This document shows, one piece after another, positions 1 to 64,000 of a stretch of 64,000 nucleotides of DNA. Each line of letters begins with the position of its first letter. The first letter of the stretch is position 1. The translations under genes and the position numbers were made by a program. The notes below the pieces were generated by a model, which saw only the letters and a list, made by a program, of their open reading frames with translations, was not told the DNA's origin and searched no databases. Where the stretch lies: the NCBI GenBank assembly GCA_041554135.1, contig JBFFML010000004.1, positions 37,340 to 101,339 on the forward strand. The letters run 5' to 3'. Source of the stretch: Thermoplasmata archaeon (GTDB lineage: Archaea; Thermoplasmatota; Thermoplasmata; UBA10834).

Positions 1-4
1 GTCA

Positions 5-424
5 ATGGAACTCAGGGATCTAATCAGTGGTACTCGTCCGGAGATGCTTCCGCCGGAGTCCACGGTCGCGGATGCGCTTGTGCACATGGCGGAGAACAAG
101 ACGGATTTCGTCATAGTGGACAGGAAAGGCGTGGACGACGCATACGGCCTGATATCCCGCTGGGACATCGTGGTGGGACCCATCGCGAACGGTGAGGACC
201 TCTTGGAGATGCCAGCGCTGAGATGCGCGCGCAAGCCCGTGGTCATCATGAACAACCTGGACGTCGATGTCCGCTGGGTGGCCAAGAGGATGGCCAACGA
301 GAACGCTTCGAAGATAATTGTGTTCGACAAGGAGGATCTCGTCGCCGTCGTATCCGACGTCGACATCATGCGGGCAGTGTCCTCGGAGGCGGCCGCCAGA
401 GGAGAGAAGGAGGGAGAGCGATGA
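5..424 (+). CDS. CBS-domain pair protein (may be 5'-truncated by the window edge)
   Basis: 139-aa ORF with two CBS-like halves (DFVIVDRKGVDDAYGLISRWDIV and ASKIIVFDKEDLVAVVSDVDIM). Its stop overlaps the next start in ATGA at 421-424. Confidence 0.7.
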   Translation: MELRDLISGTRPEMLPPESTVADALVHMAENKTDFVIVDRKGVDDAYGLISRWDIVVGPIANGEDLLEMPALRCARKPVVIMNNLDVDVRWVAKRMANENASKIIVFDKEDLVAVVSDVDIMRAVSSEAAARGEKEGER

Positions 425-867
425 ATGTGGACCGGCTTTGCCTGAGGGATGTCGTGAAGACGTTCGAACTCCCGATCATCGCGCCCGACGCCTCGATCCT
501 GGACGCCGTGAACAAGATGCTGGAGGCGAACTGTTACACGCTCCTCGTCCCGAGGGACAACAAGACCGACGCGTACGGCATCATCACCAAGAGGGATGTC
601 GTGTCCAAAGTCATCGCCGAAGGGAGGGACCCCGCCGGGGTGAAGGTCCGCGAATGCATGTCCAAGCCACTCGTACTCCTGACCAACCTCTCCCTCGACC
701 TCCGCTGGGTCGCCAAGGCGATGGCGAACTCGCGCGTGGCCACGATTGCGGTCTTTGAGAAGGGGGACTTCTATGGCTACGTCACCGAGTCGTGCATTCT
801 TGACGGCATATACCACGCAATGAGACGCGCCAAGATAGAGGACGGGGTCGAGTTCGTCTCGTGTTGA
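421..867 (+). CDS. CBS-domain pair protein (paralog of the preceding gene)
   Basis: Internal ATG at 421 of track ORF 223..867 (MNVDRLCLRD...). The track's N-terminal extension is Arg/Gly-rich off-frame noise. CBS-like segments are YTLLVPRDNKTDAYGIITKRDVV and VATIAVFEKGDFYGYVTESCIL. The motif DLRWVAKAMAN is shared with gene 1 (DVRWVAKRMAN). Confidence 0.7.
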   Translation: MNVDRLCLRDVVKTFELPIIAPDASILDAVNKMLEANCYTLLVPRDNKTDAYGIITKRDVVSKVIAEGRDPAGVKVRECMSKPLVLLTNLSLDLRWVAKAMANSRVATIAVFEKGDFYGYVTESCILDGIYHAMRRAKIEDGVEFVSC

Positions 868-892
868 GCTGGTCCCGGTTCTGCCAAGGAGT

Positions 893-2680
893 GTGACGCA
901 CATGGAAGGAAGCAGTGACGAGCCAAAGGTTGGGAGGAAGGTCGCCGCGTACCTCTGTGGTTGCAGAGGGGCGATCTCGGACAGAATCGACCTCGAATCG
1001 ATCGCGAAGGAGCTCGGTGAGGACCCGGACATAGTCACGGTGGCGGTCCACGAGGCCCTTTGCTCAAGAGACGGGCAGAAGTTCCTGAAGGAGGAACGGG
1101 CGGCGAAGGAGTTCGACCGGGTGGCGGTCGCGGCTTGCTCCCCCAACATACAGGGCCTGATAATCAGCCGGTCGCTCGAGGAGGAGGGGTTGAACAGATA
1201 CCTCTTCGAACAGGTGAACATAAGGGAGCAATGCGCATGGTCTCACACTGACAAGGCGCAGGCGACCGAGAAGGCGCGGAGGCTCGTATTCGGCGCGATC
1301 GCGAGGGCCCGGGAGCTCGAGCCGTTGGAGGACATCGAGGTGCCCATACTGCCCTCGGCGTTGGTGATCGGAGGCGGCGTGACGGGCATGCAGGCGGCCT
1401 TGGACATCGCCGGGGCAGGGTTCAAGGTCCACCTAGTCGAGCGGTCGGGGGAGCTAGGGGGACGGGCCTACAAACTGAGCATGACGTTCCCGACGCACAA
1501 CTGTGGCATATGCTGCATGCAGTACTGCAAGGAATGCGTCTTCACGCCGAAGATAGAGGATGTCCTGCAGAACGAGAACATAGAAGTGCTCCTCGACTCC
1601 GAAGTCGAGGACATGACGGGCGGCTTCGGGAAGAGGCACGTGAAGGTCAAGACGCCCGAGGGGGAGAAGGAGTTCGATGTCGGCACCATAATCGTGGCGA
1701 CGGGCTCGAAGACCTTCGACCCGAGCAGGATCCCGGAGCTGAGGTACGAGAAGGATGACGTCATAACAACCGTGGAGCTCGAGCAGCTGATAGTCGACCA
1801 GCGCGACAAAGGCGGAGGGCTCAAGCGGCCCTCCGACGGGAAGACGCCGAAGACCATCAACTTCATACAATGCGTCGGCTCCCGGGACAAGGTCAAGGGC
1901 AACCTGCACTGCTCGCTCGTCTGCTGCACGTATGCCATCGGCCAGGCGAGGGAGATAAAGCGCCTCCTGCCCGACGCCGATGTGTACATACACTACATAG
2001 ACCTCCGGGGACCGTACCGTGGGTTCGAGGAGTTCTACGACCAGGCGAAGGAGGAGGGCATCAACTTCGTGCGGGGGAGGTTGTCGGAGATCATCGACGA
2101 CAAGGGACAGCTGTATGTCAGGGCCCTCGACACCGACTCCGACACGCTGCTGAACATAAAGTCCGACCTTGTCGTGCTCACCGTGGGCCAGGAACCCGCT
2201 GACGGCAGCGACGAGATATCGAAGATGCTGCACATCCAGACGGACATCGACAAGTTCATGAAAGACATCAACCCGATGTTCCCGTCAGAGTTCAGGAGGG
2301 GTGTATATGTCGCGGGCACGGCCCAAGGACCGAAGGGTATCAGGTACTCCATCGAAGACGCGAAGGCGGCGGCGGCCAGTGCCGTGGACCTGATGGAGAA
2401 GGGCAAGATAAGGTTCCCCAGGATAGTCGCCTTCGTCGACGAGGAGAGATGCCGTGGCTGCGGGAGATGCAGGGACACGTGCGAGTACGGCGCCATAACC
2501 CTCGAGGAGGACGCCGAGCGAGGCGTGAAGGTGTCGCGCGTGGACGAGATCGTCTGTGAGGGTTGCGGCGCGTGCGCTACCGTGTGCTGCAACAAGGCGA
2601 TAACGATAAACACTTTCAAGCGGGAGCAGGTGGAGGCGCAGATCCGCGCGATGCTACAGGAGGCTGAGGCCGATGGCTGA
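893..2680 (+). CDS. hdrA: Heterodisulfide reductase subunit A-like flavoprotein (HdrA)
   Basis: FAD-binding fold VIGGGVTGMQAALDIAGAG and the HdrA-typical IQCVGSRD motif. Two C-terminal ferredoxin motifs, CRGCGRCRDTC and CEGCGACATVC. GTG at 893, with an alternative ATG at 902. Confidence 0.85.
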   Translation: MTHMEGSSDEPKVGRKVAAYLCGCRGAISDRIDLESIAKELGEDPDIVTVAVHEALCSRDGQKFLKEERAAKEFDRVAVAACSPNIQGLIISRSLEEEGLNRYLFEQVNIREQCAWSHTDKAQATEKARRLVFGAIARARELEPLEDIEVPILPSALVIGGGVTGMQAALDIAGAGFKVHLVERSGELGGRAYKLSMTFPTHNCGICCMQYCKECVFTPKIEDVLQNENIEVLLDSEVEDMTGGFGKRHVKVKTPEGEKEFDVGTIIVATGSKTFDPSRIPELRYEKDDVITTVELEQLIVDQRDKGGGLKRPSDGKTPKTINFIQCVGSRDKVKGNLHCSLVCCTYAIGQAREIKRLLPDADVYIHYIDLRGPYRGFEEFYDQAKEEGINFVRGRLSEIIDDKGQLYVRALDTDSDTLLNIKSDLVVLTVGQEPADGSDEISKMLHIQTDIDKFMKDINPMFPSEFRRGVYVAGTAQGPKGIRYSIEDAKAAAASAVDLMEKGKIRFPRIVAFVDEERCRGCGRCRDTCEYGAITLEEDAERGVKVSRVDEIVCEGCGACATVCCNKAITINTFKREQVEAQIRAMLQEAEADG

Positions 2681-4343
2681 CGAGACGAAGGGGGCGTTCG
2701 AGCCGGAAATCGTGGCGTTCACCTGCACCTGGTGTGGATACCCATCCGCGAACCTCGCCGGCGTGAACAAGATCGAGTACCCTCCCAACGTCAAGATCGT
2801 CCGCGTGATGTGCAGCGGGAGCGTCGAGCCCGGGATCATCATGGACGCCTTCGAGCACGGGGCCCACGGAGTGATAATCATCGGCTGCCTGATGGACAAC
2901 TGCCACTATGTCTCGGGGAACAAGAAGGCCGAGGAGAGGGTGGAGGCGCTGAAGGAGCTGTTCGACGTGATGGGCCTCGACTCGCGAAGGCTCAGGACAG
3001 AGTGGATCAACGCATCCGAGAGGACCAAGTTCGCGAAAGCGGTGCGCGACTTCGTGGATGAGGTCAGGGAGCTGGGACCGATCCCGCTGAAGACCACGGC
3101 GGCGAAGGAGAAGCCGACTCAGGAGGAGACGAAGGCCGAGGTCAAACAGCTCATCGAGGACACCGGTGCGTTCGATTGCGTCGAGTGCGGCAAGTGCACG
3201 ACCGTTTGCCCTATCGCCAGCTACGACCCCGACTTCGCTCCCAGGACCATAGTGCTCCGCGCGATGGAGGGCATAGTCGAGAACATCGCGAACGACCGGG
3301 ACATATGGACATGCTTCGCGTGCGAACAGTGCAACGCGATGTGCCCGTACAAGGTGGACTACTCTGGTTTCATACGCGGCATGAGGGAGGAGGCCGTGAG
3401 ATACGGCGCCGCCCCGTTGTGCTCTCAAGGCGGCCTGATACACTCCGCGCAGCGCCTCATGGCCAACACCGACCTCAAGCAGGACAGGCTCAGATGGGTG
3501 AAGGAGGACATGAGCGTCGCTGACAAGGGCGACGTGTTCTACTTCGTCGGCTGCCTCCCGCACTACGACGCCATCTTCAAGGAGCTGGAGGACCTGAGGC
3601 TGCTGGACATCTGCGAGAGCGCGGTCCGAATCATGAACAAGGCTGGCGTCACTCCCGTAGTGAGCAACGAGGAGAAGTGTTGCGGGCACGACCTGAACTG
3701 GACGGGCAACGAGAACGACTTCGAGAAGCTGATGGAGTACAACATCGACCTCATCAAGAGGTCCGGGGCCAAGAAGGTCGTGTTCACGTGCCCCGAATGC
3801 TACAGGACGATGAACGCCGACTACCAGGACCTCATGGGGGACCTGGACTTCGAGATGGTCCACATATCCGACTACGTGAAGGAGCTGATGGACTCCGGAG
3901 CGATCAAGAAGGAGGACTTCTCCAAGGCGCCGTACACGTTCACATACCACGACTCCTGCAGGCTTGGGAGGCATTCGAGCGTCTACGACAGCCCCCGCGA
4001 GCTCGCGGATGCGTTCTCCGGCGGAAAGTACGTCGAGATGGAGAGGACGCGGGACAAGGCCGTCTGCTGCGGCGTAAGCGCGTGGTCGAACTGCAACGCC
4101 CAGACCAAGAAGATGCAGCTCGACAGGCTTCGGGAGGCGAAGAAGGCTGGCGCGGACAGAATGCTCATGTTCTGTCCCAAGTGTCAGGTCCATTACAGTT
4201 GCGCCGTGCGGGACGAGGTGCCGTGCGACAAGTCCGAAGTGGAAGTGGGGATCGAGGACTTCACGGTCGCGATGGCCCGGCTGCTCTCGCTCATGGAGGA
4301 ACCAGAGAAGAAGGTGACGCCCCAGGCGAAGGCCGAGGAGTGA
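2673..4343 (+). CDS. Fusion protein: MvhD-like domain + HdrC-like 2x[4Fe-4S] + HdrB-like double CCG domain
   Basis: N-terminus resembles MvhD (VAFTCTWCGYPSANLAG...VRVMCSG...IIIGC). Middle carries CVECGKCTTVCP and CFACEQCNAMCP. C-terminal half has two CCG motifs (EEKCCGHD, DKAVCCGVS). The ATG at 2673 overlaps the hdrA stop by 8 nt. Confidence 0.8.
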   Translation: MADETKGAFEPEIVAFTCTWCGYPSANLAGVNKIEYPPNVKIVRVMCSGSVEPGIIMDAFEHGAHGVIIIGCLMDNCHYVSGNKKAEERVEALKELFDVMGLDSRRLRTEWINASERTKFAKAVRDFVDEVRELGPIPLKTTAAKEKPTQEETKAEVKQLIEDTGAFDCVECGKCTTVCPIASYDPDFAPRTIVLRAMEGIVENIANDRDIWTCFACEQCNAMCPYKVDYSGFIRGMREEAVRYGAAPLCSQGGLIHSAQRLMANTDLKQDRLRWVKEDMSVADKGDVFYFVGCLPHYDAIFKELEDLRLLDICESAVRIMNKAGVTPVVSNEEKCCGHDLNWTGNENDFEKLMEYNIDLIKRSGAKKVVFTCPECYRTMNADYQDLMGDLDFEMVHISDYVKELMDSGAIKKEDFSKAPYTFTYHDSCRLGRHSSVYDSPRELADAFSGGKYVEMERTRDKAVCCGVSAWSNCNAQTKKMQLDRLREAKKAGADRMLMFCPKCQVHYSCAVRDEVPCDKSEVEVGIEDFTVAMARLLSLMEEPEKKVTPQAKAEE

Positions 4344-4414
4344 CGGACGACTTCACGCCGCACCGCATCCGCGGACCACTCGCACTGGCGCGGGCCCGCG
4401 AGATCGCGTCGGCA

Positions 4415-6085
4415 TCACTTGCGCTTCTGTCTCGACCTGTCGAAGACGACCTCGCCCGCGAGCACGGTCTTCAGTACGTATATGGATGACCCGAGGGACC
4501 GAGGCTCCTTGAACGGGTCCGCCGAGAGAACGGCGAAGTCCGCGGCCTTCCCGACCGAGATTGTGCCCTTGAACCCCTCCTCGAACGAGGCATAGGCGGC
4601 CTCCTTCGTGTAGCACATGAAGGCGTCCTCCTGACTCAGCCGCTGACACGGGTATGTCGCGTTGACCGCGGACGCGATGCCGTACAGCGGGGAGAACGGC
4701 ATGCAGTCGGACCCGAAGACGAGTCTGACCTTCGCGGCGAGCACGTCGGCGAACGGGTTGTTCCTACACGCCCTCTCCGCGCCCAACCTCTCAACGTACA
4801 TCCCGTCGATGCCACTCCACTCGCCGATGAAATTGGGCTGCATGGACGCTATGATCCTGTTCTTCCTCATGCGCTTAAGATGGTCCTCCCGGGGCAGTTC
4901 CAGGTGCTCGATCCGGTGCCTGTGGTCCCTGCGTCTTCCGTCGGCGAGCGCTCGCTCGATGGAGCTAAGAGCGACCTCGATGCCCTCATCGCCTATCGCG
5001 TGGATCGCGAGCTGCACTCCTGCCTCCTCGGCCTTCGCCGCCATGTCCGCCATCTCCTGCTCGGAGTGGACGAACATGCCCTTGTTCCCCGGGTCGTCGG
5101 TGAACGGTTCGGAAAGCGCGGCCGTCCTTGCGCCAAGGGCGCCGTCGCAGAATATCTTCATCCCTCCGAGCTTCAGCCACTCCGAGCCCATACCCGTCGT
5201 CTGGCCGATGGCCGCGAGAGCGTCTATGTGCTTAGAAGGCACGTTGAACCACACCCTCACTCCCAGCGTGCCGTTCCTCTCGGCCTCGCGGAATTGGCGG
5301 AAATGGTCCATGTCGCCGTTGTCCTGGACCGATGTCACACCGAGGGAGTGAGCACGCTTCACCGCGAGACGGAGCCCCTTGTTCCTCCTCGTCTTGTCCG
5401 GGGCGGTCGCAGCCCTCAGCACGCCTACCCCCTCCTCGGTCACTATCCCGGTCAACTCTCCGGATCCGGAAGTCTCAGCACCGGGCGTGTCGGGTGAGAT
5501 GCCCGCACGGTCGATGCCCATCGAATTGACGGAGGAGAGATGACCGCATATCCTGTGAGCGACCGCAGGATGGTCAGGGCAGCACTCATCGAGGTCCCCT
5601 CTCGTTATGAACCTCGCCTGCGCCCAGCTGCTGTCGCGGTAGTTCGTGCCTATGATCCATTCCCCAGGAGGTGTCGTCTTCGTCGCACGTCTCATCATGC
5701 TCAACGCGTGGTCCAGCGACTCCGCCCCGAAGAGGTCGACATTGAGGGCATCGACACCCATCTGAAGGAAGTGCGTGTGACTGTCGATGAATCCGGGGAC
5801 GACGACCTTACCACCGACGTCGAGTTTGTAGCAGCCTCTCGGAGCCGACCTCTTCACCTCGTCGTCCGTCCCGACCGCGATGATCCTCCCATCCGCTATC
5901 GCCACCGCGCGGACGGTCTTCCTGCCATCTCCGAAGGTCACGAACTTCCCGTTGTAAAGGACGGCATCTGCGCATCTCGCATCCACAGAATCACTCTCGC
6001 AATAGGATGTCCGTCCACGCATATTATGCTTGACCGCGCGCCAAGTGCGATATGCGAGCGGGCGAGGAGGATCACTTCCTCCCAA
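4415..6085 (-). CDS. Metal-dependent amidohydrolase (Amidohydro_3-like)
   Basis: GFIDSHTHF metal-binding HxH, plus AIHAIGD, HRIEHLE and FGSDCMP. An alternative start at 6022 (MRGRTSY) would remove the 14-nt overlap with the upstream GTPase gene. Confidence 0.7.
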   Translation of the reverse strand: MGGSDPPRPLAYRTWRAVKHNMRGRTSYCESDSVDARCADAVLYNGKFVTFGDGRKTVRAVAIADGRIIAVGTDDEVKRSAPRGCYKLDVGGKVVVPGFIDSHTHFLQMGVDALNVDLFGAESLDHALSMMRRATKTTPPGEWIIGTNYRDSSWAQARFITRGDLDECCPDHPAVAHRICGHLSSVNSMGIDRAGISPDTPGAETSGSGELTGIVTEEGVGVLRAATAPDKTRRNKGLRLAVKRAHSLGVTSVQDNGDMDHFRQFREAERNGTLGVRVWFNVPSKHIDALAAIGQTTGMGSEWLKLGGMKIFCDGALGARTAALSEPFTDDPGNKGMFVHSEQEMADMAAKAEEAGVQLAIHAIGDEGIEVALSSIERALADGRRRDHRHRIEHLELPREDHLKRMRKNRIIASMQPNFIGEWSGIDGMYVERLGAERACRNNPFADVLAAKVRLVFGSDCMPFSPLYGIASAVNATYPCQRLSQEDAFMCYTKEAAYASFEEGFKGTISVGKAADFAVLSADPFKEPRSLGSSIYVLKTVLAGEVVFDRSRQKRK

Positions 6086-6644
6086 TCATCTCGCTGACGA
6101 GCGTCACGAACGCCTGCTCGACGTTGTGTCCCGTCTTCGCTGATGTCAGCATCGACGGCGCGTCGTGCTTCCTGGCGAAGTTCTCCAAGTCATCGATCGT
6201 GATCCTGCTCTCTTCCTTGAGATCGGACTTGTTACCGAGGAACACGACAGGTATCTTACCCGTCGTTGCGGTCATCGCCTTCATCCAATACCGGAGCTCG
6301 TTGAGGCTCTCTTTACTGGTGACGTCGCATATCGCGATCGAGCCCTGAGCGCCGTAGAAGTATGCTTCCCTGAGGACTTCTCGGAAGCTCGGTTGACCCA
6401 TGATGTCCCATATGAGGAGCGTGACTGTCTCAGGCTTTCCCGTCTCGGGATTGTCGATCTGGACGTCTTTCTTCGTCACCTTGGTCCCTATGGTCGCGAT
6501 GTACTTGTCGTCGAACACGTCGAGGACATAGCGACGAATCAAGCTGGTCTTGCCGACGCCGACATCACCGACGAGACATATCTTCAGTTTCCTCTTATCG
6601 TCATCCTCGGTCAATTCACTCCACTTCCGAAACCTATGTCCCAT
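6072..6644 (-). CDS. Ras/Rab-like small GTPase
   Basis: All G-boxes are visible: G1 GDVGVGKTS, G3 WDIMGQ, G4 GNKSDL, G5 TSAK. Length 190 aa. Confidence 0.8.
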   Translation of the reverse strand: MGHRFRKWSELTEDDDKRKLKICLVGDVGVGKTSLIRRYVLDVFDDKYIATIGTKVTKKDVQIDNPETGKPETVTLLIWDIMGQPSFREVLREAYFYGAQGSIAICDVTSKESLNELRYWMKAMTATTGKIPVVFLGNKSDLKEESRITIDDLENFARKHDAPSMLTSAKTGHNVEQAFVTLVSEMIGRK

Positions 6645-6894
6645 GTATGTCGTGCGGAAGCTAAAAGGTTTTCACTTGTCCGCGCTCGCACGACGATGTC
6701 CGTCGGATGCGAACGCGGTCGCGATCATAGACGCCGACGTCAATATCAAAATGCGGAAACTGATGAAAAGACACTTATTATACAAATGCATTTACATAAT
6801 CAAGGATGCATCAAAAAAGCGACTTCTTGTTCGCAGACACAACAGATAGCGGACAGGATATGATGCATCGCGGTAACCTTGCGCCATCACGACA

Positions 6895-7062
6895 ATGAAG
6901 GAACCCGTGAAGAAACGCAACAGGAGGAAAAACCAAATGTCTTGCGGAAAGTGTGGCAAGAAGACAAAGAAGAAGGCTGCCAAGAAGAAGCCAGCCAAGA
7001 AGAAGGCTGCCAAGAAGAAGCCAGCCAAAAAGAAAGCCACCAAGAAAAAGAAGAAGAAGTGA
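6895..7062 (+). CDS. Small (55 aa) lysine-rich basic protein with a single CxxC, not in the ORF track
   Basis: My own translation of the third + frame: MKEPVKKRNRRKNQMSCGKCGKKTKKKAAKKKPAKKKAAKKKPAKKKATKKKKKK*. It is below the track's size cut-off. It sits alone in a 690-bp AT-rich intergenic gap, and its (A/P)KKK tail resembles the tail of the gene at 17008-17805. Confidence 0.4.
   Translation: MKEPVKKRNRRKNQMSCGKCGKKTKKKAAKKKPAKKKAAKKKPAKKKATKKKKKK
6967..7026 (+). repeat. Perfect 30-bp tandem duplication (aagaagaaggctgccaagaagaagccagcc x2) encoding KKKAAKKKPA
   Basis: Read directly from the sequence. A degenerate third copy follows. Confidence 0.8.
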
Positions 7063-7335
7063 AGCTGTCCGAGCACCCGACCGAAGGTCGATTGAGACGG
7101 ACGGTGTAAGAGAGGTATATCCAAAAGGTCGAGGCGGAACTCGAAAGGAAGTCGTGCGTCGCCGGATGAACGAAGCTCACACGGGCAAGGCGTGAGGGAT
7201 TCTCTGTTCGGCGGGCATACCTTGACTTCTTGGTGAACCTCAGCAAACTCTTTTCTTCTCTCTTTCTCTTCTTCTACTCGCCTTGACCATGCTCGACGGA
7301 AATCAAGTTAAGCGCGAGCGTCATTCGCCCCCCTG

Positions 7336-8547
7336 ATGAGCACTGGCGGCAGGGATAGGCGACTGCTTTTCGTGATCAGCTACCATCACGCATGCAACGA
7401 TGGCGCGCTGATAGCCCTCGTCGCCCTGATACCGATACTAGTCGAGGACCTCCGACTGACATACACCGAGGTCGGGATCCTCGGGCTCGGCCTGCTCATC
7501 ACAGTCGTGGTGCAGCTCGTCGTGGGGAGAGCGGCGGACCGGAGGCTTTCGAGCCACTTGCTCGAGATGGGCGCGATGCTGATGGCGCTCTCGTTCGTCC
7601 TGATACTGTTCGTCTCGGACTTCACAGGCCTGTTCCTTGCAGTCATACTCATGAGGGTCGGCGCGAGCTTCTACCATCCCGTGGGCATCTCCTGGATAAC
7701 GAGGGAGTATTCGGGGTCGTACCTCGACACGGCCCTCGGCGTCCAGAGTGGCATCGGCAATTTCGGCGTGATCGCGTCGCTCGCGTCCTCGGGTTTCTTG
7801 GGAGAGATGTTCGGATGGAAGATGCCATGCGCCCTCTGGGCCGTGCTTAACCTGGTGGCGGTGGTGTTAGGCATGACGCTGACCAGGGGGAGGCCCGGGA
7901 CGGAAAGCAGCGCGCGACCAAGGGAAACGGCGAGCGTCAGACAGACGATATCGAAGATTGGCGTGTTCGGCGCGCCGTTGGCGGCAGGCGGCGCACTGTA
8001 CGGCGTGACGACATACTACGGACCGCTCAACCTCACGACGATGCACGGATGGGGACCCGGCATGGCCGATCTCATGTTCGCGCTCTGGCTCGCGGTCGGG
8101 ACCGCCTCGTCCTATTCCTTCGGGAGGATCAGCGTCATCTTCGGGAGAGAGACGATCGTCAGAGCAGGATACATCGTATCCGCGATTGCGTTGCTCGCGC
8201 TCTTCTTCGTCTCGGACTGGTATCTGATAGCCCCCGTGCTCATGCTCTACGGCGCGACGCTCTTCCTCACATACCCCGCGCTCTTCGCATTGGTCAGCGA
8301 GCGAACCGGGATGGAGGAGCGCGGAACCGCGTTCGGCATCGTCTTCTCGTTCCAGCTCGGCGGCGGTGCGGCGGTCGTGTACGTATGCGGGCTGGTCGCC
8401 GACGCGTTCGGCGACCCGTCGTACGCTTTCATCGTGGCGGCGGCGTTCACCGCCGCTTCTCTACCAACGATCCTCAGAAGACGGGGACAGCGAAAGCCTG
8501 AAGCGGAGGATGTCTCAGAGCCGACGGTCCCGCTCATACCATCTTGA
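7336..8547 (+). CDS. MFS-type transporter
   Basis: 403 aa with about 12 hydrophobic segments. MFS-like loop motif GRAADRR after the second helix. Confidence 0.7.
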   Translation: MSTGGRDRRLLFVISYHHACNDGALIALVALIPILVEDLRLTYTEVGILGLGLLITVVVQLVVGRAADRRLSSHLLEMGAMLMALSFVLILFVSDFTGLFLAVILMRVGASFYHPVGISWITREYSGSYLDTALGVQSGIGNFGVIASLASSGFLGEMFGWKMPCALWAVLNLVAVVLGMTLTRGRPGTESSARPRETASVRQTISKIGVFGAPLAAGGALYGVTTYYGPLNLTTMHGWGPGMADLMFALWLAVGTASSYSFGRISVIFGRETIVRAGYIVSAIALLALFFVSDWYLIAPVLMLYGATLFLTYPALFALVSERTGMEERGTAFGIVFSFQLGGGAAVVYVCGLVADAFGDPSYAFIVAAAFTAASLPTILRRRGQRKPEAEDVSEPTVPLIPS

Positions 8548-9276
8548 CGGCGTCGTCCCCGTGTCACGAGGTGGCGTCGACGCCAAGTCGTAGTCGGTCG
8601 TAGGGGGAGAGACGCCGTACATCTCCTGACGTCTCCTCGCCTTGTACACGACTATGGCCACCACCACCGCGACTATGCCCGTCAAGTATACCATGTCGAA
8701 TATGTTCGCGCCGCCGATGCTCAGCAGCGCCAACCCTTCCGAGGGGGGATCGTAAGAGAGTATCTCAGCCAGGTGGAAAACGTCCGCCCCGACGAGCGTC
8801 CCGAGCACCCCGGACACGTAAGCGAGAGGAGCGGCTTTGCTCATGTCCATCCAAAATGTTGACATGGAGTACAGCCCCGCCGCTAACGCCGGGGCGAACG
8901 CCCACTGAATGTCCGCGACGATGCCGACGCCCTCCTCGGGCCTCGTGATGAAGTACGTGACATAAGCGACGATTATGATGCCTATAGCCGCCTCCGCCAA
9001 CCCCACCCGTCCGTTCCAAAGTATCCTGCCACAGAGAATGATGGGTATCAACGCGCCGCCGATGCTTATGCCGATCCACCAGCCGTTGTATGGAAACAAC
9101 GGGACAGATATCCATCCAAGCATGAGCGTTATGAGGATTATCGTGCTGGCCTCCCCTCCCGTGAGGCCTATCATCTCGAGCACGCTCCGTATAGTCTTGA
9201 TATATGCGAGATATACGAGCAGCACGATGATGCCTGCTAGCAGGAACAGGATGAAACCGAACTCTTCCTCCGTCAT
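8515..9276 (-). CDS. Polytopic membrane protein (DUF1614-like)
   Basis: 253 aa with multiple hydrophobic helices. The family assignment is from memory of the DUF1614 pattern only. Its 3' end overlaps the convergent MFS gene by 33 nt. Confidence 0.5.
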   Translation of the reverse strand: MTEEEFGFILFLLAGIIVLLVYLAYIKTIRSVLEMIGLTGGEASTIILITLMLGWISVPLFPYNGWWIGISIGGALIPIILCGRILWNGRVGLAEAAIGIIIVAYVTYFITRPEEGVGIVADIQWAFAPALAAGLYSMSTFWMDMSKAAPLAYVSGVLGTLVGADVFHLAEILSYDPPSEGLALLSIGGANIFDMVYLTGIVAVVVAIVVYKARRRQEMYGVSPPTTDYDLASTPPRDTGTTPSRWYERDRRL

Positions 9277-9347
9277 CCACCCGATGTAACAGCCTTGGTA
9301 GGGTTAAAAGTTGCCGTCGTCGGCTCGTGGGATGGCGGGCGCCGCGC

Positions 9348-9782
9348 TCAGACAGACCTCGGATAGACGCAGCCCAGGAAGCTGAGCCGCGTCGCTATAG
9401 CCTCCATGACACCATCGAAGTCGTCGCTCTCAAAGAAGACAAGGTGGGAATCGCATCGACAGTCGGACGAGCCGAAACCGGGAGCGATGACTTCCGCGCC
9501 GTCGACCTGCATGAGCGACCGTGCGATCTCGCATTCGTCCTCTTTCCTCTCAGTCGAGACGACGGCGGTGGACACGATCTCCGCCCTGTTCAGCAGGTAA
9601 TCGATGTGCCATCTCATCCGTTTCTCTGGCCGCGCGTGCCTCTCCAGACGCCTCTCAACCCCCGACTGCGCGGATCCCACGTACACGTAGATCCCCCCGC
9701 GGAACTCGATCGCTCCCAACGCGCCGACCTGGATGCGGCAGTCCTTTCTGAGCAGTATCACGAGGCAATATGCTCCTTTCAT
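9348..9782 (-). CDS. GIY-YIG-like nuclease superfamily protein (DUF123 family)
   Basis: Internal ATG at 9782 of track ORF 9348..10244 (MKGAYCLVILL...). Motifs GGIYVYVGSA, RLERH and RWHIDYL. The upstream part of the track ORF is antisense to the phosphorylase gene and looks non-coding. Confidence 0.7.
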   Translation of the reverse strand: MKGAYCLVILLRKDCRIQVGALGAIEFRGGIYVYVGSAQSGVERRLERHARPEKRMRWHIDYLLNRAEIVSTAVVSTERKEDECEIARSLMQVDGAEVIAPGFGSSDCRCDSHLVFFESDDFDGVMEAIATRLSFLGCVYPRSV

Positions 9783-9900
9783 CCGGCTCGAAGAACGACG
9801 CCGGTGGAAATCAATCTTGCCTTCCACCGATGCGGCGCGTCCGAGTGCATTAATAAACTGGCAACCCCATCCGGACACGAAGCACGAACGGGGATGCCAT

Positions 9901-10692
9901 ATGGACAAGCAGCTGATAACGGGCCTTGAGCCTGGACAGGTGGCGAGATACGTATTGCTGTGCGGAGAACCGGAACGGGTTCCGAGGATCTCCTCGGCCC
10001 TTGACAGCCATGAGATGACGGCGGACATCAGGGAGTTCGTCATCCACAACGGCATGGTTGACGACACGGCGGTGACCGTGGCCTCGACCGGCATCGGAGG
10101 GCCATCGACGGCGATCCTGATCGAGGAGCTCGCGAACCTGGGAGCCGACACGTTCATCAGAATAGGCACGAGCGGGGGTATTGACGAAGGACTGAGGAAA
10201 GGCGACTTCGTCGTGGCCACGGGAGCGATCCGCGCAGACGGCACGAGCAGGAGCTACGCGTGGCCAGAGTACCCTGCCGTCGCGGACTACGAGATCGTCG
10301 CCGCCCTCGTGGATAGCGCGAAGAAGTCCGGCGCGAGGTTCGACGTTGGCGTCAGCTTGTCGGTCGACGGCTTCTACAGCGAGAACAAGGTCCTCCGAGA
10401 CGGACGCATCCATCCTATGTCAAGGTCGGGATACATGCCTTCGTTCATGGTCGACAGGCTGTCAGATGCGAAGAAGATGCGTGTCAAGAACATCGAGATG
10501 GAGAACGGCACGATGTTCACTCTCTGCTCGCTGTTCGGCCTACGAGCAGGGGCGATATGCACGGTCTCCGATGTAGTCCCCTGGCATCCCACGGACACGG
10601 TCCTGGATTTCGAGCAGAACATGATGGACTGCATCAAGGTGGCGGTCGACGCCATGCGCACTGTGATTTCGCGAGATGAGAGCAAGGACTAG
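9901..10692 (+). CDS. Nucleoside phosphorylase (PNP/UDP family, uridine-phosphorylase-like)
   Basis: ATG at 9901 (MDKQLITG). Motifs STGIGGPSTAILIEEL, IRIGTSGG and IEMENGT. Confidence 0.75.
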   Translation: MDKQLITGLEPGQVARYVLLCGEPERVPRISSALDSHEMTADIREFVIHNGMVDDTAVTVASTGIGGPSTAILIEELANLGADTFIRIGTSGGIDEGLRKGDFVVATGAIRADGTSRSYAWPEYPAVADYEIVAALVDSAKKSGARFDVGVSLSVDGFYSENKVLRDGRIHPMSRSGYMPSFMVDRLSDAKKMRVKNIEMENGTMFTLCSLFGLRAGAICTVSDVVPWHPTDTVLDFEQNMMDCIKVAVDAMRTVISRDESKD

Positions 10693-10761
10693 CACAATGC
10701 ACAAAATATGAGCGCGACCGCGTCACGGTCAAGCGGGACGAGGCTTCGCGTCCGACGGCCT

Positions 10762-11928
10762 TCATTGGACATCGCCGATGTCGCCGAACGATTCTGGCCA
10801 CGGGACAGAGTGGATGCTCGCCGAGCCCTCGCGGTCTCTGAAGTACTGCTGATAGAACTCCTCAGCTACGTTCGGTATGATCGGCGCGACCAACTTCAGC
10901 AATCCCAACCCGACGGACCACATCGTGTACTTCGCCGCGGCGTCGTTGCCCTCGAACCTCTTACCCTCTCGTGCGAGATAACCGGCGGAGACATTGTCCC
11001 TCACGAAGTCCCCGACGATCCTGAGCGCCTCGGGCGCGGCGCCGTCCTGTATCAGGTCGTGCGTCCTGTTCGCCAAAGCGACGAACGACCGCATCAGCGC
11101 CTCGTCGGGCTCGCTCAGCGACAGCCCTTCGCCTGTCGGCTTCTTGGCGACCCTCTTCGCGACGTATTCCTCCAGGCTCCACAACTGTTTCCACAGGCGC
11201 GTCTCCTGCCGCCCGAGCTCCAGAAGGTTACGGGCCTCAGCGTAGTCCCTCTCGGGTATGGCGGACGCGAGGTTCCTAATGGAATCCTGTATCGAGTCAA
11301 CCTGCACGCCGCTCCTGCTCAGGACGGGCGTCAACCGAAGCACGTCCTTGATGTAGTTCCTGAGGTGGCTGTGCCACTCTAGCCTGTCCTCGAGCAGGTC
11401 TCTAGCCATCGTCAGGTTCGTTCTGCCTTGGTCGAACCTGCCCTCCTTGTACGTCTCTATGGAATCGACCACGAGCTCCTCGATGTCCTTTGAGAAGACC
11501 TCCGCCTTCGTCGCCTGAGACATGAGGTCTGCCGTCTGCTTGAAAACCGAGAGGAAGTCCTTGCTGCCGTAGTTCTTGGCCTCCAGGATCGACGCCGCGG
11601 TGTTGGATATCTTCGCGTTCTTGCTGAACATGCACTCGATGAGCGCCTGCTCGCCGGTGTCCGAGCCAGTTATCCTCTGCAGGCTCGACCTCACATGCGT
11701 CCTGACCCTAGCATTGTCGTGGTTGTGGTACTTGACGAGAAGCGGCACGACCGAGAGAGGGTTCGTCCTGGCGTGTTCCTCTATCCGGTCTATCATCTTG
11801 CGCCTTCGACCCGGCATGATGGATGAGAGGTCAGAAACGAGGTGCCTGTCGATCCTCAGGCTCTCGAGGTCCTTTGAAAGCTCGATGTCAACGTCACTCA
11901 CATACAGTCCCTTGGCCACGCTCCGCAC
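10762..11928 (-). CDS. HEAT-like repeat protein with C-terminal class Ia aaRS-type anticodon-binding domain (no catalytic domain)
   Basis: N-terminal HEAT-like segment HDNARVRTHVRSSLQRI. The C-terminal ~130 aa resemble the Ile/Val/Leu-tRNA synthetase anticodon-binding helical bundle: DFVRDNVSAGYLAREGKRF, LLKLVAPIIPNVAEEFYQ, SIHSVPWPE. Confidence 0.6.
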   Translation of the reverse strand: MRSVAKGLYVSDVDIELSKDLESLRIDRHLVSDLSSIMPGRRRKMIDRIEEHARTNPLSVVPLLVKYHNHDNARVRTHVRSSLQRITGSDTGEQALIECMFSKNAKISNTAASILEAKNYGSKDFLSVFKQTADLMSQATKAEVFSKDIEELVVDSIETYKEGRFDQGRTNLTMARDLLEDRLEWHSHLRNYIKDVLRLTPVLSRSGVQVDSIQDSIRNLASAIPERDYAEARNLLELGRQETRLWKQLWSLEEYVAKRVAKKPTGEGLSLSEPDEALMRSFVALANRTHDLIQDGAAPEALRIVGDFVRDNVSAGYLAREGKRFEGNDAAAKYTMWSVGLGLLKLVAPIIPNVAEEFYQQYFRDREGSASIHSVPWPESFGDIGDVQ

Positions 11929-12040
11929 CCGACGCCTTGGGATGATTATGTAGATACATAAGTCTTTTCGGATTCATCGCCACGCACCAGTCGGGTTCGG
12001 GACGAGGCGGACGGACAGCACCCACCCCAAGCCGTGGGGC

Positions 12041-12796
12041 TCAGCGGTTGCCGGCATCCGTGGTGCCCGCTTCGCATCTGAGCGACCCTACTCGGGGGAA
12101 CACCAGGGGCGAATCCCTCGAGAATGCTATGGGTCTGAAGTCGTCAAGACCACGGTCCGAAAGCAGCGGCAACATATCGTCCGAAGCAGTCGTGCCTATG
12201 ACGTCCACACCGGGTGATACGATGCTCAGAGCGGGCAATATGACCACATCTCTGTCGGGGTCGTGGAGGTAGCATTGGCTCTTAACGCGCGTGCCCGTGT
12301 CATCCCTGAGTGTTATCGACGGATGCAGATGCCCCATGATCAGGTTCTCTCGCCTGTCATGCTCACGATGGCCGTGAACAATCGTGAACCGACCGACATC
12401 CAGCTCTGTGGTCATCTGTATGCCGTGATTGGCCAGGATCGCGCCCAAATAGTTGTCATGGTTGCCTCGGACCACGCGGAGCCTCACGATCTCTGCGAAC
12501 GTCCTGACGAACTCGGCCACATCGGACCACTCCTGCGTCAGGTTCCTTGAGAAGTTGTGTTTGAGATCGCCAGCGATAACGAGCTCGTCAGGCGAGTGAG
12601 TGGCTATGGCCTCCCGGAGATAGGCCCCAACCTTCCTGGTCTGGACACGGGGGATGCTGATTCCCCTGTACTCGAGCGCCGCCTCACATCCAAGGTGGAG
12701 GTCGGCGACCACCATCGTGTTCGAGTCCGTCAGTATGGCAGCTCCGCCCGGGCAGAGCTCGACGCCTTCCGTTAGCCCGTGTGTGCGTCCGGTCAC
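12041..12796 (-). CDS. Calcineurin-like metallophosphoesterase (archaeal SbcD/Mre11-related type)
   Basis: Motifs VVADLHLG, IAGDLKHN, GNHD, VHGH and GHLHP. Confidence 0.8.
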   Translation of the reverse strand: MTGRTHGLTEGVELCPGGAAILTDSNTMVVADLHLGCEAALEYRGISIPRVQTRKVGAYLREAIATHSPDELVIAGDLKHNFSRNLTQEWSDVAEFVRTFAEIVRLRVVRGNHDNYLGAILANHGIQMTTELDVGRFTIVHGHREHDRRENLIMGHLHPSITLRDDTGTRVKSQCYLHDPDRDVVILPALSIVSPGVDVIGTTASDDMLPLLSDRGLDDFRPIAFSRDSPLVFPRVGSLRCEAGTTDAGNR

Positions 12797-12893
12797 GGAT
12801 GGCAGATACGCGTATCCGGTTACAGTCTTTTCGAGTACTTTCTCCCGCCCCCAAAACCCTCATAAGTGCGGGAGATGCGTACATCACACCGAT

Positions 12894-13670
12894 ATGCTCT
12901 CGAATTCGTTCATCTTCTTGGACGGCATAGGCGTGGCCAGGGAGCGTTGGCTATGGGCGAACGGCATCGTCTCGTGGGACGAGTTCCTCGATACGAACCG
13001 CGTACCGGGAGTATCGCCAGGCACAAAGGCGAAGGCTGATGCGTGCCTGGACGACGCGATGAAGAGGCTCCGTCTTGGCGACGCCTCCCACTTCTCATCC
13101 CTGCTGAGGCAGCGGGACCACTGGCGGTGTTATGACGAATTCAGGGATCGGGCTGTGTATCTCGACATAGAGACCACGGGCATATCGAGAAGGGCGCACG
13201 TCACAATGGTGGGCATGCATGACGGCCGACGGACACACACGCTCGTGAAGGGACAGAACCTCACCAGGGAGTATCTCGAGGCGATTCTGGGCCGGGCGGA
13301 CATGATCGTCACGTTCAACGGCGCGAGCTTCGACCTCCCGATCCTGGACCATTGGTTCCCGGGCGTGGTGCCTCGGGTGCCTCATGTCGATCTCAAGCAC
13401 CTCCTGCGCCGGCTTGGCAGGACCGGGGGCCTGAAGGCGATCGAGCACGACATGGGGGTCGAGAGGGACATGCGCATACAGTACCTTACAGGTCAGGACG
13501 CCGTCTACCTGTGGAGGCTGTGGGAGAGGCAGGGATCCTGGAACGCGCTCAAGACGCTCAAGGAGTACAACACGGACGATTGTGAGAACCTCAAGATCAT
13601 CGCCGACAGGGCCTGCGACGAGATGAGGGCTAAGATGCGCGCCCCTGGCGCTGTCGAACGCAAACTTTGA
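12894..13670 (+). CDS. RNase H-fold predicted exonuclease (YprB-like)
   Basis: Internal ATG at 12894 of track ORF 12654..13670 (MLSNSFIFLDG). Motifs YLDIETTG, TFNGASFDLPIL and YNTDDCENL fit a DEDD-type RNase H-like fold. Confidence 0.6.
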   Translation: MLSNSFIFLDGIGVARERWLWANGIVSWDEFLDTNRVPGVSPGTKAKADACLDDAMKRLRLGDASHFSSLLRQRDHWRCYDEFRDRAVYLDIETTGISRRAHVTMVGMHDGRRTHTLVKGQNLTREYLEAILGRADMIVTFNGASFDLPILDHWFPGVVPRVPHVDLKHLLRRLGRTGGLKAIEHDMGVERDMRIQYLTGQDAVYLWRLWERQGSWNALKTLKEYNTDDCENLKIIADRACDEMRAKMRAPGAVERKL

Positions 13671-13758
13671 TTACCGAAGATGGGGTAGGGGTCGACGGGA
13701 TGGACGCACTCATCAGAACGTCGTTCGCGGCAGTCATCGTCGTCGGGGAGGCCAGGCA

Positions 13759-15231
13759 TTGAAGCTTCGTCCAGGCGAGTTCCTCGGCTCGCTGCCAACG
13801 GGACTGCGCGACTCCGCCGTCGAGGCCGCCGCCGCGCTAAGACAGGCCTCCAGCGCGGTCGTCGCGACTCACATCGACGCTGACGGGATAGCGGCCGCGG
13901 CGATCGCCAAGGCGACGCTTGACAGGCTCGGTGTCCCCCACGAAGTCAGATTCTTCAAGAAACTCGATGACGCGGCCCTCGACTCGTTGCGCGGGTCCGG
14001 GGCGGACATCGTGTGGTTCACGGACCTCGGCAGCGGGGCGATATCGAGGTTTGGCACGATGCATGCCATCGTCACGGACCACCATGTCCCTGATCCGATG
14101 GCCTACGGCTCGCGCTCGAACGGTCAGGCTCTGCTTTCGGACTACTCGCGACCGTACCACGTCAACCCGCACATGCACGGCCACTCTGGCGCAGACGAGC
14201 TGAGCGGGGCGGGCACGACGCTTCTCGTGTCGGTGGCGGCCGACGAAGAGAATGCCGCGCAGTCGCACCTCGCGATACTGGGCAGCGTCGGAGACCTGCA
14301 GGACCAGAAGACCTGCAGGCTGGAGGGGCTCAACCGGGTCGTCCTCGCCCTCGCAACGGGCCTCGGGACAGTGGAGGCGAAGGAGGACATCAGGTACTTC
14401 GGGCGGGAGACGAGGCCCATCTTCAAGATGCTCGAGTACTCGAGCGACCCGTTCATACCGCGCATAACTGGAAGGGAGCAGGAAGCGATCAGCTTCCTGC
14501 TCGGCCTCGGCATAACGCTCAAGGAGGGCGACCAGTGGCGCACCTGGTCCATGCTCTCTGACGATGAGAGATGCAAGGTCACGGACGCTCTCAGGGACGC
14601 GCTCATCGGCGGACCGAGAGGGGAGGAAAGGGTGAGGAGGCTGACAGGTGAGGCGTACAGATTCGTCGCGGAGGCGCCGGGATCGCCCGTGAGGGACGTA
14701 AAGGAGTACGCGACACTGTTGAACGCCTGCGGAAGACACGGGAGGGCGGAGGTCGGGCTCAGGATATGCTCGGGCGACAGGGGCGAGGCGCTCTCCGAAG
14801 GCTACGCCCTGCTCAGAGACCATCGCTCTGCCCTCAGCCAGGCGCTGGAGGCGGCCAAGGCCATAGGCATCACGCGCCTGAGACACATCCAGTACTTCGA
14901 TGCCGGGGACGAGATCGAGGAGACCATAATCGGCACCGTCGCCGGCATGCTGCTCGGCGGCAGGGACGCCGACAGGACGGCGCCGATCATCGCCTTCGCC
15001 GACAGCATGGAGGTCGGCTCGGAGGAGCTGAAGAAGGTCTCCGGAAGGGGCACGCAGGAGCTTGTTTCCAGAGGCATGGACCTCTCGGCCGCCATGCGCG
15101 CGGTGGGCGAGAAGGTGGGCGGGGCAGGCGGAGGGCACAACATCGCCGCCGGTGCCACGATACCTTCGTCCAGGAAGGACCAGTTCCTGCGGCTGCTGGA
15201 CGAGCTCGTCGGCGCTCAGCTAAAGCGTTAG
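13759..15231 (+). CDS. RecJ-like DHH/DHHA1 phosphoesterase (archaeal RecJ/GAN-type nuclease)
   Basis: DHH motifs THIDADGI, FTDLG and VTDHH. DHHA1 motif GGGHNIAAG. TTG start at 13759. Confidence 0.8.
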   Translation: MKLRPGEFLGSLPTGLRDSAVEAAAALRQASSAVVATHIDADGIAAAAIAKATLDRLGVPHEVRFFKKLDDAALDSLRGSGADIVWFTDLGSGAISRFGTMHAIVTDHHVPDPMAYGSRSNGQALLSDYSRPYHVNPHMHGHSGADELSGAGTTLLVSVAADEENAAQSHLAILGSVGDLQDQKTCRLEGLNRVVLALATGLGTVEAKEDIRYFGRETRPIFKMLEYSSDPFIPRITGREQEAISFLLGLGITLKEGDQWRTWSMLSDDERCKVTDALRDALIGGPRGEERVRRLTGEAYRFVAEAPGSPVRDVKEYATLLNACGRHGRAEVGLRICSGDRGEALSEGYALLRDHRSALSQALEAAKAIGITRLRHIQYFDAGDEIEETIIGTVAGMLLGGRDADRTAPIIAFADSMEVGSEELKKVSGRGTQELVSRGMDLSAAMRAVGEKVGGAGGGHNIAAGATIPSSRKDQFLRLLDELVGAQLKR

Positions 15232-16112
15232 ACCACTGCGGCGAGTATCGCCTTCTGCACGTGCATGCGATTCTCCGCCTGGGCGAACACGGCGCTGTGC
15301 GAGCCGTCGATGACGTCCTCGGTCACCTCGCACCCTCGATGGGCCGGGAGACAATGCAGGAATATCCAGTCCTTGCTAGCCCGCTCCACGAGCGCGGAGT
15401 TCACCTGGTACGGCAAGAAGAGGCGTTCCCGCTCCTCACGCTCCTCCTCCTGGCCCATGGAGACCCACGTGTCCGTGTACACGACATCCGCACCGTCGAC
15501 CGCGTCGAACGGGTTCGATACGGCCTCCACGGCGCAGTGGTTCTTCTTGGCTATCGACTGGGCCTCGGACAGGATGTCGGCGTCGGGGGCGTGAGACTTC
15601 GGTGTAGCGGCCACCATGTTCATGCCCACGATGGCACATCCCAGGAGCAGTGAGTTGCATACGTTGTTGCCGTCGCCGACGTATGCCAGCTTGAGACCCT
15701 TCAGCTTGCCCTTCTTCTCCATGACGGTCATGAGGTCGGCCGCGCACTGGCACGGATGCTCCAGATCGTCAAGGCCGTTTATGACCGGGACTGTGGCATT
15801 CTCGGCGAGCTCGCGCATCACCTCGTTGCTGAACGCCCTGTACATGATGACGTCCGCGTATCCGCTGATCACCTTCGCCACATCCGCGACGCTCTCTCTC
15901 TTTCCCATCTGGACCTCGTCGGGTCCTATGTAGATGGCCGAACCGCCGAGCTGGGATGCGGCGACCTCGAATGATACCCTCGTCCTCAAGCTGGGCTTCT
16001 CGAACACCATCGCGAGCACCTTCCTCTTGAGCGGCTCCGGGCGCCTGCCCTTCGACGGCTCAGTCTTCGTCTTCAAGGCCTTCGCAATGATCTTGGCGAG
16101 GTCGTCTTTCAT
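15228..16112 (-). CDS. argF: Ornithine carbamoyltransferase
   Basis: Motifs KPSLRTR, HPCQ, DTWVSMG and HCLPAHRG. Its stop overlaps the convergent recJ-like stop by 4 nt. Confidence 0.85.
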   Translation of the reverse strand: MKDDLAKIIAKALKTKTEPSKGRRPEPLKRKVLAMVFEKPSLRTRVSFEVAASQLGGSAIYIGPDEVQMGKRESVADVAKVISGYADVIMYRAFSNEVMRELAENATVPVINGLDDLEHPCQCAADLMTVMEKKGKLKGLKLAYVGDGNNVCNSLLLGCAIVGMNMVAATPKSHAPDADILSEAQSIAKKNHCAVEAVSNPFDAVDGADVVYTDTWVSMGQEEEREERERLFLPYQVNSALVERASKDWIFLHCLPAHRGCEVTEDVIDGSHSAVFAQAENRMHVQKAILAAVV

Positions 16113-16453
16113 GTCGAGGACGGATATTATGTCCCTTTTCAGCTAAATCACCGCACTCATGAACCGAACACGCGGACTTAAGGCTTTTGAAGGGCCACGG
16201 AGGGCTCGGGGCACGATGCGACGGCTACGGTCCCACGCGCTCGCACGGGGATTCCCCACATATGACGCACACGCTACATCCTGACAGGCTGGCCACGGGT
16301 CCGCCGCACTCCGGGCAACGCTCGTGGACGGCCTCGTACGACCTTGGCGACGATGCGCGCCTACGGCTGCTCATGATGACATGTCACGGAGACCAAACGG
16401 GAAGTAGGTTGCGTGCGGGGATGGGCGAAAGTGCTCCAGGTCTTGCGACAAGG

Positions 16454-16461
16454 TTTATTTA
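16454..16461 (+). promoter_or_regulatory. Candidate TATA box (tttattta) for tRNA-His
   Basis: AT-rich octamer centred about 28 nt upstream of the tRNA 5' end. This matches the usual archaeal TATA-to-start spacing. Confidence 0.4.
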
Positions 16462-16486
16462 CAGATAGATGATGAAGGGCCGAGAC

Positions 16487-16558
16487 GGCCGGGGTGGGGT
16501 AATGGTATCCTTGGGGACTGTGGATCCCTTGACCCGGGTTCGATTCCCGGTCCCGGCC
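16487..16558 (+). tRNA. tRNA-His (anticodon GUG) with genome-encoded G-1
   Basis: Hand-folded. The acceptor pairs GCCGGGG with TCCCGGC. The anticodon stem pairs GGGGA with TCCCT around the loop CU-GUG-GA. The T arm is CCGGG-TTCGATT-CCCGG. An extra G at 16487 lies opposite discriminator C at 16558, which is the tRNA-His hallmark. CCA is not fully encoded. Confidence 0.85.
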
Positions 16559-16574
16559 CACCGCCTCCCTTCGG

Positions 16575-16934
16575 TCACTCTGTGAACATCGCCCCGCAGT
16601 GAGGGCACTTCTTGTCTTCCTCGCCCACGCTCTTGCCGCACGCTGGGCATTCGAACGTGGACGCGTCGTCCTTGGGTGGGGTATCACTCTGCGAAGGGCT
16701 GTCGAGCTCGATCGTCGATGTCTCGGCGACCTCCTCGGCGAATATCTCGAACTCAGTGCCGCAGGACTCGCACCTCATGTTGGCCGACGTCGTGTGCTCG
16801 CTGCAGAACGGGCACTCGAACTCCCTGTCTTCGAACGAGACGCCGCAACGTGGGCACTTGTCTTCGTCCCCGGACACCGTCTTCCCACAGGAAACACAGG
16901 CTAGAACAAACACTGGCAGAGACTCTTCAGCCAT
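16575..16934 (-). CDS. Small acidic protein with three zinc ribbons
   Basis: ATG at 16934 inside track ORF 16575..17438 (MAEESLPVF...). Ribbons are CVSCGKTVSGDEDKCPRCG, CPFCSEHTTSANMRCESCG and CPACGKSVGEEDKKCPHCG. The Arg-rich track extension is an off-frame read of the neighbour's Lys-rich tail. Confidence 0.65.
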   Translation of the reverse strand: MAEESLPVFVLACVSCGKTVSGDEDKCPRCGVSFEDREFECPFCSEHTTSANMRCESCGTEFEIFAEEVAETSTIELDSPSQSDTPPKDDASTFECPACGKSVGEEDKKCPHCGAMFTE

Positions 16935-17007
16935 GTGGTCGACAAGATTCTGCAGGTATTTAATTGGTTGCAGATGCCCCGGGAATACGACGGCCGAGCT
17001 GGGCGAA

Positions 17008-17805
17008 TCACTTCTTCTTGGGCCGGCCGGGAGATCTCTTCTTGCCACTCGCGCCCGATGTACCGCCCTTCTTGGACGCAGGCTTCTTCTTGGTGGGCTT
17101 CTTGGCGGGTTTCTTCTTGGCGGGTTTCTTCTTGGCGGAGCTCTTGCGGACCGTCTTCGGCTTGGGTCCTCCCTTCGGACGCGCAGCCTTCTTCGCGGGC
17201 TTCTTCGCGGGCTTTCTCGCAGGCTTCCTCGCAGGCTTCCGGGCCTTCTTCGCCGCCCCGCCTGACTTACCCTTCGACGACGATGCGGCCTCTGACGCTG
17301 CCTCCCCTTGCGCAACTGTCCCATGGGCCACGCCGCGGGCCTCCCTCTCCGCGAACTCGGCCTTGCAGTTCGGGCACGAGGCGGACCGGATCGGCATCTT
17401 CTCGCCACACACGGGGCACTCCACGCTCGCCTCGCCAAGCGGCAGGTCGCACCGGGGACACTTCTCCTCGTCCCCGCGGATCATCAGGCCGCAGCCAGGG
17501 CATGCGACCTTCCTCTCGCTCGATCTTAGTTGCTCCAGCTCGGTGTTGATTATGTTCTCGACGAACTCGTCCATGTCGAACCCGGCGAATGTCTTCTCCA
17601 CGCTGATCGAGAACTCCGTCAGGTCTATGCCGCACGTGGAGCACTTGGACGCGTTGCGCCAAACGAGGCCGGAGCAGAAAGGGCATTCGAAGAGCGTCCC
17701 TGGGCCGAACTGGAGCCCGCATCTCGGACACTCGGAATCGCCCGCTCTGACGATACGCCCGCACTTGAAACAACTGAGGAAGATGTCCGCCTTCTCTTCC
17801 GCCAT
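17008..17805 (-). CDS. Four-zinc-ribbon protein with ~88-aa Lys/Ala/Pro-rich polycationic C-terminal tail
   Basis: Ribbons are CFKCGRIVRAGDSECPRCG, CPFCSGLVWRNASKCSTCG, CPGCGLMIRGDEEKCPRCD and CPVCGEKMPIRSASCPNCK. The tail reads KKARKPARKPARKPAKKPAKKAARPKGGPKPK...KKKPAKKKPAKKPTKKKPASKK...RPKKK. Confidence 0.7.
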   Translation of the reverse strand: MAEEKADIFLSCFKCGRIVRAGDSECPRCGLQFGPGTLFECPFCSGLVWRNASKCSTCGIDLTEFSISVEKTFAGFDMDEFVENIINTELEQLRSSERKVACPGCGLMIRGDEEKCPRCDLPLGEASVECPVCGEKMPIRSASCPNCKAEFAEREARGVAHGTVAQGEAASEAASSSKGKSGGAAKKARKPARKPARKPAKKPAKKAARPKGGPKPKTVRKSSAKKKPAKKKPAKKPTKKKPASKKGGTSGASGKKRSPGRPKKK

Positions 17806-17866
17806 AGTGATTACAGGATGTTACAACTGTTATATAAATTGTGGAATCTGGCAGACGGGCATCTGC

Positions 17867-20800
17867 TCATGCAGAGTCCCGGTCGACGCCTCTCCTGCCT
17901 CTCCCAGACCGCCCGCGGGCGACGGCGAATATCATCATGATGAACAGCACTGGGACGAGGACGTCCGAGAACTCGGGTATCTTCTCGAATATGACCTCGA
18001 CGTTCGAGGTCGTGTTCTGCGTCCACTGCATGCATATGTTCTGCCAGCCGGAGACGGCATACACCGAGGTCAGGTGCGACTTCGCGTAGGAGTTCTGCTC
18101 GATCGTCACCCACGCCCATGAGCCGCTCGCGTTCTTCTTCACGAACACTTGGTTCGAGATGTCCTGCAGCCACATCGCGTACAGATTCCCCGTCGCCGTG
18201 TCGAGTGACAAGGTGGGGCACGTGTGGCCTCGCGTGCTCGACTCGTTGAGCGGCAAGGCCGACGACCAGCCGCTGCCATTGTTGTACGCGTAGTTGATTG
18301 TGGCCCTCAGCTTCCCGCCTACCTGGTCCCCCGTCCCGTAAACGACGTGCAGCACGCCGTCGCCGTCGACGAGGGCCGAGGGTGGCGCAAGGTCCGTGTT
18401 CGCTGTGCTGGCCCCCGCGGCGTACACGACCGTCGGTGTGCTCCATGCGGAACCGCCGTTGCTCCTGCTGTAAACGGCGCCGTCTGAGCCGTAGACTGCC
18501 CACACGGCTACGCCAGACCCGGCCTTCCCCGGAACTATCACGGCTTTGCTGTTCGTCGCCGCGGACCATGGGCTCAAGAGGTCTCCCTTGTAAGACCATG
18601 TGCCCTCGACATCGTCCACGGCGGCACTCTGGTAGGTCCAAAGACCGAACTGGGAGTTGGTTGAGTGCTCGCGCGAGGTCGCGGCGATCCAGAGATATCC
18701 GTTCGAGTCCTTGCACATGAATGCGTTCTTGCCGCCTGTCGCGTACGCGGACACGGCAAGCGTGGTCTCGTTGCCCCAAGTTATGACGGCCGTCACCGGG
18801 TCGACCGAACCGCGGCGCACGTGGATGTCCGTCGTGGAGGACGCTGTGTCGCCCACCGCGTAGACGACCTTGTTGGCGGTATCGTACCATACGCTCGTCT
18901 CGTTCACGCCCGCGATCGAGTCGAAGACGGCCCCCGCGCTCGTCCAGGAGACACCGCCGTCGGAACTGCTGGCGTAGACGGTGTCCGTGCCGTCCCAGTA
19001 GAAACTCCAGAAGTTGGTGCCGTCATGGAACAGTTTCCGCTGATACGACATGGATGTGGCCCAGTTGGATGCCATCGACGTGTCGACGACCCAGCCACGC
19101 AGGTCCGCCTCTGATGCCAGCGCCAAGGAGGACGCGCTGGCGAGCAACGGGTCCACCATCGCCATGTCCGTCCTGCCCTTCCAGTCCGTCGCCTCGACCA
19201 CGAACTCGAAGGCGCCGCCGTCGCCGAATGCCGCCGAGGGCAAGCTGATCTCCATCTGACTCGCATCCTTGGCAACCGATATCGTCGTGAATGTGAGCTT
19301 CCACTCCCCCTGATCGTAGTCGAACAGGTACTCGGTCAGCACCTCGCCGAACTGACCTACGACCTCCACCATCTGGTCCGCGCCGATCGTCCTCGAACCG
19401 TACGATAGCGGATAGCCGGTCGCCACCGAGGCGTCGCTGTCGACGAATATCCTGATGTAATCCTCGCCCGTCTTCCTCTGGGGCGCGACGGGCGTGCCAC
19501 CGCCGCCGCCTGAGGGCTTGGCCTTCAAGGACGGCACGTAAGCGCCGCTACATATCTCCCCCGCGACGCTCACGTAGAAGAACGACAGGCCTGTGTGGTT
19601 CGTCCCCGCCACTTCCGCTATGTCGATGTTCGCGTTCTCCACGGGCTCGGCGTCTGAGTCGCTCAACAGCAGGTCAGACCAATCCGCGAACGCGCCGTCG
19701 ACAATCACGAAATCGGGAGCGGAGTCCACATATCCAGTGCAAGGTTCGCCATAGACCTCGCTGTGAGCGAACGTCCAGTCCGACGCGACGGTGTCAATGG
19801 CTACCGAGCACAGCTCTCCAGGGGATGACAGGGACAGGTCGGCGATGACCTGGATGACATAAGGGTCGTCCATGGGACCGATCGTGACGCCGTCACCCAC
19901 GGACGGCGAGGTCGTGACATCGTCGTCGGTGAACGCCAGGGACCGCACAGTCCCGCTCGAGCCCTGGCAGCTCAGGGTCAGCCGCAGTACCGCGACCTCA
20001 GTCCCAGACGCGACCACTCCGCTGCTTGGAACGAGCGATTCCTGCTTGACGACCAGCACGCCACCCTCGTGCGGCGTCTCGTAGCTCACCGCGCGGCGCT
20101 CGAGTTCGTCCTGAGACATGAGCAGATATCTGACCTCCTGAGTCTCCAGGGCGCTCGCGAACACGGCCTTGGCCTCTAGCTGTGAGCCTTCGACACTATG
20201 CGTCAGAGAACCCATCTGTGCCCAAGAGCTCCAGTCTCGGCCGTCGTCCGAATCGAAACTCATGATCGTTGCGGACTCGATCGCGCCGTCCCAACCGTCT
20301 AGCTCGAGCATGTAATCGGCCCCGAGCGATCCGACGACATAGCCGGACGAGGATGAGCCGTCCGAGTCGATGAACAGGTAGAAGCTGCTCACGAGCGACG
20401 AGCCCATGGCATCCCCTCCCGTCTCTATGTACATGTAGAGGTCGTTCGCGTCGATGTGCACGGCCCAACGCTGCACGTCGACCGAAGGGGCGGAGGCCGC
20501 GGATGTCTTCATCGTGTAGGCGTCGACGTCGGACCAGTCCGAGAAGTCGCCGTCGATACTGAACGCCTCCGAATCCGTCCTATAGGCGAAGTAGATGAAT
20601 GTGGGGAGTATGATCAGGACGGCCACGAGCACGGCGAGGAATGGCCATCGTGTGATGATAGGGTATCTCTTGGTGCGGCGCGCTCCCGCTCCGCCACGCG
20701 TCCCGTTGATCATCCCTGTGCCGTTCACCATGCCAGTGCCGTTCACCATGCCAGTGCCGTTCACGATGCCTGTGCCGTTGACCCGGCCCACGCCGTGGTC

Positions 20801-21298
20801 GCGCGGCTCCACCAGCGTCGTCGTGACGGCCTCTGGCGGCGGGGAGGGCTCCTCTTCCTCCTCGGGCATAAACGACCGGTCGAGCAACGACTCCGCCAGC
20901 TCGGGCTTCTCAGCCTCGAACGTTACGCTACAGCTGGGGCACTTGCTGGCGCCCGCGGCGACTACGGCCCCACACTCGGGGCACTCGAGCTTGTCGTCCT
21001 CGGTGGCGACTGGCACGCCGCACCTCGGGCACTTGACGACACCCGCCTCGATAGCCATTCCACACGAGGGGCAGGAGATCCCGGCATGCGGAAGCGGCAG
21101 GCTCTCCTTGTCTGCGTCGAGGAACTCCCTCTGGGCTTGTTCGGCCTGCAGCCGTTGCATTAGCCGCTTCTCGATGACCTGGTCCATCTCTCTCCTCGTC
21201 AAGACCGTCTCGAGCCGCGTGCCACAGAACGGGCATCTCTCGGAGTCGGAAGGTACCTTGTTGCCGCAAAGGGGGCAATATAGAAGCTCCCTGTTCAA
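17867..21298 (-). CDS. 1143-aa membrane protein: three N-terminal cytosolic zinc ribbons, one TM helix, large extracellular region with BNR/Asp-box repeats, PEF-CTERM-like anchor
   Basis: Ribbons are CPLCGNKVPSDSERCPFCG, CPSCGMAIEAGVVKCPRCG and CPECGAVVAAGASKCPSCS. The basic stretch RRTKRYPIITR precedes the TM helix WPFLAVLVAVLIILPTFIYFAY. There are two DG-F-DWSD modules. Asp-box-like motifs are SSDGGVSW, SNGGSAWS and NNGSGWSS. The C-terminus is IPEFSDVLVPVLFIMMIFAVARGRSGRGRRG. Confidence 0.75.
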   Translation of the reverse strand: MNRELLYCPLCGNKVPSDSERCPFCGTRLETVLTRREMDQVIEKRLMQRLQAEQAQREFLDADKESLPLPHAGISCPSCGMAIEAGVVKCPRCGVPVATEDDKLECPECGAVVAAGASKCPSCSVTFEAEKPELAESLLDRSFMPEEEEEPSPPPEAVTTTLVEPRDHGVGRVNGTGIVNGTGMVNGTGMVNGTGMINGTRGGAGARRTKRYPIITRWPFLAVLVAVLIILPTFIYFAYRTDSEAFSIDGDFSDWSDVDAYTMKTSAASAPSVDVQRWAVHIDANDLYMYIETGGDAMGSSLVSSFYLFIDSDGSSSSGYVVGSLGADYMLELDGWDGAIESATIMSFDSDDGRDWSSWAQMGSLTHSVEGSQLEAKAVFASALETQEVRYLLMSQDELERRAVSYETPHEGGVLVVKQESLVPSSGVVASGTEVAVLRLTLSCQGSSGTVRSLAFTDDDVTTSPSVGDGVTIGPMDDPYVIQVIADLSLSSPGELCSVAIDTVASDWTFAHSEVYGEPCTGYVDSAPDFVIVDGAFADWSDLLLSDSDAEPVENANIDIAEVAGTNHTGLSFFYVSVAGEICSGAYVPSLKAKPSGGGGGTPVAPQRKTGEDYIRIFVDSDASVATGYPLSYGSRTIGADQMVEVVGQFGEVLTEYLFDYDQGEWKLTFTTISVAKDASQMEISLPSAAFGDGGAFEFVVEATDWKGRTDMAMVDPLLASASSLALASEADLRGWVVDTSMASNWATSMSYQRKLFHDGTNFWSFYWDGTDTVYASSSDGGVSWTSAGAVFDSIAGVNETSVWYDTANKVVYAVGDTASSTTDIHVRRGSVDPVTAVITWGNETTLAVSAYATGGKNAFMCKDSNGYLWIAATSREHSTNSQFGLWTYQSAAVDDVEGTWSYKGDLLSPWSAATNSKAVIVPGKAGSGVAVWAVYGSDGAVYSRSNGGSAWSTPTVVYAAGASTANTDLAPPSALVDGDGVLHVVYGTGDQVGGKLRATINYAYNNGSGWSSALPLNESSTRGHTCPTLSLDTATGNLYAMWLQDISNQVFVKKNASGSWAWVTIEQNSYAKSHLTSVYAVSGWQNICMQWTQNTTSNVEVIFEKIPEFSDVLVPVLFIMMIFAVARGRSGRGRRGVDRDSA
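20699..20782 (-). repeat. 18-bp tandem coding repeat (about 4.5 copies) encoding (NGTGMV)n
   Basis: The + strand reads gtgccgttcaccatgcca repeated with minor variants. The protein reads VNGTGIVNGTGMVNGTGMVNGTGMINGT at residues 173-200 of the 1143-aa protein. Confidence 0.8.
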
Positions 21299-21469
21299 AC
21301 CTCAAACACCTCTTAAAGCACGATGCATGTCGACGGTCGCCGTTGCGCGAGGAAAGGCGACTGACTACATTGGGAGATAGTTATAGCATTCAGGCTCTAT
21401 ATAAATATCTGGACGTGCAGATGGCGATTTGCATCGCCGCGCTCCGACGCTTCTCTCGAACTCAAAACG

Positions 21470-21477
21470 TTAATATA
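21470..21477 (+). promoter_or_regulatory. Candidate BRE/TATA (aaaacg-ttaatata) upstream of rtcB
   Basis: AT-rich octamer preceded by a purine-rich stretch. A second TATA-like element (ctatataaatat) lies at about 21397-21408. Confidence 0.3.
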
Positions 21478-21488
21478 CGCTCGCAAGC

Positions 21489-22967
21489 GTGGCAAGTGAA
21501 GGTGATGCGCGGTTGGCATGGACGGGCCCCCTGAACAAGATCGACGACTACAGGTTCCAGATACCAAGGTCGTTCAAGAGGTGCATGACGACGGATGCCG
21601 TCATATTCGCGGACGAGAAGATGCTGGCGTCGATAGTGCGCGACAGCGCCCCCGAGCAGGCGGCCAACGTGGCGTGCCTTCCAGGCATCGTCGGCAAGTC
21701 CCTCGCCATGCCGGACATCCACTGGGGATACGGGTTCCCGATAGGAGGCGTGGCCGCGTTCGACTCCGAGAACGGCGTGATCTCCCCAGGCGGGATAGGG
21801 TACGACGTCAACTGTGGCGTCCGACTGGTGCGGACCGACCTGTGGGCGGAAGACGTCCAGCCGAAGGTGAAGGACTTGGTCGACGCCGCGTTCGGCAACG
21901 TACCCTCTGGCGTCGGTGAGAAAGGCAAGCTGAGGCTTTCGCACAGCGACATCGAAGAGGTGCTCGAAGGTGGCGCCAGATGGGCCGTGTCAAAGGGTTA
22001 CGGATGGGAGGACGACATCGTCTCCTGCGAGGAGGGTGGATGCATGGCCAGCGCCGACGCCTCCAAGGTGAGCCAGAAGGCCAAACAGAGGGGCGCCCCG
22101 CAGCTAGGGACGCTCGGAGGCGGGAACCACTTCCTGGAGATACAGAGGGTCGAGAAGATATTCGACGAGGAGGCCGCGAGATCCTTCGGATTGACAGGCG
22201 AGGGACAGGTCACCGTGAGCATACACTCGGGCTCAAGGGGTTGCGGGCACCAGATAGCGAGCGACTACATCCAGTTGATGGAGGGCGCCATACGGAAGTA
22301 CGGCATCGAGGTGCCAGACAGGCAACTCGCGTGCGCCCCCGTGACATCGCAAGAGGGGCGGGACTGCTATGCCGCGATGGCCGCGGCCGCCAACTTCGCG
22401 TGGGCGAACAGGCAGCTCATACTGCACTGGCTCAGAGAGTCGTTCGAGGGAGTGATGGGCAGATCCCCCGAGGACATGGGCATGAGCCTGGTGTACGATG
22501 TCGCCCACAACATATGCAAGCAGGAGGAGCACGACGTCGACGGACGGAGGGCCAAGCTCTACGTGCACAGGAAGGGCGCCACCAGGGCGTTCGACTCGTC
22601 GAGGGACGAAGTGCCGGCGAAGTACCGGAGCGCAGGTCAGCCGGTGCTCATACCGGGCGACATGGGGAACGCGAGCTACCTGCTCGTCGGCACGGCCGGG
22701 GCGATGGCGGAGACTTTCGGGTCGACATGCCATGGCGCCGGCAGGCAGATGTCGAGGAAGGCGGCCACCAAGAGGTTCTCAGAGAGGGACGTGCTGGAGA
22801 TGCTGAGGGGCAGAGGCATATACGTGAGAGCGGCGTCCAGGGAAGGCATAGTCGAGGAGGCGCCGGGGGCCTACAAGGATGTCGACGATGTAGTCCGCAT
22901 AGCTGACGGGGCGGGCATATCTAGGCTCGTGGCGCGGCTGAAGCCGATGGGCGTCATGAAGGGATAA
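21489..22967 (+). CDS. rtcB: RNA-splicing ligase RtcB
   Basis: Motifs [34 protein letters not shown] and CHGAGR. No intein. GTG at 21489, but an in-frame TTG at 21513 fits homolog N-termini and the nearby TATA box better. Confidence 0.9.
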
Positions 22968-22971
22968 GGCC

Positions 22972-24282
22972 CTACGGCTCGAGCGCCTTCGCGGCAGCCC
23001 TGGCGACGCGGTCCCTGTCCTCCGCGGGACAGGCCACCATTACGGCCCACTCGTGCACCCTCCTGTTCTGTAGCGACTGTGCTATCGAGCTGACCCTCGA
23101 GAGCAGCCGGGCCTTGCTGCCGTCTATCACCCGTATCCCGACCAGAGATATCCTCGGCTCGGAGATCGGCAGCTCGTGAGAGGGGACATCGATTATCACT
23201 CGTCCCGGCTCGGTCCCGGCCCTCGAGGCTATCTCCTCCTCGAGCTTCCTCCTGCGGTCCATCCGGCCGATCTCGTCTATGGCGTCCCAGCCGTCTTCGG
23301 GGATGTCCAACACGGCCCTCGCGTAGACCTTCTTGAACAGCTTGCGATACTTGATCCGTGTGGCCACCTCCCTGAAGTAGCCCCCTCGAGAGGCCAGGTT
23401 CGACAGCAGGGAGGAGTCCGTCATGCGGAACAGCGACCCCACCTCCTCGGGCTCGAGCCTCTCCACCGCCTTGGCGAGCATCAGCTCGGCGATCCTCACG
23501 GTCTTGTGATAGTAGACTGAGGCGAACATGAGCGCGCGGGCCACGAGCATGCCCTCCACGGCGCTGAGGCCGCCCTTCGCGACGACCAGGTCGCCGTTGA
23601 ATATCTCGACCGTGTCCAAGAGCCTGTCGAGGTCGATCACGCCGTACGCCACACCGGTGTAGTGCGCGTCGCGGATGAGGTAGTCGAGCTGGTCCACGTC
23701 GACAGGCCCGCACACCATTTGTCCGAGGTAGCGCCGCTCGTTGAAGTGCGCCTGCCCGTCATGGCTGCCGAGCGTGCGCTGGTCGGACCGAGCGCTCGAC
23801 GTCCAGTCCAGCAACGAGGCCACATCCTTGGGGGCGATGCCCTGCGCCTCCAGGGCATCGACGATGCTTGATCGGCCGCCGAGTATGCGCTCCTCGTCGT
23901 CCGACAGTATCGTCTCTTCGCCCATGATGAGGCGTTTGGATATCTCGACATGGTCGATCCCGAACTGCTCGTGGAGGACGGTCTCGAAGGTGTGGGAATA
24001 GGGCAGGTGTCCCACGTCGTGGAGCAGGGAGGCGCATCTGACGATCACGTCCTCCTCCTCGCCGAGCCGCAGCGACGCGCTCATCCTCCCCGCGACGGCG
24101 AACGTCCCGAGCGAGTGCTCCAGCCGCGTGTGGTTCGCCCCTGGATACACGAGGTTCGCCAGCCCCAGCTGGTTCACGCCGTGCAGCCGTTGCAGTTCGT
24201 TCGAGTCGATGAGCGGCATGAACGGTGCGTCCACGCGCACGCTCCCGTGCACCGAGTCCCTTATTATCTTGTACTCCGCCAC
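22972..24282 (-). CDS. HD-domain phosphohydrolase (SAMHD1/dNTP triphosphohydrolase-like)
   Basis: Motifs RLEHSLG, LLHDVGHLPYSH and DQLDYLIRD. Length 436 aa. Confidence 0.8.
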   Translation of the reverse strand: MAEYKIIRDSVHGSVRVDAPFMPLIDSNELQRLHGVNQLGLANLVYPGANHTRLEHSLGTFAVAGRMSASLRLGEEEDVIVRCASLLHDVGHLPYSHTFETVLHEQFGIDHVEISKRLIMGEETILSDDEERILGGRSSIVDALEAQGIAPKDVASLLDWTSSARSDQRTLGSHDGQAHFNERRYLGQMVCGPVDVDQLDYLIRDAHYTGVAYGVIDLDRLLDTVEIFNGDLVVAKGGLSAVEGMLVARALMFASVYYHKTVRIAELMLAKAVERLEPEEVGSLFRMTDSSLLSNLASRGGYFREVATRIKYRKLFKKVYARAVLDIPEDGWDAIDEIGRMDRRRKLEEEIASRAGTEPGRVIIDVPSHELPISEPRISLVGIRVIDGSKARLLSRVSSIAQSLQNRRVHEWAVMVACPAEDRDRVARAAAKALEP

Positions 24283-24474
24283 GTCTGCATGAGAGAACGT
24301 TGTGACATATAATTGTTGACAGTGGAAGTGGCCGTCGGCGCGGTCGCCGCGTCGCCGTCGGCGCGCAGGTAGTAGAAATACGTTTGCAGGCGCCCGGTCA
24401 TGCCGTTCCCGCTCGATGTGAATACTTTTAAGAATCGAGAGTCATTGTGAGATTGTCACGAGGAGGAACCCCCG

Positions 24475-25200
24475 TTGCAGTCTCGTGCCGAAGTAAGCGA
24501 AGACAGGATACTCACGTACATCGACGGCTTCGACAGCAAGATAGGCGGAGGCATCCGGAAGGGCCACGTCGTGCTTCTCGCGGGCACCCCGGGTACTATG
24601 AAGTCGTCGATAGCCCTGAACATGATGCACAAGTGCGTGAGGAAGCGGGCCATGAACGTCCTGTACGTGAGCATAGAGGAGAGCAAGGAGAGCCTCATGG
24701 AGTGCATGGAGGAGCTCGGACTCGGCTCGGTCGACGAGAACAAGTTCTTCATCGTCGACATAGGCAAACTGCGGCTCGAGCACACCGACGCCGACATAGG
24801 CCGCGACTGGTTCAAGATACTCAAGGAGTACCTGAGGAAGAAGGTCGAGAACGAGGGCGTCGAGCTGATCGTGATCGACTCACTCACCGCGGTGTATTCG
24901 CTGACCCAGATCCAAAGCCCCAGGCAGGAGCTGTTCCACTTCTTCGGCTTCCTCAAGCGGCTCGGCGTGACCACGTTCCTCATATCGGAGACGCAGCAGA
25001 ACGGCCTCGCCTTCGGGCCGTATCATGAGGACTACCTCGCAGACGGCACGATCCTCCTGAAGTTCGTGGACGTCGGTGAATCGGATGTCCAGCTCAGGAT
25101 AAGGGCCGTGAAGATGCGCCATTCGAAGATACACCACGGCTACCTCACGCTGCTGTACCGCGACGGTCAGTTCATGGCAACCCCACCCATAGCGGAGTAA
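24475..25200 (+). CDS. KaiC/RecA-superfamily ATPase-like protein with deviant Walker A
   Basis: TTG start preceded by aggagga. The P-loop reads AGTPGTMKS, with Met where the canonical GK[ST] glycine sits. Walker B-like LIVIDSLT. Confidence 0.7.
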   Translation: MQSRAEVSEDRILTYIDGFDSKIGGGIRKGHVVLLAGTPGTMKSSIALNMMHKCVRKRAMNVLYVSIEESKESLMECMEELGLGSVDENKFFIVDIGKLRLEHTDADIGRDWFKILKEYLRKKVENEGVELIVIDSLTAVYSLTQIQSPRQELFHFFGFLKRLGVTTFLISETQQNGLAFGPYHEDYLADGTILLKFVDVGESDVQLRIRAVKMRHSKIHHGYLTLLYRDGQFMATPPIAE

Positions 25201-25273
25201 GCGAAGGCGGCAGAAAGACGTGGCGTCGACTGCGGCGTCGGTGAGGAGTCCGCCGGATTCAGGAGCGTACCTT

Positions 25274-25669
25274 TCAGAAGCCGCCCTTTATCTTGTTCCG
25301 GTCTATGCGTATACCCTGCGGGGTCACCATCAACAGGTTCTTCCCCACGCCGGCGACGTCGCCGTTGACGTCCCTCGCGACATGCTTCAGCTCCGCCGTG
25401 ATCCTCTTCAGTGTCAGGTCGTCGTTGGCTATCGACGTGAAGTCTAAAATCACGATGTTGCCCGCGTACACCTCGCTGGTGAGCAACGACAGGTCCTCGT
25501 ACCGGAACAGCTCGCCGACCTTGACGAGCTGAGCGCCTTCGGTGTCTCCCGTGACGTGCTCGTCATCGAACGCCATCTCGCTCAGGTCGATGTACTGCTC
25601 AGCGCTGGCGTGGTGTCTGCTCTCTGACTCCTGCGACGAAGGGAAAGTCTTCTTCTTCAGAATGGTCAC
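25274..25669 (-). CDS. sepF: SepF-like cell-division protein (DUF552)
   Basis: 131 aa. The core LVKVGELFRYEDLSLLTSEVYAGNIVILDFTSI...RITAELKHVARDVNGDVAGVGKNLLMVTPQGIRI matches the SepF fold pattern as I remember it. Confidence 0.6.
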   Translation of the reverse strand: MTILKKKTFPSSQESESRHHASAEQYIDLSEMAFDDEHVTGDTEGAQLVKVGELFRYEDLSLLTSEVYAGNIVILDFTSIANDDLTLKRITAELKHVARDVNGDVAGVGKNLLMVTPQGIRIDRNKIKGGF

Positions 25670-25814
25670 TGTGCATCCCTCTGGGCTAGGTATAACCTTG
25701 TTCGGATATAAAGCCTATCATGCGTGGCCAGACGGCCGTTTTTCCTGGTGAATCGGCGCGCGGGGGTCGGATCACGCGGACAGCAGGAGCCTATGATCTC
25801 GGCACTCCGGCGCG

Positions 25815-26315
25815 TCAAACCGTCTCTTGGTCTATGAGCCAAAGCCGGTCGCCGACGTGGTGCAACGACGAGACGACCTTGCCCTTCGGCTTCCTGGCCA
25901 TATCGCTCGCAGAGACCGACGCCCTGCCCACGGCCAGCGGCCGGAGGTTCTTCTCGTCCCGGATCCACACGAAGTCGCCGACGGCGACTTCCGAGTCGAC
26001 ATCCACGACGCCGGGTCCCATTATGTCCGCGCCGTTGGCGACGAACGGGACGGCCCCCATGTCCACGGTCACGAATCTCTTCTTGGCGCCGTACTCGAGT
26101 ATGCCGCGCACGGTGAGGAAGGGCTCGTCGCCCGAGACGATTGCCAGCAAGGCCCCGTTCACGAAGAGTATGTCGAAGTCGGGTGTCTCCGCCATGTCGA
26201 CCGTGTCGCCCACATCGAAGGTGGTCGTGCCGAGGACCTCGTCGAGCCTGGACGACAGATTCTCGATCTCCTTCTGACGTAGCCTGTGTCTCTTCCGGAC
26301 CCTCAGCGCGGGCAT
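25815..26315 (-). CDS. PUA-domain RNA-binding protein (MCT-1/Tma20-like archaeal type)
   Basis: ATG at 26315 inside track ORF 25815..27080 (MPALRVRKRH...). The PUA-like C-terminus is FVTVDMGAVPFVANGADIMGPGVV...GDFVWIRDEKNLRPLAVGRA. The start shares one nucleotide with the upstream TPR gene's stop (TGATG). Confidence 0.7.
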   Translation of the reverse strand: MPALRVRKRHRLRQKEIENLSSRLDEVLGTTTFDVGDTVDMAETPDFDILFVNGALLAIVSGDEPFLTVRGILEYGAKKRFVTVDMGAVPFVANGADIMGPGVVDVDSEVAVGDFVWIRDEKNLRPLAVGRASVSASDMARKPKGKVVSSLHHVGDRLWLIDQETV

Positions 26316-28429
26316 CAGCGTCCCCCTCCTTCGACCAGGTTCCCGCAGGCCGAGCATCGCACCAGCAGCCTGTTCGCCTGGGACCGCGCCTCCCCGGCCT
26401 TCTCCGCCATCCCGAGCGCCTCGTAGGCGTCCGACAATATCTCGAACGGCTCCCAGTCGAGCTCGTCGCTGCCGATCGCCGTCTCGGCGGCCTCGATCGC
26501 CTCCCGATGCGCGCCCTTCTGGAGGAACGCCCTGGCGATGCGGACCGTCGCGAAGTGGTCGCTCGGCCACTTCTCGAGCACCTCCTCGAGCGCGTCGACG
26601 CGATGGGGCTCCCCGGCTGCGCACAGCCGTATCTCCGCAGCCAACCGTTCGCGCTCTGGCTCCGGCGACCTGGACGCGACCTGCCGCGCGGGTTCCACCG
26701 CGCCCAACAGCGTGTGCGCCCTGACGAGGAGCAGCCTGCTCGACGGAGTGAGCTCCCCGAGATCGCGCGCCGACAGCAGGTCGACGACCTCCTGCCACCG
26801 CCCGCGAGCAGCCATGAACTCCGCGTATGCTACGACGGCGGCCGAGGCCGTGCACGCAGCAGCGGCGACAGTCAGCTCCTGAGGGGGAGCATCCATCCCC
26901 GAGATCCTGCAGATGCGGAAGGCGAGAGGAAGCACGGTGATGTCGGGATGCGGCGACGTGACTGCGAGGACGGCGGACGCTATCGCGTCGGAGTAACGGC
27001 CCATGCGCGCGAGCGCCTCGCACCGTATGCGCCAGGGGTCCCCGTCGGAAGGCGCGGAGACCATCGCGTCGTCCGCGCATCTCAGTGCGCGGGTGTAGGA
27101 CTGCTCCGCACCGACGCCGTCGCCGACCGCGATGAGCAGGTCACCCCTGTCTATCCAGGCCTCGCAGAGGTCCGGGTTGAGCGTGAGGGCACGGTCGATC
27201 GACGACAGAGCGTCATCCATCCTCCCCAGCTGCCTCGCGACGGCCGACCTGGCCTTCCAGGCCTCGTCGTAGGACGGGTTTATGTCCAGCGACTCGAGCA
27301 GCAGGTCATATCCCTCCTCCACCTCGCCTATGGCCGCCTTGCACACGCCCTTCGCGTACAGCGCGTAGTCGAAGTCCGGACGGATCTCCAGCGAACGGTC
27401 GTGGAAGGGCAACGCGTCCCGGTATATGCCCATCTTCTCGAGTGCGTTGCCGATGTTGTTCCACGCGATCTCGTAGTCGGGGTCGACGGTTATGGCCGCG
27501 ACGAAGCTCGGTATGGACTCCGCGTATCTGCCGAGGTTGTAGAGCGCGTTGCCGTGGTTGTTCAGCAGCACGCGGTCGTTCTCGTCTATCTTCAGGGCCT
27601 CGCGGTAACAGTCCACGGCCTCCTCCAGCCGGTCCACGCCATGCAGCGCGTAACCCTTGTTGTACCACGCGTGCTTGTAGTATGGGTCGATCTCGATCGA
27701 CCTGTCGAAAGCGGCCAACGCCCGGTCGACCTTCCCGGCGTTGAAACAGGCGTAGCCGAAGTTGTTCCATATCTGGGAATCGTCGTTGTCCAGCTTGAGC
27801 GCGCGCTCGAAATGAGATATTGCCTCCTCGAATCGCCCCATCTCCTGTCTCACGCCCCCGAGATGGGAGTGGCCTTCGGCGTCGTCAGGATGGAGGGCGA
27901 TGTACTCCTCGCAGCACTGGGCGGCCTTATCGCCGAGCTCGATGGCCATGTACAGATCGGCCCGCACGAGAAGATGCGAATCGTCACTCGCGGGGGGGAT
28001 CATGGCGATGGCCGCGCTCGCCCGCCTCCTGTTGCCGAGCTCGGAATGCGACTCGGCCATGCCGATCAGGTTCTCCGCCCTCTCGGGGTTCAGCGTCGCG
28101 GCCTTAGAATACGCCTTCGCGGCACCCCTGTAGTCCCCCTGCGCGAACAGGCAATTGCCCAGATTATGCCATGCCAGCTCGTAGTCGTCCGAAAGCGAGA
28201 GCGCTTTCCTGTAGCAGGCCTCGGCGGCCTCCCTCTTCCCCAGGGCGTCCAAGGCCGCGCCTTTGTTGTTCAACGCCACGACGTTGTCGATCTCCTTGGA
28301 CAACACTTCGTTCAGCAGGGCGAGGGCGCCCTCGTAGTCCTCATCGTCGTACGCCCTGTTCGCCCTAGCGAACAGGTCCGCGGTCTTCGGCCTCTGTCCG
28401 GGTGCGCTCTCGAGTGTGACTTCTGTCAA
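26315..28429 (-). CDS. Large TPR-repeat protein (704 aa)
   Basis: More than 10 consecutive 34-aa TPR units, for example ACYRKALSLSDDYELAWHNLGNCL, HFERALKLDNDDSQIWNNFGYAC and AFDRSIEIDPYYKHAWYNKGYAL. Confidence 0.8.
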   Translation of the reverse strand: MTEVTLESAPGQRPKTADLFARANRAYDDEDYEGALALLNEVLSKEIDNVVALNNKGAALDALGKREAAEACYRKALSLSDDYELAWHNLGNCLFAQGDYRGAAKAYSKAATLNPERAENLIGMAESHSELGNRRRASAAIAMIPPASDDSHLLVRADLYMAIELGDKAAQCCEEYIALHPDDAEGHSHLGGVRQEMGRFEEAISHFERALKLDNDDSQIWNNFGYACFNAGKVDRALAAFDRSIEIDPYYKHAWYNKGYALHGVDRLEEAVDCYREALKIDENDRVLLNNHGNALYNLGRYAESIPSFVAAITVDPDYEIAWNNIGNALEKMGIYRDALPFHDRSLEIRPDFDYALYAKGVCKAAIGEVEEGYDLLLESLDINPSYDEAWKARSAVARQLGRMDDALSSIDRALTLNPDLCEAWIDRGDLLIAVGDGVGAEQSYTRALRCADDAMVSAPSDGDPWRIRCEALARMGRYSDAIASAVLAVTSPHPDITVLPLAFRICRISGMDAPPQELTVAAAACTASAAVVAYAEFMAARGRWQEVVDLLSARDLGELTPSSRLLLVRAHTLLGAVEPARQVASRSPEPERERLAAEIRLCAAGEPHRVDALEEVLEKWPSDHFATVRIARAFLQKGAHREAIEAAETAIGSDELDWEPFEILSDAYEALGMAEKAGEARSQANRLLVRCSACGNLVEGGGR

Positions 28430-28575
28430 TCGACCGTTCCATGCCTCCGGGAGTAGATATTATTTTTGAATGTGATGTCGGGACGGCGACCCGAGCGACC
28501 CGCTCCTGAGGCCTTCATATATACCCCAAACCTTATATTTATCGTAGGTGGTAATCGCCTGGGAAGTGCCTCGAT

Positions 28576-29358
28576 ATGCTGGTTCTGTTCAGCGCGTCCC
28601 CGAAGTCGATGATAACGGCGTACATAGCCAGCAGGATACACCACGCCAAACCGGTGGAGAAGGCGCCGAACCAGAAGTTCTTCTTCGAGGACGTGCTCGA
28701 CGCGGACACGCTCGATTATGACGCCCTATACTCAGAGTTCAGGGAGCGCCACGGGGGCCTCGACTTCCTGGAGAACCCGAAACTCTTCGAGATACTCGAG
28801 GACGAGATGTTCTGGGCGTCGAGGTTCAACGCGAGAGACCGCCTTCAGCTGATATTCAGCGTCCTGGAGCTGATCGAGAGGAAGGGCACTAAAGCCTATC
28901 TGTCGCAGGACACGCCGGAGGCGAAGGAGATGAAGGACCGCGTCAGGAGGGTGACGGCCGAGTTCCGAAGGGCGAGGGACTTCCTCTCGTTCGCGGAGGA
29001 CGCCGACAACAAGGCCATAATCGGGAGGGGGTCCTTCGAACACAGGATACTGGACCTCGTCCTCAGGCACTTCGCGAGGAGGAGGCCGGGCTATGCCGTG
29101 GCCATACTGGACGAGGAGCACGCGCACATATGCGTGAACGACGAGATATTGATCGAGCCTGTCGCCAAGTTCCCCCGGAGGAAGGGGCGGAAGGACGCGA
29201 AGAGGTTCTGGCTCCTGCACTCGGACATGAAGTACGTGAGCGCGAGGAGAGACCCTGACTACGCCGCGGGCGACCTGCCCGGCAACTACTGGAAATGGAT
29301 CTCCGAGGGCACTGGGGGCGCGACGAGGACCGGCGCCCGCACGCTGGATGATTTCTGA
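28576..29358 (+). CDS. DUF4130-like protein (probable DNA-metabolism protein family usually linked to a radical-SAM partner)
   Basis: The C-terminal pattern FEHRILDLVLRHFARRRPGYAVAILDEEH resembles the DUF4130/TIGR03915-type family as I remember it. This is a weak call. Confidence 0.4.
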   Translation: MLVLFSASPKSMITAYIASRIHHAKPVEKAPNQKFFFEDVLDADTLDYDALYSEFRERHGGLDFLENPKLFEILEDEMFWASRFNARDRLQLIFSVLELIERKGTKAYLSQDTPEAKEMKDRVRRVTAEFRRARDFLSFAEDADNKAIIGRGSFEHRILDLVLRHFARRRPGYAVAILDEEHAHICVNDEILIEPVAKFPRRKGRKDAKRFWLLHSDMKYVSARRDPDYAAGDLPGNYWKWISEGTGGATRTGARTLDDF

Positions 29359-29463
29359 CGGGCCGTCCGGCCTCGGGCGGACACGGAACCGTCCATCCGT
29401 GCACACAGTTGGCGGAGGCCCGGGGAAGGTTCGTTCCCAAACCTGATAAGCAGGCCAGGTAAG

Positions 29464-29471
29464 TTTATAAA
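29464..29471 (+). promoter_or_regulatory. Candidate TATA box (tttataaa) upstream of the kinase/regulator pair
   Basis: Lies about 50 nt upstream of TTG 29518. A ggag Shine-Dalgarno-like motif sits at about 29506-29509. Confidence 0.35.
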
Positions 29472-29517
29472 GCCACCATCATGTTAGTATTGCGGGCATC
29501 AAATAGGAGCAGCTGTC

Positions 29518-30234
29518 TTGAGCGATTCCGAGCATGGCTGGGACTCGAGTGACGACCTCCCAGCGTACATGGACCTCCTGAGTCACGATATTCTCAACAT
29601 GAACCAGACCGTTCTGAGCTGCATCGACCTCATGACGGCCAGCCAGCGGCTGGACGACCGTTCCAAGAAGCACGCGCTCAGGGCCACATCGCAGATGAGG
29701 GTCTCCTCCCAGATATTCGAGAGCATAAAGACGCTCTGTCTCGTCCGGAAGGGAGATCAATCGCTTCTCGAGACCGTCGATCTGGAGGCCGAGGTCGCGA
29801 GGGCGGGGCAGGCGCTCACCAGCACGCTCCCCGACAAGGAACTGCACGTGACGGTCGAGAAGGTCGGAGAGAGGGCCATGGTCCCTGGCGGCCAGATGGT
29901 GTATCACGCCCTGCTGAACGCGCTCACCAACATCGCCCAGCTCGACTCGGCCGAGCGCGTCGACATCGATGTCGACGTCGGACCTGTCGAAGGCCGCGAC
30001 GCTGGCGCCTGGAGGGTCCGCATATCGGATGCCAAGGCTGCGATGCCCGAATCGTTCGACCCGGAATCGCTGAGAGCGGACTTGGCGGCGTCGAGGAGCA
30101 GGGTCGTGCGCGTGGCCGGGTTGCTGCTCTCGAAGATGATGGTGGAGAAGCTCGGAGGCTCCGTCGAAGTGGAGTCGTCCGACGGGGATGGATGCGCGTT
30201 CGTGCTCACGCTCAAGGAGGAACTGCCCCAATGA
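29518..30234 (+). CDS. Histidine kinase core without a recognisable sensor domain
   Basis: H-box LLSHDILN lies about 20 aa from the N-terminus. N-box is LLNALTNIAQ and the G-box region is VEKLGGSVEVESSDGDGCAFVLTL. TTG start. Confidence 0.65.
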   Translation: MSDSEHGWDSSDDLPAYMDLLSHDILNMNQTVLSCIDLMTASQRLDDRSKKHALRATSQMRVSSQIFESIKTLCLVRKGDQSLLETVDLEAEVARAGQALTSTLPDKELHVTVEKVGERAMVPGGQMVYHALLNALTNIAQLDSAERVDIDVDVGPVEGRDAGAWRVRISDAKAAMPESFDPESLRADLAASRSRVVRVAGLLLSKMMVEKLGGSVEVESSDGDGCAFVLTLKEELPQ

Positions 30235-30593
30235 CAAGCGTACTGATCGTGGATGACGAACTGTTCATCGTCGAATTGTACAGGGACATCCTGCAGCTCA
30301 GAGGATACAGGGTGGTCGGCATGGCCTTTGACGGCGAGGAGGCCGTCAAGAAGTACAACGCCTCGCAGGACAAGCCGGACGTCGTGATAATGGACCACAG
30401 GATGCCTGTGATGAACGGTGTCGAGGCGACGAAGGAGATAATGCGGCTGAACCCCCATCAGAAGATCATATTCGTCAGCGCTGACATCCTTGTGGAGAAG
30501 GAGGCCAGAGAGGCCGGCGCGAGCGAGTTCCTGCCCAAGCCGTTCAGGATGGACGACCTGATCGACCGCATGATGAAGTCGGCGTCGCGATGA
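30231..30593 (+). CDS. Stand-alone response-regulator receiver (CheY-like)
   Basis: ATG at 30231 overlaps the kinase stop (ATGA). Motifs VLIVDDE, DVVIMDHRMPVMNG, IFVSA and KPF. Confidence 0.85.
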   Translation: MTSVLIVDDELFIVELYRDILQLRGYRVVGMAFDGEEAVKKYNASQDKPDVVIMDHRMPVMNGVEATKEIMRLNPHQKIIFVSADILVEKEAREAGASEFLPKPFRMDDLIDRMMKSASR

Positions 30594-30701
30594 GGCTCCT
30601 CGCCAGTAGCGCGCTGGCGCCTGTGGACACAAATTAGGCGGGACGACAGATAGGGATAAGTTGAAGTCGAGACCTATCATATCGGGACGAAGGTATCTGC
30701 A

Positions 30702-31769
30702 TTGACGACGGACAGCTTCACCAAGGCAAAGACGATGCAATTCCCCAGACAGGTCCACGCGGGGCATGACGTCATCCAAGAGATAGGGCGTATGTGCAAG
30801 GACTTCGAGCTCGAGGGCACGACGTTGCTCGTCACCGGACCGACCACGGGCGGCCTGGCAGCCAACCAGATATCCGACATACTCACGGAGAGCGGCTACG
30901 ACGTGCATGTCATAACCGTTGGCGAGGCGTCCAGGGACAACCTCGTCAAGGTCGAGGAGATGTCCAAGGAGGTCGGCGCGTCGTTCCTCATCGGCGTCGG
31001 CGGTGGCAGCAAGATAGACCTCGCGAAGCTGGCCTCGGGCAACCTCAACATGCCGTTCCTTAGCGTGCCAACTTCCGCGGCCCACGACGGCATCGCCAGC
31101 CCCCGCGCCTCCATAAAGGACGGCGGGAACTCGCTGTCGTTGAACGCGAGCGTGCCCCTCGGCGTCGTGGCGGACACGGCGCTCATAGTGAAGGCCCCTT
31201 ACAGGCTGCTCGCCTCAGGGTGCGCCGACGTCATCTCCAACACGACAGCTATCATGGACTGGGAGCTCGCCGAGCGGCTCAGAGGTGAGTTCTTCAGCTC
31301 CAGCGCGGCCAACCTCGCCAAGTACGCGGCGGAGTCGATCATCCAGAACGCGACCGCCATAAAGCCCAACCTCGAGGAGAGCGTCTGGATCGCCATCAGG
31401 CCGATAATCATCTCAGGCATATCCATGGCGGTGGCGAGCTCGTCCCGCCCAACGAGCGGTTCGGAGCACATGTTCTCCCACGTTCTCGATAAAACCGCGC
31501 CAGGCAAGGCTCTCCACGGGGAGCAGTGCGGCGTCGGCTCAATCATGATGATGTATCTCCACGGAGGAGGGTGGGAGAGGATACGCGACGCGCTGCGCCT
31601 GATAGGCGCCCCCACGAACGCTGAGGAGCTGGGAGTGGCGCCTCAGCAGGTCGTGGATGCGATGGTCCACGCCAACGAGATAAGGAAGGACCGGTACACC
31701 ATCCTGGGAGACAGAGGCCTGACGCCCGAAGCAGCTGAACGCCTGGCGAGAATCACCGGCGTGATATGA
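30702..31769 (+). CDS. egsA: Glycerol-1-phosphate dehydrogenase [NAD(P)+] (archaeal lipid backbone synthesis)
   Basis: Motifs GVGGGSKIDLAK, SVPTSAAHDGIASP, GSEHMFSH and HGEQCG. TTG at 30702, with an alternative ATG at 30735 (MQFPRQV). Confidence 0.85.
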   Translation: MTTDSFTKAKTMQFPRQVHAGHDVIQEIGRMCKDFELEGTTLLVTGPTTGGLAANQISDILTESGYDVHVITVGEASRDNLVKVEEMSKEVGASFLIGVGGGSKIDLAKLASGNLNMPFLSVPTSAAHDGIASPRASIKDGGNSLSLNASVPLGVVADTALIVKAPYRLLASGCADVISNTTAIMDWELAERLRGEFFSSSAANLAKYAAESIIQNATAIKPNLEESVWIAIRPIIISGISMAVASSSRPTSGSEHMFSHVLDKTAPGKALHGEQCGVGSIMMMYLHGGGWERIRDALRLIGAPTNAEELGVAPQQVVDAMVHANEIRKDRYTILGDRGLTPEAAERLARITGVI

Positions 31770-31787
31770 GTATGCTGCGAAGAAGGG

Positions 31788-32225
31788 GTGTTTGTGATGG
31801 TGTTGGTCACGGTCGTCGGCAAGCTGCAATGCAAGGAAGGATTCGAGTTCGTGTTCGGAGGGCCTCTCGCGGAGTGCAGAGACTGCAAGGTTAGGAACGT
31901 CTGCTTCCATCTCGAGGAGAACAAACGATACCGCGTGAAGGCGATAAGGGAAGTGAGCCACGACTGCAAGATCCACGAGGAAGGCGTCAGGGTTGTCGAG
32001 GTCGAGAAGGTGCCCATACGCGCCGCGATCCCGGCAAAGGCCGCGCTCGAAGGGGCGATGCTGACCTACGAGGACATGGAATGCGGCGACCTCTCATGCC
32101 CGAATCACGAGCTGTGCAGGCCGCGCGGGACCGTCACGGGCATGCGGTTCAAGATCATCTCGACGGAGAGCGCAAAGGTCGAGTGCCGCCGAGGCATGGA
32201 CCTCCGGACGGCATTTCTGGAATAG
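31788..32225 (+). CDS. UPF0179-family conserved archaeal protein
   Basis: VTVVGKLQCKEGFEFVFGGPLAECRDCKVRNVCFHLEENKRYRV matches my recollection of the UPF0179 N-terminal pattern. The start is ambiguous (GTG 31788, GTG 31794 or ATG 31797). Confidence 0.55.
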   Translation: MFVMVLVTVVGKLQCKEGFEFVFGGPLAECRDCKVRNVCFHLEENKRYRVKAIREVSHDCKIHEEGVRVVEVEKVPIRAAIPAKAALEGAMLTYEDMECGDLSCPNHELCRPRGTVTGMRFKIISTESAKVECRRGMDLRTAFLE

Positions 32226-32253
32226 ACACCTCAGACGGCGGCTTCAAGGGCGG

Positions 32254-34038
32254 TCAACGCGCGCCGTCGGAACGCTTGTGCGCGCGCGAGGACCTAATGA
32301 GGACGCCGAACAACAACAGAAGCATCGCCACCGGGAGGAGCGCTCCGCCGAACTCGGGGATCACCTCGTGATCCACTGTCACCACGACCTCGTCGGTGTC
32401 GGAGTTGCCGGAGGGGTCAAGCACAGTCAACGTGACGGTGTACACACCTTCCGTCCAGAACACGAAATGAGGCGTCTCGCCATATAGTTCGACCGTCGAG
32501 CCGTTGTAGACGAACGACCAAGTCATGTTCGCTATCCCGACATCGTCCGAGGAGCCAGAGCCGTCGAACGACACGAGCCAGCCCAGAGGCACGGTTATGT
32601 CTGAGCCCGCATCGGCCACGGGAGGCGTCGCATCGACGAGGACCAAGAACGAATGCGCCTCGTACGGCGCGTATCTCGGAGACATGAGCTCGACCCCGGA
32701 GACGTCGCGTGCTACGATGTAGTAGTCAATCACGGACCCTGGAGGCTGAGAGGGGATCGAAGCCGTGTAAGTATCGTTCTCCGCGCCCTTGGCCATGGTC
32801 ACCTCGTGCCATGCCCCGCCGTCCACGCTGTACCTGAGCTCCGTTGCTGATTCGTCCAGACCTCTCGCTGCAGTGATATTGGCCAGCGCTTCGCGGTCGT
32901 GTCCCGTGTAAAGCTCGTCCTGCAAAGGCTCGTGCTGAATCTCGAACTGCCGTTCCTCCCTGTCGCCGGCGATCTCAATCAGGAGAAGCGCGGGGGGTAT
33001 GTTCTCAGCAATAAGCCCCAGGACGGCGTCCTCCTGGTCCGGGTGGAACCCATCTTGTGACCCACCCACCTCGAACAGGAACGCATAGATGTCGACGCCG
33101 CCGTAGAGCCAGTCGAGCGAGTCACCTGTTGTCGGGTACAAGCCGACCGACTGGTCGGCAGTGTAGCCGTTGAGCGCCGCGAGGCTGTTGCCAATGCGCA
33201 CGAGGTCGTCGTTGTCTGGTGGGGCATCCTCCGTGTAGCCCCAGGGCCACATGACGAGGTCGGAGTACGTGTGGAAGTCGATGGCGACGGTGAAGCTGTG
33301 ATTGAGCGCGAGATCTCTTATGGCCTGCGTCTCAGGTTCAGAGAAGGGATACTCGCCACAGTAGGTGGAGTCGGACGTGACATTAGACGTTCCCGCGCCG
33401 CCCCAAGCGCCTAGGGGATCGCCGTTCTCCGAGCCGTTATAGTTCCTGTTGAGGTCGACCCCGAACGTGCCGTCACCGTTGTCCCTCCTGTTCTTACGCC
33501 AGTATTCATCGACGTTCAGAGCGAAATCCAGACCGTCCGGGTTGACGACCGGCACGATCCATATCTCCCGATTATCGACCAGCCAGCTGATCCTAGCATC
33601 CGAACCGTAAAGGTCGGTCAAGTTCTCCACGAGTTGCATGGTTATCTCAGAACCTGGCCACTCCCGGGCATGGTGAAGGGACATGATGAGGATCTCAGGC
33701 TCATCCTCATCCACCTCCACATTGTCAGAGATCTTCACTGCGAGTATGTCGCGTTCGGCAATCCCCTGCGTCGTCTCCCAGCTATCCCCGATATCGAATA
33801 CACTTGATATGTCGGGGTGGTCTGCTTCGGTAGCGTAGAGCGTGTCCCTTATCGTCGGATAGTCCCTGTACGCGTATGAGGCAGGAGGCGCCGCAATGGT
33901 CGAACCCCCATAGGCGTCAGGCTCGACCCATCCGTCCGTCGGCTCATACGATGCGGAGTGGCCGCTGGGCAGGGTGAGCACTGTGAGGACTAACAGCGCG
34001 AATATGGGAACGCCAAGAGCCTTCTTCACCTTCTCCAC
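32254..34038 (-). CDS. Secreted M14 zinc carboxypeptidase with PKD-like domain and PEF-CTERM-like anchor
   Basis: N-terminal signal-like helix ALGVPIFALLVLTVLTL. Motifs HHAREW, VNPDG and DFHTYS. PKD-like FDGSGSSDDVGIANMTWSF...YTVTLTVLDPSGNSDTDEVVVTV. C-terminus IPEFGGALLPVAMLLLLFGVLIRSSRAHKR. Confidence 0.8.
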   Translation of the reverse strand: MEKVKKALGVPIFALLVLTVLTLPSGHSASYEPTDGWVEPDAYGGSTIAAPPASYAYRDYPTIRDTLYATEADHPDISSVFDIGDSWETTQGIAERDILAVKISDNVEVDEDEPEILIMSLHHAREWPGSEITMQLVENLTDLYGSDARISWLVDNREIWIVPVVNPDGLDFALNVDEYWRKNRRDNGDGTFGVDLNRNYNGSENGDPLGAWGGAGTSNVTSDSTYCGEYPFSEPETQAIRDLALNHSFTVAIDFHTYSDLVMWPWGYTEDAPPDNDDLVRIGNSLAALNGYTADQSVGLYPTTGDSLDWLYGGVDIYAFLFEVGGSQDGFHPDQEDAVLGLIAENIPPALLLIEIAGDREERQFEIQHEPLQDELYTGHDREALANITAARGLDESATELRYSVDGGAWHEVTMAKGAENDTYTASIPSQPPGSVIDYYIVARDVSGVELMSPRYAPYEAHSFLVLVDATPPVADAGSDITVPLGWLVSFDGSGSSDDVGIANMTWSFVYNGSTVELYGETPHFVFWTEGVYTVTLTVLDPSGNSDTDEVVVTVDHEVIPEFGGALLPVAMLLLLFGVLIRSSRAHKRSDGAR

Positions 34039-34153
34039 CTACGGTCGCCAGCGATCATCAGTTGCGGTGACTACCGGCCTGACAATGTCTCAGGTCAGTC
34101 CGCCTATGATGACGCATCTATATACCGATTTTCCAGAACGTGGTATCGCACGG

Positions 34154-34399
34154 TCATCCGCCGCTCACAGGCGGGAGGAACGAAACCTCATCCTGATCCT
34201 TCAATACCAGGCTGGGTGGGCCGTATTCCTTGTTCACGGACAGGATGATGTGGTCTCTGTACTTTGCGATACTCGGAAATCGCTCCACATACTGATCGAG
34301 GAGCATCTTTACCGTCGTGCCCTCACTCAGCTCGAGTTCCTCTTCCTTGCTACCGACGATCTCTCTGAACGATGCGAACAGCTTCACGCGGACCTTCAT
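34154..34399 (-). CDS. MoaD/ThiS-family ubiquitin-like small protein (SAMP-like), C-terminal GG
   Basis: 81 aa. MKVRVKLFASFREIVG...VSFLPPVSGG matches the typical beta-grasp MoaD pattern and ends in a diglycine. Confidence 0.75.
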   Translation of the reverse strand: MKVRVKLFASFREIVGSKEEELELSEGTTVKMLLDQYVERFPSIAKYRDHIILSVNKEYGPPSLVLKDQDEVSFLPPVSGG

Positions 34400-34868
34400 G
34401 TCCTTCGGGCCTCTCTAGCAACACCATTATGATTGTCTGGTATTCAAAACCTATCAGTTATGGGCGCGAATGGGCGTGCAGACACTCTTCGCCGCTGTGT
34501 CTTCATGCGCGATAGTTGTCGGCGTTAACCTGAAGGCCTGAGCGAACCCACGGCAATTGGAACCATACTGAAGAGATCATAGCGACTGGCCACCCTGATT
34601 GATAATTAATCAGATAACAGATATGATAAGGATATCCCTGATTTCCTATGGAGAGTGAGGCGAATGTATTATCAGATTATGTCTGAAAAGCTCTTTTAGA
34701 CAAACATCACAATGAGGCATGCTACGCTCAACAACAAAGCTTTTCGCATTCGACACGGCCAGAGGAGGCAGGCTCCGAAGCTGTGGAAGATGGTGTGGAT
34801 ACACCATCGACCGATGCGATGGCGATGAGCATGATCAAGCTCGCCAGACAGATGATAGAGGGGGATAA

Positions 34869-37800
34869 ATGTCAGCCGAACCACACCAACCATCAGGGAA
34901 TGCTGTCCACTCCACGGACAATGAATCGAAGATAGGACGGGGTTGGAATGTGGAGCCGCAGATAGGCGCGAACGCAAGGACGGTACTAGAGCGACGCTAC
35001 CTGAAGAAGGGAGAGGACGGCAAGGCCGCGGAGACGCCACGCCAGTTGTTCGAGCGTGTCGCACAAGCGATAGCCTCCGCAGAGGAGAGATATGGCAAAT
35101 CGGCCAAAGAGAGGGACGAGATTGCCGCTCGGTTCTACGAGATGATGGCCCGTCAGGAGTTCATGCCGAATAGCCCTACGCTCATGAACGCTGGCAGGGA
35201 GTTGGGACAGCTATCGGCGTGTTTCGTCCTTCCTGTGGGCGACTCGATGGAGGAGATCTTCGACTCCATCAAATACACTGCCCTCATACACAAATGCCTC
35301 GTCCCGGAGACACTGGTGATGACCGACTCCGGATGCATGAACCTCGGTTCGGTACGGAACGACACATGGATTGAGACGCACGAGGGCATGGACCAGGTGA
35401 TTGAGAACCACGACAACGGCATCCAGAGAGTCATGACGGTGGAGACGGACGAAGGGTACTCAATCACTGGGACGCCGCAACACCGCCTGATGACGGAGCA
35501 GTCTGGAAGGGAACTCGAGTGGAAGCAGATGGGTGATCTTGAGGAGGGGGAGACGCTCATCATGAAGCTCGGAGGATGGCTGGGCGGCACACTTCACAGC
35601 GTCGAGCGCGACATATCGGACTTCTCCGACTCTTTCGACGAGAGCGTGGTAAGAGCGGATGAACGCGCGCTGTGCGAATTCCTCAGGAACGCATTCACAG
35701 GGCACGGATGGGTGACCGACGAGGGCATCGTTCGACTGGAGCTGGACTCCGAGAGCGTCGCCCGGGAGCTTCAGGTGATCCTGTTCTATGTCGGAGTGCC
35801 CACGCACAGGGACGGCCCGAGCCTGACCGTGTGCACAGCTTCGGGGTTCCAGACGTTCAAGGAGAAGATAGGCTTCGACTCAATGCTCCTCTCGCGTAGG
35901 CTGGCGGGCGTTGGTCCCGACGACGTCCTGCCGGGCCTCAGGGCCGCAGAGGTGGCCCACGAAGAGGCGGACGACCAGGGGTTCTACAGAGTCAAGGTGA
36001 AGCGCGTGACGACCTGTGGCGACAGAGGCGTAGTCGACCTCACAGTGAAAGGGAGTCATGCATACCTGGCCAACGGTTTCGTATCTCACAACAGTGGTGG
36101 AGGGACGGGATTCAGCTTCTCGCGCCTCCGACCGGCGAGGGACTGCGTGAAGAGCACCGCAGGCGTGTCGAGCGGTCCGATCTCCTTCATGGAAGTCTTC
36201 AACACCGCGACCGAGACGATCAAGCAGGGCGGCACCCGCAGGGGCGCCAACATGGGCATACTGAGAGTCGACCATCCGGACATACTCGAGTTCATCACGT
36301 GCAAGCGAGACAGTACCAAGCTGACGAACTTCAACATATCAGTGGCGCTCACGGACAGGTTCATGAGCGCCCTCGAGAGGGACGAGGAGTACGACATGGT
36401 CAACCCCAGGTCCGGCGAGGTCGTGTCGAAGATGAAGGCCAAGAAGGTCTTCGACCTGATCGTCAACATGGCATGGCGGAACGGCGAGCCTGGGATCGTC
36501 TTCATAGACAGGATAAACAGGGACAACCCGACGCCGTCGGTCGGCGAGATCGAGAGCACCAATCCCTGCGGGGAGCAGCCGCTCCTGCCGTACGAGTCCT
36601 GCAACCTCGGCTCCATAAACCTCGCCAAGATGATGAAGATGCAGGACGGGCGCGTGGTCGTGGACTACGACCGGCTGAGGGAGACAGTCCATTTGGCCGT
36701 CCGATTCCTGGACGACGTGATAGACGTGAACAAGTACCCGTTGGAGCAGATTGACCACATGACCAAGGCCAACCGGAAGATCGGCCTTGGGGTGATGGGC
36801 TTCGCGGACATGTTGCTGCACATGGGCGTACGCTACGACTCCGACGAGGCTTCGGGCCTTGGCGGTGAGCTCATGGCATTCATAGACGAGGAGGGGCACA
36901 GGGCCTCCCAGGAGCTGGCGGACGAGCGTGGGAGTTTCCCCAACTTCGAGGAGAGCACCTTGTCCAAGCGGTATGACAGGTTGCGCAACGCGACGGTGAC
37001 GACGATAGCCCCCACCGGCACCATAAGCATCATCACGGGGGCGTCCAGCGGCATAGAGCCCATATTCGCAGTCGCCTATGTCCGGAACGTAATGGACAGG
37101 GACATCCTCCCGGAGGTCAATCCGATATTCGAACAGATGGCGAAGGAGCGGGGGTTCTACTCTGAGGACATGATGAAGGAGATCGCGGCCCAGGGCTCCG
37201 TCAAGGACGTCAAGGGCGTCCCTGAGGATCTCAGGGAGCTTTTCGTGACCGCCCTGGACATAACGCCCGAGGCGCACGTCCGGATGCAGGCCGCCTTCCA
37301 GGAACACACCGACAACGCCGTCTCCAAGACGGTCAACTTCCCAAAGGAGGCGACGACCGAGGACGTCGAGCGCGTCTACATGCTGGCCCACAGACTCGGC
37401 TGCAAGGGCGTGACGGTTTACAGGTACGGCAGCAGGGACGACCAGGTACTCAGCGTCGGAGACGGCGCTGCCAAGAAGGGGGCCGAGGAGGGCGACGGGA
37501 AGGCTCAGGAGGACGCCCGCGCCCCCAGACCGAGGCCCTACAGGACGACTGGCACGACACAGCGGATCGAGACTGGATGCGGACACCTGTATGTGACGAT
37601 CAACGAGGACGAGAACGGCCTCTGCGAGGTGTTCACGCAGATGGGCAAATCGGGGGGATGCACGGCCTCGCAGTCCGAGGCAATAGGCAGGCTGCTGTCG
37701 CTGGCCCTCAGATCCGGGATCGACCCGGAGTCCATAACCAAGCAGCTGAGGGGCATAAGATGCCCCTCGCCGCTCTGGCAGCCGGGCGGTATGGTGCTGT

Positions 37801-38030
37801 CGTGCAGCGACGCGGTGGCCAAGGCGCTCGACCGGTACGTGAACGAGCGCTCATCACGGGTGGGATCGACCGCGAGTCCGCCCTCTGGCCTGGATACCGC
37901 CACCGTCGAGAAGCAGAACCATGTCGACAGGGGGGACGTGTGTCCCGAGTGCCCGGAGTGCGGGAGCATGGTGGAGTACGTCGAAGGATGCGTCGTCTGC
38001 AGGACCTGCGGATACTCTCGCTGTTGGTGA
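34869..38030 (+). CDS. nrdJ: Class II (adenosylcobalamin-dependent type) ribonucleotide reductase, intein-containing, with C-terminal zinc ribbon
   Basis: Extein motifs NSPTLMNAG, ACFVLPV, GGGTGFSFSRLRP, STNPCGEQPL and TIAPTG. C-terminal CPECPECG...CVVCRTCG. The extein is 787 aa once the 266-aa insert is removed. Confidence 0.9.
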   Translation: MSAEPHQPSGNAVHSTDNESKIGRGWNVEPQIGANARTVLERRYLKKGEDGKAAETPRQLFERVAQAIASAEERYGKSAKERDEIAARFYEMMARQEFMPNSPTLMNAGRELGQLSACFVLPVGDSMEEIFDSIKYTALIHKCLVPETLVMTDSGCMNLGSVRNDTWIETHEGMDQVIENHDNGIQRVMTVETDEGYSITGTPQHRLMTEQSGRELEWKQMGDLEEGETLIMKLGGWLGGTLHSVERDISDFSDSFDESVVRADERALCEFLRNAFTGHGWVTDEGIVRLELDSESVARELQVILFYVGVPTHRDGPSLTVCTASGFQTFKEKIGFDSMLLSRRLAGVGPDDVLPGLRAAEVAHEEADDQGFYRVKVKRVTTCGDRGVVDLTVKGSHAYLANGFVSHNSGGGTGFSFSRLRPARDCVKSTAGVSSGPISFMEVFNTATETIKQGGTRRGANMGILRVDHPDILEFITCKRDSTKLTNFNISVALTDRFMSALERDEEYDMVNPRSGEVVSKMKAKKVFDLIVNMAWRNGEPGIVFIDRINRDNPTPSVGEIESTNPCGEQPLLPYESCNLGSINLAKMMKMQDGRVVVDYDRLRETVHLAVRFLDDVIDVNKYPLEQIDHMTKANRKIGLGVMGFADMLLHMGVRYDSDEASGLGGELMAFIDEEGHRASQELADERGSFPNFEESTLSKRYDRLRNATVTTIAPTGTISIITGASSGIEPIFAVAYVRNVMDRDILPEVNPIFEQMAKERGFYSEDMMKEIAAQGSVKDVKGVPEDLRELFVTALDITPEAHVRMQAAFQEHTDNAVSKTVNFPKEATTEDVERVYMLAHRLGCKGVTVYRYGSRDDQVLSVGDGAAKKGAEEGDGKAQEDARAPRPRPYRTTGTTQRIETGCGHLYVTINEDENGLCEVFTQMGKSGGCTASQSEAIGRLLSLALRSGIDPESITKQLRGIRCPSPLWQPGGMVLSCSDAVAKALDRYVNERSSRVGSTASPPSGLDTATVEKQNHVDRGDVCPECPECGSMVEYVEGCVVCRTCGYSRCW
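35295..36092 (+). mobile_element. Intein (266 aa) inserted between ...ALIHK and SGGGTGFSF...
   Basis: Block A CLVPETLVMTDSG and block B ITGTPQHRLMT. A single LAGLIDADG-like motif, FLRNAFTGHGWV. Terminal block VVDLTVKGSHAYLANGFVSHN is followed by +1 Ser. Coordinates were derived from residue counts (143-408). Confidence 0.85.
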
Positions 38031-38164
38031 GAGGGCAAGAAGAGGGAATCATGGCGCCGCCGGCTCCGCAGGGATGCGAGGGGCCGGGGCAGGTTTATTT
38101 TCCAGTGCGTCTTTCCGTGGTGTCGCTGGCGCGAGAGGGCGCGGCGTAAGGAGATGAGGCGCGT

Positions 38165-38746
38165 ATGGCTAGGGTAATCACGGTGAACGGCAGCCCGAGG
38201 AAGGACGGAAACGTGGACGCCATGTTGCGAGCGGCCGAGCAGGAGCTCGAGAGCCGTGGCGTGGATTTCGAGCGCATCTCGCTCTCCGACCACAAGGTCG
38301 GACCGTGCGAGGCGTGCGACATGTGCTCGGAGGACGCCTGGAGATGTCCGATCGAGGACGACGCGATACCTCTGCTGAGGAAGCTCGTGGCTGCCGACGC
38401 CATGATAGTCGGGTCGCCGGTCTATTTCGGAGGCGTCACGGCGCAGCTCAAGGCCCTGTTCGACAGGTCGGCTATACCCTACCAGAAGTCGGAGCTCAGG
38501 GGCAAGATAGGCGGCGCCATGAGCTGCGGAGGCGGGGCCCACGGAGGCCAGGAGATGACCGTCAACCAGATCATCATGTTCTTCCTCATGCACGACATGG
38601 TCGTGGCAGGGGCCGGCGAGGGCGTGTTCGGGGCGATGGCGGTGGCGAACGACAAGGGCGAGATCGAGAAGGATGGCGAGGGGCTGTCGTCGGCTCGCGC
38701 GCTTGCAGGGCGCATCGCCGAGATGCTCGACGAGCGGGGGCCGTGA
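38165..38746 (+). CDS. Iron-sulfur flavoprotein / NADPH-dependent FMN reductase family
   Basis: Flavodoxin-like NGSPRKDGN...GSPVYFGG. Compact Cys cluster CEACDMCSEDAWRC, typical of Isf-type proteins. Confidence 0.75.
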   Translation: MARVITVNGSPRKDGNVDAMLRAAEQELESRGVDFERISLSDHKVGPCEACDMCSEDAWRCPIEDDAIPLLRKLVAADAMIVGSPVYFGGVTAQLKALFDRSAIPYQKSELRGKIGGAMSCGGGAHGGQEMTVNQIIMFFLMHDMVVAGAGEGVFGAMAVANDKGEIEKDGEGLSSARALAGRIAEMLDERGP

Positions 38747-38956
38747 CCCCAGCGATGGAGGCCGCATACGCTACGTGTAATGCGAACTGACCTCACGCCC
38801 TGACACCTTCGTCGAATCGGTTGGCCGACGGCCCGCGGCGCCGATGAAACGCAGGCTTGCGGGGAGGGCGACTGAGCATACCGTGTGGCCTACGCGGGTC
38901 CGCGGCCAAACCCATATGACCCAGGTAGCGCATAAGCATCCGGGCGCGCGCGCTCA

Positions 38957-39952
38957 GTGCGCGAGCATGGCGGTGGCATGAGAATGACGGTCAAACAGAT
39001 GATAAGCCAGCTCAAGGCGGACGACAGAGTGGACTCCTGTTTCTCGTTGGCATACAAGAAGCCCGTGTCGGAGTACAGATACGGGTTCATGTTCGAGTTC
39101 AGGCTGGCGGACAGGACCGGCCAGATGACGGCGAAGTACTGGGGTGGGGAGGACCGGCCCAAGGTGCAGAGCCTCCAGGAGTCGCTGGTGCGGGGCGATG
39201 TCCTGCGGGTCGTGGGCGAGGTCGGCGAGTACAGGAGCCAGCTCGAGCTGTCCGTGAGCGAGAAGGACGGGGGAATGGTGGCGCGAGCGCTGCCGGAGGA
39301 GTACGACATCTCGGATTTCGTGCCGACCGTCGAGGGCATACCCGAGCTGAGGAGCAGGCTGCTCGGCTTCATCCCTGAGATCGAGGAACCGCACATCGAG
39401 CGCCTGCTGAGGAGCGTGTTCGAGGACGACGAGTTCATGGACGCGTTCTGCAGGTCACCAGCGTCCATACAGCTGCACTCAGCGGCGGTCGGTGGGTTGA
39501 TACACCATACAGTCAACGTCGTGGAGATATGCTCGAAGATGCTGCAGCTTCAACCAGGCCTCGACAGGGACCTCGTCCTCGCGGGGGCGATGCTCCACGA
39601 CATCGGGAAGACACGCAGCTTCACGGTGACGACGAACATAAACCACACGCCGGAGGGCAACATGCTCGGTCACATCGTCGTCGGGGACGAGCTGCTGCTC
39701 GACAGGCTGAGGTCGATCGACGGCTTCCCGCCGGAGCTGGAGCTCAAGTTGAGGCACATACTCGCATCGCACCACGGCAGGAGGGAATGGGGTTCGCCCG
39801 TTGAACCGATGATGCCTGAGGCGCTGCTGGTGCACGAGGCGGACGACCTCGACGCGAAGTTGAACTACATGGTGGCGAAGAGGGACGATGCCGAGACCGA
39901 AGACGACTGGATATGGGACCGGAGGCTCTCGCGGCTGATATACCTCAGATGA
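38957..39952 (+). CDS. OB-fold + HD-domain nuclease/phosphohydrolase (YhaM/Cbf1-like)
   Basis: The N-terminal OB-like region is FEFRLADRTGQMTAKYWGG...VLRVVGEVGEYRSQLELSV. The HD region is HHTVNVVEI...MLHDIGK...HHGRREWGSP. The likely true start is ATG 38978 or 38984. Confidence 0.7.
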   Translation: MREHGGGMRMTVKQMISQLKADDRVDSCFSLAYKKPVSEYRYGFMFEFRLADRTGQMTAKYWGGEDRPKVQSLQESLVRGDVLRVVGEVGEYRSQLELSVSEKDGGMVARALPEEYDISDFVPTVEGIPELRSRLLGFIPEIEEPHIERLLRSVFEDDEFMDAFCRSPASIQLHSAAVGGLIHHTVNVVEICSKMLQLQPGLDRDLVLAGAMLHDIGKTRSFTVTTNINHTPEGNMLGHIVVGDELLLDRLRSIDGFPPELELKLRHILASHHGRREWGSPVEPMMPEALLVHEADDLDAKLNYMVAKRDDAETEDDWIWDRRLSRLIYLR

Positions 39953-40006
39953 CGCGGGCGGGAGGGGCCGTCCTAGCACAATTCTATACATCAATGTAGC
40001 AAAAAG

Positions 40007-40013
40007 ATATATA
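40007..40013 (+). promoter_or_regulatory. Candidate TATA (aaaaag-atatata) upstream of the trpB2-like gene
   Basis: Lies about 50 nt upstream of ATG 40060. An aggagga Shine-Dalgarno-like motif sits at 40048-40054. Confidence 0.35.
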
Positions 40014-40059
40014 GTGCTCGTGTATTCCCCGTCCTTCACACGCGAACAGGAGGAATCAC

Positions 40060-41361
40060 ATGAGATCAATACGAACCGTGCTTTCGCCAGAGGAGATGCC
40101 GAAGAAATGGTACAACATACTGCCGGACCTTCCCAAACCGCTGCCGCCACCGCTGAACCCAGGGACCAAGGAACCGATCTCGCCGAGCGACCTTGAGGTG
40201 ATCTTCCCCAAGTCCCTGATAGCTCAGGAGATGTCGCAGGACAGCTACATAGACATCCCGGAGGAGGTCCTCGACGCATACCTGATGGTGACGAGGCCCA
40301 GCCCGCTCCAGCGGGCCGTCCGACTCGAGGAGAAGCTGAAGACGCCTGCGAAGATCTACTTCAAGCGGGAGGACCTCTCGCCTGCTGGCAGCCACAAGAC
40401 GAACACCGCCCTCGCCCAGACGTACTACAACATGAAGGAGGGCGTCGAGAGGCTCACTACCGAAACGGGGGCTGGTCAATGGGGAACGGCCCTGAGCCTC
40501 GCGTGCAACCATTTCGACATGAAGTGCCAGGTGTTCATGGTGAGGGCGAGCTACGACCAGAAGCCCTACCGGAGGGAGATGATGCGGCTCTTCGGAGGCG
40601 ACGTCCATCCTTCGCCGAGCGAGCTGACCGAGTTCGGCAAGAAGCTTCTGGCCAAGGACAAGAACCATCCGGGATCGCTCGGCATAGCCATCAGCGAGGC
40701 GATCGAGACCTGTGTCAAGGATGGAAAGGCGAAGTACAGCCTCGGGAGCGTCCTCAACCACGTCATGTTGCACCAGACGATCATAGGTCAGGAGACGATG
40801 CTGCAGTTCCAGAAGCTCGGGGAGAAGCCGGACGCGCTCATAGGGTGCGTCGGCGGGGGCTCCAACTTCGCCGGTTTCACCTTCCCGTTCATAGGTCAGA
40901 AGCTGAAGGGGAAGATCGACACGGAGTTCTTCGCGGTGGAGCCGACAGTCGTTCCCACTCTGACGTCGGGCAAGTACGAGTACGACTTCGGTGACACGGC
41001 CGAGATGACACCGCTGCTCATGATGTACACGCTGGGCCACGCTTTCGTGCCGTCGCCCATACACGCGGGAGGTCTCAGGTACCATGGCGCCGCCCCGACT
41101 GTCAGCGCGCTCGTCGACGAAGGCGTCGTCAAGCCGTTGGCGTATCCCCAGAAGGACGTGTTCGACGCCGCAGCGATGTTCACGAGGGCGGAAGGCATAA
41201 TACCGGCGCCGGAGACGAGCCATGCGATCAAGGCAGCCATCGACCTCGCGCTCAAGGCCAAGGAGGACAACGAGGAGAAGGTCATCGCCTTCAACTTCTC
41301 GGGCCACGGGCTGCTCGACCTCACAGGATACCAGCAGTACCTGGATGGCACGCTCACATAG
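40060..41361 (+). CDS. Tryptophan synthase beta-like protein, TrpB2 type (stand-alone)
   Basis: The N-terminal [19 protein letters not shown] is typical of TrpB2. PLP-lysine motif GSHKTNTA, plus [11 protein letters not shown]. No other trp genes are nearby. Confidence 0.85.
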
Positions 41362-41424
41362 GCGCGGCGAGCGTGGATGGCCGATGCGGCAAAAGCGCTG
41401 GCGAGCACCAGCGCCCCCGCACGG

Positions 41425-41919
41425 TCATGCGAAGTAGGAGTCCTGAGCCTCTCGCACGTTCCTGTAGGATGACCTGAACTCAGGGCGCTCGAGCAGTCTG
41501 TCGAGCCGCCTTCTCAGGTCTCCTTCGAGCTTGTCCTGCCTCGATGAGAAGTACTCCTCCTTCAGAAGCCAAGAGGTGTCCGAGGAGTACTGCTGCATGC
41601 CGAGCATGGTCACGGCGGAGGCGCTCCTGGAACGCGAGACCAGGCCGAGCGGGACTGGTGAGCCCTGTCTGGCAAGGTCGGCCAGATCCGGGGAGATGGA
41701 ACCGACCTCGCATCCCACGCCGACCATGTTCCTCGGGGAGACCTCCATGGCCCTTATCTGATAGACCTTATCGTCCGAGAAGATGAACGTGTCGTACTCG
41801 CCGGTCACGTGGTCTCTGCCGCTGAGCGCGCGCCACATCTGCTTCCGCTCGCTAAGGTCGTAACGTCCCTTGAGCAGAAGCATGAGCTCCTCGACGCCGT
41901 GTATCTCCAATTGGGCCAC
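41425..41919 (-). CDS. Hypothetical protein (no recognisable domain)
   Basis: 164-aa ORF that fills the gap between trpB2 and purC. The composition looks coding-like, and I could find no motif. Confidence 0.4.
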   Translation of the reverse strand: MAQLEIHGVEELMLLLKGRYDLSERKQMWRALSGRDHVTGEYDTFIFSDDKVYQIRAMEVSPRNMVGVGCEVGSISPDLADLARQGSPVPLGLVSRSRSASAVTMLGMQQYSSDTSWLLKEEYFSSRQDKLEGDLRRRLDRLLERPEFRSSYRNVREAQDSYFA

Positions 41920-41998
41920 CTCCGCGAAGGCGAAACTCTCGACCGATACGCCCCGCGGTTCCGTCCGTCACGTACTATAGCCACGACAGCTCAAGAAA

Positions 41999-42901
41999 TC
42001 ATCGGTAGCTCTCGCCCGTGATCCTCTCGAACATCTCTATATAGAGGCTCGAGATCTCCTCTATCTTGTCAGCCGGGAGCGCGGGCATCTTCGGCTCGGG
42101 CTTGCCCTGGCGTCTGGCCTCGGACAGCCTGTCGTGATATCCTATCTGGCGGTAGTACTGTCGAACGCTCTCCTTGCTCAGCTCGACGAACTCGCCTTTC
42201 GAGTAGCTGTCCCAGTCCCACCATCTGTCCTCGTCGGACGTGCCGAAGGTGTCGACGACCATGAGCGTTCTGTCCTCGTCGAACGCGAACTCCTTCTTGC
42301 CGTCGACGTGGATAAGGTCCCGCTTCTCGACCTCCTCGGCTATCTTGTCGTCCATGGATAGCGTCGCGTCGACGATCTCCTTGTATTCATCCTGAGATAA
42401 AGCGGCGATCTTCACCGCTTCCCGCTTGGTGAGCAGGCGGTCCACCTTCTCCAGTTTCGTCGTGAACTCTATGAACGGCTCGGGCAGCTTGTCCCCGTAC
42501 TTGACCTTCTTCCCCGTCTTGAAGCCGAGTTTCGAGGGCTTGACCTTGCCGGCGCTGATCCTGTCCCAGAGGGATCCGGCCACATAGTGCCTCGATATGA
42601 CCTCCAGCGGCACGAGGTAGTTCGTCGTCTTCCTCGTCGTGTCCGAGTAGTCGAGCACATCGACCCGCTGGACCCGCATCCGGTTCGGCGGTATGAGCTC
42701 CTTGAAGTGCGTCTTTATGCCGAAGGAGCGGCCGACCTGAAACCAAAACGCGCTAGACCTGCAGAGGGTCTCGCCCTTGTTGGGTATCAGTGAGGGTATG
42801 ATCTTGTCGAACACGGAAACCTTGTCTGAGAAGACGAATTCGAGCGTGTGGGAGTCCACTTCGTAGACATCCTTCACCTTACCCTGGCGCATCAGTTTCA
42901 T
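41999..42901 (-). CDS. purC: Phosphoribosylaminoimidazole-succinocarboxamide (SAICAR) synthase
   Basis: ATG at 42901 (MKLMRQGKVKDVYEV). Motifs FSDKVSVFD and LIHVDGKKEF. This is the long-form PurC. Confidence 0.85.
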   Translation of the reverse strand: MKLMRQGKVKDVYEVDSHTLEFVFSDKVSVFDKIIPSLIPNKGETLCRSSAFWFQVGRSFGIKTHFKELIPPNRMRVQRVDVLDYSDTTRKTTNYLVPLEVISRHYVAGSLWDRISAGKVKPSKLGFKTGKKVKYGDKLPEPFIEFTTKLEKVDRLLTKREAVKIAALSQDEYKEIVDATLSMDDKIAEEVEKRDLIHVDGKKEFAFDEDRTLMVVDTFGTSDEDRWWDWDSYSKGEFVELSKESVRQYYRQIGYHDRLSEARRQGKPEPKMPALPADKIEEISSLYIEMFERITGESYR

Positions 42902-43061
42902 GTGACCGGCTGCGCTTAAGCAATAGTTGTTATTAATGGTTTTGGTACGGCGATTGTCACTGATTCCAAGCGAATCCATGGTCGAAAGAACTGCGCGGAA
43001 AAGTATGGGTGAAAAAGATTAAGGAGCGAGAACTGTGTAGCCTCGCTCGGGATGATGCGAA

Positions 43062-44273
43062 TTGGACGACCTGTTTGACGCCCACTTCTCCAAGAGGGCG
43101 AAGGAGATGAGGGCCTCGGACGTGAGAGAGCTGCTCAAGCTGCTGCAGATGCCCGACATGATCTCCTTCGCTGGAGGGCTGCCCAATCCGGAGACGTTCC
43201 CTGTCGACATAATACGCGACATCGTGGTCGATGTCCTGAAGGACGGCGGTAAGACGCTCCAGTACGGCATAACGGAGGGGTACATGCCATTGAGGGAATC
43301 GCTTACCGAGCGCATGAGCCGCAAAGGCATGGACGTGACCACGGAGAACGTCGTCACAGTCAGCGGGTCGCAGCAGGTGATAGACCTCATGGGCAAGGTC
43401 TTCGTCGACCCGGGAGACACCATCGTCGTCTCCGCGCCGACCTACTTGACCGCGCTCACGGGGTTCTCGATGTACGACCCCGCCTTCGAGTCCGTCCCCA
43501 TAGACGACAACAACATGAGGATGGACCTCTTCGAGGAGACGCTGCAACGGTTGGGACGCGAGGGGAGACGACCGAAGATCGTCTACGTCCTTCCGAACTT
43601 CCAGAACCCCGCGGGCGTGACCATGCCCGAGAAGGGCCGCAGAAGGCTGGTGGACCTCGCATGCGAGCACGACCTGGTGGTCCTGGAGGACGATCCCTAC
43701 GGCGATCTCAGGTATGTGGGAGAGGACATCCCGCCGATCAAGAGCTTCGACGACGAGGGACGGGTGGTCTACATGAGCACTTTCTCGAAGATTCTCGCTC
43801 CGGGCCTGAGAGTGGGCTGGACCGTCGCCCACCCGGACATACTGAAGAAGCTGATCATCGCGAAGCAGTCGAGCGATGTCTGCACCAACGTGCTCGGACA
43901 GGCGATCGCGCACGAGTACATAGCACAGGGACACATCGACCCGCAGATCGGACGGATCCGGGACATCTACCGGCGAAAGCTGGAGATCATGATCGACGGG
44001 ATGAGGCGTTTCATGCCGGAGAGCCTGAAGTGGGTGCCCCCTGAGGGTGGCATGTTCCTCTGGGCGACCCTGCCGGCAGGCTTGTCGTCGTCACAGCTGC
44101 TGAAGGACGCGCTTGAGCGACGCGTGGCGTTCGTCTCGGGCAGGGCGTTCTTCCCGAACCCGGCGGACGGCGACAACGCGCTGCGGCTGAACTTCACGCA
44201 TCCGTCGGACGAGCATATCCTGGAGGGGCTGCGGAGGCTCGGCGACGTGTTCGGCAAGGCGACGCGCGCCTGA
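43062..44273 (+). CDS. PLP-dependent aminotransferase, class I/II (2-aminoadipate/aromatic aminotransferase-like)
   Basis: Motifs FAGGLPNPETFP, LPNFQNPAG and STFSKILAPGLRVGW (PLP lysine). TTG start. Confidence 0.8.
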   Translation: MDDLFDAHFSKRAKEMRASDVRELLKLLQMPDMISFAGGLPNPETFPVDIIRDIVVDVLKDGGKTLQYGITEGYMPLRESLTERMSRKGMDVTTENVVTVSGSQQVIDLMGKVFVDPGDTIVVSAPTYLTALTGFSMYDPAFESVPIDDNNMRMDLFEETLQRLGREGRRPKIVYVLPNFQNPAGVTMPEKGRRRLVDLACEHDLVVLEDDPYGDLRYVGEDIPPIKSFDDEGRVVYMSTFSKILAPGLRVGWTVAHPDILKKLIIAKQSSDVCTNVLGQAIAHEYIAQGHIDPQIGRIRDIYRRKLEIMIDGMRRFMPESLKWVPPEGGMFLWATLPAGLSSSQLLKDALERRVAFVSGRAFFPNPADGDNALRLNFTHPSDEHILEGLRRLGDVFGKATRA

Positions 44274-44311
44274 GGACACGGCCCCCGACAGGCGCTCACA
44301 CGAACGGCCTC

Positions 44312-45013
44312 TCAGAATATATCGGCGCCCGCGTGGACGACGATGCCGCCTTCGGAGATCGTGTACGGCTTGACGCGTCTCGAATGGCCCGTCCGCCTCA
44401 TCTTGAGTATCCTCAACGTCAACTGCACCTCTCCCGAGTCGCTGTCCTCGTCGGACTGAAGCAACAGCACGCCGTCCGCGGTGTACTCGGCGAGGCCGTC
44501 CCTGGAGGACCTGGGGTTCTCGTCCTTGACCTCGGCGGTGAGCAGGGAAGTCGCACCTGTGCTGCGGAGGAGTTGGCACAGGTTGAACAGATTGGCCCTG
44601 CGCTCCGAATCGTCTGGGAACATCATGTTCAGAAGGGACACCGAATCTATGACGACCCTCTTCGCGCCGAACGCCTTCACGAACTTGGGAAGCTCGCTCT
44701 TTATCCTGTTTATCGTCGTCTTCGCGTCCGAAGGCTCCAGCTTGAATAGCCCCAGCTTCTTCTTCGAGATTGGCTCCGAGAGGTCCCAGCCGAAGGCGTC
44801 GGAGTTCTTCATAACGGAATCCTTGTCCTCCTCGAGCGATATGAATATGCAGTTCTCGCCGTCCTTGAGGCCCTCTATCAGGAACTGCAGGGCCATGGTC
44901 GTCTTCCCGGTGCCGAACGAGCCCATCAGCAGGACTATGTGTCCCTCCGGGAGCCCGCCCTGAAGCATCTCATCCAAACCCGGCACGCCCGTCTTGATCC
45001 TCTTCGAAGCCAT
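44312..45013 (-). CDS. KaiC/RecA-superfamily ATPase with canonical Walker A
   Basis: ATG at 45013 (MASKRIKTGVPGLDEML). Walker A GSFGTGKTT and Walker B VVIDSVS. Confidence 0.75.
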   Translation of the reverse strand: MASKRIKTGVPGLDEMLQGGLPEGHIVLLMGSFGTGKTTMALQFLIEGLKDGENCIFISLEEDKDSVMKNSDAFGWDLSEPISKKKLGLFKLEPSDAKTTINRIKSELPKFVKAFGAKRVVIDSVSLLNMMFPDDSERRANLFNLCQLLRSTGATSLLTAEVKDENPRSSRDGLAEYTADGVLLLQSDEDSDSGEVQLTLRILKMRRTGHSRRVKPYTISEGGIVVHAGADIF

Positions 45014-45020
45014 CTGTGTC

Positions 45021-45866
45021 TCACCCCACACGCTCTGTGTTTATCACGACGAAACCGCTCTGAGAGGTGATCAGCGTCGCGAAGCGCGCGATCCTCTCCT
45101 GGTCCAAGTGCGGTAACACGCTCATGAACTTCTCCACATAGAGGTACCTCTGCCTCTTGGATGTGTGATGGAACTTCGCCCACTCGAACCTCAGCACCCC
45201 GTCCACGCTGTCTATTATCATCTGCTGCTTCCTCCTGTCCAGGATCTCGTCCGTCAGGAGCACGTAGAACACGGACTGCCACTTCTTCGACATCCTCTGG
45301 ATCCCCTTCATGAGGGCGACGACGTCCTCGAACTTCACTGTCTCCGAGACCACGAGGTCCGTGAGGGAGTCTATGACGACGAGGCTCTTCGGGGCGTTCG
45401 TGTCGAGGAACGTCACGAGCGACTCCAGTACATCGTCGTCCTTGTTCTCGGCGAACAGCTCCGACCCATCGGAGCCCACCCAGCTCGTCGGGACCACCGT
45501 CCTCATGAAGTAGCCTTTGGAGAAATCCTTGAAGAGGAGGTTGCTCTCTATCGACTCGTAGAAATCCCTCGTGAACGACAGGCTGACCTCGCGCAGGACA
45601 TCCTCCTTCGAGCGCGAGAACGTGATATACGCCATCTTGTCTGGCAGTATGCCGTCCTTGCCAGCATGTCCCATCATGAAGCTTCTGGTCTCCGGGAACT
45701 CCTTCACGAGCCCTATCTTCGCGGCGGAAGTGAGGGCGAACTCAAGGCCTCCGCCGCCAACGTCGCCGAGAAGCAGCACGACGGACCCCAGAGGTATGCC
45801 TCCTCCGATTATCGAATCGAAATCCGCGACGCCCGTCGGCGTCCGAGCTATGGTCCCTTCCGACAT
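45021..45866 (-). CDS. KaiC-like paralog with degenerate P-loop (probable pseudo-ATPase)
   Basis: Preferred ATG at 45866 (MSEGTIARTPTGVADFDSIIGGGIP). At the Walker A position it has LLLGDVGGGGLEF, with no Lys-Ser/Thr. Walker B-like LVVIDSLTD is retained. The track ORF start (46070) would overlap the cinA gene. Confidence 0.55.
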   Translation of the reverse strand: MSEGTIARTPTGVADFDSIIGGGIPLGSVVLLLGDVGGGGLEFALTSAAKIGLVKEFPETRSFMMGHAGKDGILPDKMAYITFSRSKEDVLREVSLSFTRDFYESIESNLLFKDFSKGYFMRTVVPTSWVGSDGSELFAENKDDDVLESLVTFLDTNAPKSLVVIDSLTDLVVSETVKFEDVVALMKGIQRMSKKWQSVFYVLLTDEILDRRKQQMIIDSVDGVLRFEWAKFHHTSKRQRYLYVEKFMSVLPHLDQERIARFATLITSQSGFVVINTERVG

Positions 45867-45958
45867 GAGTGCGAAGGCGCAAATGAGGTTATCGAGTAAT
45901 GAACCTTTTGGGCTCTGCGCGCGCAGCATTGCGTCTTCACGCGCGCACAGGCGCGACC

Positions 45959-46462
45959 CTACCGCGTCGGCGTGATGGAATCCAGCACTTCGTCGAGCAT
46001 CAGGATCGCCTTCTCGACCGCCCTGCACTTTATCTCCGACCTCGAGCCGCCGAACCTGTTCTCTGTGCACAGGGTCCCGTCCTCGCTCGCGACGGCGATG
46101 TACACGAGCCCCACGGGTTTCGACGGGGTTCCCCCGGAAGGTCCCGCGATGCCTGTTATGCCGACGCCCAGGTCCGCCCGGAAACGCGTCCTGGCGCCGC
46201 TGGCCATCATCCTCGCGACCTCCTCGCTCACGGCGCCTTTCGATCCGAGGGTCTCACGGTCCACGCCCAGCATGTCCACCTTGGCGTCGTTCCCGTAGGA
46301 GACGACGCCGCCGAGGAAGTACGCGCTGCTGCCTGGCACCTCGGTGACGATGTCGCCGAGCTTCCCCCCGGTGCACGACTCGGCCACCGCGAGCGTCAGG
46401 CCCATCCTCTGGAGCTTCTCACCGATGCCGCTTGCCAGCAGTGTCCTTCCCCCTGTCGCCAT
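45959..46462 (-). CDS. pncC: CinA C-terminal-domain protein / NMN amidohydrolase (PncC-like)
   Basis: Motifs LAVAESCTGG and FLGGVVSYGNDAK. Length 167 aa. Confidence 0.8.
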   Translation of the reverse strand: MATGGRTLLASGIGEKLQRMGLTLAVAESCTGGKLGDIVTEVPGSSAYFLGGVVSYGNDAKVDMLGVDRETLGSKGAVSEEVARMMASGARTRFRADLGVGITGIAGPSGGTPSKPVGLVYIAVASEDGTLCTENRFGGSRSEIKCRAVEKAILMLDEVLDSITPTR

Positions 46463-46967
46463 CTTCGCCTCCAGCCGCGACCCTGAGGCGCTCCCGTATG
46501 CCGAGCTCGTCGACCATGCGCGCGACCGGCGGCGGCACGAGGTGCCTCCACTTGCGGCCGGCGGCGATCCTCTTCCTTATCTCGGTGCCGTTGTACTCCT
46601 TCGGAGAGTAAGTCTTCGTCCTTCGCACCTCGTATCCCACTTGTGAGAAGAGCGAGCGAGTGATCGGGCTGTTGGAGAAGACCAGGTCGAACGGCGGCAC
46701 GTACGACTCAATATGGTTGACCCACACGGAATACCGATTGATGTCCCTCACGGGGACTATGTGTGTGCGCGCAGCTTCGTCTTCTGACAACGACGACAAT
46801 ATCATCTGATACCGCTCGCTCGCGGTCAGCGGGTTCGCGGCCGTGTGGGATTCCTCGGCGCTGCCGATCACCAGCACGATGTCGTCGCATTCCGAAAGCG
46901 CCTCCTGGAGCGCCTTCAGATGGCCCTTGTGAAACGGCTGGAACCTTCCGACGACCAAACCTCGCAT
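46419..46967 (-). CDS. nadM: Nicotinamide-nucleotide adenylyltransferase, archaeal type
   Basis: ATG at 46967 (MRGLVVGRFQPFHKGH), with the HxGH motif in GRFQPFHKGH. The 3' end overlaps the cinA start by 44 nt if cinA begins at 46462. Confidence 0.85.
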   Translation of the reverse strand: MRGLVVGRFQPFHKGHLKALQEALSECDDIVLVIGSAEESHTAANPLTASERYQMILSSLSEDEAARTHIVPVRDINRYSVWVNHIESYVPPFDLVFSNSPITRSLFSQVGYEVRRTKTYSPKEYNGTEIRKRIAAGRKWRHLVPPPVARMVDELGIRERLRVAAGGEDGDRGKDTAGKRHR

Positions 46968-46992
46968 GGAGCTGCACCACTGAGAACCGCGC

Positions 46993-48990
46993 TCAATTGA
47001 CCACTGGCCTCTCGCCACCCGTGGTCGACGGCGCTGGCTTCGTGACCGGCCCAGGCACCTTGCGTCCAGCAGCCACGAGGGCGGCCAGCTTCTTCAACAG
47101 GCCGTCCTTCCTCGAACCCACGAGCGCGTGCGTGAGGACGTCGTTCAGCGTCCTCACGGGGATGACCTCGACATTGTCGAGGTACCTGTCCTCGAGGACG
47201 ACATCCTTGATGTTCTGTTCCGGTATCAGGACCTTGCCTATGCCCATCTCCGCAGCAGCCTCGATCTTCGCCGTAACGCCTCCCACGGGCAAGACCTGCC
47301 CTCTCACACTCAGGCTGCCGGTCATGGCGACCCCCTGGTCGACCTCGATGTCCTCGAACGCCGATATCACCGCCGTCGCGACGGCGATAGAGGCGCTATC
47401 CCCTTCGACGCCATCGTACGTTCCGATGAATTGCACGTGGATATCGTGATTCGTGATGTCCTCTCCGGTGTACTTCTTGATCAGCGCCGACACGTTCTGG
47501 ACGGACTCCTTGGCTATGTCGCCCAGCTTTCCGGTGGCTATGATCCTACCGCTGTCCTTGTCCTGGGACGGAGTCACCTCGGCCACAATCGGCGTCACGA
47601 TGCCGGAGAACTCGGCCATGCTGGAGTCCGCGTTCAAGACCGCCAGGCCGTTGACTATCCCCACGACCGCGCCTTCCGTGAGGCACATCTCGTAGTCCTT
47701 GCGCTTCTCCACGGCCCTGTCGGTGACCTGCTGCTCCAACGACCGCGCCGTCCTCTTCGCCTCCGTGACATGCTGTGGCTCGACGAGGCTGGCGTTACGT
47801 TCCCTGGCGACGTCCCCGGCCACCCGCACAAGGCCCCCGAGCTCGCGGAGACGCAGGGTCAGCATGCCACGCCGCCCGGACCTCCTCTGGGCCTCGCGTA
47901 TGATCTCCACGACGGCGGCCTTCGAGAAGTGCGGTATCTTCTTGTCCTTCGACACCTCCTGAGCGACGAACCTGATGAGCTTCTCGCGGTTATCGGCGCT
48001 ATCGAGCATCGTGCTCCGCATGAATATCTCGTAACCGTACCCTCGTATCCTGGACCTCAGCGCGGGATGCATGCCCACGACGGCGTCGAGGTTGCCGGCC
48101 GCTACGAGTATGAAATCGCAAGGGACCGGCTCGCTCTTGACCATCGCGCCCGAGCTTCTCTCGCTCTGGCCCAGTATCCCGAACTCGCCCTCCTGAAGAG
48201 CGGTCAACAGGCTCTGTTGGCTCTCTATCCTCAGGATGTTTATCTCGTCTATGAAGAGGACTCCCTTGTTGGCCTTGTGTATCGCGCCTGGCTCGAGCCT
48301 CTCGTGGGCCGGGGTCTCCAGCCCACCGCTCTGGAACGGGTCGTGCTTGACATCGCCCAGGAGTGCTCCCGCGTGCGCGCCTGTCGCGTCTATGAACGGC
48401 GGGAAGTCATCCGGCGAATGCGATATCAGAAGCTTTGGCACGATCAACGCCTCTCGCCGTTGTGCCGTCATGTACCTGAATATCATGAATATGAACAGCG
48501 CGCCTATGATGCCGATCAGCAGTATCGTCGGGTCCCTGTACATGATGAACATCATGACTGAGAGCATTATGAACATGAACAACATGGCGACCGCCCAGGA
48601 GTTGCGTTGGTTGCGCTTCTGTTCGGCCTCTGCCTTCTGCGCTTGGACTATCTCCTTGCCCTTGCCTGCCGGGACGATCCGGACCTTGGGCTCGTTGTTG
48701 TCGTCGGGGTTGTGATACGAGATGACGTCCTGCATCTCTCCCCGTGGCAGGAAGTCCACCATGGAGTGGGCGAGCATCGACTTGCCAGTGCCAGGGTCAC
48801 CTATCAGTATCACGTGCCGCTTCTGCTCCGCGGCCTTCCTTATGACCTTGACGGCGTCCTCCTGACCAATGACCTGGTCCACAAGGTGCGGAGGTATCTC
48901 TATCTCTTCAGTGGACTCGAACTTGTGGTCCTTGATCCACTCCTCGACATCGGGCAGCGGCTCCGAGCCCTTAGAATCAACGATGGCCAT
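46993..48990 (-). CDS. lonB: Archaeal membrane-bound Lon protease (LonB)
   Basis: Walker [10 protein letters not shown] hydrophobic insert ([20 protein letters not shown]...[15 protein letters not shown]) lies inside the AAA+ module. The protease serine motif is GDSASIAVA. Confidence 0.9.
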
Positions 48991-49178
48991 CAGACTGCAC
49001 CAGTACCAGAAGTTCCTATTAGGCTTTTGCTAAATAAGACTTCCGCAATGAAAATCCCGATGGTTAGGGTCAGCCAGTAAGTCCCCATTGCGCCCAACAT
49101 CATATTTCATTTCAAGACAACAAATATTAACTATCTGCGTATTGCGAATAGGGTCGGGTACTGGGAGCGCGGCGCGAA

Positions 49179-51347
49179 ATGAAGATTGAAGAGTTGGGAA
49201 TAGATGGCCGTATAACCTCGATGCTCAGAGACGAAGGCATCGAGGAGCTCTACCCACCTCAGGAGGAGGCAATCCGTCCCGCGCTCGCCGGGGAGAACCT
49301 CGTGCTGTCCATACCGACCGCCTCAGGGAAGAGTCTGGTGGCGTACCTCGCGATGCTCAACTCCGTGCTCAAAGGGGGCAAGGCGCTCTACATAGTCCCT
49401 CTGAAAGCCCTAGCGTCGGAGAAATACGATGACCTCGTCAAGTTCGAAACGCTCGGGATAAGGGTCGGCGAGTCCACCGGCGACTTCGACCGGATAGACC
49501 CCAAGCTGAGCAAGTACGACATCGTCATCGCCACCTCCGAGAAGGTCGATTCGCTCCTCCGTCACCGCACGAAATGGCTGAGGCAGATCTCGATTGTCGT
49601 CGCGGACGAGGTCCATCTCATAAACGACCCGGATAGAGGGCCGACCTTGGAAGTCATCCTGGTCAAGTTCAGGACGTTCAACCCGGAAGCGCAGTTGATC
49701 GGGCTCTCCGCGACGATACGCAACTCGTCAGAGCTCGCGGATTGGCTCGGCGCTCGACTGGTTCAGAGCGATTGGCGGCCTGTGCCGCTCAAGGAGGGCG
49801 TGTATCTCGACGGGGAGGTGTTCTTCACGGACAACTCAAGAGTCCGCCTGCCAGACGACGTCTCCCCGGTCCGCGGGATCGTCAGGCGCACGCTCGAGTC
49901 AGGAGGGCAGTGCCTTGTCTTCGTCAACACGCGCAGGTCGAGCGAATCATTGGCCTCGGAGCTGAGGGGGCTGACGAAACGGTACCTCAAGGCTGATGCG
50001 GAACCCCTCGACGAAGCAGCGACGGCTCTGATGGCAGAGCAGGAGGAGCCTACGACGCTGGGCGCGAAGCTCGCGAGATGCGTCAAGGGTGGATGCGCCT
50101 TTCACCACGCCGGCCTGACGACCTCGCAGAGGAGGTTCGTCGAGTCCAACTTCAGAGCCGGCGCCCTCAAGGTCATAACCGCGACGCCCACGCTCGCCGC
50201 CGGCATCAACCTGCCTGCGCGGACGGTGGTCATCAGGGATGTGAAGCGTTACGACTCGAACGTCGGCTACGTCTCAGTCCCGGTCCTCGAGGTCAAGCAG
50301 ATGTGCGGCAGGGCGGGCAGGCCGAGGTACGATCCGTATGGCGAGGCCGTGATCGTCGCGAAGAGCGAGGAGGAACGCGCTTTCCTGCTGGAGACCTACC
50401 TGCTCGGAGAGAACGAGAACCTGTATTCCAAGCTTGGCACGGAGCCGGCCATAAGGTCGCACCTGTTGGGTCTGATAGCCACTGGGGACGCTAAATCGCA
50501 GGACGAGCTGGTCGACTTCTTCAGCAGGACATTCCTGGCGCACCAGACGGATGTTCGCTATCTCGAGGACAGCATCTCCAACGTCGTCGATTTCCTCAAG
50601 CAGGAGGGCATGGTCGAAGGGGATGAGGGACTGTCCGTGACGCGCCTCGGCAAGAGGGTGAGCGATGTCTACATAGACCCACTCTCCGCCGTCATAATGA
50701 GGCGCGCGCTACAGGCCGCGGAGCGGCCGACCGACTTCGGGCTGATCCACGCGATATGCGCCGTGCCCGACATGACGCTGATGTACCTTCGACGCTCGGA
50801 CTACGACTGGACCGAGGAGTTCCTTGACGAAGTCAGGGACGACCTTCTGCTGAAGCCACCGACCGATCTCGGCACGTACGAGCTGTTCCTCTCGGAGATC
50901 AAGACGGCGAAGCTGGTCCACGACTGGATATCGGAGGTCGGCGAGAAGGCCATGGAGGAAGCGTATGGCGTAGGCCCCGGGGACATCCGCAACAAGGCGG
51001 ACCTAGCGGAATGGCTAATGCACGCGATGGCGCGTCTGTCACAGATCCTCAGGCCGGAGTCCACGGCACAGATTGAGGGGGTGCACCGACGTATCGTCTA
51101 CGGCATAAAGCCCGAGTTGCTGGAGCTCGTCAAACTCCGTGGTATCGGCCGAATAAGGGCGAGGGCGATGCACGACAGAGGGATAACGACCATCGAAGAT
51201 CTGAGGCACACGACATATGACCGCCTGAAGCAGATACCGAACATCGGCGAGTCCGTGGCCAGGTCCATCAAGACACAGCTGGGCCAGGCCGATGAGGGCA
51301 TGCCGCCAGACCCGTCGTCTGGCCAGAGGTCGCTCAAGGAGTTCTGA
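49179..51347 (+). CDS. hel308: Ski2-like DNA helicase Hel308
   Basis: Motifs PTASGKS, ADEVH, SAT, HHAGL, TPTLAAGINLPA and QMCGRAGR. A C-terminal HhH-like region is present. Confidence 0.9.
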   Translation: MKIEELGIDGRITSMLRDEGIEELYPPQEEAIRPALAGENLVLSIPTASGKSLVAYLAMLNSVLKGGKALYIVPLKALASEKYDDLVKFETLGIRVGESTGDFDRIDPKLSKYDIVIATSEKVDSLLRHRTKWLRQISIVVADEVHLINDPDRGPTLEVILVKFRTFNPEAQLIGLSATIRNSSELADWLGARLVQSDWRPVPLKEGVYLDGEVFFTDNSRVRLPDDVSPVRGIVRRTLESGGQCLVFVNTRRSSESLASELRGLTKRYLKADAEPLDEAATALMAEQEEPTTLGAKLARCVKGGCAFHHAGLTTSQRRFVESNFRAGALKVITATPTLAAGINLPARTVVIRDVKRYDSNVGYVSVPVLEVKQMCGRAGRPRYDPYGEAVIVAKSEEERAFLLETYLLGENENLYSKLGTEPAIRSHLLGLIATGDAKSQDELVDFFSRTFLAHQTDVRYLEDSISNVVDFLKQEGMVEGDEGLSVTRLGKRVSDVYIDPLSAVIMRRALQAAERPTDFGLIHAICAVPDMTLMYLRRSDYDWTEEFLDEVRDDLLLKPPTDLGTYELFLSEIKTAKLVHDWISEVGEKAMEEAYGVGPGDIRNKADLAEWLMHAMARLSQILRPESTAQIEGVHRRIVYGIKPELLELVKLRGIGRIRARAMHDRGITTIEDLRHTTYDRLKQIPNIGESVARSIKTQLGQADEGMPPDPSSGQRSLKEF

Positions 51348-51391
51348 CCAGCAAATAATATGTGCCTCACGCGCTCTTCACTCCATGTCAC

Positions 51392-51913
51392 ATGAACGAT
51401 TCGATCGCGGATCCGCCCGCATGCGCGCCAGAAGCTTGGATCGTAAGGGTTCGACCGGGTAGCGCGAGCGAGCTCAAGGACAGGCTCCTGCGGCTGGCCG
51501 AGGCGAGTGGCACGGACCTGCTCGTACTCCGCGCGGAGATGACTTTCGGGCCGGACCACATCACCAGCGCGCTGTATCACGCCAAGAAGGCGTTCGACGA
51601 GAAACGCAACTCCTCGGACTCACTCGCGATGGAGACACTCCTGTACGCGTCTGGCGAGAGGCAGCTGAGCAGCGCGATAGACAAGATGGGCGTGGGCGAC
51701 GACTCCGAGGAGGTGGTCGTCGTACGGCTCGTCGACGGTGGGTTCTCCCCTGAAGAGGGCTGGAAACCCCTGGCCCAGTGGGACACCGAGACCGTGGAAG
51801 AGAGGTTCCTCAGGTTCGGCATTTCGCGTGAGGAGCTCGGGACGGTGCGCAGGGAACGATGGGCCGAGCTGGTACTCGAGAAGGTGGCCGCAGTCGACAT
51901 CATCAAGAGGTAG
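51392..51913 (+). CDS. cgi121: KEOPS complex subunit Cgi121-like
   Basis: ITSALYHAKKAF...AMETLLYASGERQLSSAIDKMG resembles the conserved Cgi121 core. ATG at 51392 is preferred over GTG at 51362. Confidence 0.6.
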   Translation: MNDSIADPPACAPEAWIVRVRPGSASELKDRLLRLAEASGTDLLVLRAEMTFGPDHITSALYHAKKAFDEKRNSSDSLAMETLLYASGERQLSSAIDKMGVGDDSEEVVVVRLVDGGFSPEEGWKPLAQWDTETVEERFLRFGISREELGTVRRERWAELVLEKVAAVDIIKR

Positions 51914-51995
51914 AGCGGCTGGCCAGCGTGCCAACGGGCCGCGTTGGAAGGGGTGTTAATATAATAAGACCTCCCGACAATTACCGGGAGCTATC

Positions 51996-52895
51996 ATGGC
52001 TGTCGTCATAGAGTGCGTGCCCAACTTCAGCGAGGGTCGCGACAAGAAGGTCATAGACAAGATCGCGTACTCCATCAGCTCCGTCCCTGGTATCAAGATA
52101 TTGGATGTCGAGATGGACCCCGACCACAACAGGTCCGTGGTCACTTTCGTCGGAAACAAGGACAGCATCCAGGAGGGGGCGTTCAGAGGGGCCAGGGCGG
52201 CGGCCGAGCTCATCGACCTCACGAAGCACAAGGGCGAGCACCCGAGGATGGGCGCGTTGGACGTCCTGCCGTTCATACCGATCCAAGGGGCCTCCATGCA
52301 GGACTGTGTCGAGATAGCCAACCGCGTGGGTGAGCGCATCGCGAAGCGGCTCAAGATACCCGTGTACCTGTACGAGTCGGCAGCGCGTAGGCCCGAGAGA
52401 AGGCAGCTCGAGAAGGTCCGGAAGGGGCAGTTCGAGGGACTGCGGGAGGCGATAACGAAGGATGACACGCGCTATCCCGACTTCGGCCCCAGGGCGGTCC
52501 ATCCGACCGCGGGCGCGGTTGCGGTGGGCGCGCGAATGCCGCTCATAGCCTTCAACGTCAACCTGAGGTCCTCGGACCTCGAAGCCGCGAAGGCGATCGC
52601 CAAGAAGATACGCGCCAGCAACGGTGGGATGCCACACCTCAAGGCGCTCGGCTTCAACCTCAAGGACAAGGGCATGGTGCAGGTCTCGATGAACCTGACG
52701 GACTACACCGTCACGCCCATCTCCAAGGTGTTCGACGAGGTCAGAAAGGAAGCTGAGGCCAGGGGTATCGACGTCGCCGGAGGAGAGATCATAGGGCTAA
52801 TACCTCTGGACGCCGTCTGCGACATAACCGCAAGGTTCCTGATGCTTGAACAGTTCTCAAGCACGCAAATCCTCGAGAGGCGGATCTGGTGCTGA
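51996..52895 (+). CDS. Glutamate formimidoyltransferase (FtcD N-terminal-type, stand-alone)
   Basis: N-terminal IECVPNFSEGRD is the hallmark. Length 299 aa. Confidence 0.85.
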   Translation: MAVVIECVPNFSEGRDKKVIDKIAYSISSVPGIKILDVEMDPDHNRSVVTFVGNKDSIQEGAFRGARAAAELIDLTKHKGEHPRMGALDVLPFIPIQGASMQDCVEIANRVGERIAKRLKIPVYLYESAARRPERRQLEKVRKGQFEGLREAITKDDTRYPDFGPRAVHPTAGAVAVGARMPLIAFNVNLRSSDLEAAKAIAKKIRASNGGMPHLKALGFNLKDKGMVQVSMNLTDYTVTPISKVFDEVRKEAEARGIDVAGGEIIGLIPLDAVCDITARFLMLEQFSSTQILERRIWC

Positions 52896-53530
52896 GGGAC
52901 GTCGAGGCGCTCCGACGGTTCTGCGAAGAACTCTCGTCAGACGAGCCGTCGCCTGGGGGCGGCACGGCCTCTGCGGCGTCAGGCGCCATGGCGGCGTCGC
53001 TGTTGGCCATGGTCTGCCGACTGACCCTCAAGAACAAGAAGCACGAGGAGAACTGGACTGAACTGGCGATGCTGACGGACTCCCTCATGACACTCAGGGA
53101 CGAGCTTGTGGTGCTCGCGCAGGAGGACGCCGATGCCTACGACGGCCTCGTCGAGGCCATCCGGAGACGAAGGTCGGATGATTCGGAGGAGGCTCGCGGC
53201 GCCGAGAAGGCTGCGCTCGAAGAGGCGATAGAGGTGCCGCAGAAGACGGCGGGCGCATGCGCTCGCATACTGGAGATCTCCGCCAGGGTCGCCGACATCG
53301 GCACCAGACGAGCGTATTCCGATGTCATCGTGGCGATCCACATGGCGGCGGCCGGCATCCATGGCGCGCACGCCAATGTCCGCATAAACCTGGACGATTC
53401 GGACGACGAGGCGCTCAGCGAGGAGGTCAGGAAGGACATGAAGGACCAGGCAGAGCGGGCATCCAGAGCGGAGAAGGAGGCGCTGTCGAAACTCTCGCCG
53501 ACACCCCCGCAGCCGCAGAGCGCGGGATGA
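52889..53530 (+). CDS. Formimidoyltetrahydrofolate cyclodeaminase (FtcD C-terminal-type, stand-alone)
   Basis: Motif PSPGGGTASAASGAMAASL. GTG at 52889 overlaps the preceding stop by 7 nt. Confidence 0.8.
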   Translation: MLRDVEALRRFCEELSSDEPSPGGGTASAASGAMAASLLAMVCRLTLKNKKHEENWTELAMLTDSLMTLRDELVVLAQEDADAYDGLVEAIRRRRSDDSEEARGAEKAALEEAIEVPQKTAGACARILEISARVADIGTRRAYSDVIVAIHMAAAGIHGAHANVRINLDDSDDEALSEEVRKDMKDQAERASRAEKEALSKLSPTPPQPQSAG

Positions 53531-53653
53531 CGACCTTATCAGAAATGATAGAGATGTCGATACCTTTAATACGAGTGGCAGGAATGAGAAACACCTGGAT
53601 GTTCTGCCATGGGGCTTCACCCCTAGGCACACCGAAAAGGAGCTTGGTCTGAG

Positions 53654-56600
53654 TTGGCGGGCAACTATCTTAAGAGCCTACAGCTCCAGAAGCAACTCGA
53701 GCAACGCGCCAAGGAGGCGGCGAAGAGCAAGAGGGTTGCTGAGGAGGAGCGGGAGGCCCTCGAAGGCTTCCTAGAGACCTGCAAGGAGAGTGATGTCGAC
53801 CTCTCAGGCACCGACAGGCTCCTCAGCGAGTTCTCGGCGTCCATGAACGCCAAGGATTATCAATCGGCGATCGGCCTCGCCCGCAAGGCGATCGAGGCCG
53901 CGAAGAGCGCATACCTGCAGAAGATATCCGATGTGGCCGACTCCGTCGATTCGCTGTTGAGACTCATCAAGGGCGACGAGGGAGAGGCAGGCAGCGCGAA
54001 GGGGATCCTGGAGAACAGCAAGGAGCTGGCGCTCAAGGACGACCTCGAAGGCGCGATGAAGAAGGCCAAAGAGGCGTACAACTCGGCGGAGAGGGCATTC
54101 CACGAGCATTTCTCCGCGAGGCTCTCCCAGGCCCAAGAGGTCATCAACCAGGCAAGGGAGATGGGTGAGGACGTCAGCCTTTTCGAGGACCTCGTGACCA
54201 GGTCCAAACACGCGTTGGAGAAGCAGGAGTACGAATCAGGCATATCGCAGCTCACGGAGGCGCTCGAGGGCGCCGGGGAGAACCTGAAGTCGCAGATAGA
54301 GGACGGCATCGATAAAGCGGAGGACCTCACGCGCGCAGGCGAGGGCATCGGCGCCGACATGGACAGGGTCAAGGGCCACACCGAGAGGGCCAAGAGCGCC
54401 CTGGAGACGCTCCGATACAGGGACGCCCTCAGCTATTCCAAGAGAGCCTCCAGCGAGGCCGAGAAGGCAATCTCCAACCAGCTCGGCGACATGACCAGGG
54501 ACATCAAGGAGAGCATGCGCTCGATGAACACGCTCGACGAGGACTCGCGCGAGACGAAGGCACTGCTCGACGAGGTTCAGGACGCCGTCAAGGAGAAGCG
54601 AGTGCAAGAGGCGATCGAGAAGTTCAACGAGGCCAAGGACAAGATACACAGGATCCATTTCCAGACAGTACTCGGCGTCATAGGCAAGGCCAAGGACAAG
54701 TTCGTCCTCGCCAAGAAGGTGGGCGTCGACATGAGCGACGCGATCAAGATGCTGAACGCCTCGAGGGAGAACCTGAAGAAGGGCATGTTCGAGGACGCCA
54801 TAAGGATGGCTGAGGAGAGCGAGGACGCGGTCGAGAAGGCGCTTCAGGTGTTCTACAGGGCGCGCGACGAGCTCGTCGAGCTCAGCAAGGCGATGAAGAC
54901 CGCGAGCGACCTCGGCCACGACGTAAGCGAGTACAAGGAGCTCCTCGTACAGGCCAAGAAGGCGTTCGGGAAGAAGGATTTCGAGGCGTCGTCGAAGGCA
55001 TCCTCGGAGGGTACCGCGAAAGCGAGGAAGGTCATCTACGACGCCGCTTTGGCCAAGACAGAGGAGGCCGACAGAATCATCAAGCTCGGCATAGGGATAG
55101 GCGCCGAGGTGACCGGAGCGGAGGATATCCTCCGCAGGGCTACGGAAGCCATGCCAGGCGAGAACCTCGCCCAGGCGGTCTCGCTGGCGGAGGAGAGCGC
55201 CTCAGCGGCGAGGTCCGCTGTCTCATCGTCGCTCACGGAGAGGCTTGGCAACATAGAGGATTTCGTCGGGGGCTTCGCCCAGGAGGACGAGGTCGTCGAG
55301 AGGGTGCGTGGACTGCTCGAGGAGGCCAAGTCGCATTTGGCCAAGAGCGAGTTCGAGGATGCGCGTCGGCTCGTGCAGGAGATAACCTCCAGCCTCGAAG
55401 GCATGGGCCAGGAGGAGAGCGAACGGCTTGTCGCGGCAGCGCGCGACAGGATCGATATGGCGAAGTCCATAGGTGTGGAGCCGAAGGAGCTGGAAGGGCT
55501 CGAGGAGGGCATGACGCTCGCCCAGGGACAGATAGATAAGAAGGCCTACGAGGAGGCCATCTCCAGGATCAAGGCCGTGGTGAAGGCCGCGGACGACCGT
55601 ATGTTCAAACTGCTACAGGCTGAATTCTCCTCGGTCAAGGACTCGATCGAGGAGGCGAAGACCTTCGGGATCGACGTCAGCGACGCCAGGGACAGGCTCA
55701 AGGACGCCCGGGCCAAGGCGGAATCCCGCGAGTTCGCGGAGGCGCGCGAGATATGTGTCGGGACCAAGGACATCATCGACGAGAAGATAACCAGACACGA
55801 CGACATCAAGAAGAAGATCGAGAGGGCCGAGGAGCTCATACAAGAGGCGTCGAAGAACATAGTCGACGTGTCCAGCCTGACGGATTGGCTGGACCAGGGC
55901 AAGCGGGCGTTCTCGGACGGTCAGCTGGACCAGGCCGAGGCGAAGCTGGACAACACGATCGATGAGACGGAGAAGCGCCTCGCCATGTACCTTGCCGCGA
56001 AGTTCATACTCGCGTCCAAGGAGAACCTGGACCTCGCGACCTCCCATGGCATCGAGGCGGGCGAGGCGGAATCCCTCCTGGTGAAGGCGAAGGAGGAGAT
56101 GAAGAGCAAGGACTACGACGAGGCGCTGGAGCACAGCAGGAAGGCGAGCGAGCTCGTCGCCGCGGCCTTGGCCGATGGTGTCGGCAACATCGTCCAGGAC
56201 TTGCGCAGGATGATCACGGACGCGAAGAACGTCAGCATAGACACCTCAGGCCCCGAGAAGCTCGTCGAGAAGGCGGCGGGACTCATCGGCGGCAAGGACT
56301 TCGCCGGGGCGCTCGCGTGCGTGGACTCGGCGAAGGAGGACATCGACCAGGCAAGGAGCCTGAGCTCCAACGCCGCCGCGGAGATAAAGACCGCGAGGAA
56401 CAACCTGAAGGAAGCCGAGATGCTCAGCATGGAGGTCGGCGACGCCCGCGAGAAGCTGGACCAGGCGATCGAGGCCCTCACGAGGCATCAATACGCGATA
56501 GCCCTCGAACTGGCCAGGAAATCCTCCGAGGCTTCCGTCGAGGCCGCGAAATCGGCCGTCTGGAAGACGCTCGAGGAATTCAAGGCCAAGGTGGACAAGG

Positions 56601-58177
56601 CATCCGAGGAGGGCATGCCCGTCGGCAAGGCCGACAGATGCGTCGCGGACGGCGTAGAGGCGTTCAAGGCCGGCAGATACGAGGAATCGCTCAGGTTCGC
56701 CATGCAGTGCGAGGTCGAGATGGAGCGTGCGGAGCTCCAGAAGGAGATAAGCACCAGGGCCGTGGAGAACGCCCGGCGGAAGATGGACGACGCCACGGCG
56801 GAAGGCATCAAGGCGGACATGGCGATATCGGTCGTCGAGGCTGCCGAGGAACTCCTCGCAAAGGGCAAGTATCCGGAGGCGCTCACGGCGGCGATCGACA
56901 GCGGGGACGTGCTGCACGAGATAAGGGAGAGCTTCGACAGCGCTCGGATAGCCTTCGGCGCTGCTAGGGAGCAGATAGAGAGGCTGAGCAAGGTCAACAT
57001 AGACACCTCCGAATGCGACAGGATCCTGCTGACCGCCAACGAACAGCTCTCGGCACAGGACTTCGACAAGTTCCACGACACCCTGGCGATGTGCTCGACG
57101 AAGGCTGGGGCGTTGTTCGAGGGATCCATAAGCGCCCTCGTCGACGAGACGAGGGAGTTGATATCGAGGGCCAAGTCGATGGGCATAAACACGAAGGGTT
57201 GCGAGGACCTGCTGGAGGTGGCGCAGACCTCCCTCTCCGAGAAGCTCTGGGACTTCGCATATCAGCAGGCGCAGGATTGCAGGGCGAAGTGCGGCGAGCT
57301 GATCGACAAGAAGCTCGGCGGGCTCGCCCGGGAGGCGGAGAGCCGGCTCGACGTGCTCGGCCACCTCGGCACGAGCGTCAAGACGATCAAGAAGGAGATC
57401 GAGAAGGCGAAGTCGCTGGGAAGCTCCGGCGACCATGTGAAGACCTTCGAGACACTCATGGGCATCGACCAGGAGATAGCTCTCCTGGAGGAGTCCAACA
57501 AGAAGTACGTGGACATATCCATAGCCGCGGAGAGCGCCATAGAGAACCTGCGGAGCTTGGGCGGCTCGGTCAAGGAGGCGGAGAGGCTTCTCGCCCTGGC
57601 CGACCTCGAGAAGGAGAAGGACTACGACTCCGCGATAGAGATGGTCGCCGAGGCCCTCGACACGGCCCAGACGGACATCGAGACGTTCGCGCCGGACATA
57701 GGCCTCTCGATAGAGTCGGATGGGCTGCAGGAGGGGGCGAGGGGAGAAATCGTCATAGTCCTTCGGAACGAGGGCAAGGCCGCGGCGAGATCCGTCAGAG
57801 TGGACCTGTCGGGTGAATTCGAGGTCGCGGACATATCGGACGTCCCATCTCTGGAACCAGGCAAAGAGGGACGAGTGGTCGCGGGCATCGTCCCGAAGGT
57901 CCAGGGCGAGCTGTCCATCGACGCGGCCGTCTCGTCGAAGAGACCGTTCGGCGCCACCACGGACACCTTCGAGCTGCAGGGGAAGCTCAACGTGTATCCC
58001 GCGGGACCCCCGTTCAAGATATCCCGCGCGAAGGATGTCTCCCGATGCCAGCTATGCCACGGCAGAATAAAGTCCGGGTTCGACATAGTGTCGTGCAGGT
58101 GCGGCACGGACCTGCATCTGATGTGCGCGAAGAGATCGCAGAGCTGCCCGGTGTGCGGTCAGAGGTTCGAGTTCTAG
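53654..58177 (+). CDS. Giant (1507 aa) alpha-helical repeat protein with C-terminal beta-sandwich (CARDB-like) domain and C4HC3 zinc finger
   Basis: TTG start with aaggag about 12 nt upstream. There is no signal peptide or TM helix. About 20 degenerate units look like G[IV]D[VT]S-x7-10-A[KR]-x2-[LF]-x2-[KR][DE][YF]-x-[EDS]A. Then comes GEIVIVLRNEGKAAARSVRVDLSG...LEPGKEGRVV. The protein ends CQLCHGRIKSGFDIVSCRCGTDLHLMCAKRSQSCPVCG. Confidence 0.7.
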   Translation: MAGNYLKSLQLQKQLEQRAKEAAKSKRVAEEEREALEGFLETCKESDVDLSGTDRLLSEFSASMNAKDYQSAIGLARKAIEAAKSAYLQKISDVADSVDSLLRLIKGDEGEAGSAKGILENSKELALKDDLEGAMKKAKEAYNSAERAFHEHFSARLSQAQEVINQAREMGEDVSLFEDLVTRSKHALEKQEYESGISQLTEALEGAGENLKSQIEDGIDKAEDLTRAGEGIGADMDRVKGHTERAKSALETLRYRDALSYSKRASSEAEKAISNQLGDMTRDIKESMRSMNTLDEDSRETKALLDEVQDAVKEKRVQEAIEKFNEAKDKIHRIHFQTVLGVIGKAKDKFVLAKKVGVDMSDAIKMLNASRENLKKGMFEDAIRMAEESEDAVEKALQVFYRARDELVELSKAMKTASDLGHDVSEYKELLVQAKKAFGKKDFEASSKASSEGTAKARKVIYDAALAKTEEADRIIKLGIGIGAEVTGAEDILRRATEAMPGENLAQAVSLAEESASAARSAVSSSLTERLGNIEDFVGGFAQEDEVVERVRGLLEEAKSHLAKSEFEDARRLVQEITSSLEGMGQEESERLVAAARDRIDMAKSIGVEPKELEGLEEGMTLAQGQIDKKAYEEAISRIKAVVKAADDRMFKLLQAEFSSVKDSIEEAKTFGIDVSDARDRLKDARAKAESREFAEAREICVGTKDIIDEKITRHDDIKKKIERAEELIQEASKNIVDVSSLTDWLDQGKRAFSDGQLDQAEAKLDNTIDETEKRLAMYLAAKFILASKENLDLATSHGIEAGEAESLLVKAKEEMKSKDYDEALEHSRKASELVAAALADGVGNIVQDLRRMITDAKNVSIDTSGPEKLVEKAAGLIGGKDFAGALACVDSAKEDIDQARSLSSNAAAEIKTARNNLKEAEMLSMEVGDAREKLDQAIEALTRHQYAIALELARKSSEASVEAAKSAVWKTLEEFKAKVDKASEEGMPVGKADRCVADGVEAFKAGRYEESLRFAMQCEVEMERAELQKEISTRAVENARRKMDDATAEGIKADMAISVVEAAEELLAKGKYPEALTAAIDSGDVLHEIRESFDSARIAFGAAREQIERLSKVNIDTSECDRILLTANEQLSAQDFDKFHDTLAMCSTKAGALFEGSISALVDETRELISRAKSMGINTKGCEDLLEVAQTSLSEKLWDFAYQQAQDCRAKCGELIDKKLGGLAREAESRLDVLGHLGTSVKTIKKEIEKAKSLGSSGDHVKTFETLMGIDQEIALLEESNKKYVDISIAAESAIENLRSLGGSVKEAERLLALADLEKEKDYDSAIEMVAEALDTAQTDIETFAPDIGLSIESDGLQEGARGEIVIVLRNEGKAAARSVRVDLSGEFEVADISDVPSLEPGKEGRVVAGIVPKVQGELSIDAAVSSKRPFGATTDTFELQGKLNVYPAGPPFKISRAKDVSRCQLCHGRIKSGFDIVSCRCGTDLHLMCAKRSQSCPVCGQRFEF

Positions 58178-59532
58178 CCTGAGCCACCGATCCTCGCCTT
58201 GGATATCCTCAGCGGGGGCGTGAGCACACCGAAGGCCTGTCTCGGTTCCGAGCCGATCATGTCCACTCTCGACAGCAGCTCGGTCACGTCCAGGCCCATG
58301 GTAGCTTGCCGGACCGCGGGGCCGATCGCGCCGTCCTTGACGACATAGCCCTCCATCATCAACGCCGAGAGCTCGCCCGTCGCAAGGTTGGGATAATCGA
58401 AAGTCAACCGGAGGTACACGCCATCCGAGCATTCCCGGATCATCTCCTCCGAGGAGATGTCTCCGCTCTCCACGACAAGGTTCGAGAAGGAGATGCCTGG
58501 CGGATGTCGGAAGCTCCAGACGGCACCGCCCCTTGACGAGTTGCCTGTGTTGTCGACGGAGTCCTTTCCCGCGGTGTATGAGTCGTGGAGATATGTGCTG
58601 AGGACGCCCCGATCGATGACGGCCTTGCTCTTGGACGCGACACCCTCGCCGTCGAACGAAGAACTCCCGGACGACCACGGCAGCGTCGGGTCATCATGGA
58701 TGGACAGAGCGTCAGCTCCCAGAGGGGTCCCCAGCCTGCCCGCGAGGAAGCTCCTGCCCCTCTGTATGTTCTCGGCGTTGGCGCCGCCGCCGATCGAGCT
58801 CGCAAGTATCCAGGCCGCTGCTATCGGGTCGAGTATGACTGGGTGGTCTCCGGTCTCCACCTTCGTCTGCCGGAGGCCGCTGATAGCGTGGCGCATGGCG
58901 CTGCCGCCAACGCTCCTGGGGGAGCTCCTGTCGAGCTTCCTGCCGGACGCGAAGTCGAGGCCTGAGAACATCTGCCCGTCCGAGCGCGCGACGGCCTCAG
59001 CCATCACGTCATACGCGGTGACCTTCTGGTCCACGAGCAGGCCGTTGGTGTTGGCGAGCGCCACCTCGCTCGCCGCGACCATCAGCGAGGCGTTGACCGA
59101 CGATATCCTGCTGTCGGATGCCGCCTCGTCCGCCAGCTCGATGAGGAGCTCGACGGCCTCGTCCGGTTGCAGGCGCGCCGTCGACGCGTCATAGAGGCCG
59201 TCCTGGGGAGAGGGCTTGCCAGGGTCTGGGAGCCCTTTGAAGTCTTCGTCGGCTGTGCCTCCCCTCGCCTGAGATATCGCCATCTCCGCTGCCCGGGTGA
59301 CCTCCCTCTCGTCGTGGCTCGTGCAGTACGCGAACCCCGAGCTTCCGCGGTCGAACACCCTTATGGCCAATCCAGGGTCGTCGGAGAAGCTCGCCTGCTT
59401 CATGGAGCCCCTCTCGATCTCGGCTGTCGTGGCGTGTGTGCTCATGGCGAGGACGTCGCAGATGACGCCTCCCAACGAGCGGACCCTGTCCACCGTCCTC
59501 CCGGCGAGTTCTGACATCTCGTTCATTGGCAC
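58174..59532 (-). CDS. pmbA: PmbA/TldE-family metalloprotease modulator subunit
   Basis: TldD/PmbA-fold sequence without an HExxxH motif. It lies directly downstream of the tldD-like gene, which is the usual pairing. Confidence 0.75.
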   Translation of the reverse strand: MPMNEMSELAGRTVDRVRSLGGVICDVLAMSTHATTAEIERGSMKQASFSDDPGLAIRVFDRGSSGFAYCTSHDEREVTRAAEMAISQARGGTADEDFKGLPDPGKPSPQDGLYDASTARLQPDEAVELLIELADEAASDSRISSVNASLMVAASEVALANTNGLLVDQKVTAYDVMAEAVARSDGQMFSGLDFASGRKLDRSSPRSVGGSAMRHAISGLRQTKVETGDHPVILDPIAAAWILASSIGGGANAENIQRGRSFLAGRLGTPLGADALSIHDDPTLPWSSGSSSFDGEGVASKSKAVIDRGVLSTYLHDSYTAGKDSVDNTGNSSRGGAVWSFRHPPGISFSNLVVESGDISSEEMIRECSDGVYLRLTFDYPNLATGELSALMMEGYVVKDGAIGPAVRQATMGLDVTELLSRVDMIGSEPRQAFGVLTPPLRISKARIGGSG

Positions 59533-59539
59533 CGCCTCC

Positions 59540-60934
59540 TCATGCTACGCCCCCGATGACCATGTCTTCGACCCTGACATGAGGGCCGCCGTCTGTGGTC
59601 CTGGCGTCCTGACCCGATTTGCCGCAGTATCCCGGGTCGACGAGCCTGAAATCGTCCGCTATCCCTGTGATGTTGTTGAGCACTTCGAGTATGATGCCCG
59701 TCAGGATGGCATCCCTGTACCGCTGGCCCAGCTCCCCGTTCCGGATCTCGTAGGCCTCGTCGCACTTGAACATGAACTGACCTTTCGCGGGTTCAACGTA
59801 GCCGTACTGACCTCCCCTTATCAGCAGGCCGGACCTCGTGTCCCCTATCAGCTCGTCCTTCTTCACGTCCCCCGCCTCTATGAACGTGTTGCTCATCCTT
59901 ATGATCGGGGGATTGTAGTACGACTCCGCACGAGAGGCCCCGTTGGCAGGCGTCGCCATCCTGCTGCTGGTCTCCAGGTTGTGCATGAACCCCTTCAGGA
60001 CGCCGCGCTCTATCAGGACGTGCCGGGTCGCCTGAACGCCCTCCCAATCGTATGGGAAGAAGCCGAAGGTGTCAGGGATGGTGGGGTCGTCCACGAGGGT
60101 CACGCACTCGTTCGCCACCTTCGTGCCTTCCAACCCTTCGAGCACTGACGCCCCCGCCAGCACGGCGTCCGCCTCGCAAGCGTGCCCGAACGCCTCGTGT
60201 GCCAGGAGGCCTGTCATCTGATTGTCCAGGATACATGTGAACTTCCCCGCAGGCACGGGCTTCGAATCCAAGAGGCGGATGGCCTGTGCGGCCGCCTCCT
60301 CGCCGACGGTGGCGGCCACTTCGGTCCTCATGAGCTCGTACCCGCCGACGTTGCCGACCGAATGGTGCCCTCTCTGCACGACGCCGTCCGACCTGCCCCA
60401 AGCGGCGCAAGAGGCTATCGTCCAGAACTCCTTCGTGCCCACGAGCGAGCCGAAGGAGTTGGCGACGACCCTGTCGCCCTCGAAATCCTCGTACCTAGTG
60501 TTTCGGCTCGATATTCTCGGATCGTGTGATCTCATCGACTCGTCGAGCGCGAGCGCGAACGACAGCTTCTCCTCCATGGGAACTGAGGAAGGCGCTGTCC
60601 TGCAGGCGTATCTGCTCTTGGTCCTCACGGTCGGGGTGGGCTTCATCTCGAACTGCACTTTCGCCCTCTCACGGCTGACCTTAGCCAACCTCACGGCCTT
60701 CTCAGAGGCGTCCAGCACATCGCGCCTGTCGAGCGAGTTGCAGACCGCGAAACCCCAGCCCCCCTTGCTGAACGCGCGCACGCCGCAGCCAGACTCTATC
60801 CTTGAGGTCACCGTCTTCGTCTTGCCATCCATGACGACGACGCTGACGCCAGAGACCGACTCGAGCCTGACATCAGCGAATTCTGCGCCCAGCTTCGTGC
60901 AGTTGTCAACAGCTGCCTCTGCCACATCATCCAA
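59540..60934 (-). CDS. tldD: TldD-family zinc metalloprotease
   Basis: Active-site motif HEAFGHACEAD, plus a GxC-type C-terminal region (GYCGKSGQ). Confidence 0.85.
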   Translation of the reverse strand: MDDVAEAAVDNCTKLGAEFADVRLESVSGVSVVVMDGKTKTVTSRIESGCGVRAFSKGGWGFAVCNSLDRRDVLDASEKAVRLAKVSRERAKVQFEMKPTPTVRTKSRYACRTAPSSVPMEEKLSFALALDESMRSHDPRISSRNTRYEDFEGDRVVANSFGSLVGTKEFWTIASCAAWGRSDGVVQRGHHSVGNVGGYELMRTEVAATVGEEAAAQAIRLLDSKPVPAGKFTCILDNQMTGLLAHEAFGHACEADAVLAGASVLEGLEGTKVANECVTLVDDPTIPDTFGFFPYDWEGVQATRHVLIERGVLKGFMHNLETSSRMATPANGASRAESYYNPPIIRMSNTFIEAGDVKKDELIGDTRSGLLIRGGQYGYVEPAKGQFMFKCDEAYEIRNGELGQRYRDAILTGIILEVLNNITGIADDFRLVDPGYCGKSGQDARTTDGGPHVRVEDMVIGGVA

Positions 60935-60992
60935 AGACTCATCCCCGATGAGGTGTCGTAATGGCTGCCGGCAAGTTCAATCTATCGCAGCG

Positions 60993-62552
60993 TCAGGCCC
61001 TCTGGAAATCACACGTGCCCGCGGCCACGTCCACAATCGTGCGGTCCTGTACCATGTCAGCTATCGCGCCGATGTCCGCCGACATGGATCGGTCCTCCTC
61101 CAGCCGCGGCACCTTCGACCTGATCGCGTCCCTCACGCTCTCTATCGGCGGGCTGGAGCTGAGTGACACGAAGTCGAGCCCCTGGGCGGCGGCGAGTATC
61201 TCGATCGCTATCACGCGCGTCACGTTCTCGACGATCTTCCTGGCTTTCCACGCGGCCGTCGTCCCCATGCTGTTATGGTCCTCCTGTCCCGCACTCGTCG
61301 ATATGGAATCCGCTGAGGCGGGATGCACCAGCACCTTGTTCTCCGACACAATCGAAGCAGCGACGTACTGCGGCACCATCATGCCCGAGCTGAGGCCGCC
61401 GTGCCTCGTCAGGAACGGTGGCAGGCCGCTGAGTTTGTGGTCGAGGAGCCGGTACAGTCGCCTCTCGGAGAATCCGCCGAGCTCATGCACCGCGAGCCCC
61501 AGGTAGTCCGTGGCCAAAGCTACCGGCTGGCCGTGGAAGTTGCCTCCGGACATGACTTTCTCCTCGTCCGCGAAGTACAGGGGGTTGTCCGTGGCGGAGT
61601 TGACCTCCACGCCGAGGACCTCCATGGAGTACCACACGGCGTCGAGCGTCGCCCCGATGACCTGGGGGATGCATCTCAGCGTGTAGGCGTCCTGAACCCT
61701 CGCGCAGTGCCTGTGGGACAACATGATCTCGCTGTCCTTCAGCAGGGTCATCATGTTCCTCGCCACCGCCATCTGACCCTTGTGCGGCCTAACCCTCGAT
61801 ATGGCCTCCTCGAACGCGGCCGATGTCCCCTTCAAAGCCTCCAGCGACATCGCCGCGGCGATCTGGGCCGCGTCGACCAGGTTCGCGGCGTCCTCCGCCG
61901 CCAGGCAGCCCAAGGCGGTCATCGCCTGCGTGCCGTTTATGAGCGATATGGCCTCCTTGGGCATGAGCTCCAAGGGTGCAAGGCCCGCATCCGAGAGAGC
62001 ATCGGCGGCGTCCCTCGGCCCGGCATCCGACTCGACATGGCCCTCGCCGATCATGACCAGGGCCATGTGGGCGAGCAACGCGAGGTCCCCGCTTGCGCCC
62101 ACCGAGCCCTGTCGCGGCACGACTGGATGGACGCGGGAGTTGAGCATCGACACGAGCATCTCGACTATCTCAGGGCGGACCGCGGAATACCCCTTCGCGA
62201 GGGCGTTCGCCCTCAGCAACATCATCGCCCTCACCACCTCCATGGGCAGCGGCTCGCCTACCGCACAGGCGTGGCTCCTCAGCAGGTTGACCTGAAGGTC
62301 CTTCAGATCGTCGTTCGGCACACGGACATCCAGGAAGTCGCCGACGCCGGTGTTGACGGCGTACACGGGCGCCTCCCTCGTGAGGAGCCCTTCTAGCGAC
62401 GACCTGCAACTCGCCATCCTTGAACGCACGTCGGGGGGGATCTCGACGGCCGCGCCATGGCGCGCTATCCTCACGACCCTGTCCAGCGAAAGGGTCGCCC
62501 CGTCTATCCTGATAGGCCCTGACTGCGCCTCCACTGACTCGGTCACGGACAC
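60993..62552 (-). CDS. hutH: Histidine ammonia-lyase
   Basis: MIO-forming motif GSVGASGDLA, plus NTGVGDF and SAGQEDH. Confidence 0.9.
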   Translation of the reverse strand: MSVTESVEAQSGPIRIDGATLSLDRVVRIARHGAAVEIPPDVRSRMASCRSSLEGLLTREAPVYAVNTGVGDFLDVRVPNDDLKDLQVNLLRSHACAVGEPLPMEVVRAMMLLRANALAKGYSAVRPEIVEMLVSMLNSRVHPVVPRQGSVGASGDLALLAHMALVMIGEGHVESDAGPRDAADALSDAGLAPLELMPKEAISLINGTQAMTALGCLAAEDAANLVDAAQIAAAMSLEALKGTSAAFEEAISRVRPHKGQMAVARNMMTLLKDSEIMLSHRHCARVQDAYTLRCIPQVIGATLDAVWYSMEVLGVEVNSATDNPLYFADEEKVMSGGNFHGQPVALATDYLGLAVHELGGFSERRLYRLLDHKLSGLPPFLTRHGGLSSGMMVPQYVAASIVSENKVLVHPASADSISTSAGQEDHNSMGTTAAWKARKIVENVTRVIAIEILAAAQGLDFVSLSSSPPIESVRDAIRSKVPRLEEDRSMSADIGAIADMVQDRTIVDVAAGTCDFQRA

Positions 62553-62602
62553 GGTGTCACACCCAACATCCGGCTCGTGAATCCCATTGCACGTACCTGA
62601 AC

Positions 62603-63034
62603 TTATTCTTCGCCGCAGCCCTTCGCGCCGTCACGGACGGGGATGAACTTGTAGCCGTAGTGGATCACGCCGGCGGAGCCCTCGTCGCTCAGCTTCCTGA
62701 GGGTCGTCCTGACCTTGGTCCCGATACCTATCTCGCCGGCGTCGCAGTCTATGACCTGGCCCGTCACCATCGTGCCCTCGTCCAGCTCGACCATCGCGAG
62801 GACGTACGGCTTCTGGAGGCTGTGCTCGTCCATGCCCTCGTGCACCTCGGTGAACGAGAACACCTGCCCCGTGCCCCTCAGGTGGGCCGGCTCGATCTTG
62901 CCGACGCTCTTCCTGCGGCATACGGGGCAGATTATCCTCGGCGGGAAGTTGTACTTCCCGCAGCTGTTGCATTTGAAGCCGACCATGTTGTACCTGCTCT
63001 GGTTCTCCCTCCAAAACCTCGGCGCCGTAGCCAT
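62603..63034 (-). CDS. DUF35 zinc-ribbon/OB-fold protein (thiolase/HMG-CoA synthase scaffold type)
   Basis: Zinc ribbon CNSCGKYNFPPRIICPVC followed by an OB-fold region. It lies 4 nt downstream of the thiolase gene. Confidence 0.8.
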   Translation of the reverse strand: MATAPRFWRENQSRYNMVGFKCNSCGKYNFPPRIICPVCRRKSVGKIEPAHLRGTGQVFSFTEVHEGMDEHSLQKPYVLAMVELDEGTMVTGQVIDCDAGEIGIGTKVRTTLRKLSDEGSAGVIHYGYKFIPVRDGAKGCGEE

Positions 63035-63038
63035 CTGT

Positions 63039-64000
63039 CTACACCCTCCTGAACAAGTTCACGACGACCGTCGCTCCCGTGCCGCCGACATTCTGTGTGA
63101 GGCCGATGCTGGCGTCCTTGACCTGTCTCTTACCGGCCTCTCCGCGCAGCTGGGTCACTATCTCCACGGCTTGCGCCACGCCAGTGGCGCCGATCGGGTC
63201 GCCCCTCGCCTTGAGCCCTCCCGATGTGTTGACGGCGACGTCGCCGTCGAACGAGGTCCTCCCCTCCTCGGTGGCCTTGCCACCCTCGCCTTTCGGGAAG
63301 AACCCGAGGTCCTCCACCGCCAGAATCTCGCTTATGGTGAAATTGTCGTGCACCTCCGCGACGGAGACGTCCTTCTGCGTCATCCCCGCCATGCTGAAAG
63401 CCCTCTGGGCGGCCAACCTCGTGGCGTCCATCGAGCAGATGTCCTTCCTGTGGTGCAGGGCGAGCGAGTCGCTCGCCTGTCCGGAGCCGATGATCTCGAC
63501 CGGCACATCAGCGTACTTCGTCGCGACATCGAGGGGGCAGAGCACGACCGCTGCGGCCCCGTCCGAGCTGGGCGCGCAGTCGAACACCCTGAGAGGAGAG
63601 GCCACCACTGGCGATCTCAGCACGACGTCGCGGCTTATCTCCCTTCGGAACTGGGCTTTCGGGTTCAACGACCCGTGCCTGTGGTTCTTCACGGCGACCT
63701 CCGCCAGCTGCTCCCTCGTGGTGCCGTAGTTGTGCATGTGCCTGGTCGCGATGAGCGCGTGCAGCCCGGCGAACGTGGCCCCGAGCTCGGTCTCCCACTC
63801 CTGGTCGGCCGCTGAGGACTGGATCATGGCGGATTCGAGGTCGCTCACGTCCGTCATCTTCTCCGCGCCGCCGACCACGACGATATCGTGGAGCCCGGAG
63901 GCCACGGCGAGAAAGCCCTGCCTGAGGGCCAGGCCCCCCGACGCGCCGGCGGCCTCGACCCTCGTCGCCGGTATGTGGTCCTTGGCAAGGCCGGAGTAGT
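63039..64000 (-). CDS. Acetyl-CoA acetyltransferase (archaeal thiolase), 5'-truncated by the window end
   Basis: Motifs VVGGAEKM and [17 protein letters not shown]. My translation of 63906-63998 continues in frame ([32 protein letters not shown]). The track's start at 63905 is therefore an internal GTG (Val). Confidence 0.85.

Follow-up and report, generated by a model that had tools for sequence, protein, structure and literature searches.

Three paralogous genes for CPxCG multi-zinc-ribbon proteins, conserved side by side in uncultured Thermoplasmatota

The window analyzed here is a stretch of 64,000 nucleotides from an uncultured Thermoplasmata archaeon. Three adjacent genes in it, termed A, B and C, encode proteins with zinc ribbons, and the locus raises the question of what these genes share and whether their products act together. 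Their positions, the gene sizes (119, 265 and 1143 aa) and the gaps between them (73 nt for A-B, 61 nt for B-C) had been given correctly in an earlier, sequence-only reading. The cluster is composed as follows.

16488..16559, plus strand: tRNA-His (ARAGORN and Rfam), convergent with gene A and the 3' boundary of the trio
16575..16934, minus strand: gene A, 119 aa, acidic, with ribbons at 16845-16898, 16761-16814 and 16596-16649 (ORF, pattern, charge)
17008..17805, minus strand: gene B, 265 aa, with four CPxCG ribbons followed by an acidic linker and the K/P/A tail (ORF, Pfam, ribbon pattern)
17867..21298, minus strand: gene C, 1143 aa, TTG start, a surface protein with a zinc-ribbon head and an anchor at either end (ORF)

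The start of A is the ATG at 16934, as placed by orthologue alignment and a TATA box; a 287-aa open reading frame spanning 16575-17438 arises artefactually from a TTG further upstream. All three genes are conserved among uncultured Thermoplasmatota. Ten distinct related loci reach far enough to show the gene order, and each of them has C-B-A; an eleventh (L097), on a short contig, has B followed by A only. About 15 more B/C pairs come from contigs of equal length. The block HD-RtcB-C-B-A-OTC-DHH is likewise kept. The synteny expected by the earlier reading was thus found, but the roughly 15 genes of the surrounding block are just as syntenic at each of these loci, so the C-B-A order is not independent evidence of coupling. 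The trio is real, conserved and specific to this lineage, and its members are paralogous CPxCG multi-zinc-ribbon genes.

The ten copies of one ribbon type that had been described were all recovered (A 3, B 4, C 3), each with the spacing CxxC-x10-CxxC. The chance probability of four Cys at fixed spacing is about 1e-8 per position, and the pattern is therefore not a chance one; across all six frames of the remaining ~59 kb, the looser CxxC-x(9-13)-CxxC gave only five overlapping matches, at four further places. In the proposed profile searches, Pfam DZR and Zn_ribbon_3 were above cut-off in all three proteins and Zn_Ribbon_1 in A and C, the latter model remaining below threshold in B (16.9 bits vs a cut-off of 25). 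A and B align over about 113-127 residues with 31-36% identity, and ribbons 2-4 of B align with ribbons 1-3 of C, linker included. Residues 1-165 of B match the N-termini of longer C' paralogues across four ribbons (E 1e-26 to 1e-18) and a separate soluble paralogue family, Bdist (E 1e-27 to 1e-18). In Bdist the ribbons are followed by about 100 aa of Pro/Glu-rich spacer, and KKxKxRKLKAKP is conserved at the C-terminus. In an alignment of 22 B and Bdist sequences, all 16 Cys of the four-ribbon module are conserved (15 invariant, one nearly so), as are F64, D78, I85 and E88 of the linker. Paralogy of the ribbon modules beyond their cysteines is supported by these alignments. A is, by alignment score, specifically B-like, with B as its closest paralogue class (median 77 bits vs B orthologues, 45 bits vs generic multi-ribbon proteins), and the ribbons of C score barely closer to B than to generic multi-ribbon proteins (median 59 vs 51 bits). 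Bdist, C' and a one-ribbon form of C are located elsewhere, with no adjoining trio partner.

A has a pI of 4.2, a net charge of -17 and no hydrophobic segment, as fits its earlier description as an acidic soluble protein with three ribbons, and its orthologues are 50-69% identical. B is divided into two parts, which correspond to the four ribbons and the Lys/Pro/Ala tail of about 88 aa reported before.

17365..17772, minus strand: four-ribbon module of B, aa 12-147, two DZR units and a joining helix (CxxC-x10-CxxC pattern)
17011..17274, minus strand: polycationic tail of B, aa 178-265, with 12/15-nt DNA tandem repeats (charge and repeats)

The tail comprises 88 aa with a pI of 12 and a net charge of +40; residues 151-265 contain 29% K, 19% A and 11% P. 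As translated, 11 of the 12 orthologues have a tail with net positive charge, and in the twelfth a frameshift leaves the basic tail in another reading frame. Weak NCBIfam matches were obtained to the K/A/P-rich tails of PRK14900 and PRK13808. The ribbon part is 71-96% identical across more than 120 protein clusters. Within the same genomes the identity of the B ribbons (72-92%) is in the range of RtcB (73-84%), which argues for a conserved cytoplasmic partner. The ribbon head of C shows 35-79% identity, decaying to 35-46%, and this combination of steady B ribbons and a fast C head is unlike what would be expected from tight B-C co-evolution. A partner common to B and C is not assured, since the C head evolves faster and is scarcely nearer to B than to generic ribbons.

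C has more than 200 full-length homologues with 36-65% identity in uncultured Thermoplasmatota. The AlphaFold2 model has a mean pLDDT of 82. The cytoplasmic head and the two anchors are listed below.

21224..21277, minus strand: ribbon 1, aa 8-25, counterpart of B ribbon 2
21110..21196, minus strand: long linker helix, aa 35-63, from ribbon 1 to the double ribbon (DSSP on the AlphaFold2 model)
20930..21073, minus strand: ribbons 2 and 3, aa 76-123, a double zinc ribbon (Pfam DZR, 37.9 bits)
20703..20783, minus strand: 18-nt tandem repeat, 4.5 copies, coding (V/I)NGTGM hexapeptides in the cytoplasmic spacer (TRF score 113)
20582..20650, minus strand: TM helix 1, aa 217-239, after the basic RRTKRYPIITR (KD19 maximum 2.7; model helix 219-239)
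17870..17980, minus strand: IPEF motif, TM helix 2 and Arg-rich tail, PEF-CTERM-like (TIGR03024, sub-threshold)

The order of three ribbons, basic stretch and TM helix is as first described. The spacer with its five VNGTGM repeats is predicted to be disordered (pLDDT ~31), and N174, G175, N192, G193 and G195 in it are invariant or nearly so in 100 homologues. C has exactly two hydrophobic segments (~217-239 and ~1112-1131), with flanking charges of +5 before TM helix 1, -6 after it and +4 in the C-terminal tail; from these a topology with the N-terminus inside, an 866-aa ectodomain and the C-terminus inside is predicted, and the N-terminus is accordingly not placed outside the cell. The PEF-type anchor proposed earlier stands as a conserved arrangement of IPEF, TM helix and basic tail (E1109 invariant, P1108 and F1110 nearly so), but the TIGR03024 score of 15.7 bits is below the NCBIfam cut-off of 23; one homologue reached 22.6. 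A second protein of the window (32254-34038) has a PEF-type end like that of C.

The ectodomain is predicted to be almost wholly beta, mostly with pLDDT >90 (ectodomain models with pLDDT 82 and 88). It is predicted to contain four modules.

20069..20566, minus strand: D1, aa 245-410, beta-sandwich with IDGxFxDW ... DSDxSxxTGY ... GADY motifs (model and conservation)
19724..20059, minus strand: D2, aa 414-525, Ig-like beta-sandwich (AlphaFold2 model and structure matches)
19154..19711, minus strand: D3, aa 530-715, a repeat of the D1-type beta-sandwich (recurring D1 motifs; structure)
17981..19096, minus strand: beta-propeller, aa 735-1106, sialidase-like fold (Foldseek and one canonical Asp-box)

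The best PDB match of D1 is glucodextranase 1ug9 (E 1e-5), and invariant residues of D3 echo the D1 motifs (D534 G535 F537 W540, D620 D622, G639 A640). The propeller, predicted to be 6-7-bladed, gave 5mvh, 5mum, 4irt, 7esl and NanC as top Foldseek matches (TM-score normalized to the target 0.57-0.64, ~11% identity). Of the ~900 aa of beta-rich sequence with Asp-box motifs claimed before, the beta-rich part is borne out by the model of the 866-aa ectodomain, but only one canonical Asp-box is present (SSDGGVSW at residue 778). Pfam BNR models had no match in C, and matched 1 of 37 homologues weakly. The label 'BNR-type' for C is owed to the predicted fold and not to the sequence.

Expression signals were located upstream of each gene.

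17831..17838, minus strand: TATA box TTTATATA, ~29 nt upstream of the B ATG (sequence)
16957..16964, minus strand: TATA-like box ATTAAATA, ~27 nt upstream of the A ATG (sequence)
21307..21312, minus strand: GAGGTG, Shine-Dalgarno-like, 8 nt upstream of the C TTG (sequence)

TATA-like boxes are found upstream of B and of A in 12 of 12 loci each, 25-30 nt before the respective ATG. Of the 9 loci where the start of C was examined, 8 have GAGGTG and then TTG, with GAGGTA as the variant in one of them. Judged from these motifs, the trio does not look like a simple operon.

The reading favored here, at roughly even chances, is that a cytoplasmic docking module of common origin was put to separate uses in A, B and C. 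All three go back to one four-ribbon module of two double ribbons and a joining helix. B retains it in full, extended by the acidic linker and the Lys/Pro/Ala tail of histone-H1 type, A is a shortened acidic copy of B, and C bears a three-ribbon version on the predicted cytoplasmic side, opposite an ectodomain of three beta-sandwich modules and a sialidase-fold propeller, held by the N-terminal signal-anchor and the PEF-CTERM-like C-terminal anchor. The module may dock a conserved partner, protein or nucleic acid, in the cytoplasm. C could then hold the partner against the membrane, below an ectodomain of the adhesin or glycan-binding type, the tail of B could link it to a polyanion, whether DNA, RNA or anionic lipid, and A, having no effector part, would most likely compete for the same partner or neutralize the tail of B. 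The three genes would be driven by separate promoters. The architectures and the ribbon paralogy are supported. The three genes may be functionally related, but their products need not form one obligate complex or relay. Against this reading, the adjacency of the trio is confounded by the synteny of the whole neighborhood, Bdist and C' exist without trio partners, and the tail of B could bind targets other than nucleic acids.

Three other explanations were weighed against it. The sequence-only reading had A, B and C join through their ribbons in a heteromeric complex on the cytoplasmic face. A surface domain that may bind glycans would thereby be coupled to a polycation that may bind the nucleoid, as an envelope-to-nucleoid tether or a signaling relay. 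The invariant adjacency with short gaps, the common paralogous module, the N-in topology of C, the H1-like tail kept in all B orthologues and the opposite charges of A and B, by which A could regulate B, agree with such a complex, which we nevertheless consider unlikely: the ~15-gene block is equally syntenic, the separate start signals (a weak TTG for C, ATG for B and A) argue against stoichiometric co-expression, the C head diverges quickly while the B ribbons are about as conserved as RtcB, and the B and C paralogues are located apart from each other. It is possible, although improbable, that the genes are uncoupled neighbors, derived by local duplication and fission of the ribbon module, frozen in order and each acting alone. 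Neighborhood-wide synteny, independent promoters, very different evolutionary rates, paralogues at work in other contexts and a tandem duplication of C-family genes elsewhere (loci L091 and L095) would be explained in this way; the loss or relocation of a member in none of 10 complete loci (11 with L097), down to a C identity of ~40%, and the retention of the specifically B-like A as a separate small gene would not.

Less probable again is a division or cytoskeleton tether in which the ribbons bind FtsZ or another divisome protein, with C as integral and B and Bdist as peripheral anchors. The model for it is CdpC (HVO_0399, DUF7093), a CPxCG ribbon protein with a long disordered linker that serves as the membrane anchor of FtsZ1 in Haloferax volcanii (bioRxiv 10.64898/2026.07.16.738847). 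On this reading B and Bdist would consist of a ribbon domain, a disordered linker and a basic terminal peptide (in Bdist the Pro/Glu-rich spacer and KKxKxRKLKAKP), and sepF (25274-25669) is situated four genes from C in all syntenic loci. However, KaiC-like, HD and RtcB genes on alternating strands lie between sepF and the trio, the N-terminal amphipathic helix is absent, and the ribbons are at one end only. With E values up to 10 admitted, the Pfam model DUF7093 matched neither B and Bdist nor C' and the head of C, and in A it was not among the best 25 of 46 weak matches.

Lys/Ala/Pro-rich histone-H1-like tails are known from prokaryotic nucleoid proteins such as mycobacterial HupB and chlamydial Hc1. 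The tail of B resembles them in composition and charge, but this putative DNA-binding segment follows a four-ribbon module in place of an HU or H1 fold; in Bdist it is replaced by the Pro/Glu spacer and short basic motif. The CPxCG...CPxCG knuckle pairs are shared with archaeal zinc-finger or ribbon proteins (Brz, HVO_2753; PF12773, PF13248), and the small soluble A resembles the haloarchaeal micro-proteins as outlined in PMC2253796. In contrast to these, there is here a fixed four-ribbon module with a conserved linker helix, which in B is joined to the H1-like tail and in C to a TM helix with the 866-aa ectodomain, architectures not known from any characterized archaeal CPxCG protein. The C-terminus of C, with IPEF, hydrophobic helix and basic tail conserved in homologues, is similar to PEF-CTERM (TIGR03024), which is recognized by archaeosortase C (PMC5244752); typical substrates have a cleaved signal peptide, whereas C has a cytoplasmic domain and a signal-anchor, and scores 15.7 vs 23 bits. 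With sialidase-fold (GH33-like, BNR) and PL24/PL25/PL42 propellers, C shares the predicted propeller and one Asp-box, but at ~11% identity and with no BNR HMM match. The sialidase Arg triad is not conserved, as R754 is the only invariant Arg and a RIP motif is absent.

GltJ of Myxococcus, whose zinc-ribbon domain reportedly binds MglA-GTP, and TcaA of Staphylococcus match C in topology, with a zinc ribbon inside, a single TM helix and a large domain outside. Homology is limited to the ribbon (a weak NCBIfam TcaA match is confined to the ribbons), and C differs in its three ribbons, hexapeptide-repeat spacer, ectodomain and second, C-terminal anchor. In PMC11135422, which deals with a molecular switch for the assembly of focal adhesions, GltJ is described in outline as a machinery membrane protein. 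Remote multi-zinc-ribbon relatives of CdpC have been reported from all classes of Thermoplasmatota (bioRxiv 10.64898/2026.07.16.738847). The likeness to CdpC lies in the CPxCG zinc ribbon, the long disordered linker and the proposed link between membrane and cytoplasmic partner. In CdpC a single ribbon stands at either end, together with an amphipathic helix; in B all four ribbons are at one end and the tail is basic, and C is integral to the membrane and bears a large ectodomain. By analogy, CdpC and, as far as its outlined role goes, GltJ may serve as precedents for zinc-ribbon docking domains at membranes.

The trio of zinc-ribbon genes A, B and C, in which each ribbon is a pair of CPxCG knuckles, is bounded on one side by a tRNA gene and on the other by a divergent RtcB gene.

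Features of the trio and its surroundings in the window
16488-16559: tRNA-His, convergent with the trio, one of its boundaries
16575-16934, minus strand: gene A, 119 aa
17008-17805, minus strand: gene B, 265 aa
17086-17253: tandem repeats of 12-15 nt units in the tail of B
17867-21298, minus strand: gene C, 1143 aa, TTG start
24475-25200: KaiC-like ATPase gene, a few genes away in every syntenic locus
25274-25669: sepF, four genes away, likewise in every syntenic locus

The layout described in the sequence-only reading, three adjacent minus-strand genes with gaps of 73 and 61 nt, was confirmed by these coordinates. A six-frame scan likewise agreed with its count of ribbons, with ten CxxC-x10-CxxC units distributed as 3+4+3 over A, B and C; elsewhere in the 64-kb window, CxxC pairs occurred in four places only, with looser spacing. 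Proteins of the CPxCG/DZR zinc-ribbon superfamily are defined by CxxC knuckle pairs approximately 10-14 residues apart and an HMM score above the gathering cut-off. The Pfam DZR scores are 40.4 bits for A, 36.7 for B and 37.9 for C (cut-off 27.3), and Zn_ribbon_3 also exceeds its cut-off in all three. A, B and C are members of this superfamily; every further family label for them denotes resemblance rather than membership. As described earlier, A is an acidic soluble protein, with a pI of 4.2, a net charge of -17 and no hydrophobic segment. An anti-phage defense role was rejected: the PADLOC defense HMMs matched neither A nor C, and B gave a single match at chance level (E 0.0095).

Other reading frames in the window also encode cysteine clusters. 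A predicted 49-aa ORF (16225-16374, minus strand) has the pattern CPECG...CSVCVICG, is flanked by the OTCase gene and tRNA-His, and had no match in Pfam. The ribonucleotide reductase at 34869-38030 (plus strand) contains an intein (Pfam Intein_splicing, aa 182-408), with a TSCPD domain and a CxxC cluster at its end. A 1507-aa protein (53654-58177, plus strand) is free of Pfam domains over the greater part of its sequence, has a coiled-coil look when its Glu/Lys/Ala-rich sequence is read by eye, and carries a terminal Cys cluster with a weak Prok-RING_1 match of 23.7 bits, below the cut-off; it is putatively another large protein of the window with a terminal zinc module.

The locus defines a four-ribbon cytoplasmic module common to soluble proteins (A, B and Bdist) and surface proteins (C and C'). 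Residues 1-165 of B were used as the query in an exhaustive HMMER search of 1.8 billion representative proteins, in which the B orthologues form one single representative. The search recovered Bdist, a soluble family of 220-315 aa (E 1e-27 to 1e-18), and the N-termini of C', longer paralogues of C with 1260-1300 aa, in which all four ribbons were aligned (E 1e-26 to 1e-18). Bdist proteins keep all 16 Cys residues of the module, 15 of them invariant and one nearly so, together with the linker residues F64, D78, I85 and E88. They have no Lys/Pro/Ala tail and instead possess a spacer rich in Pro and Glu and, at the C-terminus, a conserved KKxKxRKLKAKP sequence that resembles a docking peptide. 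The B and Bdist locus tags OEM29_04730 and OEM29_08410 have a common prefix, so both genes are apparently in one MAG and, if so, are paralogues. In the alignment, A corresponds to ribbons 1 and 2 of B plus one later ribbon, and C to ribbons 2-4. In a local comparison, A reached a median of 77 bits with B orthologues and of 45 bits with generic multi-ribbon proteins; the C head reached 59 bits with B and 51 with the generic proteins. A greater similarity of these ribbons to one another than to generic ones is well borne out for A and B and barely so for C and B. Together, the HMMER matches, local scores and ribbon alignment indicate that the modules share ancestry; by sequence comparison, A branched off specifically from B, and the C head belongs more remotely to the module family.

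Relatives outside the trio have gene neighborhoods of their own. In a metagenome scan of 80 loci, the stand-alone B-like loci (L017-L086) had no C, A, RtcB or OTCase gene nearby, and the 17 larger ones with readable gene order showed a separate block with a PKD protein, LarC, TusA and DsrE. The block consists of a divergent PKD-domain gene followed by Bdist, LarC-like, TusA and DsrE genes, with Bdist for example at L040 10001-10756 and L032 5338-6069. Neither the C' genes nor a one-ribbon paralogue of C had B or A neighbors. Tandem pairs of C'-type genes, each encoding four ribbons, a TM helix and an ectodomain, were found in L091 (1384-6667) and L095 (2770-7148), from which it follows that this surface-protein family grows by local duplication.

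B was described as four ribbons followed by an 88-aa Lys/Pro/Ala tail, and this holds: residues 178-265 have a net charge of +40 and a pI of 12. Like the H1-like tails of nucleoid proteins, this segment is long, Lys/Ala/Pro-rich, proline-interrupted, strongly basic and disordered. It was found in all 12 B orthologues, one of them via a frameshift, has a length of 46-128 aa and is encoded by short DNA repeats. In the frameshifted case (L014, 8400-8800, GCA_040751795.1), the tail of the deposited orthologue P0188 is Ala/Glu-rich and the Lys/Pro/Ala tail lies in another frame, a discrepancy due to a frameshift or an assembly error. The ribbon part of B is 71-96% identical over more than 120 protein clusters.

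Identity to the window in the genome-by-genome comparison
B ribbons: 72-92%
RtcB: 73-84%
A: 50-69%
C ribbon head: 35-79%
C ectodomain: 39-64%

B, a protein with an H1-like tail, is thus about as strongly conserved as a housekeeping enzyme. For C, over 200 full-length homologues were found at 36-65% identity, all from uncultured Thermoplasmatota with varying source labels ('Methanobacteriota', 'Thermoplasmata', 'Euryarchaeota archaeon'). One C orthologue (L011, 10742-12160) contains an in-frame stop and is a pseudogene or reflects a sequencing error. A literature search by genome accession found no publication.

C contains exactly two hydrophobic segments, with charges of +5 before the first, -6 after the first and +4 after the second. 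This pattern predicts a cytoplasmic N-terminus, an 866-aa ectodomain and a cytoplasmic C-terminus, in agreement with the orientation of the ribbons assumed in the sequence-only reading. An AlphaFold2 model built with 100 homologues has a mean pLDDT of 82.

Features of C predicted by AlphaFold2
Ribbon 1, then a long helix (aa 35-63), then a double ribbon (aa 76-123)
aa 130-216: disordered stretch
aa 219-239: TM helix 1
aa 245-410, 414-525 and 530-715: three beta-sandwich modules
Linker, then a beta-propeller (aa 735-1106)
aa 1114-1132: TM helix 2

In the disordered stretch beside the membrane lie five (V/I)NGTGM hexapeptides; an 18-nt tandem repeat of 4.5 copies (window 20703-20783) codes for them, and their N and G positions are near-invariant among homologues.

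Typical exported PEF-CTERM substrates have a cleavable N-terminal signal peptide, and the family (TIGR03024) is defined by a C-terminal PEF motif, a TM helix and a basic tail, with an HMM score that exceeds the NCBIfam cut-off. C has no cleavable signal peptide; its 216-aa ribbon-bearing N-terminal segment is followed by a signal-anchor helix. Of the proposed PEF-type anchor, the IPEF motif, TM helix and Arg-rich C-terminal tail are present and kept across 100 homologues, but the end of C reaches 15.7 bits, below the cut-off of 23; C homologues scored 22.6 bits with TIGR03024 and 16.7 bits with PEFG-CTERM. Archaeosortase C is reported to recognize PEF-CTERM (PMC5244752). No archaeosortase was detected among the ORFs scanned in the 64-kb window. 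The M14 carboxypeptidase at 32254-34038 (minus strand), which also has a PKD domain, ends in VIPEFGG, a hydrophobic helix and a basic tail; this second PEF-CTERM-like protein suggests that the organism uses a PEF-CTERM sorting system. An S-layer function of C was judged unlikely, given the conserved TTG start and the several paralogues per genome.

The propeller was modeled with a pLDDT above 90 and gave sialidase-like Foldseek matches at E 2e-9 to 1e-6, with target-normalized TM values of about 0.5-0.64. Its best PDB matches are the sialidase-like and polysaccharide-lyase propellers 5mvh, 5mum, 4irt, 7esl and NanC, at approximately 11% identity and with a target-normalized TM of 0.57-0.64 for the first four and about 0.30 for NanC. 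The model accordingly predicts for C the six-bladed beta-propeller of GH33/BNR proteins. Hallmarks of these proteins are multiple Asp-boxes (SxDxGxTW) together with a match to the BNR or BNR_2 HMM, and the GH33 catalytic set comprises an Arg triad with (F/Y)RIP, an Asp acid/base and a nucleophile pair of Tyr and Glu. The Asp-box motifs previously reported for C reduce to one canonical box, SSDGGVSW at residue 778. The BNR-type label stands for the predicted fold but not for the HMMs: BNR models did not match C, and only one of 37 homologues matched, weakly (E 8e-4 and 3e-3). Across the propellers of 37-100 C homologues, checked for catalytic residues by sequence conservation only, the sole invariant Arg was R754 (SYQRKLF) and no RIP motif was found, so C does not qualify as a canonical sialidase. 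Residues 243-732, modeled on their own (pLDDT 88), matched glucodextranase 1ug9 (E 1e-5) and tandem Ig-like adhesin modules. A profile of 100 C homologues found nothing for the ectodomain among all PDB chains and only weak zinc-ribbon matches (PolD DP2, E 7e-4), as did a B/Bdist profile; Pfam recognized ribbon families only in 37 C homologues. The ectodomain of approximately 870 aa is a family without Pfam coverage that is defined by this locus.

The order C-B-A, for which a synteny search had been proposed, is intact in all related loci that extend far enough (L001/L007, L002, L005, L006, L009, L011, L012, L014, L015 and L016; the L012 contig begins inside C). L097 shows B followed by A, and about 15 further B/C pairs lie on contigs that are equal in size for B and C. 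The same loci also keep the order of SepF, a KaiC-like ATPase, HD and RtcB on one side and of OTCase, DHH-CID and an RNase-H-like gene on the other. Two further KaiC-like genes lie side by side at 44312-46070. Because the flanking HD, RtcB, OTC and DHH genes are equally syntenic in the same loci, the trio order can be put down to the overall stability of this part of the chromosome, and synteny was rejected as proof of coupling. That the three genes are neighbors without functional coupling is a rather unlikely explanation.

B orthologues carry a TATA box of the form TTTATATA or TTTAAATA, and A orthologues ATTAAATA-type TATA boxes, approximately 25-30 nt upstream of the ATG across loci, a placement that points to separate and probably leaderless transcripts. 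In C there is a GAGGTG-type motif 7-9 nt upstream of the TTG start in eight of nine loci examined; the initiation region lies at 21296-21312 in the window and also occurs in L001, L002, L005, L006, L008, L011 and L014. The three genes have conserved but different initiation signals, and initiation of translation at C is probably less efficient than at B and A. No oligo-T terminator was seen in the two gaps, so read-through from C is possible. Judged by these signals, C-B-A is probably not a simple operon, in the sense of a unit co-transcribed from one promoter with none inside it.

Firm at this locus are the three architectures, the predicted topology, the paralogy and the conservation patterns. 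In the proposed mechanism, the four-ribbon module would serve as a cytoplasmic docking domain, and the very slow evolution of B would imply a conserved cytoplasmic partner. The tail of B may bind a polyanion, with nucleic acid the likeliest target by composition. C would place an adhesin- or carbohydrate-binding-type ectodomain outside the cell and its ribbon head under the membrane. A, strongly acidic and without an effector part, would best be explained as a competitor or charge-neutralizing modulator of B.

The sequence-only reading had speculated that A, B and C couple the surface domain to a nucleic-acid-binding polycation, for example as an envelope-to-nucleoid tether or signaling relay. 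This mechanistic interpretation is plausible and draws on the adjacency and paralogy of the three genes and nothing further; several of the present results weaken it, and a single relay is rather improbable. The idea of a role as division anchor goes back to a July 2026 preprint, in which a CPxCG zinc-ribbon protein, CdpC, anchors FtsZ1 in Haloferax (10.64898/2026.07.16.738847). [quoted passage not shown] The position of sepF four genes from the trio would fit such a role, but no DUF7093 signal, the mark of CdpC, was detectable: it was absent for B and C at E up to 1, and with the limit relaxed to E 10 it was neither among the best 25 of 26 families for the B ribbon module nor among the 25 families that most of 12 ribbon modules matched. 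On the basis of these matches, membership of the trio proteins in CdpC/DUF7093 was rejected, and a CdpC-like role is very doubtful.

The docking mechanism, taken to its full extent, would make A, B and C an undescribed archaeal transmembrane linkage. It would run from a surface beta-propeller/beta-sandwich receptor to a chromosome-bound H1-like polycation or, by analogy with CdpC, to the FtsZ/SepF division machinery, with docking through homologous four-ribbon modules and acidic A as the switch; the module would be a membrane-to-cytoplasm adaptor family (C, C', B and Bdist) across the Thermoplasmatota. As a whole this is a long shot. Thermoplasmatota, most of them uncultured, are abundant, and to our knowledge almost nothing is known of their cell-envelope and chromosome biology. 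If the module docks surface proteins to the nucleoid or divisome, the CdpC finding reaches beyond haloarchaea and a handle is gained on the connection from outside to inside in these cells; if docking is false, the trio proteins are still well-defined new families for annotation. Interest is raised somewhat by the conservation of B, the uncovered four-ribbon module and the possible link to the new zinc-ribbon division anchors.

Compared with known systems, B resembles the tails of H1-like nucleoid proteins in composition only. C shares only the fold with GH33 sialidases and BNR proteins, from which it differs in catalytic and Asp-box features, and resembles PEF-CTERM proteins at a sub-threshold score, atypically for want of a signal peptide. 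Its topology is like that of GltJ/TcaA, with homology confined to the ribbon. The architecture of the trio differs by inspection from that of CdpC, the Haloferax protein being set apart by description rather than sequence. The trio proteins are uncharacterized families assembled from known building blocks.

Follow-up and report, generated by a model that had tools for sequence, protein, structure and literature searches.

A fixed-length helical-repeat protein, predicted to form a rod, with a C-terminal RING finger in Thermoplasmata

A gene in a 64-kb stretch of Thermoplasmata DNA (the window) encodes an acidic protein (164.7 kDa, pI 4.95) consisting of a conserved N-terminal helix, 21 helical repeats, an Ig-like domain and a RING finger. 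We read this protein, with a rough probability of 0.45, as a fixed-length scaffold or ruler with an E3-type RING head. Its features are listed in Table 1.

Table 1. Coordinates of the rod gene, its putative upstream elements and the parts of the encoded protein.
Feature	Residues	Nucleotides	Strand	Basis
Candidate archaeal TATA-like box, TTTAATAC		53567..53574	+	Read from the sequence; putative promoter
GGAG, possible Shine-Dalgarno element, 11 nt before TTG		53639..53642	+	Read from the sequence; putative function
Complete CDS, 1507 aa plus stop codon, TTG start		53654..58177	+	End-to-end alignment with 113 full-length homologues
Conserved N-terminal helix (NYLKSLQLQKQLEQRAKEAAK...)	1-40	53654..53773	+	AF2 helix at residues 2-45
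Array of 21 helical units	41-1350	53774..57703	+	HMM self-searches and MAFFT register; AF2; covariation
Starts of units 1-11	41, 103, 165, 227, 289, 351, 415, 477, 539, 601, 666	53774, 53960, 54146, 54332, 54518, 54704, 54896, 55082, 55268, 55454, 55649		
Starts of units 12-21	731, 793, 855, 919, 981, 1045, 1109, 1171, 1233, 1297	55844, 56030, 56216, 56408, 56594, 56786, 56978, 57164, 57350, 57542		
Ig-like (CARDB-like) beta-sandwich	about 1351-1459	57704..58030	+	AF2 strands; Foldseek; Pfam
C4HC3 RING finger	1460-1507	58031..58174	+	Ligand span C1465-C1501 = nt 58046-58156

Gene and repeat array

The ORF is intact, its TTG start matches the family consensus MAGNYLKSLQL, and the homologues aligned over the full CDS (1495-1575 aa) are 26-77% identical to it. 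The gap 5' of the gene is 123 nt long and contains the TTTAATAC box; across loci, a gap of ~120-135 nt precedes the gene. No TM segment was found in the protein (maximum Kyte-Doolittle 19-residue mean of 1.14), which agrees with the cytoplasmic, TM-free product described in the first-pass annotation. The rod protein is soluble, ~165 kDa in size and vertically inherited in Thermoplasmata.

HMM self-searches resolve the array into 21 in-register units of 62-65 aa each, the final one being 54 aa. In a leave-one-out HMM test with 200 shuffles per unit, 18 of the 21 units outscore every shuffle, the scores of R10 and R17 are each reached by 1/200 shuffles, and R20 does not reach significance on its sequence. 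Units are 5-24% identical to the first unit in pairwise comparison. Tandem Repeats Finder returns just three trivial two-copy matches of 12-21 nt, so the DNA itself is not repetitive. The first-pass annotation had counted about 20 ancient, degenerate helical repeats in non-repetitive DNA, and this description stands with the exact count of 21. Both motifs that it had picked out are real, G-[AIV]-D-[VT]-[ST] at unit positions 7-11 and [GK]-D-[YF]-x-x-A at positions 27-32; it had placed the latter at the end of a helix, but AF2 assigns it to the turn and the start of the long second helix. The unit had also been seen twice in a presumed HEAT/anticodon-binding protein encoded at 10762-11928. The unit profile matches that protein weakly (whole-protein E 1.1e-5 among 298 ORFs), with one copy at E 7.6e-4 and a second that is marginal. 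Pfam gives Anticodon_1 only and no HEAT repeats, and the HEAT label is not supported.

Pfam searches with the rod protein returned only sub-threshold matches (Prok-RING_1 and CARDB), and NCBIfam and PDB sequence searches returned 0 matches each. Judged by these searches, the 62-residue unit is previously undescribed, with no Pfam, NCBIfam or PDB family covering it, as the earlier failure to place the protein in a described family had indicated.

Predicted fold of the rod

AF2 models of both protein halves (mean pLDDT 87.3; pTM 0.38) have a strictly periodic pattern of short and long helices, each unit consisting of a 15-residue helix (A), a 3-residue turn, a helix of ~39 residues (B) and a 5-residue loop. 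Hydrophobic residues recur every 3-4 positions along all of helix B and make up a buried face. Covariation on pooled repeats (2840 adjacent-unit pairs, Meff 897) recovered the antiparallel A/B contacts twice independently, and also gave the inter-unit contacts B(59)-A'(21), B(54/61)-B'(40) and B(58)-A'(17). A control with non-adjacent units had no coherent pattern (maximum 0.97 vs. 1.64), and three inter-unit couplings only lie above the control maximum.

The AlphaFold secondary structure, together with covariation among pooled repeats, suggests a staggered three-helix rod of the spectrin type, in which the unit would be a TPR/MIT-like hairpin whose second helix is longer by ~26 residues and joins neighbouring bundles. 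Helix A would pack against the N-terminal half of its own helix B, and the C-terminal half of helix B against both helices of the following unit; because the two halves of helix B would pack within their own and the next unit, one continuous staggered three-helix bundle with the connectivity of spectrin would result. With a rise per unit equivalent to ~17 residues (roughly 25 Å), the rod would be an estimated ~50-55 nm long if straight, a value that depends on the predicted geometry.

The same connectivity occurs in spectrin-type rods (PF00435, EzrA, SbsC, S. aureus Ebh), where each long helix contributes to two consecutive three-helix bundles, every bundle being closed by a short antiparallel helix. 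The predicted extension of ~0.4 Å per residue is also about that of spectrin repeats. Weak Pfam matches of single units or single homologues to EzrA, SbsC_spectrin-like and Spectrin have E-values of 0.008-0.09. Foldseek searches with the rod half, the remote-homology check suggested earlier, gave no significant match (all E above 0.1); a weak fold-level resemblance to the rods of EbhA (2dgj), spectrin (beta2-spectrin, 3edv), alpha-catenin and vinculin is seen among these matches. The rod protein differs from spectrin-type rods in its 62-aa unit (105 positions in the Pfam Spectrin model, roughly 126 aa in Ebh), its archaeal origin, its C-terminal RING and its lack of an actin-binding, PH or cell-wall module.

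A likeness to the 34-aa TPR covers helix A, the turn and residues 1-13 of helix B, and includes a common small-residue pattern and the D-Y-x-x-A motif. In profile searches, the unit hits consensus TPR designs over profile positions 6-41 (E 1e-15) and, weakly, the MIT domain of Vps4 (E 0.03); several homologues are named 'TPR repeat protein' by JGI, and each orthologous unit stays recognisable as itself from lineage to lineage. These observations would suit a multivalent peptide-binding adaptor of the TPR/MIT type that serves as a chaperone or assembly platform, in which each of the 21 bundles binds a helical or extended client peptide and length as such is irrelevant. We consider this quite improbable, since single units fall below the Pfam TPR and MIT thresholds (at most 2/21 match, E 0.015), and covariation and helix lengths, including the 39-residue second helix of the 62-aa unit, indicate a staggered bundle rather than a superhelical TPR solenoid with a concave groove. 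It also leaves a unit number frozen at 21 without explanation.

Terminal modules and the operons of giant relatives

The N-terminal helix is the most conserved part of the protein, followed by the RING where present. Residues Q10, L11, K13, Q14 and E21 are invariant in homologues, and the helix is still 50-62% identical in Methanomassiliicoccales orthologues, against only 5-31% for the repeats; it may be a docking or anchoring element. The beta-sandwich strands lie at residues 609-718 of the AF2 model of the C-terminal half (pLDDT 77-87), and Foldseek against the PDB matches this domain to Ig-like, MG, PapD-like, TRAP-beta and adaptin-appendage domains, and to the CARDB domain of PF1109 (3idu/2kl6; E 2e-4, TM 0.59-0.66). 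The Pfam CARDB match (E 1e-3, 19.6 bits) is below the 22.7-bit cut-off in the rod protein and above it in a homologue (P0017, 27.3 bits). The sandwich may bind a partner or substrate.

The eight RING ligands (C1465, C1468, C1481, C1483, H1488, C1491, C1498, C1501) are invariant in 114 sequences, and their spacing, C-x2-C-x12-C-x-C-x4-H-x2-C-x6-C-x2-C, is the same in all 160 RING-bearing family members; both the CARDB-like sandwich and the eight-ligand RING/PHD-like finger had been recognized at first pass. The family RING profile matches the RING-H2 E3s ARK2C/RNF165 and Arkadia in the PDB (E ~3e-6, profile positions 3-50). In the family RING, the helix that separates ligands 6 and 7 is shorter than that of RING-H2 E3s by 4 residues, and no Trp was seen in it; a Trp at that position contributes to E2 binding. 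Most close orthologues have Ser in place of the hydrophobic residue at C1+2. The best Pfam match of the finger is Prok-RING_1 (PF14446, prokaryotic RING finger family 1; E 4.7e-5, aa 1464-1502), which at 23.7 bits is under the curated 29.1-bit cut-off; it is below cut-off in every homologue rescanned, and many carry it in precomputed annotation. The C4HC3 arrangement of the family is that described for prokaryotic RINGs (PMC11354881).

The same C-terminal module is found in giant relatives of 3019-3176 aa encoded directly 3' of a ThiF E1 gene. The last 215 aa of the rod protein can be aligned over their full length with the C-terminus of one of them (P0152; 30.6% identity, E 1e-26), and in the P0152-like and P0157 lineages Ubl, E2 and JAB genes lie 3' of the giant gene. 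Two loci (L071, L074) have the operon order ThiF (E1), giant RING protein, Ubl, UQ_con E2, JAB; the giant gene also adjoins ThiF at L075, and nine further metagenome loci (L078-L086) have the arrangement of the other giant-relative operons. The operon Ubl ends in ...PEGG-HGQRV, and the E2 matches Pfam UQ_con at 53 bits (cut-off 27). The presence of double-length relatives in such operons favours an E3-type role over a cytoskeletal role alone. As for the rod gene, no E1, E2, Ubl or JAB gene was found in the window, nor within 6-10 kb of the orthologue in >60 loci. An E2 search that reached down only to ~49% identity gave 81 clusters, none of them assigned to the four complete orthologue-bearing chromosomes (CP070748.1, CP070736.1, CP070732.1, OY970070.1) or to the 4.2-Mb genome that carries P0158.

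Genes for E1, E2 and JAB also occur in bacterial anti-virus defence systems of the CBASS-Cap2 or Bil type, and the L071 ThiF has weak PADLOC matches (CBASS 'E1-E2' up to 38.8 bits, BilD 16.7 bits), as does the operon JAB to the PADLOC JAB. A defence role is nevertheless extremely improbable: the rod protein, operon E2 and Ubl have no PADLOC match, the E2 is a UQ_con protein, and in about 60 species representatives the rod gene is part of a conserved housekeeping block rather than of a variable island.

A known parallel is srfp ('small RING finger protein'), the operon-encoded archaeal RING E3 of Caldiarchaeum subterraneum and Asgard archaea (PMC5654768). It has in common with the rod family a cross-brace-type eight-ligand RING, and its operon, like that of the giant relatives, encodes an E1-like ThiF, an E2 of the UBC type, a JAB/Rpn11-like protease and a Ubl with a tail after Gly-Gly. 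The abstract of that paper reports such components from Aigarchaeota and Asgard archaea, whereas the rod family belongs to Thermoplasmata. Its members are 1500-3170 aa long, combine the helical rod with an Ig-like domain and have a C4HC3 RING with a shorter helix before ligand 7, and the rod orthologue of the window lies outside the operon.

Conservation, neighbourhood and proposed role

Full-length homologues (n = 144, down to ~21% identity) occur in uncultured Thermoplasmata and Methanomassiliicoccales. The count of 21 units and the length of each are essentially invariant among them. Gene order is conserved too, the rod gene lying between cgi121 and convergent thiolase/HMG-CoA synthase genes, within a wider housekeeping block of LonB, Hel308, cgi121, rod gene and thiolase/HMG-CoA synthase. 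Methanomassiliicoccales orthologues keep the N-terminal helix, all 21 units and the sandwich and have no RING, so the conserved core function does not need it.

In a clade of ~26% identity the gene comes immediately after smc-scpA-scpB, in the same orientation, at 12 loci (SMC identity 52-100%), and at other loci it follows cgi121 and Hel308. Since Nse1 of Smc5/6 has a C4HC3 variant RING, the protein could be conceived as a chromosome or nucleic-acid scaffold acting with SMC-ScpAB or Hel308/KEOPS, its RING being Nse1-like. This appears very improbable for an acidic protein with no recognisable DNA- or RNA-binding domain, and Nse1 does not appear in the top 60 PDB hits for the RING profile. The 5' neighbour varies by clade while the HutH or thiolase block 3' is retained, which looks like synteny drift rather than a functional operon, and the 5' gap with its TATA-like box suggests that the rod gene has its own promoter.

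Cultured Thermoplasmata mostly lack a cell wall, and a purely structural rod, a spectrin-like strut or membrane skeleton with the RING and sandwich as interaction modules, would fit the rod-type architecture of strictly conserved length, the vertical inheritance in a housekeeping block, the RING-less orthologues that retain all else and the fold-level likeness to spectrin-type rods. We regard this as unlikely because no domain that binds actin, tubulin or membranes, no amphipathic anchor and no self-assembly (polymerisation) module was detected, those Foldseek matches are non-significant, the RING ligands are invariant, and paralogues are embedded in E1-Ubl-E2-JAB operons. Of the first-pass interpretation, the anatomy, the undescribed architecture and the idea of a scaffold or giant adaptor fit the evidence, while the cytoskeletal role has no direct support.

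As a ruler with an E3-type head, the protein would dock through its N-terminal helix at one rod end and carry the sandwich and RING at the other, keeping the RING at a set distance from the partner bound at the N-terminus. The RING would act as RING E3 ligases do and bring in an E2-type conjugating enzyme charged with a ubiquitin-like modifier, and the rod orthologue may itself have E3 activity. In architecture only, an analogy could be drawn with Listerin/Ltn1 and other giant eukaryotic RING E3s, in which a conserved N-terminal anchor is followed by a long helical-repeat spacer, a small globular domain and, at the C-terminus, a RING; in listerin the spacer sets the distance from the anchoring site to the ubiquitylation site. 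No relationship in sequence or fold was found; the repeats there are HEAT/ARM rather than 62-aa units, and the rod, if extended to ~50 nm, would exceed a ribosome in length by far.

The unit profile matches 1170 representative proteins (clusters) of up to 5000 aa, and by this measure the family of the unit is large. Because its longer relatives sit in ubiquitin-like operons, it probably includes very large archaeal ubiquitin-ligase scaffolds.

The rod gene and its repeat array

The rod gene is an uninterrupted ORF whose TTG start agrees with the consensus N-terminus of 113 full-length homologues (MAGNYLKSLQL). A GGAG lies 11 nt 5' of the start, and the 123-nt gap to the preceding gene holds a candidate archaeal TATA-like box (TTTAATAC). 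G+C of the window is ~61%, and genes for LonB, a Hel308-type helicase, Cgi121, RtcB and an intein-containing ribonucleotide reductase identify it as archaeal. The product (164.7 kDa, pI 4.95), in which Ala, Glu, Leu and Lys are abundant, lacks any hydrophobic segment, in agreement with the first-pass annotation, which had reported no signal peptide or TM segment. The gene is real and strongly constrained, and its product is a long helical-repeat protein conserved at both ends.

About 20 degenerate repeats had been noticed in the first-pass annotation; segment HMMs built from the family alignment place 21 units (R1-R21), and the register, which recurs at 62-65 residues, does not depend on the seeding unit. 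In a leave-one-out test with 200 composition-matched shuffles per unit, 18 units scored above all shuffles, two were borderline and R20 was not significant. The units share only 5-24% identity with the first unit and the DNA contains no tandem repeats, which indicates that the array is ancient; both the non-repetitive DNA and the age of the repeats had been proposed in the first-pass annotation. The consensus pooled from 4641 units has a hydrophobic residue at position 6, G-[AIV]-D-[VT]-[ST] at positions 7-11, the short helix A at 11-25 (L16, L17, A20, L24), a turn with [GK]-D at 27-28 and, from position 29 onward, the long helix B, which starts with [YF]-x-x-A and carries a hydrophobic residue at every third or fourth position to the unit end. 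Unit lengths follow the pattern [62,62,62,62,62,64,62,62,61/62,62,65,62,62,64,62,64,64,62,62,64,54], which is essentially invariant across 144 full-length proteins (R1, R3, R6 and R7 are equal in length in 144/144). Constancy of unit number and length over such deep divergence is unusual among repeat proteins and implies selection on physical length.

The unit had also been seen twice in the anticodon-binding protein at 10762-11928. This protein is the sole other ORF matched by the unit HMM among 298 window ORFs (whole-protein E 1.1e-5); one weak copy is supported (domain E 7.6e-4), while the second is only possible.

Features of the window protein, its neighbours in the window and related loci
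Sequence	Coordinates	Feature
Window	53654-58177 (+)	Rod gene, 1507 codons + stop
Window protein	aa 2-45	Predicted helix ahead of the array
Window protein	aa 41-1350	Units R1-R21
Window protein	aa ~1349-1458	Predicted beta-sandwich
Window protein	aa ~1477-1495	Predicted beta-hairpin and short helix of the finger
Window	10762-11928 (-)	388-aa protein, Anticodon_1 domain at C-terminal end
Window	17867-21298 (-)	1143-aa protein, several N-terminal zinc ribbons (DZR, Zn_ribbon_3, Zn_Ribbon_1), remainder without assignment
Window	26315-28429 (-)	Canonical TPR protein, 704 aa
Window	26141-28456 (+)	771-aa ORF overlapping the minus-strand TPR gene, no Pfam match; probably a high-GC shadow ORF
Window	34869-38030 (+)	Ribonucleotide reductase large subunit, 1053 aa, split by an intein (Intein_splicing domain aa 182-408); C-terminal TSCPD domain
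Window	51362-51913 (+)	cgi121, two genes upstream of the rod gene
Window	51996-53530 (+)	FTCD_N/FTCD formiminotransferase and FTCD_C cyclodeaminase (histidine catabolism), upstream of the rod gene in clade A
Window	58174-62552 (-)	HutH-type ammonia-lyase and TldD/PmbA pair, downstream of the rod gene in clade A
L002	2858-7865	smc-scpA-scpB, followed directly on the same strand by the rod gene (gap ~135 nt)
L071	22135-23993	kae1/tsaD and bud32-like kinase, ~4.5 kb downstream of the ubiquitin-like operon
L074	17514-17846 (+)	111-aa protein at the Ubl position of an E1-giant-?-E2-JAB operon, ends ...VVGGD; looks helical, unit-like hairpin DIEVSEAERGLKEAFQELNRKHFDTAMEAA
L076	14624-19576	1650-aa protein similar to the 1143-aa window protein, multiple zinc ribbons, TPR and lamin-tail domain; convergent to rod-RING relative P0158
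L110	17422-18507	362-aa protein, four units and RING, beta-sandwich absent; compact ThiF-Ubl-E2-JAB operon ~7 kb away

Predicted fold of the unit and architecture of the rod

Whole-protein searches of Pfam, NCBIfam and PDB sequences gave no family assignment, as the first-pass annotation had anticipated, and the 62-residue unit, missing from all three sets, is an undescribed repeat. The 21-unit profile matches consensus TPR designs (E 1e-15), designer PPRs and, weakly, the Vps4 MIT domain, all restricted to profile positions 6-41. When single units were compared with Pfam, no family matched more than 2/21 units; the commonest were PTS_IIA, PIG-S and TPR_12 (two units each; TPR_12 E 0.015). We read the unit as a TPR/MIT-like hairpin with a second helix ~26 residues longer. 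The TPR is a 34-residue helix-turn-helix stacked into a superhelix, whereas the window unit has 62-65 aa with a 39-residue second helix and covariation contacts of a staggered bundle, and TPR family membership was rejected on these grounds. A multivalent adaptor of the TPR/MIT type, to which the hairpin matches would correspond, ranks third among the explanations considered and is improbable given these differences in unit length and packing. Membership in the spectrin repeat family (PF00435, ~105 positions, three helices) was likewise rejected, with no Pfam Spectrin match in the window protein; homologue P0107 reaches 17 bits (E 0.008) against a cut-off of 29.9 bits, and Foldseek aligns spectrin 3edv to the rod at E 2.7. 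In our reading, the unit belongs to neither family, and the spectrin repeat is analogous in connectivity only.

Two AlphaFold2 models (aa 1-800 and aa 741-1507, each from a 114-sequence alignment) have a mean pLDDT of 87.3 in both cases and a pTM of 0.38. Each predicted unit consists of a 15-residue helix, a 3-residue turn, a ~39-residue helix and a 5-residue loop; a further helix precedes the array, and a beta-sandwich followed by a small hairpin-helix finger lies downstream of it. Foldseek searches of the N-terminal half against the PDB returned nothing significant (best E 0.14), the weak matches comprising designed helical repeats and EbhA, spectrin, catenin, vinculin and dynein-tail rods.

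Packing between units was analyzed by mean-field DCA on 2840 adjacent-unit pairs pooled from 144 homologues (Meff 897), with units mapped via the family alignment. The antiparallel A/B hairpin (23-35, 13-39, 19-35, 12-42) was recovered independently in both pair halves. Between units, the C-terminal half of helix B couples antiparallel to helix A of the following unit (59-21', 58-17', 62-13'; primes mark positions in that unit) and parallel to its helix B, shifted by ~17 residues (54-40', 61-40', 58-39'). A control of units i and i+3 was weaker and without coherent pattern (maximum 0.97 vs 1.64 for adjacent units; 4 vs 14 scores >0.7). These contacts, together with the helix lengths and an unbroken hydrophobic stripe on helix B, point to one continuous staggered three-helix bundle, for which DCA support is moderate because no more than three couplings between units surpass the control maximum. 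Such a bundle would rise ~25 Å per unit and, if straight, measure ~50-55 nm in total. The predicted connectivity resembles that of spectrin, EzrA and Ebh, but the unit of the rod is much shorter. In kind, we place the window protein with known helical-repeat rods and RING scaffolds, its repeat being undescribed and its fixed length unusual.

Conserved ends, orthologues and gene neighborhoods

Of the 129 homologues recovered in the first search, nearly all come from uncultured Thermoplasmata, have 1495-1510 aa and bear the annotation hypothetical. The name 'molybdopterin synthase catalytic subunit', carried by some homologues in JGI, was treated as spurious, since the domain was not detected. 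One genome per GTDB species was scanned, yielding 62 distinct loci; most hold the rod gene, and a few reflect repeats cross-matching pieces of that gene located on a different contig.

Clades of rod-gene orthologues and their gene order
Clade	Identity to window protein	Gene order	RING
Clade A	46-77%	Hel308, Cgi121, FTCD_N, FTCD_C, rod gene, convergent TldD, TldD, HutH, thiolase	Present
Clade B	About 26%	SMC, ScpA, ScpB, rod gene, convergent HutH	Present
Methanomassiliicoccales (1402-1444 aa)	21-23%	Convergent LonB, Hel308 ... Cgi121, rod gene, convergent ChsH2, thiolase, HMG-CoA synthase	Absent

The FTCD, HutH and TldD genes are absent at the Methanomassiliicoccales locus and thus appear to be insertions in an older cgi121-rod-thiolase block. 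In the same group, cgi121 lies directly upstream of the rod gene (L067-L070). KEOPS genes recur near family members, possibly by coincidence. The smc-scpA-scpB-rod arrangement of L002 is found at 11 further loci (L003, L047-L052, L054, L056, L057, L064), all in the ~26%-identity clade, with SMC identity of 52-100% among them. A scaffold linked to SMC or KEOPS, the reading to which these neighborhoods would correspond, ranks fourth and is quite improbable.

The most conserved regions are the N-terminal helix, which still keeps 50-62% identity with the most distant clade, and the RING (40-65%); in the repeats identity falls to 5-31%. The motif Y-[LV]-K-x-[LI]-Q-L-x-K-Q-L-E in the N-terminus is common to all clades. 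Methanomassiliicoccales orthologues, such as that of OW818644.1, end directly behind the beta-sandwich. Chromosomes that carry RING-bearing family members include CP070748.1, CP070736.1, CP070732.1, OY970070.1 and CP070672.1.

The beta-sandwich had been described as CARDB-like. The Ig-like fold is supported by Foldseek, with matches that include MG, PapD-like, TRAP-beta, adaptin appendage and NBR1 domains; CARDB membership itself is uncertain. CARDB structures 3idu/2kl6 match at E 2e-4 (TM 0.59-0.66), several other Ig-like families match better, and against Pfam PF07705 the window protein scores 19.6 bits, under the 22.7-bit cut-off that homologue P0017 exceeds (27.3 bits).

The C-terminal finger, which the first-pass annotation took for an eight-ligand RING/PHD-like domain, does have RING/PHD-type spacing, C-x2-C-x12-C-x-C-x4-H-x2-C-x6-C-x2-C. 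This spacing is identical in 160/160 RING-bearing family members, and the eight predicted Zn ligands are invariant in 114 orthologues. A family RING profile built from 40 sequences matches the solved RING-H2 domains of ARK2C/RNF165 and Arkadia over profile positions 3-50 (E 2.8e-6 to 1e-5), with further matches to RNF126, RNF24, HRD1, gp78, RNF4 and others. In AlphaFold2 the finger folds as a beta-hairpin plus short helix at pLDDT 76-87. Its best Pfam match is Prok-RING_1 (PF14446), for which the window protein (23.7 bits) and homologues P0017 (24.8), P0120 (23.4), P0110 (17.7) and P0112 (16.5) all score under the curated cut-off of 29.1 bits. Prokaryotic RINGs are of the C4HC3 type (review, PMC11354881), which fits the window finger. 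Ligand spacing and profile similarity assign the predicted finger to the RING superfamily of cross-brace binuclear treble clefs.

RING E3s contact the E2 through a surface formed by a hydrophobic C1+2 residue, an aromatic residue of the helix that precedes ligand 7, a Pro that follows this ligand and a basic linchpin beyond ligand 8 (PMC5654768). In the window RING, C1+2 is L1467, ligand 7 belongs to a CP pair and C8+3 is R1504; in most close orthologues C1+2 is Ser. Compared with RING-H2 E3s, the family RING has Cys as ligand 4, and its helix preceding ligand 7 has four residues fewer and no Trp.

Giant relatives in ubiquitin-like operons and candidate functions

A search of 1.84 billion representative proteins with the 21-unit profile gave 1170 matches at E ≤ 1e-3, of which 359 reach E ≤ 1e-10 and 110 reach E ≤ 1e-30. 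The top matches mostly have a unit spacing of 58-67 residues again, with lengths up to 3100-5000 aa, and many end in the same C-terminal RING. The unit is thus the building block of at least 1170 clusters of very large proteins, whose source names, wherever given, were 'hypothetical' or generic ('TPR repeat protein'). The 62-aa unit is also present in RING-less proteins of 2500-5000 aa (P0172, 3904 aa; P0297, 5000 aa; P0164; P0169).

Giant relatives and their operons
Giant	Locus	Operon
P0152, 3106 aa	L071	ThiF (E1-like), giant, 84-aa Ubl ending ...PEGG-HGQRV, UQ_con E2, JAB
P0157, 3129 aa	L074	Order as in L071; Ubl slot holds a 111-aa protein with no recognisable beta-grasp
P0187, 3019 aa	L075	Giant overlaps the ThiF end; PAN-like AAA ATPase nearby

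Some RING giants are encoded between the E1 and Ubl genes in Thermoplasmata operons. The E2 of L071 scores 53 bits for UQ_con (cut-off 27). Among 80 metagenome loci retrieved with an E2 alignment, many contain a compact ThiF-Ubl-E2-JAB operon; others, often on short contigs, are partial. At nine loci in the clade nearest L071 (L078-L086) the giant's RING lies immediately 5' of the Ubl; the ORF has 3134-3176 aa in five of these (L078, L083-L086) and is cut by the contig end in four of the five. The last 215 aa of the window protein (last unit, sandwich and RING) can be aligned over their full length with the C-terminus of P0152 (30.6% identity, E 1e-26), so the C-terminal modules of the window protein and of the operon-embedded giants are homologous. 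The window protein thus belongs to a large uncharacterised family, some members of which are operon partners of E1, Ubl, E2 and JAB.

The leading explanation, to which we give somewhat under even odds (about 0.45), is a fixed-length scaffold carrying an E3-type RING head. The RING of the window orthologue would recruit an E2, and the N-terminal helix would anchor the protein. Cognate E1, E2 and Ubl genes accompany the 3019-3176-aa relatives. Within the window, and around the orthologue at more than 60 loci, tblastn and profile searches detected no E1, E2, Ubl or JAB. Likewise, no E2 cluster was matched to complete chromosomes with the orthologue, in a search that reached down to ~49% identity only. 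Both results, and the Methanomassiliicoccales orthologues without a RING, argue against an E3 role of the window orthologue. Orthologues without a RING would also suit a purely structural rod, which ranks second and which we judge rather unlikely beside the invariant ligands of the RING where it is present. A defence system of the CBASS or Bil type, which would likewise use E1, E2 and JAB genes, ranks last and is highly improbable; PADLOC found no match for the window protein, the operon E2 or the Ubl, and the reading was rejected for the window protein on that basis.

More doubtful than the scaffold with an E3-type RING head is a broader proposal that builds on it. Here, a Thermoplasmata family of spectrin-like fixed-length 'ruler' proteins, made of ~21 or ~46 copies of the new 62-residue unit, would supply the RING E3s of a eukaryote-like E1-E2-Ubl-JAB system outside Asgard/TACK. 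The window protein would be a vertically inherited, trans-encoded housekeeping E3, holding its RING ~50 nm from an N-terminal docking helix and modifying targets on a large cellular structure.

The literature library searched contained no paper on the family or on giant RING or repeat proteins of Thermoplasmata. The archaeal operon-encoded RING E3 described in PMC5654768 is a small RING finger protein from Aigarchaeota and Asgard archaea; in the Thermoplasmata family, homologous RING modules are carried by proteins of 165-350 kDa. If these are active, giant scaffold-type RING E3s would not be a purely eukaryotic invention, and UBC-type ubiquitylation would be documented in one more archaeal phylum.

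Cultured Thermoplasmata mostly have no cell wall. In such wall-less cells the conserved rod, predicted to be ~50 nm long, is a further candidate for an internal structural element.

Follow-up and report, generated by a model that had tools for sequence, protein, structure and literature searches.

The window, a stretch of 64,000 nucleotides from contig JBFFML010000004.1 of a Thermoplasmata archaeon, carries a gene for an acidic protein of 1507 residues, in which a long series of helical repeats is followed by an Ig-like domain, a conserved linker and a zinc finger of the RING type at the very end (Table 1). The start codon of this ORF is backed by homologues which are 1504-1507 aa long, and its stop codon (ORF 53654..58177) comes directly after CQLCHGRIKSGFDIVSCRCGTDLHLMCAKRSQSCPVCGQRFEF, encoded at 58046-58174. 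These final 43 residues hold seven of the 17 cysteines of the protein with the spacing C-x2-C-x12-C-x-C-x4-H-x2-C-x6-C-x2-C, so the eight-ligand C4HC3 finger described there by the initial annotation was found exactly as claimed, in both spacing and position. The zinc ligands are C1465, C1468, C1481, C1483, H1488, C1491, C1498 and C1501, with ligands 1, 2, 5 and 6 predicted to form zinc site 1 and ligands 3, 4, 7 and 8 predicted to form site 2. The last Cys lies 6 residues before the end of the protein, where a conserved [FY]-x-F tail was observed. No TM segment was identified in the 1507-aa protein (the maximal 19-residue Kyte-Doolittle mean was 1.14), and the protein is probably cytoplasmic.

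Table 1. Features of the giant RING protein gene, with positions in the window
Feature	Position	Strand	Basis
Whole gene, 1507-aa acidic protein (helical repeats + Ig-like domain + RING)	53654..58177	+	ORF list
About 20 tandem degenerate alpha-helical repeats of ~62 aa each, aa ~59-1346	53654..57691	+	Self-profile iteration
Ig-like beta-sandwich (CARDB-like), aa ~1349-1448	57698..57997	+	Pfam CARDB, AF2, Foldseek
Conserved linker, G-P-P-F-K-I-[SA]-R-A-x-x-V-x-[RK]	57998..58045	+	Homologue alignment
RING finger (Prok-RING_1 type), aa 1465-1507	58046..58174	+	Pfam PF14446, invariant ligands, AF2, Foldseek

In the helical part of the protein, self-profile iteration gave 20 matches to a repeat that recurs every ~62 aa, and the consensus of the repeat was roughly G-x-D-V-S-x4-L-L-x2-A-K-x-A-x4-Y-x2-A. 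One homologue carries the JGI label 'TPR repeat protein', and no sequence relative of the whole protein was found in the PDB at E<=1. For the Ig-like domain, the C-terminal piece of 168 aa matched Pfam CARDB with 23.6 bits (cut-off 22.7), and eight strands were modelled by AF2 with a pLDDT of ~90. Foldseek searches with this domain returned Ig-like sandwiches, among them the PF1109 CARDB domain, MG domains, adaptin ear/GAE and TRAP-beta, and no match was specific. In the linker the residues G, P, P, K, I, R and A were invariant in 12 homologues, and AF2 confidence was low there.

All eight ligands of the finger were invariant in 11 full-length homologues (58-72% identity over the C-terminal 168 residues) and also in 114 non-redundant relatives which were only 21-71% identical, and on these alignments the conserved ligand pattern is not a matter of chance. 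A profile search with the finger gave 294 proteins at E<=1e-3 among 1.84 billion. The 12/1/4/H/2/6/2 spacing was present in 151 of the 185 fingers sorted by spacing, and the order CCCCHCCC in 195 of 213 domain matches; with so many domains keeping all eight ligands, no pattern of joint ligand loss in degenerate copies (1, 2, 5 and 6 versus 1-4) could be obtained. The finger was present in 117 of 151 sampled genomes of this archaeal class, usually at the end of a conserved protein of ~1,500 residues, in which ~20 helical 62-residue repeats and an Ig-like CARDB domain precede the RING. The earlier view that such a domain is rare in prokaryotes does not apply to this finger, which belongs to the curated prokaryotic family Prok-RING_1 and is spread over most of these 151 genomes. 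Thus the finger itself is of a known family and not new, and what is previously undescribed is the giant helical-repeat/CARDB/RING architecture. Marine Group II archaea are now placed in Thermoplasmatota. RING genes with zf-RING_2 and RINGv domains were reported from a Marine Group II euryarchaeote (Grau-Bove et al. 2015, PMC4327156); that survey gave domain counts for one single-cell genome, without the giant architecture, the class-wide distribution or the E1-Ubl-E2-JAB operon described below.

The Prok-RING_1 profile (PF14446, gathering score 29.1) matched the isolated 43 aa with 34.7 bits (E=1.7e-8) and a query of 48 aa with 33.7 bits, and the score fell below the gathering score when 168 aa (28.4 bits) or the full protein (23.7 bits) was used. 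Among the 114 relatives, 105 matched Prok-RING_1 (E<=0.01) and 101 matched the eukaryote-type zf-RING_2. When the 48-aa query was modelled by AF2 with the diverse alignment of 114 sequences, a pLDDT of 92.4 was reached, with strands at 19-21 and 27-29 and a helix at 30-36; this is the knuckle, beta-hairpin and helix order of a treble clef, with H-x2-C at the N-terminus of the helix. An earlier run, with the C-terminal 175 aa and 12 close homologues, had modelled the CARDB domain confidently and the finger with a pLDDT of only 55-60. The best 50 Foldseek matches of the finger model were all RING E3 domains (probability 0.91-1.0, TM 0.52-0.75), including RNF4, RNF165/Arkadia, RNF12, RNF13, RBX1 and APC11. 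PDB sequence matches of the finger profile were weak (E>0.1), and over half of them were RING E3s. Judged by profiles and predicted model, these last 43 residues form a true RING finger, binuclear and of the cross-brace kind, which belongs to the Prok-RING_1 C4HC3 type and would bind zinc.

Two other folds were considered for the tail. It might be a PHD- or RING-CH-like reader or ligase that binds a peptide tail or a membrane substrate, since the C4HC3 ligand order is the same in both families, and weak PHD matches do exist, with E=0.13 for the finger and E<=0.01 for 13 of the 114 relatives (best E=1.3e-3). The match of the finger to PHD (PF00628), on the other hand, had only 12.8 bits against a gathering score of 24 and covered the first 32 residues only, while RINGv (PF12906) was absent among the matches listed for the finger at E<=10 and among the 25 families listed for the 114 relatives. 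In RING-CH fingers the His is preceded by x7, and ligands 6 and 7 are separated by more than 10 residues, in place of the x4 and x6 seen here; this loop of just 6 residues is shorter than in either family. Neither fold appeared in the best 50 Foldseek matches, and the Prok-RING_1 and zf-RING_2 models dominated the relatives, so the RING-CH/PHD resemblance first proposed from the ligand spacing was abandoned; we consider such an assignment very improbable. Even harder to credit is a pair of independent sequential zinc ribbons or knuckles (ligands 1-4 and 5-8), a common archaeal decoration which would have no RING-type function. CxxC ribbons are abundant in archaeal proteins, several multi-ribbon proteins occur in this genome, and the finger gave weak partial matches to the Rad50 hook and, with E=0.009 over 11 residues, to the LysW ribbon. 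Ribbon models, however, matched at most three of the 114 relatives, and RING models more than 100. The modelled helix begins at the H-x2-C pair, a treble-clef feature incompatible with a ribbon, and the structure matches were to RING domains only; an invariant His as the fifth ligand and x1 and x4 spacings that do not vary are likewise RING traits. The choice between cross-brace and sequential ribbons, which had been left as an alternative, therefore fell to the cross-brace type.

Members of Prok-RING_1 are described with TM helices and/or ubiquitin-system gene neighbourhoods, neither of which was found for the giant protein. The family, reportedly defined by Burroughs, Iyer and Aravind in 2011 in Mol BioSyst 7:2261, has the same C4HC3 ligand order and the same ~45-aa size as the finger here. 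This order is typical of prokaryotic RINGs (review, PMC11354881). The Prok-RING_1 members described in PMC4029887 are small proteins associated with TM helices, whereas the finger here caps a soluble 1,507-aa repeat/CARDB protein.

For eukaryotic RING E3s, the predicted fold of the finger could be superposed on RNF4, RNF165/Arkadia, RNF12 and MDM2 with TM 0.6-0.75 and rmsd 2-3 A over 46-55 columns, and the MDM2 RING was aligned with it end to end in sequence. RNF4, MDM2 and the IAPs also have their RING at the extreme C-terminus with an aromatic tail, as the giant protein does. In contrast, the eukaryotic matches were just 18-32% identical to the finger, and C3HC4 and RING-H2 fingers have His at ligand 4 where the giant protein has Cys. 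For E2 contact, the canonical features are hydrophobic residues at C1+2 and in the helix (there often Trp), a Pro that follows ligand 7 and the linchpin R/K after ligand 8; the roles of the canonical E2-binding and activating residues were shown for the small RING finger protein srfp (PMC5654768). At C1+2 the finger has L, which is S or H in close orthologues, and the Pro after ligand 7 is present here and variable across the class. The corresponding helix/loop of eukaryotic RINGs has four more residues than the helix between ligands 6 and 7 here, which lacks Trp and carries a near-invariant Arg in its place. Directly after ligand 8, where eukaryotic RING E3s have the usual linchpin R/K, the finger has G, and R only at +3. 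By sequence, the canonical E2-contact residues are only partly present in the RING of the giant protein.

A same-strand cluster of genes for E1, a Ubl ending in GG, E2 and JAB was identified on another contig of this genome (G000:C2:26809-29067). Its E2 matched UQ_con with 45 bits (cut-off 27, reached by none of 14 control genomes) and kept an intact active site (HPN...GGYVC), its E1 was of the ThiF family (145 bits), and its Ubl had 79 aa with a GG end. No RING-like ORF was present within 8 kb on either side of this operon. The SAMP/MoaD-like gene reported at 34154-34399 of the window is real (minus strand, 81 aa, VSGG end). The statement that nothing links the finger to this ubiquitin-fold gene stood, but for the genome it had to be amended, which has the E1-Ubl-E2-JAB operon elsewhere. 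The neighbours of the giant gene in this genome included none of a ubiquitin system; it is flanked by Hel308, Cgi121, FTCD, PmbA/TldD and HAL, a neighbourhood that was kept in three relatives and gave no functional hint. This absence of local linkage to ubiquitin-type genes speaks against reading the giant protein as an E3.

The closest archaeal comparison is with the srfp E3 of Caldiarchaeum subterraneum and the Asgard Ub-E1-E2-RING-Rpn11 operons (PMC5654768, PMC3082918), and the Caldiarchaeum E1/E2/small-RING cascade works in vitro (PMC5654768). As in the genomes with srfp, an archaeal RING was found here together with E1, a ubiquitin-like GG protein, a UBC-type E2 that has HPN-Cys, and a JAB/Rpn11-like peptidase. 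As in srfp itself, the first two Cys enclose a hydrophobic residue, and ligand 7 is followed by Pro. However, srfp is small, lies inside the operon and is a RING-H2 (C3H2C3) finger whose Trp and linchpin Arg were shown to matter, while the finger of the giant protein is C4HC3, has neither the Trp nor the linchpin Arg in its canonical place and belongs to a 1,500-aa scaffold whose gene is not linked to the operon.

A UBC-type E2 above the Pfam cut-off was present in 76 genomes, half of the 151 sampled, and all 76 also had the RING type. This co-occurrence was dropped as evidence, since the RING is nearly universal in the class, which makes genome-level co-occurrence uninformative; the signal was gone at the family level, where the RING was found in 15 of 15 E2-positive families and in 12 of at least 14 E2-negative ones. 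Gene adjacency was observed in a sister family (f16), in eight genomes of at least four genera, where an orthologue of ~1460 aa and the E2 match share a contig and the RING end of the orthologue is ~5 kb away from that match. In the four f16 loci inspected the orthologue (21-25% identical over 1100-1500 aa) is divergently oriented to the E2 gene with a gap of ~200-400 bp. The adjacent E2 is a Ubl-E2 fusion in the genome where domains were scanned (G136), and matches to the Ubl part were also obtained in G015. Its catalytic Cys is gone in three of the four loci and shifted by one residue in the fourth, and this degraded Cys points to non-catalytic binding, not ligation, as far as the sequence can tell. 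The giant RING gene was not found beside the E2 cassettes of another family, f4, in the 20-kb regions of two genomes (G059 and G029).

The giant protein with its eight ligands intact was also present in many genomes without a detectable E2, among them G144, which is of the same genus and a single contig, the 99%-complete single-contig genomes G013 and G066, and G021, and it was kept in whole E2-less families (f3, f10, f13, f14, f18 and f25). As the giant RING is kept in E2-less genomes, it must have a function independent of this E2, and this speaks against a ligase role that is obligatory. In the E2-less genomes Prok-E2_A and Prok-E2_B gave no match, and the control genomes were likewise without a match. 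Between the finger sequences of 18 E2-negative and 20 E2-positive genomes no difference was visible at the conserved and E2-contact positions.

Because the operon of this genome encodes E1, tag, E2 and protease without a RING gene of its own, the giant RING protein could plausibly serve it as ligase or docking partner. We give an even chance to the reading in which the giant protein is an E3-like ligase or adaptor whose RING docks the E2~Ubl of the operon. The RING would then be a protein-docking module at the tip of a giant scaffold, which may bind E2 and may have ligase activity. Its most likely client here would be the E2 of the C2 operon charged with the 79-aa Ubl; the RING would hold the E2~Ubl, and the repeats and the Ig-like domain would hold substrates or position the complex.

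A true RING fold could also be put to an E2-independent use. It would then help to assemble or anchor the scaffold, as a module for structure, dimerisation or the docking of partners, with the link to the operon secondary or absent. This alternative is a serious one, though we put it somewhat short of even. The E2-less genomes and six whole families named above retain the intact giant RING, the conserved finger positions are alike in E2-negative and E2-positive orthologues, and the partner E2 of f16 is catalytically dead. The finger also stands at the very C-terminus, where the aromatic tail is conserved, and has the RNF4 RING dimer as its best structural match, and dimerisation of the giant's RING is only a guess. 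According to Burroughs et al. 2011, as cited in PMC4029887, the roles of prokaryotic RINGs are not all related to ubiquitin. Against this stand the live E2 operon without a RING gene in this genome and the E2-gene adjacency in at least four genera, which is hard to explain without a physical interaction of the RING-E2 type, and the E2-less lineages may have lost just one of several clients. A wider version of the E3-like reading is that the giant protein is the E3 of a vertically inherited Thermoplasmata E1-E2-RING pathway, distinct from the Aigarchaeota and Asgard operons, which would have decayed in some lineages by loss of E2 or by conversion into a dead Ubl-E2 fusion still docked by the RING; we regard this as rather unlikely.

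Most eukaryotic ubiquitin ligases are marked by a RING finger, and the debate on archaeal ubiquitin has centred on Aigarchaeota and Asgard archaea; to our knowledge, Caldiarchaeum-type operons are so far the only archaeal ones with an E1/E2/RING cascade shown to work. The giant protein bears on whether euryarchaea carry out E3-assisted ubiquitin-type tagging. If the E3 role is true, scaffolded, substrate-positioning RING E3s arose in euryarchaea, outside the lineage to eukaryotes, and the ligase of the pathway would be a 1,500-residue scaffold rather than a small RING protein. If there is no such tagging, the family would show roles of RING fingers without ubiquitin chemistry. Two further, smaller proteins with the same RING type are encoded in this genome, on contigs C7 (14261...) and C14 (29942...), and both fit the described context of Prok-RING_1; the one on contig C14 is membrane-anchored, with TM, RING and DUF835. 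As a point against the E3 reading of the giant protein, these two paralogues could be the E3 instead.

The tail of the giant protein, CQLCHGRIKSGFDIVSCRCGTDLHLMCAKRSQSCPVCGQRFEF, has the ligand spacing C-x2-C-x12-C-x-C-x4-H-x2-C-x6-C-x2-C and holds 7 of the 17 cysteines of the whole protein. When its C-terminal 168 aa were used as a query against 5.8 billion clustered proteins, 11 homologues with 58-72% identity across the region were retrieved, nine of them 1504-1507 aa long, and the named source organisms were Thermoplasmata, Thermoplasmatota or Methanobacteriota archaea. The eight ligands were invariant in these homologues, as were G11, K14, a G-F-D triplet, R23, A-K-R past ligand 6 and P past ligand 7. 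The initial annotation had placed an eight-ligand C4HC3 motif at the end of an archaeal protein; its spacing and position were confirmed, and the motif is real and under selection. From 15 billion proteins clustered at 50% identity, with each cluster represented once, a finger profile retrieved 294 (E<=1e-3). These shared a tightly defined signature, C-x-[IV]-C-x-G-x-[IV]-K-x-G-[LF]-x4-C-x-C-G-x2-[YL]-H-x2-C-A-x-R-x3-C-P-x-C, and the ligand spacing was identical in 151 of 185 fingers. In this wider family the finger stood at the C-terminus of ~1450-1650-aa proteins, was repeated in arrays (2-9 copies), or was part of a small protein.

Features of the giant protein, the window and the source genome (G000; C2, C7 and C14, its other contigs; L-numbers, sequence regions examined)
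Feature	Location	Strand	Description
RING finger	58046-58174	+	final 43 residues of 1507-aa ORF 53654..58177, stop codon directly after
Helical repeats	residues ~59-1346	+	about 20 degenerate tandem units, ~62 aa each
Ig-like sandwich	residues ~1349-1448	+	Pfam CARDB slightly over cut-off; AF2 pLDDT ~90
Linker	between Ig-like domain and RING	+	conserved GPPFKI[SA]RA
SAMP/MoaD gene	34154-34399	-	real; 19 kb from giant gene
E1-Ubl-E2-JAB operon	G000:C2:26809-29067 (L012:6810-9068)	all one strand	Pfam matches
Operon E1	G000:C2 cluster		ThiF, 145 bits
Operon Ubl	G000:C2 cluster		79 aa, PDPEGG end; ubiquitin and YukD matches weak
Operon E2	G000:C2 cluster		UBC-type, intact HPN...Cys; contains FHPNIMPPEDGGYVC
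Operon JAB peptidase, JAB/Rpn11-like	G000:C2 cluster		HSHPGH...SGTD
RING paralogue	G000:C7:14261-15301 (L013:2262-3302)		N-terminal RING, then about six zinc ribbons
RING paralogue	G000:C14:29942-31804 (L014:2943-4805)		membrane protein: extracellular domain, TM helices, RING, ribbon, DUF835

The isolated 43 aa matched Pfam PF14446 Prok-RING_1 (E=1.7e-8, 34.7 bits; gathering score 29.1), with weaker matches to zf-C3HC4_2, zf-RING_2, zf-C3HC4_3 and zf-RING_5, a PHD match of only E=0.13, and solely 11-residue partial matches to ribbon models; RINGv was absent among the matches listed. The Prok-RING_1 score fell to 23.7 bits when the finger was scanned within the full protein, which is probably why public annotation is patchy. 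Among 114 non-redundant fingers excised from the family and each scanned against Pfam, 105 matched Prok-RING_1, 101 zf-RING_2 (best E=2.4e-8), 55 zf-C3HC4_2 and 13 PHD, and no more than three matched ribbon families. Prokaryotic RINGs are described in a review as typically of C4HC3 order (PMC11354881), therefore the finger is a member of the known Prok-RING_1 family and no eukaryote-like oddity.

AF2 gave the finger a pLDDT of 55-60 from 12 close homologues and 92.4 from the alignment of 114 fingers. In the 48-aa model, strands spanned 19-21 and 27-29, and residues 30-36 were helical. The layout comprised a CxxC knuckle, a hairpin bearing ligands 3 and 4 at the turn, and the helix, which supplied H-x2-C from its N-terminal end. 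This predicted layout is a treble clef, which would force cross-brace ligation, and from fold and topology we infer cross-brace zinc ligation. With Foldseek, RING E3 domains filled all top 50 places against the PDB, RNF4, RNF165/Arkadia, RNF12, RNF13, RBX1, APC11, HRD1 and gp78 among them (probability 0.91-1.0, TM 0.52-0.75, rmsd 2-3 A for most); the E-values were modest (7e-3 upward) because the domain is tiny. Neither a zinc ribbon nor a PHD finger was found in these 50 places. The RING-CH or PHD resemblance first suggested was rejected on the Pfam profiles and the Foldseek top 50 and is now very improbable, and two sequential zinc ribbons, raised as an alternative, are hardly credible at all given the same evidence; of the two ligation modes left to structure prediction, the modelled treble clef favours the cross-brace.

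The ~62-aa repeats of the host protein are predicted from composition to be all helical, and no PDB relative of the giant protein was found. Foldseek related the Ig-like domain to the CARDB domain of PF1109, MG domains, adaptin ear/GAE and TRAP-beta, none of them specific. The giant protein is acidic, and no TM segment was detected in it. The finger type was present in 117 of the 151 class genomes sampled, mostly ending open frames of 1450-1650 aa. In family f11 (G035, G010 and G023; L067, L068 and L069), ~1500-aa frames homologous to the repeat region ended without CARDB or RING; the C-terminal module was either lost or never gained there and can therefore be lost. Outside the window's family, many orthologues ended in a KKxALK[IL](G)-stop tail 15-25 residues beyond the RING (L027-L032, L037, L039, L045, L050, L051, L057), and this basic/hydrophobic tail resembles a short linear docking motif. 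The window's family lacked it, with a terminus of [FY]-x-F six residues past the last Cys.

The source genome (1.69 Mb, 40 contigs) encodes a UBC-type E2 (PF00179 at 45 bits; the cut-off was reached by none of 14 control genomes) within the operon on C2, and two more proteins bearing the same finger type. Neither the operon nor the 8 kb flanking it on each side contained a RING-like ORF; upstream are genes for M29 peptidase and MttB-like proteins, and downstream a 399-aa protein has no Pfam match and a hydrophobic C-terminal stretch. Across the 151 genomes, E2, scored as UQ_con above the Pfam cut-off, was present in 76, versus 0 of 14 well-known control genomes, and all 76 carried the RING type. 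At family level, RING/E2 co-occurrence is uninformative; the RING was found in 15/15 E2-positive families and also in 12 of at least 14 E2-negative ones. Genomes of family f4 had up to four E2 copies with far stronger scores (82-84 bits).

In eight family f16 genomes of at least four genera, the RING end of a ~1460-aa orthologue lay ~5 kb from an E2 match on the same contig. At the four loci examined (G136, L021:9003-9689; G015, L022; G048, L023; G077, L024), the orthologue was 21-25% identical to the giant protein over 1100-1500 aa and divergent from the E2 gene, with a gap of about 200-400 bp. In the sole f16 orthologue scanned against Pfam (G136), repeats, CARDB and Prok-RING_1 matched the architecture of the giant protein. 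The E2 gene was a Ubl-E2 fusion in G136 by Pfam, and the Ubl part also matched in G015. The E2 part was 31-35% identical to that of the source genome and kept HPN in 4/4; the catalytic Cys was replaced by Y, H or K at three loci and shifted one residue at the fourth, therefore the conserved neighbourhood points to binding rather than catalysis. Near the f16 giant gene, a small Cdc48-N-like ORF and TrkA/TrkH genes were also seen.

On our reading the tail would be a two-zinc cross-brace RING that forms a docking knob next to the Ig-like domain, where the long helical scaffold ends. Its most probable client in the source genome would be the E2~Ubl made by the C2 operon, and the giant protein would then be an E3-like ligase or adaptor; we give this whole chain about an even chance. 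The main rival, E2-independent docking or self-association, is almost as likely as the E2-client reading, because lineages that lack E2 still keep the finger. The RING was found without E2 in 41 genomes, including G144 (same genus, single contig) and two single-contig genomes 99% complete, and their fingers kept all eight ligands; the source-genome E2 as a query gave no match in any of them, even at E<=1. Fingers of E2-positive and E2-negative genomes did not differ at the positions through which eukaryotic RINGs contact E2, and the C1+2 residue was often S or H within the window's own family.

Among archaea, Caldiarchaeum is known to have a functional E1/E2/RING cascade (PMC5654768), and a count of RING genes has been published for a euryarchaeote of Marine Group II (PMC4327156). 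In the literature searched, of incomplete coverage, no description was found of the giant repeat/CARDB/RING architecture, its class-wide conservation, or an E1-Ubl-E2-JAB operon in half of the class. The finger is ordinary for Prok-RING_1, and the host architecture is undescribed. The source genome offers a clean test case for E3-assisted ubiquitin-type tagging in a euryarchaeon.

Around the giant gene, Hel308, Cgi121 and two FTCD genes lie upstream, and PmbA/TldD and histidine ammonia-lyase genes are convergent downstream; of the three relatives examined, all conserved the downstream set and two the upstream set. No ubiquitin-related gene was found among these local neighbours, and the MoaD/SAMP-like gene, already described as unlinked to the finger, was verified on the minus strand, 19 kb from the giant gene. 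The stops of the giant gene and the PmbA/TldD-family gene (58174-59532, minus strand) overlap by 4 nt at 58174-58177; this tail-to-tail overlap was also seen in regions L010 and L011, and in L009 the genes abut with no overlap. Elsewhere in the window, a 1143-aa protein (17867-21298, minus strand) carries several zinc ribbons (DZR, Zn_ribbon_1/3) in its N-terminal part, its other ~1000 aa being without Pfam match. A ribonucleotide reductase large subunit (34869-38030, plus strand) contains an intein, matched by Intein_splicing at aa 182-408, and has a TSCPD domain at its C-terminus.
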